In this document: piece after piece, positions 1 to 64,000 of the stretch | Position numbering within the stretch: the stretch's first letter is position 1 | How the letters are laid out: each line of letters opens with the position of its first letter | Origin: Escherichia coli | GTDB lineage: Bacteria > Pseudomonadota > Gammaproteobacteria > Enterobacterales > Enterobacteriaceae | Reading direction: 5' to 3' (one strand) | NCBI RefSeq assembly: GCF_017348835.2 | Contig: NZ_CP071375.1 | DNA: 64,000 bases | Translations under genes and position numbers: made by a program | The notes under the pieces: generated by a model | Database searches by the model: none | Told to the model about the DNA's origin: nothing | The model's input: only the letters and a program-made list of their open reading frames with translations

Positions 1-805
1 CTTGGCGCGGGTTATGAATTTGTCGGGTAACCAGCAGGGATTGCGCCATCGCCTCACGGACCATGTAATCCGGCAAAAAACCAATCCCTTCACCTAAAAT
101 CTGGCACTGGCATTTGGTGTTGAAATCTGGCACCAGAATCGACTCCTGCCCATGCAGCAACCAGCCCACTTTTTTATTAATCGTATGTGCGGTGTCCTCC
201 ACCATAATATTAGGGTAGAGACGCAGCTGACTTTCGGCGATCGGCTCTGGCACAAAGGCTAACGGGTGATCCGGGGCGATGGCAAAGGCCCAGCGAATCG
301 CGCCAATCTCCGTGTAATCAATGCCGCCGCCGTCCAGCAGCGTGTCGGGCGCGCCAATAGCGATATTGGCCTGATTATTAATAATCGCATCCCAGACGCC
401 GTTATACACTTCGGTGGTGACGGTAATCTGGCAGGTAGGAAACTGCTTTTTCAGTACCTGCAATAAGCGCGCGGTGTGTTTAGGCGTATAAAGTAGCTGG
501 TTAATACAAATGCGAACCCGTGCTTCTATGCCCTGCGAAATAGTATCAATGCTACGTTTGATGGCGTGAAAATCATTCAGCAGGTCGGTAGCTTTGCGGA
601 AAAAATAACGCCCGGACTCCGTTAACTCAATGCTGCGGGTACTGCGAGTGAACAGCACCACATCCAGCCCCGTCTCCATACGCTTAATGGTGTAGCTAAT
701 GGCGGAAGTGGTTAAACCCAACTCTTCTGCGGCTTTACTGAAGCTGCCAAAACGCGCAGCGGTAGTAAATGCCAACAGATTCTCTTCGGTAAAAATTGAG
801 TTCAT
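1..805 (-). CDS. yahB: LysR-family transcriptional regulator, 5' part (C-terminus beyond window edge)
   Basis: Manual translation from the ATG at 803-805 (minus strand) gives MNSIFTEENLLAFTTAARFGSFSKAAEELGLTTSAISYTIKRMETGLDVVLFTR, a typical LysR HTH N-terminus; frame appears open to the window edge; synteny with yahC/yahD. Confidence 0.7.
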   Translation of the reverse strand, partial: MNSIFTEENLLAFTTAARFGSFSKAAEELGLTTSAISYTIKRMETGLDVVLFTRSTRSIELTESGRYFFRKATDLLNDFHAIKRSIDTISQGIEARVRICINQLLYTPKHTARLLQVLKKQFPTCQITVTTEVYNGVWDAIINNQANIAIGAPDTLLDGGGIDYTEIGAIRWAFAIAPDHPLAFVPEPIAESQLRLYPNIMVEDTAHTINKKVGWLLHGQESILVPDFNTKCQCQILGEGIGFLPDYMVREAMAQSLLVTRQIHNPRQ

Positions 806-896
806 TAAACCATTCCCGCCATTATCTAATATGAATTTCTCCAGGCATAACTGTAGAGGTATCAATTAAAGATGGGTAATCATTTTTGAATAACTT

Positions 897-1394
897 TTAA
901 TACCCGTCGCGTTTAGTCGTCGCTTCGCTTAATTTTTGTCCACCATATTCTGAAATTATCCCCACGCAGTTACCCGCCAGAAAACCCAGTAATGTCACCG
1001 TCCAGTTCATCCCGCTGGCAAAAAACAGCGTCATGCCGAGAAAGCCACCGGGAATAAATGACAGTAACCAGAAACGCCCTTGCCAGACCACCACCGCCGA
1101 GAAGGGTACGGTAGTAATTACGCTCGCCCAGAACGCGGACAGTCCACTTACAGAGGCCAGCCAACCAGCAGCCAGCGCGGCGAAAAACGCCCACACCATC
1201 CCGGAATAATTAACCGCCAGACTTCTGATAAACCCAGATTTACCGCCGCCTGCGGCATAAAAACTGCAAAAGGCGACGAAGCCAATGGTTCCTAATAATT
1301 CCCATCCCTGAGAGAGCCCGACATGTGAAGACACTAACTGCCAAAGCCCTGCACAAATACCGACGGTGACACCCGTTGCCGTGAGTCCGTTCAT
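897..1394 (-). CDS. yahC: small inner-membrane protein (165 aa)
   Basis: 165 aa hydrophobic ORF; length and position match yahC next to yahD. Confidence 0.75.
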   Translation of the reverse strand: MNGLTATGVTVGICAGLWQLVSSHVGLSQGWELLGTIGFVAFCSFYAAGGGKSGFIRSLAVNYSGMVWAFFAALAAGWLASVSGLSAFWASVITTVPFSAVVVWQGRFWLLSFIPGGFLGMTLFFASGMNWTVTLLGFLAGNCVGIISEYGGQKLSEATTKRDGY

Positions 1395-1651
1395 CTTGTT
1401 CCCCTCTGGTTAGACATGGACGAAAGCTACTCTTACATGTGCAGACTATAGAGAAATAAAACCTGATTGAGTGAAAGGGTATCGGGTCAAAGAAACAAAT
1501 ATTGCACTACCGCACACTGCGAAAAGATTGTTGAACATCATTCAACAAAAAGGCGAAATACGGCGAATTAAATTTAAGCGGGTTCTTTTATCAGATTATC
1601 GTTGCTATTCTCAATTCATCGAAAACAGCCACAAAAACCAGGGGAATGTGA

Positions 1652-2257
1652 ATGAGTATAAAAAATCTACCTGCCGACTATTTATTGGCTGCACAACAGG
1701 GTGATATCGATAAAGTAAAAACCTGCCTTGCGCTGGGTGTCGATATTAATACCTGCGATCGTCAGGGAAAAACGGCAATTACGCTGGCAAGTTTATATCA
1801 GCAATATGCCTGCGTTCAGGCATTAATTGACGCCGGAGCGGATATTAATAAACAAGATCATACCTGTTTAAATCCTTTTTTAATTAGCTGTCTGAACGAT
1901 GATTTAACGCTACTACGAATTATTTTACCGGCTAAACCCGATCTTAATTGCGTAACCCGTTTTGGCGGTGTCGGCCTGACGCCTGCCTGTGAAAAAGGCC
2001 ATTTAAGTATTGTAAAAGAGCTTTTGGCGCATACGGAAATTAACGTTAATCAGACCAACCATGTAGGCTGGACGCCGCTGCTGGAGGCGATTGTGCTTAA
2101 TGATGGCGGGATTAAACAGCAGGCGATTGTCCAGTTATTGCTGGAACACGGGGCCAGCCCGCACATGACGGATAAATATGGCAAAACGCCGCTGGAACTG
2201 GCGCGGGAACGGGGCTTTGAAGAGATTGCGCAGTTACTGATTGCCGCAGGTGCATAA
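1652..2257 (+). CDS. yahD: ankyrin-repeat protein (201 aa)
   Basis: Repeated GxTPL/A..G ankyrin-like motifs (GKTAITLA, GWTPLLEA, GKTPLELA); length 201 aa matches yahD. Confidence 0.85.
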   Translation: MSIKNLPADYLLAAQQGDIDKVKTCLALGVDINTCDRQGKTAITLASLYQQYACVQALIDAGADINKQDHTCLNPFLISCLNDDLTLLRIILPAKPDLNCVTRFGGVGLTPACEKGHLSIVKELLAHTEINVNQTNHVGWTPLLEAIVLNDGGIKQQAIVQLLLEHGASPHMTDKYGKTPLELARERGFEEIAQLLIAAGA

Positions 2258-2296
2258 ACCGGGAGGCTTGCTATCAACACACCAGAAAAACGGTGT

Positions 2297-3160
2297 GTGT
2301 GGGCGCTAACTGCGGATGCGGATTTTCTGGCGCAGCGGGGGCAAGGACAGGTTGAACAGGTCTTTGCCAGAGCGGTAAATATCGCACTCCCGGCTCGCCA
2401 GCAGTTGCTGACGCTGCTTTGTGAAGAGTACGACAATGCGCCAAACAGTTGTCGGTTGGCACTCACTCACTTTGATGGTCTGTTCCGGCATGGTGATAAG
2501 GTTCAGTTTGACGATCAAGGCATTACGGTTGGTCAACATCTTCATATAGAGATGAGTCGTTGTCGGCGTTGGCTGTCCCCAACCTTGCAAATGACCGCTG
2601 TGAATTTTCACCTTATCGCCTGGCAACAGTGGCACGACATTATTCATCAGCACCTGGGGGAAAATGAAACCCTGTTTAATTATCGCGGCGATAATCCGTT
2701 TTATCAGGCGTTAAATAAAGAATTACATATTAAACGACGGGCAGTTATTCAGACAGTAAACGATAAGCAAAATATCGCCTCAGCGGTCGCCAGTATGATG
2801 GGGTTAGGGATTGGCCTTACGCCATCAGCCGACGATTATTTAACAGGTCTGGCGCTTATTTTATTTATTCCCGGGCATCCGGCGGAAAAATACAAAGAGG
2901 AATTTTATCTCGGTCTGCAACGCGGCAGAAATAATACCACATTATTAAGTGCCATAACGCTGGAAGCCGCATTACAACAACGCTGCCGGGAAAATATTCA
3001 TCGTTTTATTCACAACATTATTTATGACATTCCTGGGAACGCAACTCAGGCAATAGAAAAAATTAAACATATTGGCTCCAGTTCCGGCTGCGACATGCTG
3101 TATGGCATGGCCGATGGTTGTGCGCTGAGCCAAACCTACGGAGGGAATTATGTCAGTTAA
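2297..3160 (+). CDS. yahE: DUF2877-family protein (YlbF-like), 287 aa
   Basis: 287 aa ORF directly upstream of and overlapping the FdrA-like gene; synteny. Confidence 0.75.
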   Translation: MWALTADADFLAQRGQGQVEQVFARAVNIALPARQQLLTLLCEEYDNAPNSCRLALTHFDGLFRHGDKVQFDDQGITVGQHLHIEMSRCRRWLSPTLQMTAVNFHLIAWQQWHDIIHQHLGENETLFNYRGDNPFYQALNKELHIKRRAVIQTVNDKQNIASAVASMMGLGIGLTPSADDYLTGLALILFIPGHPAEKYKEEFYLGLQRGRNNTTLLSAITLEAALQQRCRENIHRFIHNIIYDIPGNATQAIEKIKHIGSSSGCDMLYGMADGCALSQTYGGNYVS

Positions 3161-4697
3161 AATAGTCATTAAACCGAATACCTATTTTGATTCTGTCTCG
3201 CTGATGTCTATCTCCACGCGTGCAAATAAACTCGACGGCGTCGAGCAGGCATTTGTGGCGATGGCGACCGAAATGAACAAAGGTGTGCTGAAAAATTTAG
3301 GACTGCTGACGCCGGAGCTGGAACAGGCGAAAAACGGCGACCTGATGATTGTCATCAATGGTAAATCGGGTGCGGACAACGAGCAGTTGCTGGTGGAGAT
3401 TGAAGAACTGTTCAACACCAAAGCGCAAAGCGGCTCGCACGAGGCGCGTTACGCCACTATTGCCAGCGCCAAAAAGCATATCCCGGAAAGTAACCTGGCA
3501 GTGATTTCGGTCAACGGTCTGTTTGCCGCTCGCGAAGCGCGTCAGGCGCTGCAAAACGATCTTAACGTGATGCTGTTTTCCGATAACGTCTCGGTTGAAG
3601 ATGAACTGGCGCTCAAACAGTTGGCCCATGAAAAAGGGCTGCTGATGATGGGGCCGGACTGCGGCACGGCGATTATCAACGGCGCGGCGCTCTGCTTTGG
3701 TAACGCCGTGCGTCGCGGTAACATCGGTATTGTTGGCGCATCCGGCACCGGCAGCCAGGAGCTGAGCGTCCGCATTCATGAATTTGGCGGCGGCGTTTCG
3801 CAACTGATTGGCACCGGCGGGCGCGACCTGAGCGAGAAAATCGGCGGCCTGATGATGCTCGATGCCATCGGCATGCTGGAAAACGATCCGCAAACTGAAA
3901 TCATTGCGCTGATTTCAAAACCTCCCGCGCCTGCGGTGGCCCGTAAAGTGCTGGAACGCGCCCGCGCCTGCCGCAAGCCGGTGGTGGTCTGCTTCCTCGG
4001 TCGTGGCGAAACGCCGGTTGACGAGCAGGGGCTACAGTTTGCTCGCGGCAGCAAAGAAGCGGCGCTAAAAGCGGTGATGCTCTCCGGCGTGAAACAGGAA
4101 AATCTCGACCTGCATACGCTTAACCAGCCGTTGATTGCGGATGTGCGTGCGCGTCTGCAACCGCAGCAGAAATACATTCGTGGCCTGTTCTGCGGCGGCA
4201 CGTTGTGCGACGAAACCATGTTCGCGGTGATGGAAAAACATGGCGATGTCTACAGCAACATTCAGCCCGATCCGGAATTCCGCCTGAAAGATATCAACCG
4301 CAGCATCAAACACACCTTCCTCGACTTTGGCGATGACGACTTCACCAATGGCAAGCCGCATCCAATGATTGACCCCACCAACCGCATCAGTCGCTTGATC
4401 GAAGAGGCGCGCGATCCAGAAGTGGCGGTGATCGTGATGGATTTTGTGCTCGGATTTGGATCGCATGAAGATCCGGTCGGCTCCACCATCGAGGCGATCA
4501 AAGAAGCGAAAGCGATCGCCGCTGCCGAAGGACGCGAGTTGATCATTCTCGCCTATGTGCTGGGTACCGATCTTGATACGCCATCGTTAGAACAACAAAG
4601 CCAGATGCTGCTTGATGCCGGAGTGATTCTGGCGAGCAGCAGCACCAATACCGGATTGCTGGCGCGTGAATTTATCTGCAAAGGGGAGGAAGCCTGA
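3150..4697 (+). CDS. yahF: FdrA-like CoA-binding protein (succinyl-CoA synthetase alpha-like fold), 515 aa
   Basis: 515 aa; glycine-rich CoA-binding-like stretches (GIVGASGTGSQE); overlaps yahE end and abuts yahG start. Confidence 0.8.
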   Translation: MSVKIVIKPNTYFDSVSLMSISTRANKLDGVEQAFVAMATEMNKGVLKNLGLLTPELEQAKNGDLMIVINGKSGADNEQLLVEIEELFNTKAQSGSHEARYATIASAKKHIPESNLAVISVNGLFAAREARQALQNDLNVMLFSDNVSVEDELALKQLAHEKGLLMMGPDCGTAIINGAALCFGNAVRRGNIGIVGASGTGSQELSVRIHEFGGGVSQLIGTGGRDLSEKIGGLMMLDAIGMLENDPQTEIIALISKPPAPAVARKVLERARACRKPVVVCFLGRGETPVDEQGLQFARGSKEAALKAVMLSGVKQENLDLHTLNQPLIADVRARLQPQQKYIRGLFCGGTLCDETMFAVMEKHGDVYSNIQPDPEFRLKDINRSIKHTFLDFGDDDFTNGKPHPMIDPTNRISRLIEEARDPEVAVIVMDFVLGFGSHEDPVGSTIEAIKEAKAIAAAEGRELIILAYVLGTDLDTPSLEQQSQMLLDAGVILASSSTNTGLLAREFICKGEEA

Positions 4698-6115
4698 TGA
4701 GCCAGTCACTGTTTAGCCAACCATTGAACGTTATTAACGTCGGCATCGCCATGTTTAGCGATGACCTGAAAAAGCAGCATGTAGAAGTGACTCAACTCGA
4801 CTGGACGCCGCCGGGGCAGGGCAATATGCAGGTGGTGCAGGCGCTGGATAACATTGCCGATTCGCCGCTGGCAGACAAAATCGCCGCCGCTAACCAGCAG
4901 GCGCTGGAGCGCATTATCCAGTCGCATCCGGTGCTGATTGGTTTTGATCAGGCGATTAACGTGGTGCCTGGCATGACGCCGAAAACCATTCTTCACGCCG
5001 GGCCGCCGGTTACCTGGGAAAAAATGTGCGGCGCGATGAAAGGCGCGGTCACCGGGGCGCTGGTGTTCGAAGGGCTGGCGAAAGATCTCGACGAGGCGGC
5101 TGAACTGGCGGCCTCCGGGGAGATCACCTTCTCGCCGTGCCACGAACACGACTGTGTGGGATCGATGGCGGGTGTTACCTCGGCCTCGATGTTTATGCAC
5201 ATCGTAAAAAACAAAACCTACGGCAACATCGCTTATACCAACATGAGCGAGCAGATGGCGAAGATTTTGCGTATGGGCGCTAACGACCAGAGCGTGATTG
5301 ACCGCCTGAACTGGATGCGTGATGTGCAGGGACCAATACTGCGCGACGCGATGAAAATTATCGGCGAAATCGATCTGCGCTTAATGCTGGCGCAGGCGCT
5401 GCATATGGGCGATGAGTGCCATAACCGCAATAACGCCGGGACGACGCTGCTGATTCAGGCGCTGACGCCGGGGATTATTCAGGCGGGCTACTCCGTCGAG
5501 CAACAGCGCGAAGTGTTTGAGTTTGTCGCCAGCAGCGACTACTTCTCCGGCCCGACGTGGATGGCGATGTGTAAAGCGGCGATGGATGCGGCGCACGGCA
5601 TCGAATACAGCACCGTTGTTACCACCATGGCGCGTAACGGCGTCGAGTTCGGCCTGCGGGTCAGCGGCCTGCCGGGGCAGTGGTTTACCGGCCCAGCGCA
5701 GCAGGTCATCGGCCCGATGTTTGCTGGTTATAAGCCGGAAGATTCGGGGCTGGATATCGGCGACAGCGCCATCACAGAAACCTACGGTATTGGCGGGTTT
5801 GCCATGGCGACCGCGCCTGCAATCGTCGCGCTGGTGGGTGGCACGGTGGAAGAGGCTATCGATTTCTCCCGTCAGATGCGCGAAATCACCCTTGGCGAAA
5901 ACCCCAACGTCACCATTCCGCTGCTCGGTTTTATGGGCGTGCCGTCGGCAATCGACATCACCCGCGTGGGTAGCAGCGGCATTCTGCCGGTGATCAACAC
6001 CGCCATCGCCCATAAAGATGCGGGCGTCGGCATGATTGGCGCGGGCATTGTGCATCCGCCATTCGCCTGCTTCGAGAAAGCCATTCTTGGCTGGTGCGAA
6101 CGTTACGGCGTCTGA
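4697..6115 (+). CDS. yahG: DUF1116-family protein (YlbE-like), 472 aa
   Basis: 472 aa ORF; start shares a base with the yahF stop region (ATGA-type junction). Confidence 0.8.
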   Translation: MSQSLFSQPLNVINVGIAMFSDDLKKQHVEVTQLDWTPPGQGNMQVVQALDNIADSPLADKIAAANQQALERIIQSHPVLIGFDQAINVVPGMTPKTILHAGPPVTWEKMCGAMKGAVTGALVFEGLAKDLDEAAELAASGEITFSPCHEHDCVGSMAGVTSASMFMHIVKNKTYGNIAYTNMSEQMAKILRMGANDQSVIDRLNWMRDVQGPILRDAMKIIGEIDLRLMLAQALHMGDECHNRNNAGTTLLIQALTPGIIQAGYSVEQQREVFEFVASSDYFSGPTWMAMCKAAMDAAHGIEYSTVVTTMARNGVEFGLRVSGLPGQWFTGPAQQVIGPMFAGYKPEDSGLDIGDSAITETYGIGGFAMATAPAIVALVGGTVEEAIDFSRQMREITLGENPNVTIPLLGFMGVPSAIDITRVGSSGILPVINTAIAHKDAGVGMIGAGIVHPPFACFEKAILGWCERYGV

Positions 6116-6124
6116 CCTGCATGT

Positions 6125-6400
6125 TCATGCCGGATGCGGCGTGAACGCCTTATCCGGCCTTCGAATGGAACGAGAATCTGTAGGCCTGATAAGCGTAGCG
6201 CATCAGGCATTTGTCACCATTGCCGGATGCGGCGTGAACGCCTTATCCGGCCTACAAGTGGCGCAAGAATTTGTAGGCCTGATAAGCGTAGCGCATCAGG
6301 CATTTGTCACCATTGCCGGATGCGGCGTGAACGCCTTATCCGGCCTACGAGTGGCACGAGAATTTGTAGGCCTGATAAGCGTAGCGCATCAGGCAGTCTG
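6125..6400. repeat. BIME/REP array, about three units of GCCGGATGCGGCGTGAACGCCTTATCCGGCCTAC alternating with GTAGGCCTGATAAGCGTAGCGCATCAGGC
   Basis: Directly visible near-identical tandem palindromic units; produces spurious ORFs with repeated MRRERLIRP peptides. Confidence 0.9.
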
Positions 6401-6444
6401 GCGTTGGTCATAACCCCATCACCCTCTGTAGCGGACATAACAAC

Positions 6445-7395
6445 ATGAAAGAGCTTGTGGTCGTTGCCATTGGTGGCAACAGCATTATCAAAGATAACGC
6501 CAGCCAGTCGATTGAGCATCAGGCGGAGGCGGTGAAAGCCGTCGCCGATACGGTGCTGGAAATGCTGGCTTCCGATTACGACATTGTGCTGACCCACGGC
6601 AACGGGCCGCAGGTCGGTCTGGATTTACGCCGCGCGGAGATAGCCCACGAGCGCGAAGGGCTGCCCTTAACGCCGCTGGCGAACTGTGTGGCAGATACGC
6701 AAGGCGGCATTGGCTACCTGATCCAACAGGCGCTGAACAACCGGCTGGCGCGTCACGGCGAGAAGAAAGCCGTCACCGTGGTGACTCAGGTGGAAGTGGA
6801 TAAAAACGATCCAGGTTTTGCCCATCCCACCAAGCCCATCGGCGCATTCTTCAGTGAAAGCCAGCGTGACGAATTACAAAAGGCAAACCCTGACTGGTGT
6901 TTTGTTGAAGATGCCGGGCGGGGCTATCGCCGCGTGGTCGCCTCGCCGGAACCGAAACGTATTGTCGAAGCACCTGCCATTAAAGCGCTGATCCAACAAG
7001 GTTTTGTCGTAATTGGCGCGGGCGGCGGTGGAATTCCGGTAGTGCGTACTGACGCGGGGGATTACCAAAGCGTGGACGCGGTTATCGACAAAGATCTCTC
7101 TACCGCGCTGCTGGCCCGTGAAATTCACGCCGACATTCTGGTGATCACCACCGGGGTGGAAAAAGTGTGTATTCATTTTGGCAAACCCGAGCAGCAGGCG
7201 CTGGATCGCGTAGATATTGCCACCATGACTCGCTATATGCAGGAAGGACATTTCCCGCCCGGCAGCATGTTGCCAAAAATCATCGCCAGCCTGACGTTCC
7301 TGGAACAGGGCGGTAAAGAAGTGATTATCACCACGCCGGAATGCCTGCCAGCGGCGCTGCGCGGTGAAACGGGCACCCACATTATTAAAACGTAA
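6445..7395 (+). CDS. yahI: carbamate kinase paralogue (316 aa)
   Basis: N-terminus MKELVVVAIGGNSI and an internal GAGGGGIPVV motif typical of carbamate kinase family; length 316 aa. Confidence 0.85.
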   Translation: MKELVVVAIGGNSIIKDNASQSIEHQAEAVKAVADTVLEMLASDYDIVLTHGNGPQVGLDLRRAEIAHEREGLPLTPLANCVADTQGGIGYLIQQALNNRLARHGEKKAVTVVTQVEVDKNDPGFAHPTKPIGAFFSESQRDELQKANPDWCFVEDAGRGYRRVVASPEPKRIVEAPAIKALIQQGFVVIGAGGGGIPVVRTDAGDYQSVDAVIDKDLSTALLAREIHADILVITTGVEKVCIHFGKPEQQALDRVDIATMTRYMQEGHFPPGSMLPKIIASLTFLEQGGKEVIITTPECLPAALRGETGTHIIKT

Positions 7396-7404
7396 GGACG
7401 TAAG

Positions 7405-8787
7405 ATGAAAGAAAACAATAGCCGCCGTGAGTTTTTGAGCCAGAGCGGTAAGATGGTCACCGCCGCCGCGCTGTTTGGTACCTCTGTGCCGCTCGCCCAT
7501 GCGGCGGTCTCTGGCACCACAAACTGCGAAGCGAACAACACCATGAAAATCACTGACCCGCATTACTATCTCGACAACGTGCTGCTGGAAACTGGATTTG
7601 ACTACGAAAATGGCGTGGCGGTGCAGACCCGCACGGCGCGCCAGACCGTGGAGATTCAGGACGGCAAAATTGTCACCCTGCGCGAGAACAAGCAGCATCC
7701 GGACGCCACGCTGCCGCACTATGACGCTGGCGGTAAGCTGATGCTGCCCACCACCCGCGACATGCATATTCATCTCGACAAAACCTTTTACGGCGGGCCG
7801 TGGCGCTCGCTCAATCGTCCGGCAGGCACCACCATCCAGGACATGATTAAGCTTGAGCAGAAAATGCTGCCGGAGTTGCAACCATACACTCAGGAACGGG
7901 CGGAGAAACTGATCGATTTTTTGCAGTCGAAAGGTACTACCATTGCCCGCAGCCACTGCAATATCGAACCAGTTTCCGGCCTGAAAAATCTGCAAAATTT
8001 GCAGGCGGTGCTGGCGCGACGTCAGGCGGGCTTTGAGTGTGAAATCGTCGCCTTCCCGCAGCACGGTTTGCTGCTGTCGAAATCGGAACCCTTAATGCGT
8101 GAAGCAATGCAGGCGGGTGCGCATTACGTCGGCGGGCTGGACCCGACCAGTGTCGATGGCGCGATGGAAAAATCCCTCGATACCATGTTCCAGATTGCGC
8201 TGGACTACGACAAAGGCGTCGATATTCACCTGCACGAAACCACTCCGTCGGGCGTGGCAGCCATCAATTATATGGTTGAAACGGTAGAGAAAACGCCGCA
8301 ACTGAAAGGTAAGCTGACCATCAGCCACGCCTTTGCGCTGGCTACGCTCAACGAACAACAGGTAGATGAACTGGCGAATCGGATGGCGGCGCAGCAAATT
8401 TCTATCGCCTCGACGGTGCCGATTGGCACGCTGCATATGCCGCTCAAACAGTTGCACGACAAAGGCGTAAAAGTGATGACTGGCACTGACAGCGTTATCG
8501 ACCACTGGTCGCCTTATGGTCTGGGCGACATGCTGGAAAAAGCCAATCTCTACGCGCAGCTCTATATTCGTCCTAACGAACAGAACCTCTCCCGTTCGCT
8601 GTTTCTAGCCACTGGCGATGTATTGCCGCTGAATGAAAAAGGCGAGCGTGTATGGCCAAAAGCGCAGGATGACGCCAGCTTTGTGCTGGTGGACGCCTCC
8701 TGTTCCGCCGAGGCGGTGGCGCGTATCTCGCCGAGAACCGCAACGTTCCATAAAGGGCAACTGGTGTGGGGGAGTGTGGCAGGTTGA
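7405..8787 (+). CDS. yahJ: amidohydrolase-superfamily deaminase/hydrolase (460 aa), Tat/Sec-type signal-like N-terminus
   Basis: RREFL...AAALFG N-terminus, metal-binding HIHLD motif; length 460 aa. Confidence 0.8.
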   Translation: MKENNSRREFLSQSGKMVTAAALFGTSVPLAHAAVSGTTNCEANNTMKITDPHYYLDNVLLETGFDYENGVAVQTRTARQTVEIQDGKIVTLRENKQHPDATLPHYDAGGKLMLPTTRDMHIHLDKTFYGGPWRSLNRPAGTTIQDMIKLEQKMLPELQPYTQERAEKLIDFLQSKGTTIARSHCNIEPVSGLKNLQNLQAVLARRQAGFECEIVAFPQHGLLLSKSEPLMREAMQAGAHYVGGLDPTSVDGAMEKSLDTMFQIALDYDKGVDIHLHETTPSGVAAINYMVETVEKTPQLKGKLTISHAFALATLNEQQVDELANRMAAQQISIASTVPIGTLHMPLKQLHDKGVKVMTGTDSVIDHWSPYGLGDMLEKANLYAQLYIRPNEQNLSRSLFLATGDVLPLNEKGERVWPKAQDDASFVLVDASCSAEAVARISPRTATFHKGQLVWGSVAG

Positions 8788-9085
8788 TGCGCATTTGAAA
8801 CGCCTGCAACGGTGAATAGTAAGAGATTTAAGCCCCAGGGAGTGGGGCGGGAATGGTTTGCTAATGAATGATCCTGAACTTTATAATCTCCCGGCATAAT
8901 TTCCAGGGGATTATTTGAGAGAAATACACAAAAGTGAGTTTTAACAAAGGTATTTATCAGGCCATAAATGTGACCTGCTTCGGATAAAAAAGATTCAGTA
9001 TCGAAAAACCAATGATACTCTTGCTGATGGTTACCAACAGTAATTAAGATGTGATTTGTTTTTCCGTAATCGCAAAAATATTGCC

Positions 9086-9496
9086 ATGACCATAAAAGAA
9101 AAATTCTCACAAAAATATCCCCATGCTTCCTTTTGTACTTTTGGCGATTCAGCCGCGTTGGCCGATCACCTCGCAACGTTGATTGCGACTGGTGTTAAAA
9201 CAGCTTCCTGTGGTTCGCTGGCGGGATGTATTGAAGACAACGCATTTCCGATGATTGGTGAGTATAAGATTGTAGAAAATAGCCGTGGTGAGCCTGTATG
9301 TGTTATCAGAGTGATTGGCCTGCATTTACTGCGCTTTTCTGATGTCACCGCAGAGCTTGCCCGTAAGGAAGGTGAAGGTGACCTCAGTCTTGAATATTGG
9401 CGTAATGAACACCGTCGTTTTTTCCAGGCAGAAGGAAGCTATTCACCAGAAATGGACGTTATCTTTGAAGAATATGCCCTTATTGACGTTGTATAG
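9086..9496 (+). CDS. ASCH-domain (PUA-like) protein, about 136 aa
   Basis: ORF 9056..9496; the MTIKEKF start at 9086 is more plausible; ATLIATGVKTASCG resembles the ASCH GxKT core. Confidence 0.55.
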   Translation: MTIKEKFSQKYPHASFCTFGDSAALADHLATLIATGVKTASCGSLAGCIEDNAFPMIGEYKIVENSRGEPVCVIRVIGLHLLRFSDVTAELARKEGEGDLSLEYWRNEHRRFFQAEGSYSPEMDVIFEEYALIDVV

Positions 9497-9569
9497 ATAA
9501 CTATTTATCTACACGAAATAAGCTCACAAACATAAAATATCGCTAATTTTGTTTATTTTGCTGTTTTTT

Positions 9570-9588
9570 ACGTGATGAATGTCACACT
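9570..9588. promoter_or_regulatory. CRP-like half-site pair GTGA-N6-TCACA upstream of the ABC transporter
   Basis: Sequence acGTGAtgaatgTCACAct read directly; about 160 bp upstream of the binding-protein start codon. Confidence 0.35.
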
Positions 9589-9746
9589 TATTATTGCTGC
9601 CCGTTTTGTCCATATTTATAACCATATTTTTAATAGCTGCCTGAAATAGAGCTGTTTATTCTGCATAAAAATATTCGAAAATTCTTATTCTCTCCAGCGC
9701 GCTAATTTGGGCGAACACTTCCTGACTACCCTGCAATGAGGCTGAA

Positions 9747-10733
9747 ATGATGAATAAACGTTTTGTTATCAATATGGTGTCTTCGCTGTTATTAGGCGCT
9801 GCGCTAATTTCTGCGCCGCTCCAGGCAGCGGAAAAAGTCGTGGTGAATATTTCTAAAGTCGATGGTATGCCGTGGTTTAATCGCATGGGCGAAGGTGTGG
9901 TTGAGGCGGGTAAAGCCTTTGGTGTTAATGCCTCACAGGTGGGGCCTTCAAGTACTGATGCTCCGCAACAGGTTAAAATTATTGAGGATTTAATCGCCCG
10001 TAAGGTTAATGCAATTACTATCGTGCCAAACGATGCCAACGTGCTGGAACCGGTATTCAAAAAAGCGCGAGATGCCGGAATTGTGGTTCTGACCAACGAA
10101 TCCCCCGGTCAGCCAAGTGCTAACTGGGATATCGAAATCATTGATAACGAAAAATTTGCCGCTGAATATGTTGAGCATATGGCGAAACGCATGGGTGGCA
10201 AGGGCGGCTATGTGATTTACGTGGGTAGTTTGACCGTGCCGCAGCATAACTTATGGGCTGACTTGCTGGTGAAATACCAGAAAGAGCATTACCCGGATAT
10301 GCATGAAGTTACCCGCCGCATGCCGGTTGCCGAGAGTGTGGATGACTCACGTCGTACCACACTGGACCTGATGAAAACCTATCCTGACTTGAAAGCGGTT
10401 GTCTCCTTTGGTTCAAACGGTCCGATTGGCGCGGGACGTGCGGTGAAAGAGAAACGGGCGAAAAATAAAGTCGCAGTCTATGGCATGATGATCCCTTCAC
10501 AGGCGGCATCACTGATTAAAAGTGGTGATATCACCGAAGGGATTACTTACGATCCGGCCTCTGCAGGTTACGCACTCGCAGCCGTCGCCAGCACATTGCT
10601 GAAGGGTGAAGAGATCAAGCCTGGATTAGAAATGCAGAATCTGGGTAAGGCCGACGTAGATATGGATAAGCGAATTATCCGTTTCCATAAGGTATTACTG
10701 GTCAACAAAGACAATATCGACTCACTTTATTAA
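9747..10733 (+). CDS. periplasmic sugar-binding protein, LsrB/RbsB family (328 aa) with signal peptide
   Basis: Signal peptide MMNKRFVINMVSSLLLGAALISAPLQAAEK; C-terminal NKDNID motif shared with LsrB-type binding proteins. Confidence 0.85.
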   Translation: MMNKRFVINMVSSLLLGAALISAPLQAAEKVVVNISKVDGMPWFNRMGEGVVEAGKAFGVNASQVGPSSTDAPQQVKIIEDLIARKVNAITIVPNDANVLEPVFKKARDAGIVVLTNESPGQPSANWDIEIIDNEKFAAEYVEHMAKRMGGKGGYVIYVGSLTVPQHNLWADLLVKYQKEHYPDMHEVTRRMPVAESVDDSRRTTLDLMKTYPDLKAVVSFGSNGPIGAGRAVKEKRAKNKVAVYGMMIPSQAASLIKSGDITEGITYDPASAGYALAAVASTLLKGEEIKPGLEMQNLGKADVDMDKRIIRFHKVLLVNKDNIDSLY

Positions 10734-10781
10734 TCCATTTCTTCGGGGCGAAAGCCCCGATTCTTATTGCCAGGGGATGTT

Positions 10782-12266
10782 ATGGAAACCTTCCTTTCCC
10801 TTCGTCATATCAACAAAACGTTTCATGCCACGCGAGCGCTGCGCGATGTTTCTCTCGACTTTATGTCGGGTGAAGTGCACTGCCTTGCCGGGCAAAACGG
10901 CTGTGGTAAATCGACGTTGATTAAAATTATGTCCGGTGTTTATCGCCCGGATGAGGGAGCGGAAATTACGCTTGGTGGGAAAAACTGGTCAAAGCTGACA
11001 CCCGCCGCTTCGGTGGCGCAGGGGATTCAGGTGATTTATCAGGACCTCTCTTTATTTCCTAACCTGAGTGTCTGGGAGAATATCGCCGTGAATCACTATC
11101 ACCACGGTCTGTTTGTTAACCGCCGTCGTCTGCGTGAGGTGGCGCAGGCGGCAATGACCAGTATTAACGTCACATTGCCACTGGATACACTCGTTTCTGA
11201 GCTTTCAATTGCCCGCTGTCAGCTGGTGGCTATTTGCCGTGCACTGGCGCAGGACGCACGGTTGATCGTGATGGATGAACCAACCGCTTCGCTGACCCAT
11301 CAGGAAGTGCAAGGGTTATTACAGGTGGTGCATCAATTGCGTGAACGCGGGATCTGCGTGGTCTTCGTCAGTCATCGTCTGGAAGAAGTGATGGAAGTTT
11401 CCGAGCGTATTTCAGTGCTGAAAGATGGTGAGCTGGTCGGGACTTTTCCGGCTGCAGAGATGACCACAAAACAACTCGGTTTCCTGATGACCGGCCAGGA
11501 GTTTGAATATCAGGTGCGAGAGTTGTGGCAGGGAAAATCCAGCACCCCGGTGCTGGAGGTGCGTAATTTAAGTCGTCATGGGGAATATCTAAATATTAAC
11601 TTGCGGGTGGAAGCGGGCGAAGTGGTATCGATTGTTGGCCTGCTTGGTGCGGGGCGCACGGAATTATGTCTGAGTCTGTTTGGTATGACCCGACCGGATG
11701 CTGGCGAGATCCTCATCAACGGCCAGCCGGTTACACTGCATAGTAACCAGGACGCCATCCGCCACGGTATTGGTTATGTTTCGGAAGATCGCATGTCGCG
11801 CGGTTTGGTGATGGCGCAATCTATTGAAGACAACATCATTAGCACTGTTTTTCACAAGGTAAAAGATCGCTTCGGCTTTCTGAGTGAAACTAAAGTGCGT
11901 GACCTGGTGGACAGGCTAATCAAGGCATTGACCATCAAAGTCTCTGATCCTCATCTCCCGGTGAATACGCTTTCTGGTGGTAACGCGCAGCGAGTATCGA
12001 TCGCCAAATGGCTGGCGATTGGGCCACGACTGTTGATTCTCGATAGCCCGACAGTCGGTGTTGATATCGCCAACAAAGCAGGAATATACGGCATTATCAG
12101 CGATCTGGCGGCTCATGGCATTGCGGTATTGATGATCTGCGATGAAATTGAAGAAGCGTGGTATCAAAGCCACCGGATTTTGGTAATGCAAAAAGGTCAG
12201 ATCACCCATAGCTTCCTGCCTGACAGCAGTTCTCAGGCCAGGATTGCGGAGGTGGTAAATGGCTGA
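10782..12266 (+). CDS. sugar ABC transporter ATP-binding protein, duplicated ABC domains (about 494 aa)
   Basis: Two Walker A motifs (GQNGCGKST and GLLGAGRTE) and an ABC signature (LSGGNAQR); RbsA/LsrA-like architecture. Confidence 0.85.
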   Translation: METFLSLRHINKTFHATRALRDVSLDFMSGEVHCLAGQNGCGKSTLIKIMSGVYRPDEGAEITLGGKNWSKLTPAASVAQGIQVIYQDLSLFPNLSVWENIAVNHYHHGLFVNRRRLREVAQAAMTSINVTLPLDTLVSELSIARCQLVAICRALAQDARLIVMDEPTASLTHQEVQGLLQVVHQLRERGICVVFVSHRLEEVMEVSERISVLKDGELVGTFPAAEMTTKQLGFLMTGQEFEYQVRELWQGKSSTPVLEVRNLSRHGEYLNINLRVEAGEVVSIVGLLGAGRTELCLSLFGMTRPDAGEILINGQPVTLHSNQDAIRHGIGYVSEDRMSRGLVMAQSIEDNIISTVFHKVKDRFGFLSETKVRDLVDRLIKALTIKVSDPHLPVNTLSGGNAQRVSIAKWLAIGPRLLILDSPTVGVDIANKAGIYGIISDLAAHGIAVLMICDEIEEAWYQSHRILVMQKGQITHSFLPDSSSQARIAEVVNG

Positions 12267-13230
12267 ACTGAAAAAACGCCATGAATTCTGGCTGGCATTA
12301 CTGATTGTGGTGCTGTTTGTTGGCCTTGCCTGGCGCAGCGACGAGTTTCTGACATTCGGTAATTTGTACGATCTCGCCAATAACTATGCCATGTTGACTA
12401 TTCTCGCCTGTGGTTTGTTTGTGGTGTTGATTTCCGGTGGAATTGATATTTCGTTTCCAGCTATGACCATCATTGCGCAATACGGCATGGTGCTGTTGCT
12501 GCAAAAAATTGGTGGCAACTTCGCTGTCGCGTTTGCACTGGCGGGCTGCATCGGCATTTTACTTGGCTTAATTAACGCCTTACTGGTTAATCGCCTACGG
12601 GTGCCTTCTATCATCATCACTATCTCGACGCTGAATATTTTCTATGGCCTGCTGTTATGGTTGAGTAAAGGTGTGTGGCTGTACGACTTTCCGCCGTGGT
12701 TTGAGCAGGGGGTTATGTTGTTCAAGTACACCGATGCTGATGGCTATGACTATGGCCTTGGTCTGCCGCTGATCGCCATGATTACGGTGGTGCTGCTAAC
12801 AGCGTTTATCATGAATTTCACCAGTGTAGGGCGCAAAATTTATGCCCTTGGCGGGAACCGCGAATCAGCCAGTCGCATCGGCTTTAGCGTGCTGAAACTG
12901 CAACTTTTCGTCTATGGCTATATGGGATTGATGTCTGGCGCTGCGGGTGTAGTGCAGTCGTGGACGGTGATGACTGTCGCCCCCGATTCTCTTCTGGGTT
13001 ATGAGCTGACAGTACTGGCTGCGGTGGTGCTTGGCGGCACTAGTTTGCTCGGCGGGCACGGCACGTTAACCGGTACTTTGCTCGGCGTGGTGTTGTTGGC
13101 AGTGATGCAAAACGGGCTAAATTTATTGGGAGTCTCGTCTTACTGGCAAACATTGATCACCGGCATCATCATCGTTGCCAGCATTAGTGCCACGGCGTGG
13201 AGTCAGCATCAGAACCGGAGTCTGCTATGA
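12259..13230 (+). CDS. ABC transporter permease, RbsC-like (323 aa)
   Basis: Multi-TM hydrophobic ORF overlapping the ATPase stop by 8 bp. Confidence 0.8.
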   Translation: MAELKKRHEFWLALLIVVLFVGLAWRSDEFLTFGNLYDLANNYAMLTILACGLFVVLISGGIDISFPAMTIIAQYGMVLLLQKIGGNFAVAFALAGCIGILLGLINALLVNRLRVPSIIITISTLNIFYGLLLWLSKGVWLYDFPPWFEQGVMLFKYTDADGYDYGLGLPLIAMITVVLLTAFIMNFTSVGRKIYALGGNRESASRIGFSVLKLQLFVYGYMGLMSGAAGVVQSWTVMTVAPDSLLGYELTVLAAVVLGGTSLLGGHGTLTGTLLGVVLLAVMQNGLNLLGVSSYWQTLITGIIIVASISATAWSQHQNRSLL

Positions 13231-14183
13231 AAAAATCGTGGTGTAATAACGTTGAGTTTTACTTGATCGGCCTGCTGGTGCTAACTGTTGCCGCGTTCAG
13301 CATTACTATGCCGGAGATTTTCTGGTCGATAAGTAATTTCCAGTCCGTCGCTTCGCAAATGCCCGTGCTGGGCATTCTGGCGTTGGCTATGGCGGTGACC
13401 ATGCTTTGCGGTGGCATTAACTTGTCAATTATAGCCACTGCTAACGCCTGTTCACTGGTGATGGCGTGGGTGGCGACTCAGTATCCACCGGGTATTGCTA
13501 CGGTTGTCGCTACGTTACTGGCGGGCGCTGGCGCGGCGGTGATAATCGGTTTATGTAACGGCGTATTGATTGCTGGTATTCGAGTGTCGCCAATTCTTGC
13601 AACGCTTGGGATGATGACGTTGCTCAAAGGGATAAATATTCTGGTGACAGGTGGTAGCGCCATTGCCAATTATCCCTCATGGGTGCTGTGGTTGAATCAT
13701 GCGCAATGGTTCGGTATTCCGCTACCGATGTGGTTGTTTGCCGCAGTGGCACTGGGGCTGTGGATATTGCTGGAAAAAACGCCGCTCGGTAAAGCCATTT
13801 ACCTGATTGGGTCTAACGAACGAGCAACACTTTACTCCGGCATTAACACTCGTCGGGTGCTGATTTGGGTTTATGTCATTTCCGCCTTGCTTTGTGCGGT
13901 AGCGGCATTTTTGATGATGTCGAAACTCAACTCGGCTAAGGCCTCTTATGGCGAATCGTACTTGCTGGTGTCAATCCTCGCGGCAGTACTCGGCGGGGTT
14001 AATCCGGACGGCGGCAGCGGGCGGATAATTGGTATGGTGCTGGCGCTGTTTCTTCTGCAAATTATTGAAAGCGGCTTCAATATTCTCGGTATAAGCCCCT
14101 ACCTGACGATGGCCTTATGGGGAACGTTGCTGCTCTGTTTCATTCAGGCTCGCGGCATGTTGGGGCTGGATCGGGTGGTTTAA
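13227..14183 (+). CDS. ABC transporter permease, second subunit (about 318 aa)
   Basis: Multi-TM ORF; the MKKSW start forms an ATGA overlap with the preceding permease stop. Confidence 0.8.
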   Translation: MKKSWCNNVEFYLIGLLVLTVAAFSITMPEIFWSISNFQSVASQMPVLGILALAMAVTMLCGGINLSIIATANACSLVMAWVATQYPPGIATVVATLLAGAGAAVIIGLCNGVLIAGIRVSPILATLGMMTLLKGINILVTGGSAIANYPSWVLWLNHAQWFGIPLPMWLFAAVALGLWILLEKTPLGKAIYLIGSNERATLYSGINTRRVLIWVYVISALLCAVAAFLMMSKLNSAKASYGESYLLVSILAAVLGGVNPDGGSGRIIGMVLALFLLQIIESGFNILGISPYLTMALWGTLLLCFIQARGMLGLDRVV

Positions 14184-14269
14184 ATATTGGCTATATTCAA
14201 TGGACGCGTTTTGCCGCGATGACATATCAGGCGTCGCCAAATACACATAGCTAATCAGGAGTAAACACA

Positions 14270-15319
14270 ATGAAGATCAAAGCTGTTGGTGCATATTCCG
14301 CTAAACAACCACTTGAACCGATGGATATCACCCGGCGTGAACCGGGACCGAATGATGTCAAAATCGAAATCGCTTACTGTGGCGTCTGCCATTCCGATCT
14401 CCACCAGGTCCGTTCCGAGTGGGCGGGGACGGTTTACCCCTGCGTGCCGGGTCATGAAATTGTGGGGCGTGTGGTAGCCGTTGGTGATCAGGTAGAAAAA
14501 CATGCGCCGGGCGATCTGGTCGGTGTCGGCTGCATTGTCGACAGTTGTAAACATTGCGAAGAGTGTGAAGACGGGCTGGAAAACTACTGTGATCACATGA
14601 CCGGCACATATAACTCGCCGACGCCGGACGAACCGGGCCATACTCTGGGCGGCTACTCACAACAGATCGTCGTTCATGAGCGATATGTTCTGCGTATTCG
14701 TCACCCGCAAGAGCAGCTGGCGGCGGTGGCTCCTTTGTTGTGTGCAGGGATCACCACGTACTCGCCGCTACGTCACTGGCAGGCCGGGCCGGGTAAAAAA
14801 GTGGGCGTGGTCGGCATCGGCGGTCTGGGACATATGGGGATTAAGCTGGCCCACGCGATGGGGGCACATGTGGTGGCATTTACCACTTCTGAGGCAAAAC
14901 GCGAAGCGGCAAAAGCCCTGGGGGCCGATGAAGTTGTTAACTCACGCAATGCCGATGAGATGGCGGCTCATGTGAAGAGTTTCGATTTCATTTTGAATAC
15001 AGTAGCTGCGCCACATAATCTCGACGATTTTACCACCTTGCTGAAGCGTGATGGCACCATGACGCTGGTTGGTGTGCCTGCGACACCGCATAAATCGCCG
15101 GAAGTTTTCAACCTGATCATGAAACGCCGTGCGATAGCCGGTTCTATGATTGGCGGCATTCCAGAAACTCAGGAGATGCTCGATTTTTGCGCCGAACATG
15201 GCATCGTGGCTGATATAGAGATGATTCGGGCCGATCAAATTAATGAAGCCTATGAGCGAATGCTGCGCGGTGATGTGAAATATCGTTTTGTTATCGATAA
15301 TCGCACACTAACAGACTGA
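14270..15319 (+). CDS. yahK: Zn-dependent NADPH aldehyde reductase / alcohol dehydrogenase (349 aa)
   Basis: GHE motif (CVPGHEIVGRV), structural Zn Cys cluster (CKHCEECEDG), GxGxxG (GIGGLGHMG); 349 aa. Confidence 0.9.
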   Translation: MKIKAVGAYSAKQPLEPMDITRREPGPNDVKIEIAYCGVCHSDLHQVRSEWAGTVYPCVPGHEIVGRVVAVGDQVEKHAPGDLVGVGCIVDSCKHCEECEDGLENYCDHMTGTYNSPTPDEPGHTLGGYSQQIVVHERYVLRIRHPQEQLAAVAPLLCAGITTYSPLRHWQAGPGKKVGVVGIGGLGHMGIKLAHAMGAHVVAFTTSEAKREAAKALGADEVVNSRNADEMAAHVKSFDFILNTVAAPHNLDDFTTLLKRDGTMTLVGVPATPHKSPEVFNLIMKRRAIAGSMIGGIPETQEMLDFCAEHGIVADIEMIRADQINEAYERMLRGDVKYRFVIDNRTLTD

Positions 15320-15358
15320 AAAAATTAATAAATACGCTGTGGTTTAACATATTAACTT

Positions 15359-15392
15359 CGCTCTCCACTTAACTTTTTAGTTAAGGAGAGCG
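15359..15392 (+). terminator. stem-loop CGCTCTCCACTTAACT-TTTT-AGTTAAGGAGAGCG downstream of yahK
   Basis: Near-perfect 15-bp inverted repeat read directly, 40 nt after the yahK stop; not followed by a clean U-tract. Confidence 0.35.
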
Positions 15393-15561
15393 AAATAATA
15401 TCAAAGTAGCAGTAAAACCTATAACGTAAATTCAAATTGTTAAATTAACTCCCTCCAGTACACAATACTTCACACGTTAGTTATGAGCGATTTCTGATAG
15501 TGCCTGGTTTAATCAGAGCTTTATTATCTGCGACGTTTATTTTTATTTAAGAGAGATCGCG

Positions 15562-16377
15562 ATGATATCATTAAAAGCTCCGCACAATAATTTGATGCCA
15601 TATACGCAACAAAGCATACTTAATACGGTTAAAAACAATCAGTTACCAGAGGATATCAAAAGCTCCCTGGTTTCCTGTGTCGATATATTCAAGGTTTTGA
15701 TTAAACAATATTATGATTATCCTTATGATTGTCGTGATGATTTAGTCGATGACGACAAACTCATTCATCTCATGGCTGCCGTACGAGACTGTGAGTGGTC
15801 AGACGATAACGCACTCACTATAAATGTGCAGTTTAATGATTTCCCTGGATTTTATGACTGGATGGATTACCCTGATCACCCGGTTAAGTTTGTTTTTCGC
15901 ATACTTGAAAATCAAAAAGGGACAGTTTGGGTATATGACCAGGATGATGCGTTTCTTGATATTAAAGCAAACGTGCAGGCTGGACGCTTTACCGGGCTTA
16001 AGAAATTAGTGCAGTTTATCGATTCAGTGCGAACAGATTGCAAATGTATTCTTCTTGAACACCATATGCCTTTGCTGAGAATTTTCCCTAAAGGGAAAGA
16101 GTGTATGCATGTGGAAAAATGGCTTCGCGAAATGTCGTCTATTCCGGAGACAGACGCGCCCATTAAGCAGGCGCTTGCGCATGGATTATTATTACACTTA
16201 AAAAATATCTACCCTGTTTTTCCTGAATCACTGGTGATGTTATTGCTCTCTGTTCTGGACGTAAAAACATACAGAGATGACGCACGATTAAATGAATGGA
16301 TATCTAATAGAGTGCAGGAATTAGGTGACAGATATTATCCTGTAAATAAGCACGTTAAAATCCGCTACACTCTTTAG
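15562..16377 (+). CDS. yahL: hypothetical protein (271 aa)
   Basis: 271 aa ORF in the expected position between yahK and yahM. Confidence 0.7.
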   Translation: MISLKAPHNNLMPYTQQSILNTVKNNQLPEDIKSSLVSCVDIFKVLIKQYYDYPYDCRDDLVDDDKLIHLMAAVRDCEWSDDNALTINVQFNDFPGFYDWMDYPDHPVKFVFRILENQKGTVWVYDQDDAFLDIKANVQAGRFTGLKKLVQFIDSVRTDCKCILLEHHMPLLRIFPKGKECMHVEKWLREMSSIPETDAPIKQALAHGLLLHLKNIYPVFPESLVMLLLSVLDVKTYRDDARLNEWISNRVQELGDRYYPVNKHVKIRYTL

Positions 16378-16603
16378 TTCAGAAAGGGTTCCACCTGCAA
16401 GTTGTTATTCCACCAGAGAGTGAATGGCAATGCAGGTAATCATTTCATCTGTATATCCGTATGCCAAATGGCATTCCACCGCCTTTTTCGCCGATATTTT
16501 GTTGTGATCGGCGACGCTTCGCTTAAAAAAGCACCAGCAGTGGTTTTGCAGCTATGCGGTGTATAAAAAATGATCTCATGCAGATGTTTTGTGAATGTGT
16601 GGG

Positions 16604-16632
16604 TTGACATTCATATGAAAAAAATCATAATT
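16604..16632 (+). promoter_or_regulatory. near-consensus sigma70 promoter (TTGACA, 16-17 bp spacer, CATAAT/ATAATT)
   Basis: gggTTGACAttcatatgaaaaaaatCATAATtcc read directly; about 160 nt upstream of the yahM start. Confidence 0.35.
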
Positions 16633-16789
16633 CCATCATGTTTGTGTGGGGTCTTTTCTGTATCTTACGCATCGCTCTCAAGCCTGACAGAAAATATGCT
16701 GTAAGGCTCATATCAAAAACCGCCATTAGCTCATCAGGAAGAGCAGACGACAACCAGGATTGTTGTATGGTACGGGGTTCGAGGCCTCG

Positions 16790-17035
16790 ATGGCGGTCCA
16801 ACTTTTCAAAACTCTTCTGAATCAGATCCCCTTATTATCATCCCTGCAAAGTGGAACATTGCCATTGTTTGGCTATTCAGGACGGGTCAGACCAATGAAA
16901 AAAGCCCACACAGGGGAGAGTGGGCTGAAATGGGAAGCTAAAGACTCAAGTAAACTTATCGGAAATAAGGACCACGCATTACGGGGGCTATCATCGCCGA
17001 TGGCCGGGATTCGGCAAATCAGGTTGATTACGTAG
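16790..17035 (+). CDS. yahM: small hypothetical protein (81 aa)
   Basis: ORF 16760..17035; the internal Met at 16790 gives 81 aa, the length I recall for yahM. Confidence 0.5.
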   Translation: MAVQLFKTLLNQIPLLSSLQSGTLPLFGYSGRVRPMKKAHTGESGLKWEAKDSSKLIGNKDHALRGLSSPMAGIRQIRLIT

Positions 17036-17051
17036 AGAGTAAATTATCTGC

Positions 17052-17722
17052 TCACCGCTGCGTCACCCCTTCGTAAATCAGGCGTAGCGCGAATACACCA
17101 ATAATTGCACCAATAACCCGACTGGCAACGCGTTGCATACGCCCATAAGCACGACGCACAGCGGGCAAAGAAAACGCCTGACTAAGAAAGACTCGCCAGA
17201 TAACTGATGCGAGCACAATCCCCGCCCAGGCCATTAAACGTGCCCATGTTGGTGTTTCGGCATTTAATGTTACTGAGAAAATACTGATAAAAAATAAAAC
17301 GGTTTGCGGGTTAGAGAGATCGGTAATTAATCCGCGGCGAAAAAAGACATACCAGGGGCGCTAATCGGTTGTTGTAGTGTGCTCATTTGCGGTGTTGACT
17401 GGCGGCGCATGCTACACCACGCAAACCATAAGAGATAAGCGCCGCCGACGATTCTGATAAGCGAAAAAATCTCCTCACACTGCGTAATTAGCGTTGCAAG
17501 ACCAAACAAACCCAACCCGGAATAAAATGCATCGCCCAGCGCCACGCCCAGTCCGGTCAGCACTCCTGCGCGTCGACCGGAAGCCAGGCTGGTTTGTACT
17601 ACCACAAAAAGATTGGCTCCCGGATTAAAAAAAGTAATCACGAACAGTCCTACGGTCAGGTAAACGGCGTGCAAAGGATCCATAGTGATTTCATCCATAA
17701 ATAAGTGAAGTAACTTCATCAT
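17052..17722 (-). pseudogene. yahN: LysE/RhtB-family amino-acid exporter, apparently disrupted by a -1 frameshift in a poly-T tract
   Basis: Two minus-strand ORFs (17327..17722 and 17052..17234) in different frames; combined span 671 nt versus 672 nt expected for 223 aa plus stop; frame break at a T-homopolymer near 17339-17345. Confidence 0.55.
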
Positions 17723-17868
17723 ATTTCTACCAAAAATAATCGGGTGCGAGAGAGATCACAAAGTGTCTTATTTCCGGTTACTGGCGTTTATGCCCTGACT
17801 GAACTAATTATTAATCAACCCAATAATGTGGGTGGGTGATAGTGTGATAACAACTCTGGAGCCGTAAT

Positions 17869-18144
17869 ATGAAAATAATCTCTAAAATGTTAGTCGGTGC
17901 GTTAGCGTTTGCCGTTACCAATGTCTATGCCGCTGAATTGATGACCAAAGCGGAATTTGAAAAAGTCGAATCGCAATATGAAAAAATAGGTGATATTTCA
18001 ACCAGCAATGAAATGTCGACCGCAGACGCGAAAGAAGATTTGATCAAAAAAGCGGATGAAAAAGGGGCTGATGTGTTGGTACTGACCTCCGGTCAAACTG
18101 ACAATAAGATCCACGGCACGGCAAATATTTATAAGAAGAAGTAA
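17869..18144 (+). CDS. yahO: small periplasmic DUF1471-family protein (91 aa) with signal peptide
   Basis: Signal peptide [21 protein letters not shown]; 91 aa. Confidence 0.85.
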
Positions 18145-18241
18145 TTCTGAATCCTATGTAAACATGCCCGATGCGTAAGTTTACTGGTGATCATCTATTG
18201 AAATTTATGCCGGATAAAGCGTTCGCGCTGCATTCGGCAGT

Positions 18242-19828
18242 TCAGCTTTTCAGCCGCCGCCAGAACGTCGTCCGACTGATGCCTAAATAATTCGCCGCTG
18301 CTGTTTTATCGCCTTTAAATTTCTCCAGTGCCTGTTGTGGTGTCAGTAAGCGTGGAGCGGGAATTTTCGCCGACTCGCGCGCCAGTTCCGGCAGTAGCAG
18401 CTGCAAAAACTGCGGCTTTAAATCCGGCGTCGGTTCCACACTTAAAAACAGCGCCAGTCGCTCCATCATATTGCGCAGTTCACGAATATTACCTGGCCAG
18501 TCGTAGCGCAGCAGCACGGTTTCACTTGCCTGTAACCCCTGGCGTAATGCAGCAGAAAATGGGGCGGAGAGCGCCGCCAGAGACACTTTCAAAAAGCTTT
18601 CCGCCAGTGGCAGAATATCTGCCACCCGCTCGCGCAGTGGTGGCAATTGCAGACGCAAAATACTCAGCCGATAAAACAGATCACGGCGAAACTGCCCTTG
18701 CCGCATATCTTCTTCCAGATTGCAGTGAGTGGCGCTAATGACCCGCACATCCACCGGAACAGGCTGATGCCCGCCGACGCGGGTGACCTCTTTTTCTTCC
18801 AGCACCCGCAGCAGCCGGGTCTGCAACGGCAGCGGCATTTCGCCAATCTCATCGAGAAACAGCGTGCCGCCGTGGGCGATTTCAAACAGCCCGGCGCGTC
18901 CTCCGCGTCGCGAGCCGGTAAACGCCCCTTCCTCATAGCCAAACAGCTCCGCTTCCAGCAGCGATTCGGCAATCGCCCCGCAGTTGACGGCAACAAACGG
19001 ATGCGACTTTTTGCCCTGTCGCGCATCGTGGCGGGCAAAGTATTCCCGATGAATTGCCTGGGCCGCCAGCTCTTTGCCCGTCCCCGTTTCCCCCTCAATC
19101 AACACCGCCGCACTGGAGCGGGCATACAGCAAAATAGTCTGCCGTACTTGTTCCATCTGTGGTGATTGACCGAGCATATCGCCCAGCACGTAACGAGTAC
19201 GCAGGGCGTTGCGGGTGGCATCGTGAGTGTTATGGCGTAACGACATGCGCGTCATATCCAGCGCATCGCTGAACGCCTGGCGCACGGTGGCGGCGGAATA
19301 GATAAAAATTCCGGTCATTCCGGCTTCTTCTGCCAGATCGGTAATCAGCCCCGCGCCGACCACCGCTTCGGTGCCGTTAGCTTTTAGCTCGTTAATCTGC
19401 CCGCGTGCGTCTTCTTCGGTAATGTAGCTACGTTGGTCGAGGCGCAAATTAAAGGTTTTTTGAAACGCCACCAGTGCCGGAATAGTTTCCTGATAAGTGA
19501 CAACGCCGATAGAAGAGGTGAGCTTTCCGGCTTTTGCCAGTGCCTGTAACACATCGTAGCCGCTCGGTTTAATCAAAATAACTGGCACTGACAGGCGGCT
19601 TTTCAGGTACGCGCCGTTAGAGCCAGCGGCGATGATGGCGTCGCAGCGTTCGTTTGCCAGTTTCTTGCGGATATAGGTCACTGCTTTTTCAAAGCCAAGC
19701 TGAATAGGGGTAATGTTCGCCAGGTGATCAAACTCGAGGCTGATATCGCGAAACAGCTCGAATAAGCGCGTTACAGATACCGTCCAGATAACCGGTTTGT
19801 CGTCATTCAGCCGTGGTGGATGTGCCAT
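18242..19828 (-). CDS. prpR: sigma54-dependent propionate catabolism activator (NtrC family)
   Basis: AAA+ sigma54-interaction motifs ([14 protein letters not shown]) and a C-terminal HTH; ORF 18242..19840 with the likely start [10 protein letters not shown] at 19828. Confidence 0.9.
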
Positions 19829-19871
19829 AGCGCACCGCAAAGTTAAGATACCGAATATTGGGTTTAGTCTT

Positions 19872-19929
19872 GTTTCATAATTGTTGCAATGAAACGCGGT
19901 GAAACATTGCCTGAAACGTTAACTGAAAC
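19872..19929. promoter_or_regulatory. PrpR-type upstream activating sequence: palindrome GTTTCAT-N10-ATGAAAC followed by phased TGAAAC direct repeats
   Basis: Read directly in the prpR-prpB divergent region; TGAAAC copies at about 19890, 19900, 19912, 19924. Confidence 0.5.
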
Positions 19930-20004
19930 GCATATTTGCGGATTAGTTCATGACTTTATCTCTAACAAATTGAAATTAAAGATTTAATTTTATTAAGTCA
20001 ATTG

Positions 20005-20020
20005 TGGCACACCCCTTGCT
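20005..20020 (+). promoter_or_regulatory. sigma54 promoter (TGGCAC-N5-TTGCT) for prpBCDE
   Basis: Exact -24/-12 consensus TGGCACaccccTTGCT about 45 bp upstream of the prpB ATG; adjacent sigma54 activator PrpR. Confidence 0.8.
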
Positions 20021-20066
20021 TTGTCTTTATCAACGAAAATAACAAGTTGATAACAAAGGATGGGCT

Positions 20067-20957
20067 ATGTCTCTACACTCTCCAGGTAAAGCGTTTCGCG
20101 CTGCACTGACTAAAGAAAATCCATTGCAGATTGTTGGCACCATTAACGCCAACCATGCGCTGTTGGCGCAGCGTGCCGGATATCAGGCAATTTATCTCTC
20201 CGGCGGTGGCGTGGCGGCAGGGTCGCTGGGGCTGCCCGATCTCGGTATTTCTACTCTTGATGACGTGCTGACAGATATTCGCCGTATCACCGACGTTTGT
20301 TCGCTGCCGCTGCTGGTGGATGCGGATATCGGTTTTGGTTCTTCGGCCTTTAACGTGGCGCGTACGGTGAAATCGATGATTAAAGCCGGTGCGGCAGGAT
20401 TGCATATTGAAGATCAGGTTGGTGCGAAACGCTGCGGTCATCGTCCGAATAAAGCGATCGTCTCGAAAGAGGAGATGGTGGATCGGATCCGCGCGGCGGT
20501 GGATGCGAAAACCGATCCTGATTTTGTGATCATGGCGCGCACCGATGCGCTGGCGGTTGAAGGACTGGATGCGGCGATTGAGCGTGCACAGGCCTATGTT
20601 GAAGCGGGTGCCGAGATGTTGTTCCCGGAGGCGATTACCGAACTCGCCATGTACCGCCAGTTTGCCGATGCGGTGCAGGTGCCAATCCTCGCCAACATTA
20701 CCGAATTTGGTGCCACGCCGCTGTTTACCACCGACGAATTACGCAGCGCCCATGTCGCAATGGCGCTGTACCCGCTTTCAGCGTTCCGCGCCATGAACCG
20801 TGCCGCTGAACATGTCTACAACGTCCTGCGCCAGGAAGGCACGCAGAAAAGCGTCATCGACACCATGCAGACCCGCAACGAGCTGTACGAAAGCATCAAC
20901 TACTACCAGTACGAAGCGAAGCTCGACGACCTGTTTGCCCGTAGCCAGGCGAAATAA
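20067..20957 (+). CDS. prpB: 2-methylisocitrate lyase
   Basis: 296 aa; recognised sequence and operon context. Confidence 0.92.
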
Positions 20958-20974
20958 AAAACGCCCGTTGATTG

Positions 20975-21080
20975 TATTCGACAGCCGATGCCTGATGCGT
21001 CGCTGACGCGAATTATCAGGCCTACGGGATGCACTGAACTGTAGGTCGGATAAGACGCATAGCGTCGCATCCGACAACAA
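20975..21080. repeat. REP element pair between prpB and prpC
   Basis: GCCTGATGCGTCGCTGACGCG...GTAGGTCGGATAAGACGCATAGCGTCGCATCCGAC palindromic units. Confidence 0.85.
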
Positions 21081-21117
21081 TCTCGACCCTACAAATGATA
21101 ACAATGACGAGGACAAC

Positions 21118-22287
21118 ATGAGCGACACAACGATCCTGCAAAACAGTACCCATGTCATTAAACCGAAAAAATCGGTGGCACTTTCTGGCGTTCCGGCGGG
21201 CAATACGGCGCTCTGCACCGTGGGTAAAAGTGGCAATGACTTGCATTACCGTGGCTACGATATTCTTGATCTGGCGGAACATTGCGAATTTGAAGAAGTG
21301 GCGCATCTGCTGATCCACGGCAAACTGCCGACCCGTGACGAACTCGCCGCCTACAAAACGAAACTGAAAGCCCTGCGCGGTTTACCGGCTAACGTGCGTA
21401 CCGTGCTGGAAGCCTTACCGGCGGCGTCACACCCGATGGATGTTATGCGCACCGGCGTTTCCGCGCTCGGCTGCACGCTGCCAGAAAAAGAGGGGCATAC
21501 CGTCTCTGGTGCGCGGGATATTGCCGACAAACTGCTGGCATCACTTAGCTCGATTCTCCTTTATTGGTATCACTACAGCCATAACGGCGAACGTATCCAG
21601 CCGGAAACCGATGACGACTCCATCGGCGGTCACTTCCTGCATCTGCTGCATGGCGAAAAGCCATCGCAAAGCTGGGAAAAGGCGATGCATATTTCGCTGG
21701 TGCTGTACGCCGAACACGAGTTTAACGCCTCCACCTTTACCAGCCGGGTGATTGCGGGTACTGGCTCTGATATGTATTCCGCGATTATTGGCGCGATTGG
21801 CGCACTGCGCGGGCCGAAACACGGCGGGGCGAATGAAGTCTCGCTGGAGATCCAGCAACGCTACGAAACGCCAGACGAAGCCGAAGCAGATATCCGCAAG
21901 CGCGTGGAAAACAAAGAAGTGGTCATTGGTTTTGGGCATCCGGTTTATACCATCGCCGACCCGCGCCACCAGGTGATTAAACGTGTGGCGAAGCAGCTCT
22001 CGCAGGAAGGCGGCTCGCTGAAGATGTACAACATCGCCGATCGTCTGGAAACGGTGATGTGGGAGAGCAAAAAGATGTTCCCCAATCTCGACTGGTTCTC
22101 CGCTGTTTCCTACAACATGATGGGCGTTCCCACCGAGATGTTCACACCACTGTTTGTTATCGCCCGCGTCACCGGCTGGGCGGCGCACATTATCGAACAA
22201 CGTCAGGACAACAAAATTATCCGTCCTTCCGCCAATTATGTTGGACCGGAAGACCGCCAGTTTGTCGCGCTGGATAAGCGCCAGTAA
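21118..22287 (+). CDS. prpC: 2-methylcitrate synthase
   Basis: 389 aa citrate-synthase family ORF in the prp operon. Confidence 0.92.
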
Positions 22288-22320
22288 ACCTCTACGAATA
22301 ACAATAAGGAAACGTACCCA

Positions 22321-23772
22321 ATGTCAGCTCAAATCAACAACATCCGCCCGGAATTTGATCGTGAAATCGTTGATATCGTCGATTACGTGATGAACTACGA
22401 AATCAGCTCCAAAGTGGCCTACGACACCGCACATTACTGCCTGCTCGACACGCTCGGCTGCGGTCTTGAAGCTCTCGAATACCCAGCCTGTAAAAAACTG
22501 CTGGGGCCAATTGTCCCCGGCACCGTCGTACCTAACGGCGTGCGCGTCCCCGGAACTCAGTTCCAGCTCGACCCCGTCCAGGCGGCATTTAACATCGGCG
22601 CGATGATCCGTTGGCTCGATTTCAACGATACCTGGCTGGCGGCGGAGTGGGGGCATCCTTCCGACAACCTCGGCGGCATTCTGGCAACGGCAGACTGGCT
22701 TTCGCGCAACGCGGTCGCCTGCGGCAAAGCGCCGTTGACCATGAAACAGGTGCTGACCGCAATGATCAAAGCCCATGAAATTCAGGGCTGCATCGCGCTG
22801 GAAAACTCCTTTAACCGCGTCGGCCTCGACCACGTTCTGTTAGTGAAAGTGGCTTCCACCGCCGTGGTCGCCGAAATGCTCGGCCTGACCCGCGAGGAAA
22901 TTCTCAACGCTGTTTCGCTGGCGTGGGTGGACGGTCAGTCGCTGCGCACCTATCGCCATGCGCCGAACACCGGCACGCGTAAATCCTGGGCGGCGGGCGA
23001 TGCCACTTCCCGCGCGGTACGTCTGGCACTGATGGCGAAAACGGGCGAAATGGGTTACCCGTCAGCCCTGACCGCGCCGGTATGGGGCTTCTACGACGTC
23101 TCCTTTAAAGGTGAATCGTTCCGCTTCCAGCGTCCGTACGGTTCCTACGTTATGGAAAATGTGCTGTTCAAAATCTCCTTCCCGGCGGAGTTCCACTCCC
23201 AGACGGCAGTTGAAGCGGCGATGACGCTCTATGAACAGATGCAGGCAGCAGGCAAAACGGCGGCGGATATCGAAAAAGTGACCATTCGCACCCACGAAGC
23301 CTGTATTCGCATCATCGACAAAAAAGGGCCGCTCAATAACCCGGCAGACCGCGACCACTGCATTCAGTACATGGTGGCGATCCCGCTGTTATTCGGGCGC
23401 TTAACGGCGGCAGATTACGAAGACAACGTTGCGCAAGATAAACGCATTGATGCCCTGCGCGAGAAGATCAATTGCTTTGAAGATCCGGCATTTACCGCTG
23501 ACTACCACGACCCGGAAAAACGCGCCATCGCCAATGCCATTACCCTTGAGTTCACCGACGGCACACGATTTGAAGAAGTGGTGGTGGAGTACCCAATTGG
23601 TCATGCTCGCCGCCGTCAGGATGGCATTCCGAAGCTGGTGGATAAATTCAAAATCAATCTCGCGCGCCAGTTCCCGACTCGCCAGCAGCAGCGCATTCTG
23701 GAGGTTTCTCTCGACAGAGCTCGCCTGGAACAGATGCCGGTCAATGAGTATCTCGACCTGTACGTCATTTAA
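22321..23772 (+). CDS. prpD: 2-methylcitrate dehydratase
   Basis: 483 aa MmgE/PrpD family ORF. Confidence 0.92.
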
Positions 23773-23811
23773 GTAAACGGCGGTAAGGCGTAAGTTCAAC
23801 AGGAGAGCATT

Positions 23812-25698
23812 ATGTCTTTTAGCGAATTTTATCAGCGTTCGATTAACGAACCGGAGCAGTTCTGGGCCGAGCAGGCCCGGCGTATTGACTGGCAGACGCC
23901 CTTTACGCAAACGCTTGATCACAGCAATCCGCCGTTTGCCCATTGGTTTTGTGAAGGCCGAACCAACTTGTGTCACAACGCTATCGACCGCTGGCTGGAG
24001 AAACAGCCAGAGGCGCTGGCGCTGATTGCCGTCTCTTCGGAAACAGAAGAAGAGCGCACCTTTACCTTTCGTCAGCTGCATGACGAAGTGAATGCGGTGG
24101 CGTCAATGCTGCGCTCGCTGGGCGTGCAGCGTGGCGATCGGGTGCTGGTGTATATGCCGATGATTGCCGAAGCGCATATTACCCTGCTGGCCTGCGCGCG
24201 CATTGGCGCTATTCATTCGGTGGTGTTTGGGGGATTTGCCTCGCACAGCGTGGCGGCGCGAATTGATGACGCTAAACCGGTGCTGATTGTCTCGGCTGAT
24301 GCCGGAGCGCGCGGTGGCAAAATCATTCCCTATAAAAAATTGCTCGACGATGCGATAAGTCAGGCGCAGCATCAGCCGCGCCACGTTTTGCTGGTGGATC
24401 GCGGACTGGCGAAAATAGCGCGCGTCAGCGGGCGGGATGTCGATTTCGCGTCGTTGCGCCATCAACACATCGGCGCGCGGGTGCCAGTGGCGTGGCTGGA
24501 ATCCAACGAAACCTCCTGCATTCTCTACACTTCCGGCACGACCGGCAAACCTAAAGGCGTGCAGCGTGACGTCGGCGGATATGCGGTGGCGCTGGCGACC
24601 TCGATGGACACCATTTTTGGCGGCAAAGCGGGCGGTGTGTTCTTTTGTGCTTCGGATATCGGCTGGGTGGTGGGGCATTCGTATATCGTCTACGCGCCGC
24701 TGCTGGCGGGGATGGCGACTATCGTTTACGAAGGATTACCGACCTGGCCGGACTGCGGCGTGTGGTGGAAAATCGTCGAGAAATATCAGGTTAGCCGGAT
24801 GTTCTCAGCGCCGACCGCCATTCGCGTACTGAAAAAATTCCCTACCGCTGAAATTCGCAAACACGATCTCTCGTCGCTGGAAGTGCTCTATCTGGCTGGA
24901 GAACCGCTGGACGAGCCGACCGCCAGTTGGGTGAGCAATACGCTGGATGTGCCGGTCATCGACAACTACTGGCAGACCGAATCCGGCTGGCCGATTATGG
25001 CGATTGCTCGCGGTCTGGACGACAGGCCGACGCGTCTGGGAAGCCCCGGCGTGCCGATGTATGGCTATAACGTGCAGTTGCTTAATGAAGTCACCGGCGA
25101 ACCGTGTGGCGTCAACGAGAAAGGGATGCTGGTGGTGGAAGGGCCGCTGCCTCCGGGTTGTATTCAGACCATCTGGGGCGACGACGACCGTTTTGTGAAG
25201 ACGTACTGGTCGTTGTTTTCCCGCCCGGTGTACGCCACTTTTGACTGGGGTATCCGCGATGCTGACGGTTATCACTTTATCCTCGGGCGCACTGATGATG
25301 TGATTAACGTTGCCGGGCATCGGCTGGGCACGCGCGAGATTGAAGAGAGTATTTCCAGTCATCCGGGCGTTGCCGAAGTGGCGGTGGTTGGGGTGAAAGA
25401 TGCGCTGAAAGGGCAGGTGGCGGTAGCGTTTGTCATTCCGAAAGAGAGCGACAGTCTGGAAGACCGAGACGTGGCGCACTCGCAAGAGAAGGCGATTATG
25501 GCACTGGTGGACAGCCAGATTGGCAACTTTGGCCGCCCGGCGCACGTCTGGTTTGTCTCGCAATTGCCGAAAACGCGATCAGGAAAAATGCTGCGCCGCA
25601 CGATCCAGGCGATTTGCGAAGGACGCGATCCTGGGGATCTGACGACCATTGATGATCCGGCGTCGTTGGATCAGATCCGCCAGGCGATGGCAGACTAA
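23812..25698 (+). CDS. prpE: propionyl-CoA synthetase
   Basis: 628 aa acyl-CoA synthetase with the AMP-binding motif YTSGTTGKPKG. Confidence 0.92.
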   Translation: MSFSEFYQRSINEPEQFWAEQARRIDWQTPFTQTLDHSNPPFAHWFCEGRTNLCHNAIDRWLEKQPEALALIAVSSETEEERTFTFRQLHDEVNAVASMLRSLGVQRGDRVLVYMPMIAEAHITLLACARIGAIHSVVFGGFASHSVAARIDDAKPVLIVSADAGARGGKIIPYKKLLDDAISQAQHQPRHVLLVDRGLAKIARVSGRDVDFASLRHQHIGARVPVAWLESNETSCILYTSGTTGKPKGVQRDVGGYAVALATSMDTIFGGKAGGVFFCASDIGWVVGHSYIVYAPLLAGMATIVYEGLPTWPDCGVWWKIVEKYQVSRMFSAPTAIRVLKKFPTAEIRKHDLSSLEVLYLAGEPLDEPTASWVSNTLDVPVIDNYWQTESGWPIMAIARGLDDRPTRLGSPGVPMYGYNVQLLNEVTGEPCGVNEKGMLVVEGPLPPGCIQTIWGDDDRFVKTYWSLFSRPVYATFDWGIRDADGYHFILGRTDDVINVAGHRLGTREIEESISSHPGVAEVAVVGVKDALKGQVAVAFVIPKESDSLEDRDVAHSQEKAIMALVDSQIGNFGRPAHVWFVSQLPKTRSGKMLRRTIQAICEGRDPGDLTTIDDPASLDQIRQAMAD

Positions 25699-25704
25699 GG
25701 TAAT

Positions 25705-26062
25705 GTCGGATGCGTCGCGTGGCGCATCCGACACCATGCGCCGATGCCTGATGCGACGCTGACGCGTCTTATCATGCCTACAGGTCTGAACCGTAGGTCG
25801 GATAAGGCGTTCGCGCCGCATCCGACACCGTGTGCAGATGCCTGATGCGACGCTGACGCGTCTTATCATGCCTACAGGCCTGAACCGTAGGTCGGATAAG
25901 GCGCTCGCGCCGCATCCGACACCGTGCGCAGATGCCTGATACGACGCAGGCGCGTCTTATCATGCCTACAGGCCTGAACCGCAGGTCGGATAAGGCGTTC
26001 GCGCCGCATCCGACACCATGCGCCGATGCCTGATGCGACGCTGGCGCGTCTTATCATGCCTG
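25705..26062. repeat. BIME/REP array (about four units) between prpE and codB
   Basis: Repeated CCGATGCCTGATGCGACGCTGACGCGTCTTATCATGCCTACAGG...GTAGGTCGGATAAGGCG units; generates nested spurious ORFs on the minus strand. Confidence 0.9.
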
Positions 26063-26132
26063 CCCACTGTTTTTACACCGATAATTTTCCCCCACCTTTT
26101 TGCACTCATTCATATAAAAAATATATTTCCCC

Positions 26133-26146
26133 ACGAAAACGATTGC
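26133..26146. promoter_or_regulatory. PurR-box-like sequence ACGAAAACGATTGC upstream of codB
   Basis: Matches the PUR-box core (ACGCAAACGTTTGC-like) by eye; codBA is a known PurR target. Confidence 0.45.
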
Positions 26147-26214
26147 TTTTTATCTTCAGATGAATAGAATGCGGCGGATTTTTTGGGTTTCAAACAGCAA
26201 AAAGGGGGAATTTC

Positions 26215-27474
26215 GTGTCGCAAGATAACAACTTTAGCCAGGGGCCAGTCCCGCAGTCGGCGCGGAAAGGGGTATTGGCATTGACGTTCGTCATGCTGGG
26301 ATTAACCTTCTTTTCCGCCAGTATGTGGACCGGCGGCACTCTCGGAACCGGTCTTAGCTATCATGATTTCTTCCTCGCAGTTCTCATCGGTAATCTTCTC
26401 CTCGGTATTTACACTTCATTTCTCGGTTACATTGGCGCAAAAACCGGCCTGACCACTCATCTTCTTGCTCGCTTCTCGTTTGGTGTTAAAGGCTCATGGC
26501 TGCCTTCACTGCTGCTGGGCGGCACCCAGGTTGGCTGGTTTGGCGTTGGCGTGGCGATGTTTGCTATTCCGGTGGGCAAGGCAACCGGGCTGGATATTAA
26601 TTTGCTGATTGCCGTTTCCGGTTTACTGATGACCGTCACCGTCTTCTTTGGCATTTCGGCGCTGACGGTTCTTTCGGTGATTGCGGTTCCGGCTATTGCC
26701 TGCCTTGGCGGTTATTCCGTGTGGCTGGCCGTTAACGACATGGGCGGTCTGGACGCATTAAAAGCGGTCGTTCCCGCACAACCGTTAGATTTCAATGTCG
26801 CGCTGGCGCTGGTTGTGGGGTCATTTATCAGCGCGGGTACGCTCACCGCTGACTTTGTCCGCTTTGGTCGCAATGCCAAACTGGCGGTGCTGGTGGCGAT
26901 GGTGGCCTTTTTCCTCGGCAACTCGTTGATGTTTATTTTCGGTGCAGCGGGCGCTGCGGCACTGGGGATGGCGGATATCTCTGATGTGATGATTGCTCAG
27001 GGCCTGCTGTTGCCTGCGATTGTGGTGCTGGGGCTAAATATCTGGACCACCAACGATAACGCGCTCTATGCGTCGGGTTTAGGTTTCGCCAACATTACCG
27101 GGATGTCGAGCAAAACCCTTTCGGTAATCAACGGTATTATCGGTACGGTCTGTGCATTATGGCTGTATAACAATTTTGTCGGCTGGTTGACCTTCCTTTC
27201 GGCAGCTATTCCTCCAGTGGGTGGCGTGATCATTGCCGACTATCTGATGAACCGTCGCCGCTATGAGCACTTTGCGACCACGCGTATGATGAGTGTCAAT
27301 TGGGTGGCGATTCTGGCGGTCGCCTTGGGGATTGCCGCAGGCCACTGGTTACCGGGAATTGTTCCGGTCAACGCAGTATTAGGTGGCGCGCTGAGCTATC
27401 TGATCCTTAACCCGATTTTGAATCGTAAAACGACAGCAGCAATGACGCATGTGGAGGCTAACAGTGTCGAATAA
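26215..27474 (+). CDS. codB: cytosine permease (GTG start)
   Basis: 419 aa, 12-TM NCS1 family; N-terminus [19 protein letters not shown]. Confidence 0.92.
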
Positions 27475-28747
27475 CGCTTTACAAACAATTATTAACGCCC
27501 GGTTACCCGGCAAAGAGGGGCTGTGGCAGATTCATTTTCACGACGGAAAAATCAGCGCCATTGATGCGCAATCCGGCGTGATGCCCGTAACTGAAAACAG
27601 CCTTGATGCCGAACAAGGTTTAGTTATACCGCCATTTGTGGAGCCGCATATTCACCTGGACACCACGCAAACCGCCGGACAACCGAACTGGAATCAGTCT
27701 GGCACGCTGTTCGAAGGCATTGAACGCTGGGCCGAGCGCAAAGCGTTATTAACCCATGACGATGTGAAACAACGCGCATGGCAAACGCTGAAATGGCAGA
27801 TTGCCAACGGCATTCAGCATGTGCGTACCCATGTCGATGTTTCGGATGCAACGCTAACTGCGCTGAAAGCAATGCTGGAAGTGAAGCAGGAAGTCGCGCC
27901 GTGGATTGATCTGCAAATCGTCGCCTTCCCTCAGGAAGGGATTTTGTCGTATCCCAACGGTGAAGCGTTGCTGGAAGAGGCGTTACGCTTAGGGGCAGAT
28001 GTAGTGGGGGCGATTCCGCATTTTGAATTTACCCGCGAATACGGCGTGGAGTCGCTGCATAAAACCTTCGCCCTGGCGCAAAAATACGACCGTCTCATCG
28101 ACGTTCACTGTGATGAGATCGATGACGAGCAGTCGCGCTTTGTCGAAACCGTTGCTGCCCTGGCGCACCGTGAAGGCATGGGCGCGCGAGTCACCGCCAG
28201 CCACACCACGGCAATGCACTCCTATAACGGGGCGTATACCTCGCGCCTGTTCCGCTTGCTGAAAATGTCCGGTATTAACTTTGTCGCCAACCCGCTGGTC
28301 AATATTCATCTGCAAGGACGTTTCGATACGTATCCAAAACGTCGCGGCATCACGCGCGTTAAAGAGATGCTGGAGTCCGGCATTAACGTCTGCTTTGGTC
28401 ACGATGATGTCTTCGATCCGTGGTATCCGCTGGGAACGGCGAATATGCTGCAAGTGCTGCATATGGGGCTGCATGTTTGCCAGTTGATGGGCTACGGGCA
28501 GATTAACGATGGCCTGAATTTAATCACCCACCACAGTGCCAGAACGTTGAATTTGCAGGATTACGGCATTGCCGCCGGAAACAGCGCCAACCTGATTATC
28601 CTGCCGGCTGAAAATGGATTTGATGCGCTGCGCCGTCAGGTTCCGGTACGTTATTCTGTACGTGGCGGCAAGGTGATTGCCAGCACACAACCGGCACAAA
28701 CCACCGTATATCTGGAGCAGCCAGAAGCCATCGATTACAAACGGTGA
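27464..28747 (+). CDS. codA: cytosine deaminase (GTG start, 427 aa)
   Basis: ORF 27449..28747; GTG at 27464 gives [16 protein letters not shown]; overlaps the codB 3' end. Confidence 0.92.
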
Positions 28748-28779
28748 TCGGCTGGGCTGTGTGTTGACAAAGCGAGCGT

Positions 28780-28870
28780 AGTTTATGCCGGATGCGGCGT
28801 GAACGCCTTATCCGGCCTACGTAGAGCACTGAACTCGTAGGCCTGATAAGCGTAGCGCATCAGGCAATTG
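28780..28870. repeat. REP pair between codA and cynR
   Basis: GCCGGATGCGGCGTGAACGCCTTATCCGGCCTAC ... GTAGGCCTGATAAGCGTAGCGCATCAGGC. Confidence 0.85.
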
Positions 28871-28879
28871 TGTCAGTGG

Positions 28880-29779
28880 CTACCGTGATTCATTCCCGCC
28901 AACATCCGCGCATTCCTCCAATGCCATGTGCAAAAATGCCTTCGCAGCGGCAGTCTGCCAGCTATTTTTCCGCCGCAACAAAACCGCCGTTCTCTCCAGT
29001 AGTGGCGGGGCAAGAGAAATAGCTTTAAGCCCGTCATGTTGTGTGGCAATCGCTGCTGGTAACAATGTGGAAAGGGAAGTGCGGCGAATCAGCTCCAGAA
29101 CCGCGCTAATTGAGTTCGCCTCAATGACCACCTGTGGATGTAGCCCCGCTTTCTCGCAGTAGTGGTCAATTTGCTCTCTGGTGGCAAATTCCGCGCTGAG
29201 CAGGACCAGCTTTTCATCATGCAAGCGACTCAACGCCACCTGTTCACAGGCAGCCAGCGGATGATGTTGCGCCACGACTAACGCTAAACTTTCTGTCAGT
29301 AAAGGAATTGCCTCCAGCTCCGGCGAATGCACAGGCGCGAAGGCAATCCCAACGTCCAACTCGTCGCGACAAAGCAGATCTTCGATTTTCTCCTGCGACA
29401 TTTCCTGTAGCTGGAGCGTGATGCCGGGGTAGCGCGCATAGAAATCCGCCATTAAAGGGCCGATAAAGTAGCTTGTAAAGGTGGGAGTGACGGCGATACG
29501 CAGCGATCCTCGCGTCAGATCGGCAACATCATGAATCGCCCGTTTACCCGCTCCCAGTTCCTGTAACGCCTGGCTGGCGTACTGTCGCCAGACTTCTCCT
29601 GCATCAGTGAGACGAATCGTTCGCCCGCTACGGTCAAACAGCGGCACGCCTAAACTCTCCTCTAACTGGCGAATCTGCTGAGAAAGCGCAGGCTGGGAGA
29701 CGTGCAACGCACTGGCTGCACGGGTGAAGCTGCCATGTTCAGCCACGGCAAGAAAGTAATTGATATGTCGAGAGAGCAT
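28880..29779 (-). CDS. cynR: LysR-family activator of the cyn operon (299 aa)
   Basis: ORF 28880..29803; start [36 protein letters not shown] at 29779. Confidence 0.9.
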
Positions 29780-29888
29780 TCGCCAACCTATAAGTAAATC
29801 CAATAGAACTCATCATAAATGAGACTTTTACCTTATGACAATCGGCGAGTAGTCTGCCTCTCATTCCAGAGACAGACAGAGGTTAACG

Positions 29889-30548
29889 GTGAAAGAGATT
29901 ATTGATGGATTCCTTAAATTCCAGCGCGAGGCATTTCCGAAGCGGGAAGCCTTGTTTAAACAGCTGGCGACACAGCAAAGCCCGCGCACACTTTTTATCT
30001 CCTGCTCCGACAGCCGTCTGGTCCCTGAGCTGGTGACGCAACGTGAGCCTGGCGATCTGTTCGTTATTCGCAACGCGGGCAATATCGTCCCTTCCTACGG
30101 GCCGGAACCCGGTGGCGTTTCTGCTTCGGTGGAGTATGCCGTCGCTGCGCTTCGGGTATCTGACATTGTGATTTGCGGTCATTCCAACTGTGGCGCGATG
30201 ACCGCCATTGCCAACTGTCAGTGCATGGACCATATGCCTGCCGTCTCCCACTGGCTGCGTTATGCCGATTCAGCCCGCGTCGTTAATGAGGCGCGCCCGC
30301 ATTCCGATTTACCGTCAAAAGCTGCGGCGATGGTACGTGAAAACGTCATTGCTCAGTTGGCTAATTTGCAAACTCATCCATCGGTGCGCCTGGCGCTCGA
30401 AGAGGGGCGGATCGCCCTGCACGGCTGGGTCTACGACATTGAAAGCGGCAGCATCGCAGCGTTTGACGGCGCAACCCGCCAGTTTGTGCCACTGGCCGCT
30501 AATCCTCGCGTTTGTGCCATACCGCTACGCCAACCGACCGCAGCGTAA
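29889..30548 (+). CDS. cynT: beta-class carbonic anhydrase
   Basis: 219 aa; beta-class carbonic anhydrase family by reading and cyn operon context. Confidence 0.92.
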
Positions 30549-30560
30549 CCTTATTTTTAA

Positions 30561-31049
<489 letters not shown>

Positions 31050-31081
31050 CAGCCATGCGCAACCATCAAAAGACGTTCACG

Positions 31082-32236
31082 ATGCTGCTGGTTCTGGTGC
31101 TGATTGGTCTTAATATGCGACCACTGCTCACCTCCGTCGGGCCACTGCTACCGCAATTGCGCCAGGCAAGCGGAATGAGCTTTAGCGTGGCTGCCCTGTT
31201 GACCGCTCTTCCGGTGGTCACCATGGGCGGGCTGGCGCTGGCCGGAAGCTGGCTTCATCAGCATGTCAGCGAACGTCGCAGCGTCGCCATCAGTTTGTTG
31301 CTGATTGCCGTCGGTGCATTGATGCGTGAGCTTTACCCCCAAAGTGCGCTGCTGCTTAGCAGCGCACTGCTTGGTGGGGTGGGGATCGGCATCATTCAGG
31401 CGGTGATGCCTTCGGTGATTAAACGGCGGTTTCAGCAGCGCACGCCACTGGTGATGGGGCTGTGGTCCGCGGCTCTGATGGGCGGCGGTGGACTTGGCGC
31501 CGCCCTGACGCCCTGGTTAGTTCAACATAGCGAAACCTGGTATCAAACACTCGCCTGGTGGGCGCTGCCTGCCGTTGTTGCGCTCTTTGCCTGGTGGTGG
31601 CAAAGCGCCCGCGAGGTCGCCTCTTCCCACAAGACAACAACCACTCCGGTTCGCGTGGTATTTACTCCCCGCGCGTGGACGCTGGGTGTTTACTTCGGTC
31701 TGATTAACGGTGGTTACGCCAGCCTGATTGCCTGGTTACCCGCCTTCTATATTGAGATTGGTGCCAGCGCGCAGTACAGCGGTTCCTTGCTGGCATTGAT
31801 GACGCTTGGGCAAGCCGCAGGAGCTTTGCTGATGCCTGCTATGGCTCGCCATCAGGATCGGCGCAAACTGTTAATGCTGGCGCTGGTGTTACAACTGGTG
31901 AGGTTCTGCGGCTTTATCTGGCTGCCGCTGCAATTGCCGGTATTGTGGGCGATGGTGTGTGGGTTAGGTCTGGGTGGCGCGTTTCCGCTCTGTTTGCTGC
32001 TGGCGCTCGATCACTCTGCGCAACCAGCTATTGCTGGCAAGCTGGTGGCGTTTATGCAGGGGATCGGTTTTATCATCGCCGGGCTTGCCCCGTGGTTTTC
32101 TGGTGTGCTGCGTAGTATCAGCGGCAATTACCTGATGGACTGGGCATTTCATACGCTGTGCGTCGTTGGGCTGATGATCATAACCCTGCGCTTTGCACCA
32201 GCACGTTTTCCGCAGCTGTGGGTCAAAGAGGCATGA
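31082..32236 (+). CDS. cynX: MFS cyanate transporter (384 aa)
   Basis: ORF 31055..32236; start MLLVLVLIGLNMRPLL at 31082. Confidence 0.88.
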   Translation: MLLVLVLIGLNMRPLLTSVGPLLPQLRQASGMSFSVAALLTALPVVTMGGLALAGSWLHQHVSERRSVAISLLLIAVGALMRELYPQSALLLSSALLGGVGIGIIQAVMPSVIKRRFQQRTPLVMGLWSAALMGGGGLGAALTPWLVQHSETWYQTLAWWALPAVVALFAWWWQSAREVASSHKTTTTPVRVVFTPRAWTLGVYFGLINGGYASLIAWLPAFYIEIGASAQYSGSLLALMTLGQAAGALLMPAMARHQDRRKLLMLALVLQLVRFCGFIWLPLQLPVLWAMVCGLGLGGAFPLCLLLALDHSAQPAIAGKLVAFMQGIGFIIAGLAPWFSGVLRSISGNYLMDWAFHTLCVVGLMIITLRFAPARFPQLWVKEA

Positions 32237-32239
32237 TGC

Positions 32240-32332
32240 GACGCTTGTTCCTGCGCTTTGTTCATGCCGGATGCGGCTAACGTAGATCACTGAACTTGTA
32301 GGCCTGATAAGCGCAGCGCATCAGGCAATTTT
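32240..32332. repeat. REP pair between cynX and lacA
   Basis: GCCGGATGCGGCTAACG...GTAGGCCTGATAAGCGCAGCGCATCAGGC. Confidence 0.8.
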
Positions 32333-32338
32333 TATAAT

Positions 32339-32950
32339 TTAAACTGACGATTCAACTTTATAATCTTTGAAATAATATTGCTTATCCCGGTCGTTTATTT
32401 CGCGAATAACCCGACAAGGAACGCCAGCCGCCACGACGTTTGGTGGAATGTCTTTTGTGACGATACTACCCGCGCCAATAACAGAATTATCCCCGATGGT
32501 GACGCCTGGATTAATAACCACATGACTTCCGATCCAGACGTTATTGCCAATCGTTATCGGAAAAGAGTACATCTCGCCGTTTTTTCTCAATTCATGGTGT
32601 ACAGGGTGTCCCGTAACGGAAAGAGTAACGTTGGGTGCAATCAGTACGTTATCACCGATTGTTACCGTGTAGTCATCGACAATGGTTAAATTGAAATTTG
32701 CATAAAAATTGCGGCCTATATGGATGTTGGAACCGTAAGAGAAATAGACAGGCGGTTCTACCCAGGCGTTTTCCCCTACCTTGGCAAACATTTCTTTAAT
32801 CAGGCTTTCTCTTTTTTCAACTTCTGATGGATGCGAGTGATTAAACTCATACATTAACGTTTTCCCACGAAGTCTTTTTTCCGGTAAGCCTTCGCACATA
32901 TCGGTAAATAGCTTGCCTGCTTTTATTCTTTCTGTCATCGACATGTTCAT
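32339..32950 (-). CDS. lacA: galactoside O-acetyltransferase (203 aa)
   Basis: ORF 32339..33001 is artificially extended into a REP; true start MNMSMTERIKAGKLFTDM; hexapeptide-repeat acyltransferase. Confidence 0.92.
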   Translation of the reverse strand: MNMSMTERIKAGKLFTDMCEGLPEKRLRGKTLMYEFNHSHPSEVEKRESLIKEMFAKVGENAWVEPPVYFSYGSNIHIGRNFYANFNLTIVDDYTVTIGDNVLIAPNVTLSVTGHPVHHELRKNGEMYSFPITIGNNVWIGSHVVINPGVTIGDNSVIGAGSIVTKDIPPNVVAAGVPCRVIREINDRDKQYYFKDYKVESSV

Positions 32951-32974
32951 TGCGATCATTCCGTCCTGATATGT

Positions 32975-33010
32975 TGGTCGGATAAGGCGCTCGCGCCGCA
33001 TCCGACATTG
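32975..33010. repeat. REP unit in the lacY-lacA intergenic region
   Basis: GGTCGGATAAGGCGCTCGCGCCGCATCCGAC. Confidence 0.8.
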
Positions 33011-33015
33011 ATTGC

Positions 33016-34314
<1,299 letters not shown>

Positions 34315-34320
34315 TTATTA

Positions 34321-37433
<3,113 letters not shown>

Positions 37434-37439
37434 TCACAC

Positions 37440-37469
37440 AACATACGAGCCGGACACATAGAGTGTAAA
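37440..37469 (-). promoter_or_regulatory. lacZ promoter (-10 TATGTT, -35 TTTACA, 18-bp spacer)
   Basis: Hexamers read directly on the minus strand; spacer carries three substitutions relative to K-12 as I recall it. Confidence 0.9.
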
Positions 37470-37481
37470 GCCTGGGGTGCC

Positions 37482-37505
37482 TAATGAGTGAGCTGACTCA
37501 CATTA
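37482..37505 (-). promoter_or_regulatory. CAP/CRP site of the lac promoter
   Basis: TAATGTGAGTCAGCTCACTCATTA; one central substitution relative to the K-12 site as I recall it; both TGTGA/TCACT arms intact. Confidence 0.9.
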
Positions 37506-37525
37506 ATTGCGTTGCGCTCACTGCC
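37505..37525 (-). promoter_or_regulatory. lac operator O3 (overlaps the lacI 3' end)
   Basis: Reverse complement GGCAGTGAGCGCAACGCAATT; 92 bp from the O1 centre. Confidence 0.85.
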
Positions 37526-38600
37526 CGCTTTCCAGCCGGGAAACTTGGCGTGCCAGCTGCATTAATGAATCGGCCAACGCGCGGGGAGAGGCGGTTTGCG
37601 TCTTGGGCGCCAGGGTGGTTTTTCTTTTCACCAGAGAGACGGGCAAAAGCTGATTGCCCTTCACCGCCTGGCCCTGAGAGAGTTGCAGCAAGCGGTCCAC
37701 GCTGGTTTGCCCCAGCAGGCGAAAATCCTGTTTGATGGTGGTTAACGGCGGGATATAACACGAGCTGTCTTCGGTATCGTCGTATCCCACTACCGAGATA
37801 TCCGCACCAACGCGCAACCCGGACTCGGTAATGGCGCGCATTGCGCCCAGCGCCATCTGATCGTTGGCAACCAGCATCGCAGTGGGAACGATGCCCTCAT
37901 TTAGCATTTGCATGGTTTGTTGAAAACCGGACATGGCACTCCAGTCGCCCTCCCGTTCCGCTATCGGCTGAATTTGATTGCGTGTGAGATATTTATGCCA
38001 GCCCGCCAGACGCAGACGCGCCGAGACAGAACTTAATGGGCCCGCTAACAGCGCGATTTGCTGGTGACCCAATGCGACCAGATGCTCCACGCCCAGTCGC
38101 GTACCGTCTTCATGGGAGAAAATAATACTGTTGATGGGAGTCTGGTCAGAGACATCAAGAAATAACGCCGGAACATTAGCGCAGGCAGCTTCCACAGCAA
38201 TGGCATCCTGGTCATCCAGCGGATAGTTAATGATCAGCCCACTGACGCGTTGCGCGAGAAGATTGTGCACCGCCGCTTTACAGGCTTCGACGCCGCTTCG
38301 TTCTACCATCGACACCACCACGCTGGCACCCAGTTGATCGGCGCGAGATTTAATCGCCGCGACAATTTGTGACGGCGCGTGCAGGGCCAGACTGGAGGTG
38401 GCAACGCCAATCAGCAACGACTGTTTCCCCGCCAGTTGTTGTGCCACGCGGTTGGGAATGTAATTCAGCTCCGCCATCGCCGCTTCCACTTTTTCCCGCG
38501 TTTTCGCAGAAACGTGGCTGGCCTGGTTCACCACGCGGGAAACGGTCTGATAAGAGACTCCGGCATACTCTGCGACATCGTATAGCGTTACTGGTTTCAC
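37518..38600 (-). CDS. lacI: lactose repressor (GTG start, 360 aa)
   Basis: ORF 37518..38609; GTG at 38598-38600 gives MKPVTLYDVAEYAGVSYQTVSRVVNQ. Confidence 0.97.
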   Translation of the reverse strand: MKPVTLYDVAEYAGVSYQTVSRVVNQASHVSAKTREKVEAAMAELNYIPNRVAQQLAGKQSLLIGVATSSLALHAPSQIVAAIKSRADQLGASVVVSMVERSGVEACKAAVHNLLAQRVSGLIINYPLDDQDAIAVEAACANVPALFLDVSDQTPINSIIFSHEDGTRLGVEHLVALGHQQIALLAGPLSSVSARLRLAGWHKYLTRNQIQPIAEREGDWSAMSGFQQTMQMLNEGIVPTAMLVANDQMALGAMRAITESGLRVGADISVVGYDDTEDSSCYIPPLTTIKQDFRLLGQTSVDRLLQLSQGQAVKGNQLLPVSLVKRKTTLAPKTQTASPRALADSLMQLARQVSRLESGQ

Positions 38601-38670
38601 ATTCACCACCCTGAATTGACTCTCTTCCGGGCGCTATCATGCCATACCGCGAAAGGTTTTGCGCCATTCG
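38601..38670 (-). promoter_or_regulatory. lacI promoter (-35 GCGCAA, -10 CATGAT), embedded in the 3' end of the upstream regulator gene
   Basis: Reverse complement reads GAATGGCGCAAAACCTTTCGCGGTATGGCATGATAGCGCCCGGAAGAGAGTCAATTCAGGGTGGTGAAT, the classical lacI promoter sequence. Confidence 0.85.
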
Positions 38671-39590
38671 GCGGGGCTGACGCCGAAGTGAGATTTAAAA
38701 TGCTGACGCCAGGTCACAGGTGAGAGAAAACCCACCTCAGCCGCTATCCGCTCCACGGGCAACTGACTGGATCCCAACAGTTCCTGGCTACGGCGTAAGC
38801 GTTCAGTAATGAGCCATTCGGCGATACTCGAACCGGTCGCTTTCATAAAATGGCGAGTTAATGTGCGGCGACTCATCATTACTCGCTGCGCCAGCGAGTC
38901 GAGATCATGCTGTTGCGCAATGTTTTGCCGCAGGTAATCCAGCAGGAGATTAATGCGTTCATCAAGGGTATTTTTCGGCACTGGTTGCTCAATAAACTGC
39001 GCCTGACCGCCAGTGCGATATGGCGGTACGACCATCCGTCGGGCAATATGGTTAGCATAGTCGCTGCCAAAATGTTGCCGAACAATATACAAACAGCAAT
39101 CCAGCGCCGCGGCAGTACCGGCAGAGGTAATAATGCCGTCATCGTCTACGTACAACGCGTTAATATCCAGATGTGTTTGTGGAAAACGTGCCTGAAATTC
39201 ACGCTCGAACTCCCAGTGCGTGGCGGCACGCTTATTTTTCAGTAAACCTGCATAGCCGAGCACAAACGTGCCCAGGCAAAGCCCGACAATCTGTGCGCCG
39301 TTATCCCGTGCGGTCGTTAAGGCTTCCAGCAGTTTTTGTGGCGGTTTTTGTGTAATGGTTCCCCAGTAAGGAATTATCACAATATCTGCCTGGATGACTG
39401 CGGTATAGTCATGGGTGGCGGTTACGGAAAACCCATCGGCAGAGTCCACGTTTCCCGGCTTTTCAGCGCAGATAATTACGTGAAAGTGTTTTTTCTCCGC
39501 CATTTTTTCGCTAAATACGATAAACGGTACGGAAAGGTGAAAAGGACTAAAACCGGCAACGGCGATAATGGCAACAGTTAGCGGGCGCAT
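38637..39590 (-). CDS. DJ-1/PfpI-domain plus AraC-type HTH transcriptional regulator (GlxA/FtrA-like), 317 aa
   Basis: N-terminal DJ-1-like domain with the conserved Cys nucleophile elbow (QIVGLCLGTFVL); C-terminal AraC HTH (RRTLTRHF, SPAEWRKTF). Confidence 0.8.
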   Translation of the reverse strand: MRPLTVAIIAVAGFSPFHLSVPFIVFSEKMAEKKHFHVIICAEKPGNVDSADGFSVTATHDYTAVIQADIVIIPYWGTITQKPPQKLLEALTTARDNGAQIVGLCLGTFVLGYAGLLKNKRAATHWEFEREFQARFPQTHLDINALYVDDDGIITSAGTAAALDCCLYIVRQHFGSDYANHIARRMVVPPYRTGGQAQFIEQPVPKNTLDERINLLLDYLRQNIAQQHDLDSLAQRVMMSRRTLTRHFMKATGSSIAEWLITERLRRSQELLGSSQLPVERIAAEVGFLSPVTWRQHFKSHFGVSPAEWRKTFRGMA

Positions 39591-39609
39591 AACACTCTTT
39601 ATCTCCGAA

Positions 39610-40398
39610 TTAGAATGTCAACGTTTCACCATCTTCTGGTACGTTCACAAATTCGATAATTTGATTATCTCTGGCGTATTCCTTGAGCGCATCACGCGTC
39701 AGCAAACAGTGGTTTACGGCCTCCATATGTGTCGCGACAATTTGCGCTTCTGGCAGGGTAAAATGTGTTTTGAGAATATCTTCTGCTCCCATAATTATCG
39801 CGCCATGCCCCAGAACATGCGCAAATCCGGCATTCAACACAACCACTTCTGGTTGGAAAGTTAGCATTGTAGCCTCGACGTCGTCACGCCAGAGGGTATC
39901 GCCACCCAGATAGAGCGTTTTCTCTGTCGGGTGCTGGAAAACAACGCCGCAGGCTGCGCCTAAACGCTTCGCCATAGCCGGGTCGGCATAGGTGCGATCG
40001 GAGCCGTGCTGCCCTGTCGTTTTATGCAGAGTAATATCGCCAAATTTAGTCTCGTCGGTAAGTACGGTAAGATGCGTAAATCCTTGTTTATTCAGTGATT
40101 CAGCATCTTGCTCATTTTGCACATAAATCAGTTTATCTTTAGGGACGACGCGGGAGGCTGTTTCGTCCCAGTGATCTTCATGCAAATGGGTCACGATTAG
40201 GGCGTCAACGTTGAGTAACGTTGTTAAATCGCACGGTAATTCTACCGTTGGATTGCGGATTTCTGCGCGTGCCGTTCCGGCAAAACCCGGATAACTTCCT
40301 TTAGGCGCGAGTAACGGGTCGATAAGAAATGTTTTGCCAGCGTATTGGATAATTTGGGTGGCATTACGAATTTGCGTAATTTTCATGATTTGCTCCAC
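39610..40398 (-). CDS. metallo-beta-lactamase-fold hydrolase (262 aa)
   Basis: HxHxDH motif (THLHEDHWDE) plus downstream His/Asp ligands; 19 bp upstream of the regulator on the same strand. Confidence 0.8.
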   Translation of the reverse strand: MEQIMKITQIRNATQIIQYAGKTFLIDPLLAPKGSYPGFAGTARAEIRNPTVELPCDLTTLLNVDALIVTHLHEDHWDETASRVVPKDKLIYVQNEQDAESLNKQGFTHLTVLTDETKFGDITLHKTTGQHGSDRTYADPAMAKRLGAACGVVFQHPTEKTLYLGGDTLWRDDVEATMLTFQPEVVVLNAGFAHVLGHGAIIMGAEDILKTHFTLPEAQIVATHMEAVNHCLLTRDALKEYARDNQIIEFVNVPEDGETLTF

Positions 40399-40500
40399 AT
40401 CACAGTATTGATGTCATTAGCGTAGCGTGCAGCCCGTACTGTGCATGTGGGCAAATGGGCGAATAACGATGAGAATGGGCCAAATTACACATTGGCGTAA

Positions 40501-41334
40501 CTAGCGTAAATGCACGCCGCTTCGCCGTCCGGCTACCAGAATAGCCTGTGATTCAACCCCTTCTTCGATCTGTTTTGCTACCCGTTGTAGCGCCGGAAGA
40601 TGCTTTTCCGCTGCCTGTTCGATGGTCATTGCGCTCGCCATATACACCAGATTCAGACAGCCAATCACCCGTTGTTCACTGCGCAGCGGTACGGCGATAG
40701 AGGCGATCTTTTCCTCCTGATCCCAGCCGCGGTAGTTCTGTCCGTAACCCTCTTTGCGCGCGCGCGCCAGAATGGCTTCCAGCTTTAACGGTTCCCGTGC
40801 CAGTTGATAGTCATCACCGGGGCGGGAGGCTAACATTTCGATTAATTCCTTGCGTTCTTGTTCCGGGCAAAAGGCCAGCCAGGTCAGGCCCGAGGCGGTT
40901 TTCAGAAGCGGTAAACGTCGCCCGACCATTGCCCGGTGAAAAGATAATCGGCTGAAACGATGGGTGGTTTCGCGTACCACCATTGCATCAACATCCAGCG
41001 TGGACACATCTGTCGGCCATACCACTTCGCGCAACAGATCGCCCAGCAGTGGGGCCGCCAGTGCAGAAATCCACTGTTCGTCACGAAATCCTTCGCTTAA
41101 TTGCCGCACTTTGATGGTCAGACGAAAACTATCATCGGAGGGACTGCGCCGGACATATCCCTCTTCCAGTAACGTCTCCAGCAGTCGCCGCACAGTGGTG
41201 CGATGCAGACCGCTGAGTTCCGCCAGCAGCCCGACGCTGGCACCGCCTTCAAGTTTATTTAACATATTTAATAACATTAGACCGCGGGTTAAGCCGCGCA
41301 CGGTTTTGTATTCCGTCTGCTCATTGTTCTGCAT
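40501..41334 (-). CDS. mhpR: IclR-family activator of the mhp operon (277 aa)
   Basis: ORF 40501..41448; recognised start MQNNEQTEYKTVRGLTRGLMLLNML at 41334. Confidence 0.9.
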   Translation of the reverse strand: MQNNEQTEYKTVRGLTRGLMLLNMLNKLEGGASVGLLAELSGLHRTTVRRLLETLLEEGYVRRSPSDDSFRLTIKVRQLSEGFRDEQWISALAAPLLGDLLREVVWPTDVSTLDVDAMVVRETTHRFSRLSFHRAMVGRRLPLLKTASGLTWLAFCPEQERKELIEMLASRPGDDYQLAREPLKLEAILARARKEGYGQNYRGWDQEEKIASIAVPLRSEQRVIGCLNLVYMASAMTIEQAAEKHLPALQRVAKQIEEGVESQAILVAGRRSGVHLR

Positions 41335-41366
41335 ATTAATTGACATTTCTATAGTTAAAACAACGT

Positions 41367-41383
41367 TGTGCACCTGGTGCACA
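41367..41383. promoter_or_regulatory. MhpR operator palindrome TGTGCACCTGGTGCACA
   Basis: Perfect inverted repeat read directly in the mhpR-mhpA divergent region. Confidence 0.7.
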
Positions 41384-41524
41384 TTCGGGCATGTTTTGAT
41401 TGTAGCCGAAAACACCCTTCCTATACTGAGCGCACAATAAAAAATCATTTACATGTTTTTAACAAAATAAGTTGCGCTGTACTGTGCGCGCAACGGCATT
41501 TTGTCCGAGTCGTGAGGTACTGAA

Positions 41525-43189
41525 ATGGCAATACAACACCCTGACATCCAGCCTGCTGTTAACCATAGCGTTCAGGTGGCGATCGCTGGTGCCGGTCCGG
41601 TCGGGCTGATGATGGCGAACTATCTCGGCCAGATGGGCATTGACGTGCTGGTGGTGGAGAAACTCGATAAGTTGATCGACTACCCGCGTGCGATTGGTAT
41701 TGATGACGAGGCGCTGCGCACCATGCAGTCGGTTGGCCTGGTCGATAATGTTCTGCCGCATACTACGCCGTGGCACGCGATGCGTTTTCTCACCCCGAAA
41801 GGCCGCTGTTTTGCTGATATTCAGCCAATGACCGATGAATTTGGCTGGCCGCGCCGTAACGCCTTTATTCAGCCACAGGTCGATGCGGTGATGCTGGAAG
41901 GGTTGTCGCGTTTTCCGAATGTGCGCTGCTTGTTTTCCCGCGAGCTGGAGGCCTTCAGCCAGCAAAATGACGAAGTGACCTTGCACCTGAAAACGGCAGA
42001 AGGGCAGCGGGAAACGGTCAAAGCCCAGTGGCTGGTAGCCTGTGACGGTGGAGCAAGTTTTGTCCGTCGCACTCTGAATGTGCCGTTTGAAGGTAAAACT
42101 GCGCCAAATCAGTGGATTGTGGTAGATATCGCCAACGATCCGTTAAGTACGCCGCATATCTATTTATGTTGCGATCCGGTGCGCCCGTATGTTTCTGCCG
42201 CGCTGCCTCATGCGGTACGTCGCTTTGAATTTATGGTGATGCCGGGAGAAACCGAAGAACAGCTGCGTGAGCCGCAAAATATGCGCAAGCTGTTAAGCAA
42301 AGTGCTGCCTAATCCGGACAATGTTGAATTGATTCGCCAGCGTGTCTACACCCACAACGCGCGACTGGCGCAACGTTTCCGTATTGATCGCGTACTGCTG
42401 GCGGGCGATGCCGCGCACATCATGCCGGTATGGCAGGGGCAGGGCTATAACAGTGGTATGCGCGACGCCTTTAACCTCGCATGGAAACTGGCGTTGGTTA
42501 TCCAGGGGAAAGCCCGCGATGCGCTGCTCGATACCTATCAACAAGAACGTCGCGATCACGCCAAAGCGATGATTGACCTGTCCGTGACGGCGGGCAACGT
42601 GCTGGCTCCGCCGAAACGCTGGCAGGGTACGTTACGTGACGGCGTTTCCTGGCTGCTGAATTATCTGCCGCCAGTAAAACGCTACTTCCTCGAAATGCGC
42701 TTCAAGCCGATGCCGCAATATTACGGCGGTGCGCTGGTGCGTGAGGGCGAGGCGAAGCACTCTCCGGTCGGCAAGATGTTTATTCAGCCGAAAGTCACGC
42801 TGGAAAACGGCGACGTGACGCTACTCGATAACGCGATCGGCGCGAACTTCGCGGTAATTGGCTGGGGATGCAATCCACTGTGGGGGATGAGCGACGAGCA
42901 AATCCAGCAGTGGCGCGCGTTGGGCACACGCTTCATTCAGGTGGTGCCGGAAGTGCAAATTCATACCGCACAGGATAACCACGACGGCGTACTACGCGTG
43001 GGGGATACGCAAGGTCGCCTGCGTAGCTGGTTCGCGCAACACAATGCTTCGCTGGTGGTGATGCGTCCGGATCGCTTTGTTGCCGCCACCGCCATTCCGC
43101 AAACCCTGGGCAAGACCCTGAATAAACTGGCGTCGGTAATGACGCTGACCCGCCCTGATGCCGACGTTTCTGTCGAAAAGGTAGCCTGA
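41525..43189 (+). CDS. mhpA: 3-(3-hydroxyphenyl)propionate hydroxylase (FAD monooxygenase)
   Basis: 554 aa; FAD-binding GAGPVG motif near the N-terminus. Confidence 0.92.
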
Positions 43190-43190
43190 T

Positions 43191-44135
43191 ATGCACGCTT
43201 ATCTTCATTGTCTTTCCCACTCGCCGCTGGTGGGGTATGTCGACCCGGCACAAGAGGTACTCGATGAGGTCAATGGCGTGATTGCCAGCGCCCGCGAGCG
43301 TATTGCGGCTTTCTCCCCTGAACTGGTGGTGCTGTTTGCGCCAGATCACTACAACGGCTTTTTCTATGACGTGATGCCACCGTTCTGTTTAGGCGTTGGA
43401 GCGACGGCAATTGGTGATTTCGGCAGTGCGGCAGGAGAGCTGCCCGTGCCTGTGGAGCTGGCGGAGGCCTGTGCGCATGCCGTCATGAAGAGCGGGATCG
43501 ATCTTGCCGTTTCTTACTGTATGCAGGTGGACCACGGGTTCGCCCAGCCGCTGGAGTTCCTGCTCGGTGGGCTGGATAAGTTGCCAGTTCTGCCTGTGTT
43601 CATCAACGGTGTCGCCACGCCGCTGCCCGGTTTCCAGCGTACCCGCATGTTGGGTGAAGCCATTGGACGTTTCACCAGCACTCTCAATAAACGCGTGCTG
43701 TTCCTGGGTTCCGGTGGGCTTTCCCATCAGCCGCCGGTGCCCGAACTGGCGAAAGCCGATGCCCATATGCGCGACCGTCTGTTGGGGAGCGGGAAAGATT
43801 TACCCGCCAGTGAGCGCGAATTGCGTCAGCAAAGGGTGATTAGCGCCGCTGAGAAGTTTGTTGAGGATCAGAGAACTCTGCATCCGCTCAACCCGATTTG
43901 GGATAACCAGTTCATGACTTTGCTGGAGCAGGGACGCATACAGGAACTGGATGCCGTCAGTAACGAAGAGCTTTCCGCCATTGCCGGAAAGTCGACACAT
44001 GAAATCAAAACCTGGGTCGCCGCTTTTGCCGCTATTTCTGCATTTGGCAACTGGCGTAGCGAAGGGCGTTATTACCGCCCAATCCCGGAGTGGATTGCCG
44101 GATTTGGCTCGTTAAGCGCCAGAACAGAGAACTGA
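43191..44135 (+). CDS. mhpB: 2,3-dihydroxyphenylpropionate 1,2-dioxygenase (extradiol)
   Basis: 314 aa. Confidence 0.92.
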
Positions 44136-44137
44136 AT

Positions 44138-45019
44138 ATGCAGGAGAAGATGATGAGTTATCAGCCACAAACCGAAGCCGCCACCAGCCGTTTTCTGAAT
44201 GTAGAAGAAGCGGGTAAAACGCTGCGCATCCATTTTAATGACTGCGGACAAGGCGACGAAACCGTTGTCCTGCTGCATGGTTCCGGCCCGGGTGCTACTG
44301 GCTGGGCGAACTTCAGCCGCAATATCGATCCGCTGGTAGAGGCGGGCTATCGGGTGATCCTGCTGGATTGTCCGGGTTGGGGCAAGAGCGATTCGATCGT
44401 TAATAGTGGTTCGCGATCGGATCTTAATGCACGAATCCTGAAAAGCGTGGTGGATCAACTGGATATCGCCAAAATCCACCTGCTGGGCAACTCGATGGGT
44501 GGCCATAGTTCTGTGGCGTTCACCCTTAACTGGCCGGAGCGCGTCGGCAAACTGGTGCTGATGGGCGGCGGTACGGGCGGCATGAGTTTGTTTACGCCGA
44601 TGCCAACCGAAGGTATTAAGCGACTGAATCAGCTGTATCGTCAGCCGACTATCGAAAACCTGAAGCTGATGATGGATATCTTCGTTTTTGATACCAGCGA
44701 TTTGACCGACGCCCTGTTTGAAGCGCGCCTGAATAATATGCTGTCGCGCCGCGATCACCTGGAAAACTTTGTTAAGAGCCTGGAAGCCAATCCGAAACAG
44801 TTCCCGGATTTTGGCCCACGTCTGGCGGAAATCAAAGCGCAAACCCTGATTGTCTGGGGGCGCAACGACCGCTTTGTGCCGATGGATGCGGGTCTGCGTC
44901 TGCTGTCCGGCATTGCCGGTTCTGAACTGCATATCTTCCGCGACTGTGGTCACTGGGCGCAGTGGGAACATGCCGACGCTTTCAATCAACTGGTGCTGAA
45001 TTTCCTCGCACGTGCTTAA
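44138..45019 (+). CDS. mhpC: 2-hydroxy-6-ketonona-2,4-dienedioate hydrolase (alpha/beta hydrolase)
   Basis: ORF 44090..45019; GNSMGG nucleophile elbow; start taken at [10 protein letters not shown]. Confidence 0.9.
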
Positions 45020-46781
<1,762 letters not shown>

Positions 46782-46785
<4 letters not shown>

Positions 46786-47795
46786 ACGGTAAAAAACTTT
46801 ATATCTCGGACGTCACGTTGCGTGACGGTATGCACGCCATTCGTCATCAGTATTCGCTGGAAAACGTTCGCCAGATTGCCAAAGCACTGGACGATGCCCG
46901 CGTGGATTCGATTGAAGTGGCCCATGGCGACGGTTTGCAGGGGTCCAGCTTTAACTATGGTTTCGGCGCACATAGCGACCTTGAATGGATTGAAGCAGCG
47001 GCGGATGTGGTGAAGCACGCCAAAATCGCGACGTTGTTGCTGCCAGGAATCGGCACTATTCACGATCTGAAAAATGCCTGGCAGGCTGGCGCGCGGGTGG
47101 TTCGTGTGGCTACGCACTGTACCGAAGCTGATGTTTCCGCCCAGCATATTCAGTATGCCCGCGAACTCGGAATGGACACCGTTGGTTTTCTGATGATGAG
47201 CCATATGACCACGCCGGAGAATCTCGCCAAGCAGGCAAAGCTGATGGAAGGCTACGGTGCGACCTGTATTTATGTGGTGGATTCTGGCGGTGCGATGAAC
47301 ATGAGCGATATCCGTGACCGTTTCCGCGCCCTGAAAGCAGTGCTGAAACCAGAAACGCAAACGGGCATGCACGCTCACCATAACCTGAGTCTTGGCGTGG
47401 CGAACTCTATCGCGGCGGTGGAAGAGGGCTGCGACCGAATCGACGCCAGCCTCGCGGGAATGGGCGCGGGCGCAGGTAACGCGCCGCTGGAAGTATTTAT
47501 TGCCGCCGTGGATAAACTGGGTTGGCAGCATGGGGCCGATCTCTATGCGTTAATGGATGCCGCTGACGACCTGGTGCGTCCGTTGCAGGATCGACCGGTA
47601 CGAGTCGATCGCGAAACGCTGGCGCTGGGATACGCTGGTGTTTACTCCAGCTTCCTGCGTCACTGTGAAACGGCGGCGGCGCGTTATGGCTTAAGCGCGG
47701 TGGATATTCTCGTTGAGCTGGGCAAACGCCGGATGGTTGGCGGCCAGGAGGATATGATCGTCGACGTGGCGCTGGATCTGCGCAACAACAAATAA
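46782..47795 (+). CDS. mhpE: 4-hydroxy-2-oxovalerate aldolase
   Basis: 337 aa; ATGA overlap with mhpF. Confidence 0.92.
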
Positions 47796-47829
47796 TATTG
47801 ACTGCCGAGAACGTGCATTTTGTATGCCC

Positions 47830-48085
<256 letters not shown>

Positions 48086-48172
48086 CCCGTAGGCAGTCAT
48101 TAAATGGTTCTGATTACGCGGCTGGCAATGTATCAGTCGCGATTCACCTGCACTCGCAACGAGGTTCATCTT

Positions 48173-49384
48173 ATGTCGACTCGTACCCCTTCATCATCTT
48201 CATCCCGCCTGATGCTGACCATCGGGCTTTGTTTTTTGGTCGCTCTGATGGAAGGGCTGGATCTTCAGGCGGCTGGCATTGCGGCGGGTGGCATCGCCCA
48301 GGCTTTCGCACTCGATAAAATGCAAATGGGCTGGATATTCAGCGCCGGAATACTCGGTTTGCTACCCGGCGCGTTGGTTGGCGGAATGCTGGCGGACCGT
48401 TATGGTCGTAAGCGTATTTTGATTGGCTCAGTTGCGCTGTTTGGTTTGTTCTCGCTGGCAACGGCGATTGCCTGGGATTTCCCCTCACTGGTCTTTGCGC
48501 GGCTGATGACCGGTGTCGGGCTGGGGGCGGCGTTGCCGAATCTTATCGCCCTGACGTCTGAAGCCGCGGGTCCACGTTTTCGTGGGACGGCAGTGAGCCT
48601 GATGTATTGCGGTGTTCCCATTGGCGCGGCGCTGGCGGCGACACTGGGTTTCGCGGGGGCAAACTTAGCATGGCAAACGGTGTTTTGGGTAGGTGGTGTG
48701 GTGCCGTTGATTCTGGTGCCGCTATTAATGCGCTGGCTGCCGGAGTCGGCGGTTTTCGCTGGCGAAAAACAGGCTGCGCCACCACTGCGTGCGTTATTTG
48801 CGCCAGAAACGGCAACCGCGACGCTGCTGCTGTGGTTGTGTTATTTCTTCACTCTGCTGGTGGTCTACATGTTGATCAACTGGCTACCGCTGCTTTTGGT
48901 GGAGCAAGGATTCCAGCCATCGCAGGCGGCAGGGGTGATGTTTGCACTGCAAATGGGTGCGGCGAGCGGGACGTTAATGTTGGGCGCATTGATGGATAAG
49001 CTGCGTCCAGTAACCATGTCGCTACTGATTTATAGCGGCATGTTAGCTTCGCTGCTGGCGCTTGGAACGGTGTCGTCATTTAACGGTATGTTGCTGGCGG
49101 GATTTGTCGCGGGGTTGTTTGCGACAGGTGGGCAAAGCGTTTTGTATGCCCTGGCACCGTTGTTTTACAGTTCGCAGATCCGCGCAACAGGTGTGGGAAC
49201 AGCCGTGGCGGTAGGGCGTCTGGGGGCTATGAGCGGTCCGTTACTGGCCGGGAAAATGCTGGCATTAGGCACTGGCACGGTCGGCGTAATGGCCGCTTCT
49301 GCACCGGGTATTCTTGTTGCTGGGTTGGCGGTGTTTATTTTGATGAGTCGGAGATCAAGAATGCAGCCGTGTGCCGATGCCTGA
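48173..49384 (+). CDS. mhpT: MFS 3-hydroxyphenylpropionate transporter (403 aa)
   Basis: ORF 48104..49384; start MSTRTPSSSSSRLMLTIGL at 48173. Confidence 0.88.
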   Translation: MSTRTPSSSSSRLMLTIGLCFLVALMEGLDLQAAGIAAGGIAQAFALDKMQMGWIFSAGILGLLPGALVGGMLADRYGRKRILIGSVALFGLFSLATAIAWDFPSLVFARLMTGVGLGAALPNLIALTSEAAGPRFRGTAVSLMYCGVPIGAALAATLGFAGANLAWQTVFWVGGVVPLILVPLLMRWLPESAVFAGEKQAAPPLRALFAPETATATLLLWLCYFFTLLVVYMLINWLPLLLVEQGFQPSQAAGVMFALQMGAASGTLMLGALMDKLRPVTMSLLIYSGMLASLLALGTVSSFNGMLLAGFVAGLFATGGQSVLYALAPLFYSSQIRATGVGTAVAVGRLGAMSGPLLAGKMLALGTGTVGVMAASAPGILVAGLAVFILMSRRSRMQPCADA

Positions 49385-49485
49385 CGCGCCTTATTAAGCA
49401 GGGGCGAAAGGGACTTGCCCCCAATACACCCACGGCGTTTACAGGTATACTCGCTAAAAATTATTCAGCGGGTTTGGAAACAAAG

Positions 49486-50025
49486 ATGGCAAAACTTACC
49501 TTACAAGAGCAGTTGCTCAAAGCAGGATTAGTCACCAGCAAAAAAGCGGCGAAGGTCGAGAGAACGGCGAAAAAATCGCGCGTTCAGGCGCGTGAAGCTC
49601 GGGCGGCGGTAGAAGAAAATAAAAAGGCACAGCTTGAGCGTGATAAACAGCTTAGCGAACAGCAAAAACAAGCGGCGTTGGCGAAAGAATATAAAGCTCA
49701 GGTGAAGCAGCTTATTGAAATGAACCGGATCACCATTGCCAATGGCGATATTGGTTTTAACTTCACTGATGGCAATCTGATTAAGAAGATTTTTGTCGAT
49801 AAGCTCACACAGGCGCAGTTGATTAATGGTCGTCTGGCGATTGCCCGCTTGTTGGTCGATAACAATAGCGAAGGTGAATACGCCATTATTCCCGCCAGCG
49901 TTGCCGATAAAATTGCTCAGCGTGATGCCAGCAGTATTGTGTTGCACAGCGCGCTCAGTGCCGAAGAGCAGGATGAAGACGATCCGTATGCCGACTTCAA
50001 AGTGCCTGATGATTTGATGTGGTAA
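49486..50025 (+). CDS. yaiL: DUF2058 family protein (179 aa)
   Basis: ORF 49369..50025; start MAKLTLQEQLLKAGLVTSKK at 49486. Confidence 0.85.
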   Translation: MAKLTLQEQLLKAGLVTSKKAAKVERTAKKSRVQAREARAAVEENKKAQLERDKQLSEQQKQAALAKEYKAQVKQLIEMNRITIANGDIGFNFTDGNLIKKIFVDKLTQAQLINGRLAIARLLVDNNSEGEYAIIPASVADKIAQRDASSIVLHSALSAEEQDEDDPYADFKVPDDLMW

Positions 50026-50034
50026 ACATAGATA

Positions 50035-50145
50035 AGTCGTGCGCAGATGCCTGATGCGACGCTTACGCGTCTTATCATGCCTACGGCTCATGGGCGAAAT
50101 GTAGGCCGGATAAGGCGTTCACGCCGCATCCGGCAGTTGTGCACT
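50035..50145. repeat. REP pair between yaiL and frmB
   Basis: GCCTGATGCGACGCTTACGCGTCTTATCATGCCTAC ... GTAGGCCGGATAAGGCGTTCACGCCGCATCCGGCA. Confidence 0.85.
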
Positions 50146-50149
50146 ATTA

Positions 50150-50983
50150 TCAACGCATATTCAGTTTATTGGCGTGGTAGGCAATATGCTCGCCAATAAA
50201 ACTGGAGACAAAATAATAGCTGTGGTCGTAACCCTCGTGATAACGGATTAACGTCTTGATATTCATCTCCTGGCAGATCTTTTCAAGATTTGGAGTCCGC
50301 AGCTGTTCCGCGTAAAAATCATCACTCAACCCCTGATCAACCATTATTTCCGCAACGCGTTGACCTTGTGAAATAAGACTCACCGGGTCGTAATACAACC
50401 AGGCATCTTTATTTTCACCAAGATATGCAGCAAAGGCTTGCTGTCCCCACGGTACTTGCGATGGGGAGACAATGGGCGAAAACGCCGAGACGCTGACATA
50501 TTCATCTGGGTTACGTAACGCCAACACCAGCGCGCCCAGCCCGCCCATAGAATGACCTGAGATAGACTTTCTGGTCGTTGCCGGAAAATGATGCATCACT
50601 AAATCCGGCAGCTCGTTGCGGATATAGTCATACATTTTGTAATGTTCATTCCACGGCGCTTGCGTCGCGTTCAGGTAAAATCCGGCACCTTGCCCGAGAT
50701 CGTAACGGTCGGCATTTGCGACATGACTGCCTCGCGGACTGGTGTCCGGCGCAACAACAATAATGTTGTGCTCAGCCGCGTAACGCTGCATCCCCGATTT
50801 AGTAATGAAATTCTGCTCATTGCAGGTCAGGCCTGAAAGCCAGTACAGCACCGGCAATTTTTCATTCGCGGCTTTTGGTGGGAGATAGACGCCGACATTC
50901 ATTTCACATTTCAGTGATGCGGAATAATGCCGATACACATTTTGCCAGCCGCCAAAGCTGGCATGTTTTTCAATGAGTTCCAT
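50150..50983 (-). CDS. frmB: S-formylglutathione hydrolase
   Basis: 277 aa esterase with the GHSMGG nucleophile elbow. Confidence 0.92.
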   Translation of the reverse strand: MELIEKHASFGGWQNVYRHYSASLKCEMNVGVYLPPKAANEKLPVLYWLSGLTCNEQNFITKSGMQRYAAEHNIIVVAPDTSPRGSHVANADRYDLGQGAGFYLNATQAPWNEHYKMYDYIRNELPDLVMHHFPATTRKSISGHSMGGLGALVLALRNPDEYVSVSAFSPIVSPSQVPWGQQAFAAYLGENKDAWLYYDPVSLISQGQRVAEIMVDQGLSDDFYAEQLRTPNLEKICQEMNIKTLIRYHEGYDHSYYFVSSFIGEHIAYHANKLNMR

Positions 50984-51075
50984 CAGTCATTATCTCACGG
51001 TTAATCCCCCGGACGGCTGCCCGGGGAGAGTATTAAGAACCCCGTCTGAACTGGACGGGGTAAACCAGCGGGAAA

Positions 51076-52215
<1,140 letters not shown>

Positions 52216-52219
52216 TCAG

Positions 52220-52495
52220 CTATTTAAGATAGGCACGAACCAGTTCAATAGTGTCGTCAACGGATTGGCTGACTTCGCGGCTGTAGCAGTCATTTCGGTC
52301 AAACGTTTCCCGGATATGGCTTTCAAGCACTTCTGCCATCAGCCCATTAGCCGCGCCCCGAACGGCAGCGATCTGTTGGAGTATGGCACGGCATTCGGCA
52401 TCACTCTCCAGCGACCGTTCCAGAGCATCAATCTGCCCTCGAATACGACGAACTCGAGTAAGGACCTTTTTCTTCTCTTCCGGAGTACTGGGCAT
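52220..52495 (-). CDS. frmR: formaldehyde-responsive repressor (CsoR/RcnR family, 91 aa)
   Basis: ORF 52220..52516; start [30 protein letters not shown] at 52495. Confidence 0.92.
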
Positions 52496-52520
52496 TTCGC
52501 ACCTCATCATCTGCATGCAA

Positions 52521-52571
52521 TATACTATAGGGGGGTATGCTATATGTCAATGCATACCCCCCTATAGTATA
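52521..52571. promoter_or_regulatory. 51-bp palindrome (20-bp perfect arms TATACTATAGGGGGGTATGC / GCATACCCCCCTATAGTATA) upstream of frmR; probable FrmR operator
   Basis: Read directly; 26 bp upstream of the frmR start; G6/C6 tracts typical of CsoR/RcnR-family operators. Confidence 0.75.
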
Positions 52572-52654
52572 TAACACTGGAGAATAATTGTTGTCCGAAG
52601 CCTAACCAGGTGAACGGTCCCTCAAGACAGATGGGGACCGTTTATGTGCTATTT

Positions 52655-53713
52655 TTATGCCGCATCCGCTAAAACAAACATCCCGTAAGGATGGATTTCG
52701 AGGTAATAGTGCTCACCAATATCGGGCTGTAAACGGGTGGCGTTTACTTGTAATAGAATCTCCTGTCCATGCCACTCTACGGTCACTTCGTACTGCGGCC
52801 CCATGTAGGCGACATGGCGAATAACACAACGCTGACTCTCTTCGCCGTGATTGCTTAAGGTGATGGCTTCCGGGCGAACGCCGACGGTGCCGCTACCTTG
52901 CGCCGGGAAATGCGCCGCGCGCGGCAGGCGATAACCGTAGATATCGACATACTCTTCGCTAAAGTTCGCCGGGAACAGGTTGGCGTCGCCCATAAAACTT
53001 GCCATAAATCGGGAGGCTGGCTGACGATAGAGATCCTGCGGTGAGCCAATTTGCATGATGTGACCTTTATTCATCACCAGCACAGTGTCGGACACCGCGA
53101 AAGCTTCACTTTGATCGTGAGTGACGTAGAGCGACGTGATATTAAACTGCTTTTGCAGCTCGCGGATCTTATCGCGCATACTGCGGCGCAGGTTGGCATC
53201 GAGGTTACTTAACGGCTCATCAAACAGCAGCACCTTTGGCTTGAGGATCAACGCGCGGGCCAGTGCCACTCGCTGTTGCTGACCACCGGAAATCTGATCG
53301 ACATAGCGGTCCTCGAAGCCTTCCAGATCCACCATTGCCAGCGCCTCCTTCACCCGCTGTTTCACTTCGCTACGCGAGACGCCAAGCATCTTCAGCCCGT
53401 AGCCAACGTTTTCACCCAGCGACATATGCGGGAACAGAGCGTATGACTGAAACACCATGCAGATATCGCGCTGTTGAATGGAACGATGCGTGACATCTTC
53501 GCCATCAATAAAAATTTGCCCTTCGCTCGGTTTTTCCAGCCCGGCAACCAGACGCAAAATGGTGGTTTTGCCACAGCCGGAAGGACCGAGCAGCGTCACC
53601 ATTTGCCCTTGTGGAATGGTGAGATTGATATTGTCGATAACCGTATTACTGCCGAATCGTTTAGTGACGTTGCGCAGTTCAACAAAATTTTTCTGACTCA
53701 TATTGCGCTCCAT
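52655..53713 (-). CDS. afuC: ABC transporter ATP-binding protein (FbpC/AfuC-like, 352 aa)
   Basis: Walker [10 protein letters not shown], signature ISGGQQQRV, Walker B LLFDEPLS. Confidence 0.85.
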
Positions 53714-55791
53714 TACGCCTGGTTTTTGGCTTTAGAACGGGAGATACGAGCTTCTCCGATCAGCCAGTCAAAGAGGAAAATAATCGCCAGCATCACCACG
53801 ATCAGAATCGAACCATAGGCGATGGCTACGCCATATTCGCCGTCTTCAACGCGGTTAAGAATGTAGGCGGTTGCCACGCGGGTGTCCGGCGTGACGAGAA
53901 AGACGATGGCGCTGACCGTCGTGATGGCCCGCACAAAGCTGTAGATCAGGGCCGAGAGAATGGCCGGACGCAGCAGCGGCAGTAAAATGTGGGTTATGGT
54001 TCGCAAGGAACCCGCGCGCAGGCTGAGTGAGGCTTCATCCAGCGATTTGTCGATCTGCCCCAGACCCGCAATCCCGGCGCGAATACCCACCGGAACGTTA
54101 CGCATCACCATCGAGATAATCACAATTGCCGCCGTTCCGGTGAGATAAACCGGAGCGCTGTTAAAGGCAAGAATATACGAAACGCCCGCCACCGTACCCG
54201 GTACGGCAAAGCACAGCATGGTGGTGAACTCGATGGTCTTTTTGCCTTTGAATTGTTGACGCACCACCACCCAGGCGATGAGCAGGCCAAAGATAGCGGT
54301 AATGGGAGCGGCAATCCCGGCGTAGAGCAGGGTATCCAGCAGTGAAGGCCACGCGCCGTCGCTCATTCCCTGACCAAATAGCTTGATAAAGTTATCCAGC
54401 GTCAGGGTGTAGTCCACGCCCCAGTTCACCGTGAAGCTGCCGTAGAAAATGCTGCCGTAGAGCAGGGCGTTAAAGGCAATCCATATCGCAAGTATGGCGA
54501 CCACGCTCCACACCAGGGTGACCGGTAGCGGCTGGACGTCGCCACGGTAGGATTTGCCGGAAACCGTGACGTAAGAGCGTTTACCAATCCACATATACTG
54601 GATGCAGAACACCAGCAGCGAGAACAGCAGCAGGAAAGCGCCAAGGGTGCTGGCGGCCTGATAATCCAGCTGCGAGCCGGTAATATAGAAGTAAATTTGC
54701 GTCGCCAGTACGTCGAAGTTACCGCCAAGTACCAGCGGGTTACTGAAATCAGCCAGTGACTGTACCACGACGATTAAAAAGGCATTGGCGAGTGCGGGCT
54801 TCAACAACGGCACAAACACGCCGTTAAAGGTTTGCCAGCGGCTGGCGCGCAGGGTGTAGGAGGCCTCTTCCAGCGAGGGATGAATGGTTTTAATGGCCCC
54901 GTCGAGGATCATAAATGCCATTGGCGTGAATGCCAGAACCTGTGCCAGCCAGATCCCGGTAAAACCGTACAGCCAGTTGGTGTTGGTCAGCCCAAACCAC
55001 TCCACCATAAATTCCGTAACATAGCCGGAGCGCCCCATCATGAGCGTCACGCCTAAGCCGACCACAAACGGTGGCGTAACGATGGGCAAAATGGAAAAGA
55101 TGCGACCAATAATGGCGCTGCGTTTAGCGATGCGCGTGGTATAAATCGCCAGCACCAGGCCGAAGAAAGTACAGCCTATCCCCACCGCTATCGACAAGAC
55201 GATAGAGTTGACGATCACCTGAACAATATGTGCCTGCGAGAGCACGGTCATAAACGCCAGCGGGGCGAACTCTCCCGCGTCGTTGGTGAACATCGGGATA
55301 AAAATGGCGATGCTCGGCCAGACGATAAAAATGCCAATCAGCGCCACAATCGCAATCAGTGAGCCGATCACGAAGCGGTCGCCGCCCAGCCATTCGAGGC
55401 GGGTTAAGGCCAGCGTCATAATCGCGCCTAGTTCAACAAACAGCACGATGGCGGCGTAGCCTAAACCGCGTCCAGCCACGGTGGCGCTGATGACGATAAA
55501 CGCCATACAGAGCAATGCCCAGCTGGCATCAAAATAATGACGACTACGCTGTTCGCGTGTGGCCTCACGAAACGGGCGAACCAGCAACAGACTCGGTAAC
55601 AAATACCACAGCCAGCTGATATTAAAATGCGACCAGCCATAAGCCTCGAGGATCTCATCACTCGTGGACTCCAGCAGGCCATAATCGAGGCTCCAGCTCG
55701 GCAACAGTATAAATGCCAGCCAGCCCAGCAAAACCCAAAGGAAAATCGCATCCCGCTTTTTCACGGGATGGAGTGCAAGTGTCTGTGACAT
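53713..55791 (-). CDS. afuB: ABC transporter permease, fused two-domain (FbpB/AfuB-like, 692 aa)
   Basis: 692 aa polytopic ORF with two permease domains; start overlaps afuC. Confidence 0.85.
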
Positions 55792-55859
55792 AGCAGTTCC
55801 GGTATGGTTGGCCGGGGCAGGCGTTTGTGCTGCACCCGGTAAATACGCCTAATGCGGGT

Positions 55860-56891
55860 TTATTTACCCATCTTCACTTCGCTGACCCATTTATTAATCA
55901 ATGCCTTACGAACATCCGTGGAACCATATTTATCCATGTCGTAGTTGATTAATTTCAGGTCGTCGAGCTTCAGCGAATTTGGCGACGTTTCGGCGGTGGT
56001 ATTGGTCAGGATCTGATAAGACTTCCCTTTCTTCCACGCCAGTTCCTGAGCTTCTTTTGATAATACCCAGTCCACAAACAGTTTGGCGTTGTCGAGGTTG
56101 CGCGCGCCTTTCAGAATGCTGACGCCGCCAATTTCGTAGCCCGTACCTTCACACGGGGAAATCAACTCCAGCGGCGCGCCCTGTTCTTTTTCCAGCGAGT
56201 AGTCATGCAGGAAGCCAATACCAATCGCCGTTTCGCCACGGGCGGCGTTACGTGCCGGGGCTATGCCTGATTTGGTGTACTGAGAGACGTTGGCGTTCAG
56301 TTGTTTTAGATAATCAAAGGCCTGATCTTCCCCCCACAGCTGCGCAAAAGTAGCCAGGGCGGTGTAGGCAGTACCGGAACTTTGCGGATCGGCAATTTGA
56401 ATTTCGCCTTTATATTCCGGTTTGGTGAGATCTTTCCAGCACTTCGGCACCGGCAGGTTTTTCTCTTTCAGACGATCGGTGTTTACGCCAAAACCGAGGA
56501 TCCCCACATAAACGGCAGAGGACAGATTCCCTTTCACTTTTGCCGGATCGCGGAATTTCTCCATGATCTGCTCAAGGTTAGGGGATTTATACGCCTGTAG
56601 CAGGCCCATCTCGCCAGCCTGCGATTGCGGGTCTAAAGTGCCGCCGTACCAGACGTCAGCCTGGGGGTTTTTCTTTTCAGCATCGACTTTTGCCAGGGTG
56701 CTTCCGGAACCGTTGCGGATAAACGAGGTTTTTACATCATATTTCTCGCCAAACGCTTTGGTTTCGGCCTCACACATTTCATTGGTGGCGCTGCAATAGA
56801 CCACCAGCCGGCCTTTTGCCTGCGCGGCACCCGTTAAAGTCGCCAGCGCAACGGCAGAAGCAATCAGAGTAGAGGTAAAGGTCATTTTCAT
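55860..56891 (-). CDS. afuA: periplasmic substrate-binding protein (AfuA-like, about 343 aa) with signal peptide
   Basis: ORF 55860..57218 runs antisense through the upstream gene; real start MKMTFTSTLIASAVALATLTGAAQA at 56891, overlapping the upstream gene stop by 4 bp. Confidence 0.8.
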   Translation of the reverse strand: MKMTFTSTLIASAVALATLTGAAQAKGRLVVYCSATNEMCEAETKAFGEKYDVKTSFIRNGSGSTLAKVDAEKKNPQADVWYGGTLDPQSQAGEMGLLQAYKSPNLEQIMEKFRDPAKVKGNLSSAVYVGILGFGVNTDRLKEKNLPVPKCWKDLTKPEYKGEIQIADPQSSGTAYTALATFAQLWGEDQAFDYLKQLNANVSQYTKSGIAPARNAARGETAIGIGFLHDYSLEKEQGAPLELISPCEGTGYEIGGVSILKGARNLDNAKLFVDWVLSKEAQELAWKKGKSYQILTNTTAETSPNSLKLDDLKLINYDMDKYGSTDVRKALINKWVSEVKMGK

Positions 56892-58204
56892 TGTTTTATC
56901 CTTCGAGCGTGAGTGGTGGTGATGCCCGCCATCAGTAACGGCATCAGCAGTAAACCCATAAGTACTGCGGCGACCGAGAGTAAACTGAACATTCCCGGCC
57001 AGCCGTAGCGTTCGATGACCAGCGACAGCGGCCAGCCTGCCAGCGCCGCGCCAAGGTAAGCGAACAGGCCGAGAAATCCGGTGATTGAACCCGCCGCAGC
57101 TTTGTGCCCACACTCCACCGCCGCAAGTCCAATCAGCATTTGTGGGCCAAAGACGAAAAAGCCCACGGTAAAAAAGCACACTGCCAGCAGAGCGTAGTGA
57201 TGAACCGGTGCCAGCCACAGTGCGGCGACTGACACCATCAATCCCAACGTGAACAGCAAAATCATTGGCGCTCGTTGCCCGCTAAACAGCAAATCCGATC
57301 CCCATCCGGCAAATAACGCGCCGAGTAAGCCGCCCACTTCAAACAGCATTACCGTGGCGTTGGCGCTGAGCAGGTTGACACCGTGGCTTTCCGTCAGCCA
57401 GATATTGCCCCAGTCGTTAAGCGCAATCCGGATCACATAAACCAGTACATAAGAGACGCCCAGTATCCAGATCAGCGGATTTTGCAGCATGGTGGTGCGC
57501 AACATTTGCCACAGCCCCATCGGCGGACTTTGTTGTTCCTGACGTAACTCCAGCGGATCGTGACGCCAGTGACCAACTGTCGGTAATCCCTCTTCCTGGG
57601 GCGTGCCTTTGAGTTGTAGTGTTAACCAGATCCCTAATGCCATGCTGATTATCCCCGGTGTCAGCATCGCGGCCTGCCAGCCCCACCAGTGGGCGGCAAA
57701 GGCGCTAATCAGCGGAATAATCGCTCCGCCAATGTTGATCGACATATTCCAGCAGCCCCACCAGAAACCGCGCTCATTGCGTGAGTACCAGTGGGTCAGC
57801 AAGCGGGCACACGGTGGCCATCCCCAACCCTGAAAAAAACCGTTCAGTGTCCAGACCACAAGCAGAAGCGTAAGTGATTCGCCAAAGGCAAACACCACGT
57901 TCAATAACCCGGTGGCGAACAAGCCAACGCCCATAAAACCGCGTTGTCCGTGGCTGTCATGCCACAGTCCGGCGGTAAATTTCGACAATCCGTAGCTGAG
58001 ATAAAACAGCGAACCCAGCAGGCCAATGTCGCCTTTATCCAGTCCGAGGTCGGTTTGTAGCGCCGGAAGGACGTAATTCACGCTTTTTCGCGTCAGATAA
58101 AATGCGGCGTAGCCAATAATCATGCACATCAGCAATCGCGGACGTAATGTCCGGTAGCATTGATTAATTTCTCTCGCTGAACGCGCGTGCATGGTTGTCT
58201 CCAT
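56888..58204 (-). CDS. MFS sugar-phosphate sensor/transporter, UhpC-like (438 aa)
   Basis: High similarity by eye to UhpC (YLTRKS, NGFFQGWGWPPCARLLTHWYSRNERG, DWGNIWLTESHGV). Confidence 0.85.
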   Translation of the reverse strand: METTMHARSAREINQCYRTLRPRLLMCMIIGYAAFYLTRKSVNYVLPALQTDLGLDKGDIGLLGSLFYLSYGLSKFTAGLWHDSHGQRGFMGVGLFATGLLNVVFAFGESLTLLLVVWTLNGFFQGWGWPPCARLLTHWYSRNERGFWWGCWNMSINIGGAIIPLISAFAAHWWGWQAAMLTPGIISMALGIWLTLQLKGTPQEEGLPTVGHWRHDPLELRQEQQSPPMGLWQMLRTTMLQNPLIWILGVSYVLVYVIRIALNDWGNIWLTESHGVNLLSANATVMLFEVGGLLGALFAGWGSDLLFSGQRAPMILLFTLGLMVSVAALWLAPVHHYALLAVCFFTVGFFVFGPQMLIGLAAVECGHKAAAGSITGFLGLFAYLGAALAGWPLSLVIERYGWPGMFSLLSVAAVLMGLLLMPLLMAGITTTHARRIKQ

Positions 58205-58276
58205 GTTGCTGACTATATGAAAATGAAAGTGAAAGGGGATGAGAGAAAATCCGGGATACCTAAGACTTTTTCCTGG

Positions 58277-59818
58277 TTATCCGGCGATTTGTTGCAAAAA
58301 TGTGGGCAAGTTAACAATTACCCGCGTGCCGTGCTGTTTTTCGAGCGTTAAGTCGCCGCCCAGGGCGCTGACGCGCTCACGCATCCCCTGAATGCCAAAT
58401 CCGGCCATTTTCCCGCTGGCGATCCCCACACCGTTGTCGCTGACTTCCAGATGCAATACCTCTCCCTGCTGGCGCAGGATAATCGTCACTTCGCTGGCTT
58501 CGGCGTGTTTACAGATGTTATTAAGCAACTCCTGCAATAACCGATACAAGGTAAAGCGCACCGTTTCGTTTTCTGGTGTGGAGTTCAGTTGATAGGCAAA
58601 CTGGCAATGAATGCCGCGTTCACTAAAGGCAAATTCATTAATCAGATGCAACAACGCTTCGCGAAATGTCAGTTCATCAAGCGCGGGAGGCCGCAACTGG
58701 CGCAGCAATTGGCGGGTGGAAAGATGAATGCGGCGGGCGAGCTCATTGATTTGGCTGGCTGCGGATTGAATTTGCGCCGGATCACGCGCCCGCTTCACCA
58801 GTTGCGACTGGATCTGAATGGCGGTGATGTTCTGACCGATTTCGTCGTGCAGCTCTCGCGCCAGGTTTTTTCGCGTGTCCTCCTCGGTGTGGATCAGCTT
58901 TTCCGCCAATGCCCGCCGCGCTGCCAGCTCGGCCTCCAGCCGTTGTCGGTAATGGTGCAGGTTTAGCGCCAGATGTTGCTGGCGACTGATGGCAATGCCC
59001 AGGCCAATTCCCAGCAAGGCCTGGGTCGCGAGGAAAATCTCCAGCTCCACCAGGTTACTAAAGCCCACGCCAATCTGGCGGGCGATGGTGATCATCATGC
59101 TGCCCAAAAGCCCGGAGAGTACGCCACCTTGCCAGCCAAATTTCCACGCCATCACCACATTGGGCAAAAAGACCACGATCAACAGCAGACGTTCAATTTC
59201 AGGTGACAGCACCATCTGAGTGCCGATACCAATAATAAAAAACAGGCTACACCAGATGATTAAAGAGGTACGCAAGGGGGGATTATGCGTATCGAGTCCC
59301 AGGAGCTGGTAGCGATGCTGCTGGCGCAGAAACTCAAAGATAAGATAGACAAACGGCGTCAGTAATACGCCGCCGGTAAATGAGGTCAAACCCGGCAGCA
59401 TTATTGGGCCTGACATAAAAGGGGAGAGCAGGGCGGTATTCAACAATGAAGCTGCCGTGACAGTGGCTAACAGCAACGTCAGACGCTGCCAGTAAAGTGG
59501 AAAACGGTGCCAGAAGTTTTGCGCAAGGAGGGCAGGAAACAGGCTAATAACCGGCGTTGCCAGCATGAGATAACCGTTCAATAGCTGTTCACTATGGAGC
59601 CAGAACATCATCAGCAAAGGGGGGAGCACCAACGCAGGCCAGTAGCGGCGAGAGAGCAAAATAACAAGGGCGAGATAAACTCCCTGCGGGAGAAACAACA
59701 CCGCCTGTTGACCGTTATTGGTCAGATAAAAGCTGAGCGTCCACAGCATCAGCCAGCCGGTTCCCCAGGCCAGCACAATAAACAGCGAAATCACCCAATG
59801 ACGAAGATTGCGCGACAT
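58277..59818 (-). CDS. membrane sensor histidine kinase, UhpB-like (513 aa)
   Basis: Multi-TM N-terminus; H-box ELHDEIGQ; C-terminal HATPase motifs (DNGVGI, GFGIQGMRER). Confidence 0.85.
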   Translation of the reverse strand: MSRNLRHWVISLFIVLAWGTGWLMLWTLSFYLTNNGQQAVLFLPQGVYLALVILLSRRYWPALVLPPLLMMFWLHSEQLLNGYLMLATPVISLFPALLAQNFWHRFPLYWQRLTLLLATVTAASLLNTALLSPFMSGPIMLPGLTSFTGGVLLTPFVYLIFEFLRQQHRYQLLGLDTHNPPLRTSLIIWCSLFFIIGIGTQMVLSPEIERLLLIVVFLPNVVMAWKFGWQGGVLSGLLGSMMITIARQIGVGFSNLVELEIFLATQALLGIGLGIAISRQQHLALNLHHYRQRLEAELAARRALAEKLIHTEEDTRKNLARELHDEIGQNITAIQIQSQLVKRARDPAQIQSAASQINELARRIHLSTRQLLRQLRPPALDELTFREALLHLINEFAFSERGIHCQFAYQLNSTPENETVRFTLYRLLQELLNNICKHAEASEVTIILRQQGEVLHLEVSDNGVGIASGKMAGFGIQGMRERVSALGGDLTLEKQHGTRVIVNLPTFLQQIAG

Positions 59819-60447
59819 TAATGCCCCGCCAGCAGATGGTGGTCGAGCGCAAAATGTACCAGTTCAATGGTGCTATGGCAGTTCAGTTTTCCCAGCACAT
59901 TGGCGCGATGCACATGTACCGTTTTATGACTGAGTTCGAGTTTAAAGGCGATCTCTTTAACGCTGTCTCCTTTGACCAGTAAATCAAACACTTCACGTTC
60001 TCGTGGGGTGAGAATTTCCAGCGCCTGGGCGGGTTGCCCGCCGCCGCGTAAAGCCCGAATCGCATCGGCACAGAGATAATGCCCGCCCAGCCCGACCGAG
60101 CGCACCGCCTGCACTAACTCTTCCGGCCCACAGCGTTTGGTTAAATACCCGCTGGCACCGGCATCCAGCGCGCTTTGCACAAAGGTTGGCGCGTCATAAA
60201 TGCTAAGAATAATGGCGCGAAATTGCGGTTTTTGTGCACGCAGGCGCTTAAGCAAACTGAGGCCGTTTTCGTCCGGCATGGCAATATCAATGACGGCAAC
60301 ATTGACGTCATCACGGATTAATGCCGACCATGCCTGCGCGGCACTACTGTACTGACCAATGACCTCCAGATCGTCTTCCAGAGAGAGTAATTGTGCGAAG
60401 CCAGAGCGCACCACCACATGGTCATCCACCAGCACTACCCGAATCAT
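59818..60447 (-). CDS. response regulator, NarL/FixJ family, UhpA-like (209 aa)
   Basis: Receiver domain (VVLVDDH...IDIAMPD) and LuxR-type HTH (EIAFKLELSHKTVHVHRANVLGKL). Confidence 0.85.
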   Translation of the reverse strand: MIRVVLVDDHVVVRSGFAQLLSLEDDLEVIGQYSSAAQAWSALIRDDVNVAVIDIAMPDENGLSLLKRLRAQKPQFRAIILSIYDAPTFVQSALDAGASGYLTKRCGPEELVQAVRSVGLGGHYLCADAIRALRGGGQPAQALEILTPREREVFDLLVKGDSVKEIAFKLELSHKTVHVHRANVLGKLNCHSTIELVHFALDHHLLAGH

Positions 60448-60749
60448 ACTTTTCTTCTCTTATTATCTAATTCTCCTATCATGCATCACGGCGCGGCGCT
60501 GGCAATCAACCAGCGACAGATATGGAATGGATGTAACAAAATGGCAATAATTTGCCGGAGCGCGCACATCTTATCTGTCTTGTGAACCGGCGGGATACGT
60601 TCGCCAAAACCGCAAAATGTGCAAACTCGCTAACCATTGCCGATTTTTTTCTAAAAACGCTTTGTTCTTAACAAGACCTTTTAATTCCTTTATCAAACTG
60701 ACCCGCAACGAAATACTGCTCCCATAACAAGACAGGGGAGCAGACAATC

Positions 60750-61712
60750 ATGGCAATTTCATCGCGTAACACTCTTCTTGCCGCACTGGCATTCATCGCT
60801 TTTCAGGCGCAGGCGGTGAACGTCACCGTGGCGTATCAAACCTCAGCCGAACCGGCGAAAGTGGCTCAGGCCGACAACACCTTTGATAAAGAAAGCGGAG
60901 CAACCGTGGACTGGCGTAAGTTTGACAGCGGAGCCAGCATCGTGCGGGCGCTGGCTTCAGGCGACGTGCAAATCGGCAACCTCGGTTCCAGCCCGTTAGC
61001 GGTTGCAGCCAGCCAACAGGTGCCGATTGAAGTCTTCTTGCTGGCGTCAAAACTGGGTAACTCCGAAGCGCTGGTGGTAAAGAAAACTATCAGCAAACCG
61101 GAAGATCTGATTGGCAAACGCATCGCCGTACCGTTTATCTCCACCACCCACTACAGCCTGCTGGCGGCGCTGAAACACTGGGGCATTAAACCCGGGCAAG
61201 TGGAGATTGTGAACCTGCAGCCGCCCGCGATTATCGCTGCCTGGCAGCGGGGAGATATTGATGGTGCTTATGTCTGGGCACCGGCGGTTAACGCCCTGGA
61301 AAAAGACGGCAAGGTGTTGACCGATTCTGAACAGGTCGGGCAGTGGGGCGCGCCAACGCTGGACGTTTGGGTGGTGCGCAAAGATTTTGCCGAGAAACAT
61401 CCTGAGGTCGTGAAAGCGTTCGCTAAAAGCGCCATCGATGCTCAGCAACCGTACATTGCTAACCCAGACGTGTGGCTGAAACAGCCGGAAAACATCAGCA
61501 AACTGGCGCGTTTAAGCGGCGTGCCTGAAGGTGACGTTCCGGGGCTGGTGAAGGGGAATACCTATCTGACGCCGCAGCAACAAACGGCAGAACTGACCGG
61601 ACCGGTGAACAAAGCGATCATCGACACCGCGCAGTTTTTGAAAGAGCAGGGCAAGGTCCCGGCTGTAGCGAATGATTACAGCCAGTACGTTACCTCGCGC
61701 TTCGTGCAATAA
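60750..61712 (+). CDS. tauA: taurine ABC transporter periplasmic binding protein
   Basis: 320 aa with signal peptide. Confidence 0.9.
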   Translation: MAISSRNTLLAALAFIAFQAQAVNVTVAYQTSAEPAKVAQADNTFDKESGATVDWRKFDSGASIVRALASGDVQIGNLGSSPLAVAASQQVPIEVFLLASKLGNSEALVVKKTISKPEDLIGKRIAVPFISTTHYSLLAALKHWGIKPGQVEIVNLQPPAIIAAWQRGDIDGAYVWAPAVNALEKDGKVLTDSEQVGQWGAPTLDVWVVRKDFAEKHPEVVKAFAKSAIDAQQPYIANPDVWLKQPENISKLARLSGVPEGDVPGLVKGNTYLTPQQQTAELTGPVNKAIIDTAQFLKEQGKVPAVANDYSQYVTSRFVQ

Positions 61713-61724
61713 AAGGAGGCGCAG

Positions 61725-62492
61725 ATGCTGCAAATCTCTCATCTTTACGCCGATTATGGCGGCAAACCGGTACTGGAAGATATCAACCTGACGCTGGAAA
61801 GCGGCGAGCTACTGGTGGTGCTGGGGCCGTCCGGCTGCGGTAAAACCACCCTGCTGAATTTGATTGCCGGTTTTGTGCCTTATCAGCATGGCAGCATTCA
61901 ACTGGCGGGTAAGCGTATTGAGGGGCCGGGAGCAGAGCGTGGCGTAGTTTTTCAGAATGAAGGGCTACTACCGTGGCGCAATGTACAGGACAACGTGGCG
62001 TTCGGCCTGCAATTGGCAGGTATAGAGAAAATGCAGCGACTGGAAATCGCGCACCAGATGCTGAAAAAAGTGGGGCTGGAAGGCGCAGAAAAACGCTACA
62101 TCTGGCAGCTTTCCGGTGGTCAACGTCAGCGGGTGGGGATTGCCCGCGCGCTGGCGGCGAATCCCCAGCTGTTATTACTCGACGAACCGTTTGGTGCGCT
62201 GGACGCCTTCACCCGCGACCAGATGCAAACCCTGCTGCTGAAACTCTGGCAGGAGACGGGCAAGCAGGTGCTGTTGATTACCCACGATATAGAAGAAGCG
62301 GTGTTTATGGCGACTGAACTGGTTCTGCTTTCATCCGGCCCTGGCCGTGTGCTGGAGCGGCTGCCGCTCAACTTTGCTCGCCGCTTTGTTGCGGGAGAGT
62401 CGAGCCGCAGCATCAAGTCCGATCCACAATTCATCGCCATGCGCGAATATGTTTTAAGCCGCGTATTTGAGCAACGGGAGGCGTTCTCATGA
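61725..62492 (+). CDS. tauB: taurine ABC transporter ATP-binding protein
   Basis: 255 aa; Walker [10 protein letters not shown], signature LSGGQRQRV. Confidence 0.9.
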
Positions 62493-63316
62493 GTGTGCTC
62501 ATTAATGAAAAACTGCATTCGCGGCGGCTGAAATGGCGCTGGCCGCTCTCGCGTCAGGTGACCTTAAGCATTGGCACGTTAGCGGTTTTACTCACTGTAT
62601 GGTGGACGGTGGCGGCGCTGCAACTGATTAGCCCGCTGTTTTTGCCGCCGCCGCAACAAGTACTGGCAAAACTGCTCACCATTGCCGGACCGCAGGGATT
62701 TATGGACGCCACGCTGTGGCAGCATCTGGCAGCCAGCCTGACGCGCATTGTGCTGGCGCTACTCGCGGCGGTGTTGATCGGCATTCCGGTCGGGATCGCC
62801 ATGGGGCTAAGCCCGACGGTGCGCGGCATTCTGGATCCGGTAATCGAACTTTATCGTCCGGTGCCACCGCTGGCTTATTTACCACTGATGGTGATCTGGT
62901 TTGGTATTGGCGAAACCTCGAAGATCTTACTGATCTATTTAGCGATTTTTGCGCCGGTGGCGATGTCGGCGCTGGCAGGGGTGAAAAGCGCGCAGCAGGT
63001 TCGCATTCGTGCCGCCCAGTCGCTGGGTGCCAGCCGTGCGCAGGTGCTGTGGTTTGTCATTTTGCCCGGCGCGCTGCCGGAAATCCTCACCGGATTACGT
63101 ATTGGTCTGGGTGTGGGCTGGTCTACGCTGGTGGCGGCGGAGCTGATTGCCGCGACGCGCGGTTTAGGATTTATGGTTCAGTCAGCGGGTGAATTTCTCG
63201 CGACTGACGTGGTGCTGGCGGGGATCGCGGTGATTGCGATTATCGCCTTTCTTTTAGAACTGGGTCTGCGCGCGTTACAGCGCCGCCTGACGCCCTGGCA
63301 TGGAGAAGTACAATGA
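62489..63316 (+). CDS. tauC: taurine ABC transporter permease
   Basis: 275 aa; ATGA overlaps with tauB and tauD. Confidence 0.9.
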
Positions 63317-64000
63317 GTGAACGTCTGAGCATTACCCCGCTGGGGCCGTATATCGGAGCACAAATTTCGGGTGCCGACCTGACGCGCCCGTTAAGCGATA
63401 ATCAGTTTGAACAACTTTACCATGCTGTACTGCGCCATCAGGTGGTGTTTCTGCGCGATCAAGCCATTACGCCGCAGCAGCAACGCGCGCTGGCCCAGCG
63501 TTTTGGTGAACTGCATATTCACCCTGTTTACCCTCATGCCGAAGGGGTTGACGAGATCATCGTGCTGGATACCCATAACGATAATCCGCCAGATAACGAC
63601 ACCTGGCATACCGATGTGACATTTATTGAAACGCCACCCGCAGGGGCGATTCTGGCAGCGAAAGAGTTACCTTCGACCGGCGGCGATACGCTCTGGACCA
63701 GCGGTATTGCGGCCTATGAGGCGCTCTCTGTTCCCTTCCGCCAGCTGCTGAGCGGGCTGCGTGCGGAGCATGATTTTCGTAAATCGTTCCCGGAATACAA
63801 ATACCGCAAAAGCGAGGAGGAACATCAACGCTGGCGCGAGGCGGTCGCGAAAAACCCGCCGTTGCTACATCCGATGGTGCGAACGCATCCGGTGAGCGGT
63901 AAACAGGCGCTGTTTGTGAATGAAGGCTTTACTACGCGAATTGTTGATGTGAGCGAGAAAGAGAGCGAAGCCTTGTTAAGTTTTTTGTTTGCCCATATCA
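63313..64000 (+). CDS. tauD: taurine dioxygenase (alpha-ketoglutarate dependent), 5' part only
   Basis: Manual translation from the ATG at 63313 gives [52 protein letters not shown]; runs to the window edge. Confidence 0.88.
   Translation, partial: MSERLSITPLGPYIGAQISGADLTRPLSDNQFEQLYHAVLRHQVVFLRDQAITPQQQRALAQRFGELHIHPVYPHAEGVDEIIVLDTHNDNPPDNDTWHTDVTFIETPPAGAILAAKELPSTGGDTLWTSGIAAYEALSVPFRQLLSGLRAEHDFRKSFPEYKYRKSEEEHQRWREAVAKNPPLLHPMVRTHPVSGKQALFVNEGFTTRIVDVSEKESEALLSFLFAHI

Follow-up and report, generated by a model that had tools for sequence, protein, structure and literature searches.

The six-gene locus between frmR and tauA in the 64-kb stretch of Escherichia coli DNA analyzed here (the window) is O-island 20 (OI-20; Z0458-Z0463 / ECs_0413-0418), a horizontally mobile module of two functional halves, a UhpABC-type sensor and an AfuABC importer. 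Our best explanation, which we consider probable, is that this Uhp-type sensor and AfuABC are arranged in two transcription units, with a hexose-phosphate-activated, uhpT-like promoter (P2) in the spacer between the kinase and sensor genes. Both the kind of system and the locus are already known, because the OI-20 genes have been published and the counterpart cluster of Vibrio cholerae has been characterized; the original prediction was thus correct in its reading but not new. What is added here is the conservation of the six-gene order, the presence of the AfuA residues without the FbpA ligands in the binding protein, and a conserved uhpT-like promoter in the spacer.

All six genes are present and co-oriented on the minus strand of the frmR-tauA interval, as both the open reading frames and the flank annotation confirm. 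Over 9.5 kb (window positions 52000-61500), the DNA is 99.0% identical to ECs_0413-0418 of O157:H7 Sakai, where the same six genes are annotated, and OI-20 of EHEC O157:H7 shares the chromosomal site, gene order, and junctions, although the closest match of the window is a pig isolate rather than O157:H7. Compared with the empty frmR-tauA site of strain R10, homology stops at 52587 and restarts at 60612, delimiting an inserted island of ∼8.0 kb (52588..60611). Most of this DNA is common to a second chromosomal location, the selC/integrase island, whose copy in ZYB39 aligned at 97.3% to positions 52619-60541. In K-12, this site is occupied by yaiO, yaiX split by IS2A, yaiP, ykiC, and yaiS, in agreement with the original prediction, and the canonical uhpABCT sits elsewhere in the K-12 genome. 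The published names are FusR for the regulator, FusK for the kinase, Z0461 for the MFS gene, and AfuABC for the transporter, an importer of glucose-6-phosphate (G6P), fructose-6-phosphate (F6P), and sedoheptulose-7-phosphate (S7P). Sit et al. placed both afuABC and FusKR on OI-20 (PMC4546632), and in the EDL933 supplement Z0459 appears as afuB, and Z0461, Z0462, and Z0463 as UhpC, UhpB, and UhpA, respectively. This identity with the published OI-20 (FusKR, Z0461, AfuABC) had been overlooked in the original prediction. Our literature search found no treatment of fusR together with afuABC, FusKR/Z0461 (fucose) and AfuABC (sugar phosphates) being told as separate stories; within the literature searched, FusK and UhpB were both mentioned only in Sit et al. 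(2015), and there unconnected.

The three sensor genes resemble their K-12 counterparts, in keeping with the Uhp-like sensor claimed beforehand. The regulator (59818..60447, minus strand, 209 aa; FusR, Z0463/ECs_0418) is a NarL/FixJ-type response regulator with 48% identity to K-12 UhpA, and its recognition-helix stretch KTVHVHRAN is identical. The kinase (58277..59818, minus strand, 513 aa; FusK, Z0462/ECs_0417), a MASE1 / HisKA_3 histidine kinase, shows 35% identity to K-12 UhpB across its full length and conserves the H-box LHDEIGQ; its ATG overlaps the regulator stop by 1 nt as TAATG, the same arrangement as in K-12 uhpA-uhpB. The top NCBIfam matches of these two proteins were UhpA and UhpB, but at scores under the equivalog cut-offs (193 vs 258 bits and 380 vs 408 bits), and they are paralogs rather than orthologs of UhpA and UhpB. 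The MFS protein (56888..58192, minus strand; Z0461/ECs_0416), on the other hand, scored 586 bits with the NCBIfam UhpC subfamily model (NF008661), over the cut-off of 564, vs 213 bits with the UhpT model, and is 53% identical to K-12 UhpC. Its R35 and R255 are equivalent to the phosphate-binding arginines R46 and R275 of UhpT, which are invariant across UhpC and UhpT, while UhpT D388/K391 were absent from the aligned MFS protein and likewise from UhpC. The longest open reading frame of this gene (56888-58204) begins at an alternative upstream ATG at 58204, but RefSeq annotates, in a 100% identical genome, the second ATG at 58192, which follows GGAG; with this start, the kinase-MFS spacer measures 84 bp instead of 72 bp.

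The transporter half begins with afuA (55860..56891, minus strand), which encodes a periplasmic sugar-phosphate binding protein by its similarity to AfuA structures, and whose ATG overlaps the MFS TGA by 4 bp (ATGA), an overlap that had been predicted and is directly visible in the sequence (...AAA CAA TGA, with ATG AAA ATG starting inside). The binding protein matched the sugar-phosphate-bound AfuA of Actinobacillus pleuropneumoniae (4R72-75) with E = 1.5e-169 and ∼80% identity (by eye), and 8X1A, which shares 99% identity with a Vibrio protein cluster, with E = 1.7e-173 and ∼79% identity (by eye), the matches spanning residues 25-343. At FLHDY and GYE, the alignment with 4R72 AfuA is residue for residue, and H229, D230, and E253 of the precursor correspond to the sugar-binding residues H205, D206, and E229 of AfuA, a motif defined by Sit et al. 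(PMC4546632). A fused two-domain permease and a single ATPase are encoded 3' of afuA, as expected of an AfuABC system. The permease gene afuB (53713..55791, minus strand; 692 aa, annotated as ABC transporter permease) has two permease stretches matched by most NCBIfam models, and the ATPase gene afuC (52655..53701, minus strand), with a RefSeq start at 53701 after GGAG and a longest open reading frame from 53713, matched the FbpC/AfuC model NF008513 with 699 bits, over the cut-off of 496. Beyond afuC, a GC-rich hairpin (52613..52642, minus strand; z = -1.6) without a T-tract, in which the stem GGUCCCC...GGGACC accounts for most of the -18.7 kcal/mol, argues weakly for a possible operon end. 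AfuABC of Citrobacter rodentium transports sugar phosphates, as seen in ITC and growth assays, and ITC together with the rescue of a uhpT deletion established binding and import of G6P, F6P, and S7P for the A. pleuropneumoniae and C. rodentium proteins (Sit et al., PMC4546632). Given the sequence similarity, the AfuABC of the window would bind and import the same three substrates.

We give almost no credence to the reading of this transporter as a ferric-iron Fbp/Afu system, although it is the one that original and current database names convey ('ferric ABC transporter ATP-binding protein', 'periplasmic-iron-binding protein') and FbpA is distantly homologous to the binding protein (E about 1e-11). 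FbpA coordinates Fe3+ through His9, Glu57, Tyr195, and Tyr196. When aligned with hFbpA, a reference whose sequence was confirmed as 1D9V/1MRP, the binding protein has T36, G84, L228, and H229 at these positions; all four ligands are replaced, and therefore it does not carry the FbpA-type ligands that the original prediction had named as speaking against itself. The ∼80% identity to an AfuA crystallized with sugar phosphates and the retention of its sugar-binding residues also oppose iron transport, as do Sit et al., who show sugar-phosphate transport and doubt the iron specificity of the original iron-uptake complementation (PMC4546632). The expectation of a sugar-phosphate rather than an iron importer thus held.

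The two halves travel together well beyond E. coli. Among the 80 best matches, which represent ∼28 enterobacterial genera, the order regulator-kinase-MFS-afuA-afuB-afuC was kept in all 73 complete loci, the remaining 7 being incomplete and cut by sequence ends, and the same six-gene order was found in Vibrio, Photobacterium, and Grimontia as well as in a separate Photorhabdus locus. Within E. coli, the full module is present in 518 of 5,426 complete genomes, including O145 and ST69 strains and isolates from pig, horse, and chicken; the Citrobacter copies share 83-98% identity at the protein level. The FusKR module therefore occurs beyond O157:H7. A review's placing of FusKR in EHEC O157:H7, and its general claim that acquired systems of this kind are limited to a few hypervirulent serotypes, are contradicted by the 518 genomes, and a suggested possible origin of FusKR in E. 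faecalis was rejected in view of these genomes and of the Citrobacter copies.

The regulatory region that would tie the two halves together lies in the 84-bp spacer and the adjoining 3' end of the kinase gene. A search of 58205..58276 for UhpA-box-like repeats identified a conserved palindrome together with promoter elements, all on the minus strand. The palindrome, CCAGGAAAAAGTCTTAG (58260..58276), is centered at ∼-63 from the inferred start and is the sole exact match in the window; its ancestral form is CYAGGAA-N3-TTCCTRG, which is a perfect palindrome in Buttiauxella, Erwinia, Vibrio, and Photobacterium, while E. coli, Citrobacter, and Klebsiella have a degenerate right arm. Column conservation of the palindrome was 0.92 across 76 distinct spacers, and its pentamers are spaced by 7 bp vs 5 bp for the K-12 CCAGG/CCTGG repeat. 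Upstream, inside the kinase gene, a CRP-like site, TGTTAACTTGCCCACA (58301..58316), is centered at ∼-103.5; it was found in 81 of 83 loci, at a distance of 40.5 bp from the palindrome that is invariant in the 79 loci with both elements, and third-codon positions within it showed a conservation of 0.98 vs 0.60 in the preceding 60 nt. This site is non-consensus, its left half being TGTTA rather than TGTGA; cGTGATGCATCTCACc occupies the corresponding position of the K-12 uhpT promoter, and CRP would be expected to bind here. Downstream of the palindrome follow a motif, TCTCATCC (58237..58244, ∼-39 to -32; column conservation 0.985), where uhpT has its weak UhpA region, and a -10 element, TATAGT (58212..58217), which is conserved as TAnAnT in all genera and has no good -35. 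The predicted start lies near 58205, and the Shine-Dalgarno sequence GGAG at 58199-58202.

The canonical uhpT promoter has the same layout, comprising a CAP site (-103.5) and a regulator site (∼-64) but no -35, and P2 matches it as a sequence pattern and in conservation. In both promoters, TCTCA precedes the -10 by 22 nt, and CTAAGAAATTTTCCAGG of K-12 uhpT is as far from its -10 as the palindrome is from that of P2, a distance of 51 bp from the palindrome center in E. coli and in Vibrio alike. The P2 elements are conserved at 0.92-0.985, vs 0.66 at four-fold degenerate sites of the adjacent coding sequence. On the basis of this conservation and the analogy to uhpT, we infer that the spacer contains an activator-dependent promoter of uhpT-like geometry. 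The regulator-kinase unit has its own predicted promoter, P1, a sigma-70-like sequence from a consensus scan (TTGCCA-16-CATGAT; 60478..60505, minus strand), of which ATTGCC and GCATnAT are conserved 5' of the regulator gene in genera that did not align any further upstream. Alignment of 75 regulator-upstream regions revealed a conserved element upstream of P1, TTTTGTTACATCCATTCCATA (60521..60541, minus strand), which in some genera is the direct repeat GTTACAT-N2-GTTACAT and sits right at the border of the segment common to the selC copy.

From these elements we propose a likely layout of two transcription units, regulator-kinase and sensor-afuABC. P1, an ordinary sigma-70-like promoter, would drive the regulator and kinase, while P2, composed of the CRP-like site at -103.5, the palindromic regulator site at -63, a further conserved element spanning the -35 region, and a -10 without a -35, would drive the sensor gene and afuABC as a single transcript, with afuA translation probably coupled to the sensor via the ATGA overlap. 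On binding of external hexose phosphate to the MFS receptor, the regulator would most likely be phosphorylated by the kinase and then activate P2 with the help of CRP. Co-expression is supported by Z0459, Z0461, Z0462, and Z0463, which were all up-regulated in bovine intestinal contents (EDL933 supplement).

The locus shares with canonical uhpABC-uhpT the three sensor protein families and the 1-nt A-B overlap, and differs from it in both transporter and promoter placement. No uhpT-like gene was found in the island by open reading frames, family profiles, or annotation, and afuABC follows the sensor, so that the predicted replacement of the MFS antiporter by AfuABC stands; a binding-protein-dependent, high-affinity ABC importer stands where canonical Uhp has UhpT, a Pi-linked antiporter. 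Here, the regulated promoter comes before the sensor gene, not after it as in canonical Uhp, and the kinase-sensor spacer measures 84 bp vs 9 bp in K-12. P2 would have as its target the sensor gene and afuABC, and not a uhpT behind its own promoter 3' of uhpC. Because the regulated promoter stands one gene earlier, the sensor would be induced along with the transporter, and therefore positive feedback on the sensor would result. The V. cholerae cluster VCA0682-VCA0687 (Moisi et al., 2013) is a characterized counterpart in design: the Vibrio locus we retrieved has the same six-gene order, and the permease is a hexose-6-phosphate uptake component by experiment. Vibrio also has the same palindrome at the end of the kinase gene, before a -10-like hexamer; of the two proteins compared, the MFS sensor is 51% identical and the binding protein, represented by 8X1A, is that matched above, while the sensor-afuA spacing is 112 bp, in contrast to the 4-bp overlap in the window. 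In the work of Moisi et al., a UhpA homologue reportedly mediates the induction of hexose-6-phosphate uptake. The afuABC genes of A. pleuropneumoniae and other Pasteurellaceae encode the same fused permease and ATPase, and the afuABC locus examined from this family, that of Gallibacterium, is not preceded by Uhp-like genes and is followed by a gene for a class B acid phosphatase.

That afuABC is instead controlled separately (e.g., by CRP, Pho, or Fur) from a promoter in the 3' end of the sensor gene, leaving the ATGA overlap without regulatory meaning, seems to us improbable. Such a promoter would suit the gaps of 111-168 bp between sensor and afuA in Vibrio, Photobacterium, Yersinia, and Ewingella, and the Pasteurellaceae afuABC lack any Uhp genes, so the transporter can be expressed alone; work on V. 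cholerae also reportedly speaks of a VCA0685-0687 operon. However, the MFS-afuA junction lies between -4 and +60 bp in 75 of the 78 enterobacterial loci and is an overlap or abutment (-4 or -1) in 32, the Vibrio sensor-afuA spacer has no conserved palindrome while the one 5' of the sensor gene is conserved there, and a consensus scan of the minus strand yielded no sequence resembling a promoter in the 3' end of the sensor gene. The tight junction and the conserved UhpA-box-like promoter in the kinase-sensor spacer rather support regulation of afuABC from further upstream, as originally proposed.

The inducing signal is contested between hexose phosphate and fucose. In the published EHEC model, FusK is an L-fucose sensor, FusR represses ler, fuc, and z0461, Z0461 is a fucose importer, and afuABC is an independently regulated neighbor. 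As relayed in later papers (Pacheco 2012 via PMC11644481, PMC4810492, PMC6199705), purified FusK responds to L-fucose by autophosphorylation, FusR binds the ler promoter, and z0461, which aids fucose import, is repressed rather than activated by FusR; a 2026 study also reported that fucose set free from 2'-fucosyllactose represses the LEE in a fusKR-dependent manner (PMC12976359). Taken whole, we nevertheless consider this model unlikely to describe the system. The MFS protein scores over the UhpC cut-off and has both phosphate-binding arginines, its gene is joined by the ATGA overlap to a sugar-phosphate importer, the site at -63 and the CRP-like site at -103.5 have the geometry of an activated rather than a repressed promoter, and the Vibrio counterpart takes up hexose-6-phosphate. 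Moreover, the six genes stay linked in vibrios and in plant-, insect-, and water-associated genera that are not known to carry the LEE, and therefore their common function cannot be LEE control. The reported FusKR effects in EHEC (the fucose response and the repression of ler, fuc, and z0461) could be a lineage-specific overlay on the ancestral circuit. It is a tentative possibility that FusKR/Z0461, which is widely cited as a fucose sensor specific to EHEC, is primarily a hexose-phosphate sensor, a UhpABC paralog that switches on its own receptor gene and AfuABC from a CRP-assisted UhpA-type promoter, with the fucose and LEE effects being indirect or recent. Since the recognition helix of the regulator is identical to that of UhpA, the two Uhp-type systems of a cell may also act on each other's targets, uhpT and afuABC.

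As a discovery, the module is ordinary, given that the island, the two-component system, and the transporter are published and the Uhp-plus-ABC design has been characterized in V. cholerae. Our results do correct the published picture, in that "FusKR" is not confined to O157:H7 and forms one half of a conserved module for sensing and importing sugar phosphates. The uhpT-like promoter provides a testable link between the two stories, through G6P vs fucose sensing and through afuABC activation, and this bears on models of gut colonization by EHEC and Citrobacter as well as on therapies designed around fucose-FusKR signaling.

The six co-oriented minus-strand genes claimed in the original prediction were found at 52655-60447 in the ORF list, flanked by frmR and tauA in the annotation; the observation was thereby confirmed, and its interpretation as a Uhp-like sensor joined to an AfuABC importer is supported. 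These genes encode a response regulator (FusR, Z0463), a kinase (FusK, Z0462), an MFS sensor (Z0461), and AfuA, AfuB and AfuC. The locus is certainly O-island 20: at the frmR-tauA site of O157:H7 Sakai lie the same six genes (ECs_0413-0418), and the two sequences share 99.0% identity across 9.5 kb. Neither this locus nor this type of system is new. [quoted passage not shown] In an EDL933 transcriptome supplement, Z0459 corresponds to afuB, Z0461, Z0462 and Z0463 are named UhpC, UhpB and UhpA, and all four were up-regulated in bovine intestinal contents.

Protein comparisons agreed with these names to different degrees. The MFS protein scored above the curated NCBIfam cut-off for UhpC (586 versus 564 bits), with a far lower UhpT score (213 bits), and the ATPase scored above that of the FbpC/AfuC model (699 versus 496). 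The regulator and the kinase had UhpA and UhpB as best matches, but below the equivalog cut-offs (193 versus 258 and 380 versus 408, respectively). Pairwise identities to K-12 UhpA, UhpB and UhpC were 48% for the regulator, 35% for the kinase and 53% for the MFS protein. The recognition-helix stretch KTVHVHRAN is unchanged between the regulator and UhpA, and the kinase kept its H-box. The MFS protein retained the equivalents of R46 and R275, the phosphate-binding arginines of UhpT, as established for UhpT and GlpT, and lacked the UhpT D388/K391 pair, as does UhpC. Against Actinobacillus pleuropneumoniae AfuA (4R72-75, structures with G6P, F6P and S7P), the binding protein gave E = 1.5e-169, and against 8X1A, which is 99% identical to a Vibrio metoecus/cholerae-type protein cluster, E = 1.7e-173. 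It kept H205, D206 and E229 (AfuA numbering), all defined as sugar-coordinating residues (Sit et al., 2015; PMC4546632). Iron transport, the alternative that FbpA-type ligands would have indicated, found no counterpart in the alignment: FbpA H9, E57, Y195 and Y196 align to T36, G84, L228 and H229, with a Haemophilus influenzae FbpA query verified as identical to 1D9V/1MRP. By this alignment the binding protein is not an FbpA-type iron binder, and we hold with high confidence that the transporter imports sugar phosphates.

The gene order proved highly conserved. A single scan covering 100,044 species genomes yielded 438 stretches encoding an AfuA relative, of which the best 80 loci, spanning ~28 named enterobacterial genera, were kept. 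Among these best 80 of 438, the order regulator-kinase-MFS-afuA-afuB-afuC occurred in 73 of 73 loci with enough sequence, and the remaining seven ended at sequence edges, with no different neighbour in any. Loci from Vibrio metoecus/cholerae-type, Photobacterium profundum and Grimontia had the same six genes, and so did a separate Photorhabdus locus. A Pasteurellaceae locus, that of Gallibacterium anatis (L086) had afuABC alone, without Uhp-like genes, and the sensor and transporter halves are therefore separable, yet travel together in enterics and vibrios. Directly after the G. anatis afuABC lies a class B acid phosphatase gene (L086 12411-13118), pairing importer and phosphatase.

Direct reading bore out the predicted 4-bp overlap of afuA with the sensor gene, which ends in AAA CAA TGA with ATG AAA ATG ACC starting within it, and this ATGA has AAGGA just before it. 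Regulator stop and kinase start share one base (TAATG), the same overlap as in K-12 uhpA/uhpB. RefSeq annotation of the 100% identical genome of pig strain PE164 corrects two starts, placing that of afuC at 53701 and that of the MFS gene at 58192, the second ATG, after GGAG, which makes the kinase-MFS spacer 84 bp. The sensor-afuA junction was -4 in 23 loci, -1 in nine and no more than 60 bp in 75 of 78, reaching 111-160 bp only in Ewingella and two Yersinia loci; the kinase-sensor spacer, by contrast, measured 81-135 bp in 75 of 78. A 278-bp kinase-sensor spacer occurred in Raoultella planticola (L012 8421-8700; about 85 bp in other loci), and afuA-afuB spacers of ~140 bp in Citrobacter amalonaticus (L003 11029-11172), L008 and L046 (~70 bp elsewhere); the extra DNA in these four loci may represent small repeat-element insertions. 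The afuA-afuB spacer showed no significant RNA structure (fold z = -0.38), and an Rfam scan of 52000-61000 returned nothing close to any gathering score.

Alignment of 76 distinct kinase-sensor spacers, from which the three loci outside the 81-135 bp range, L012 (278-bp spacer), L074 (truncated kinase match) and L078 (kinase frame running on), were left out, revealed a clear conserved footprint, all on the minus strand. Directly after the kinase stop lies a palindrome, CYAGGAA-N3-TTCCTRG (CCAGGAAAAAGTCTTAG in E. coli, 58276-58260), perfect in Buttiauxella, Erwinia and Pantoea, followed by TCTCATCC (58244-58237), kept across the alignment, a -10 element TATAGT (58217-58212; TAnAnT in all genera) and the Shine-Dalgarno sequence GGAG (58202-58199) before the ATG at 58192. 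Majority-base conservation was 0.92 for the palindrome, 0.985 for TCTCATCC, 0.90 for the -10 and 0.93 for the Shine-Dalgarno, compared with 0.66 at the four-fold degenerate sites of adjacent coding sequence, which number only 13. The palindrome has its sole exact match within the window at this site, and is perfect in Vibrio (CTAGGAAATATTCCTAG), where, as in E. coli, it stands 51 bp ahead of a -10-like hexamer, and in Photobacterium (CTAGGAATTTTTCCTAG), where palindrome, TGTCTCAT and TACTAT follow in the same order. Inside the last kinase codons, 81 of 83 loci had a CRP-like 16-mer, TGTTAAC(C/T)TGCCCACA (58316-58301), and wherever both elements matched, its distance to the palindrome centre was 40.5 bp; its third-codon conservation was 0.98 versus 0.60 in the preceding 60 nt, indicating constraint on the DNA itself.

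If transcription from this candidate promoter, here P2, started ~7 nt past the -10, the start would lie near 58205, placing the CRP-like site at -103.5, the palindrome at -63 and TCTCATCC at -39 to -32. The K-12 uhpT promoter has the same layout, with cGTGATGCATCTCACc at -103.5, CTAAGAAATTTTCCAGG centred at -64 (13/17 identical to the Vibrio palindrome), TCTCA exactly 22 nt ahead of the -10 TACAAT, and no -35. At uhpT, the Kadner laboratory reportedly found action of CAP at -103.5, and UhpA binding that was strong from -80 to -50 and weak from -50 to -32. Given this shared layout, the spacer would hold a UhpA-box-like site within a complete uhpT-type promoter, and on sequence grounds we consider P2 fairly likely to be an activated promoter. 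The palindrome was also considered as a terminator or RNA hairpin, and rejected: it has no T-tract, its E. coli fold is weak (-11.7 kcal/mol, z = -1.5), and the left arm is conserved, the right one degenerate. A generic sigma-70 scan missed P2, which is neutral evidence because an activator-dependent promoter without a -35 is expected to escape such a scan.

The same scan found an ordinary promoter, P1 (TTGCCA-16-CATGAT, 60505-60478, minus strand), conserved upstream of the regulator gene. Just upstream of P1 is a conserved element, TTTTGTTACATCCATTCCATA (60541-60521, minus strand), a direct repeat GTTACAT-N2-GTTACAT in Citrobacter, Enterobacter and Atlantibacter. Of the two places proposed for a search for UhpA-box-like repeats, the kinase-sensor spacer thus held one, and the region upstream of the regulator gene had no second palindrome that would point to autoregulation; allowing up to two mismatches gave three window matches, at chance level. 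The Vibrio metoecus regulator gene is preceded by a perfect 10-4-10 palindrome, GCGATTGATTAGACAATCAATCGC (L084 4197-4220), with no enterobacterial counterpart.

Relative to an empty frmR-tauA site, the insert spans 52588-60611; K-12 has yaiO, yaiX split by IS2A, yaiP, ykiC and yaiS there, in agreement with the original prediction. The bovine strain ZYB39 carries the same six-gene module at another chromosomal site (L089 4001-13676, matching 52619-60541 at 97.3%). There it is bordered on one side by a tyrosine integrase at tRNA-Sec (selC) and on the other by a phosphoethanolamine transferase and a degraded integrase, which is evidence for module movement on integrative islands. In the K-12 MG1655 cryptic prophage CP4-6, a complete afuC and an afuB pseudogene truncated by IS1 (IS1B) match 52655-54061 (L095 5757-7163; MG1655 277756-279162) and are 85.5% identical to the window copy. 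This fragment is what is left of a second Afu module, and ~450 genomes and some plasmids have the fragment alone. E. coli carriers of the full module include O145, O15:H18 ST69, and pig, horse and chicken isolates, with allelic classes of around 99%, 97%, 94% and 92.5% identity.

Elsewhere in the window, a long near-perfect inverted repeat (TATACTATAGGGGGGTATGC ... GCATACCCCCCTATAGTATA, 52520-52572), shared by every E. coli type compared, crosses the frmR promoter, including a TTGACA/TAGTAT promoter-like site, and is presumably the FrmR operator. Two small blocks, which we take to be absent from K-12, encode an autoinducer-2-type sugar ABC transporter (binding protein, ATPase, two permeases) with an ASCH-domain gene (~9086-14183, yahJ-yahK), and an MBL-fold hydrolase with a GlxA-family regulator (~38637-40386, mhpR-lacI), the latter also in O157:H7 Sakai.

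We propose two transcription units, in which P1 would drive regulator and kinase, and P2 the UhpC-like receptor and AfuABC on a single mRNA, where the ATGA would couple afuA translation to that of the receptor. Binding of external hexose phosphate to the receptor would switch on the kinase, and P2 would then be activated by the phosphorylated regulator with assistance from CRP. We regard this mechanism as a whole as likely, and lean towards the view that the E. coli system responds to hexose phosphate. In V. cholerae, a 2013 study by Moisi is said to have found that hexose-6-phosphate induction depends on the UhpA homologue VCA0682. In canonical Uhp the regulated promoter lies one gene later; here the receptor would therefore be induced together with the transporter, which is ATP-driven and binding-protein-dependent instead of a phosphate antiporter.

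The published model differs, with fucose as the FusK signal; the underlying assay reportedly contained only the kinase. According to reviews, L-fucose is sensed by FusK, and ler, the fuc genes and z0461 are repressed by FusR (PMC11644481, PMC4810492, PMC6199705); fusKR is itself repressed by QseB and QseF, according to published work. The reported z0461 repression conflicts with activation of P2. The published FusR-bound ler motif AAGAGAATAATAACATTTTAAGGTGGTTG (PMC11644481) includes GAGAATAAT and resembles the left arm and spacer of the ancestral palindrome (AGGAATAAT), a weak likeness that could be chance. The module is also present in Pectobacterium, Brenneria, Erwinia, Rahnella, Buttiauxella and vibrios, which argues that fucose sensing and LEE control cannot be its general function. 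One review's placing of FusKR in EHEC O157:H7, taken with its general view that acquired systems of this kind are confined to a few hypervirulent serotypes, and another review's idea of a possible origin in E. faecalis (PMC11644481, PMC4810492), do not hold, given the full module in 518 of 5,426 complete E. coli genomes and Citrobacter copies at 83-98% protein identity. The hexose-phosphate and fucose views may both be partly right. Beyond what was known of this island, the analysis contributes the synteny survey, the promoter anatomy and a sharper, testable dispute over the signal of "FusKR".
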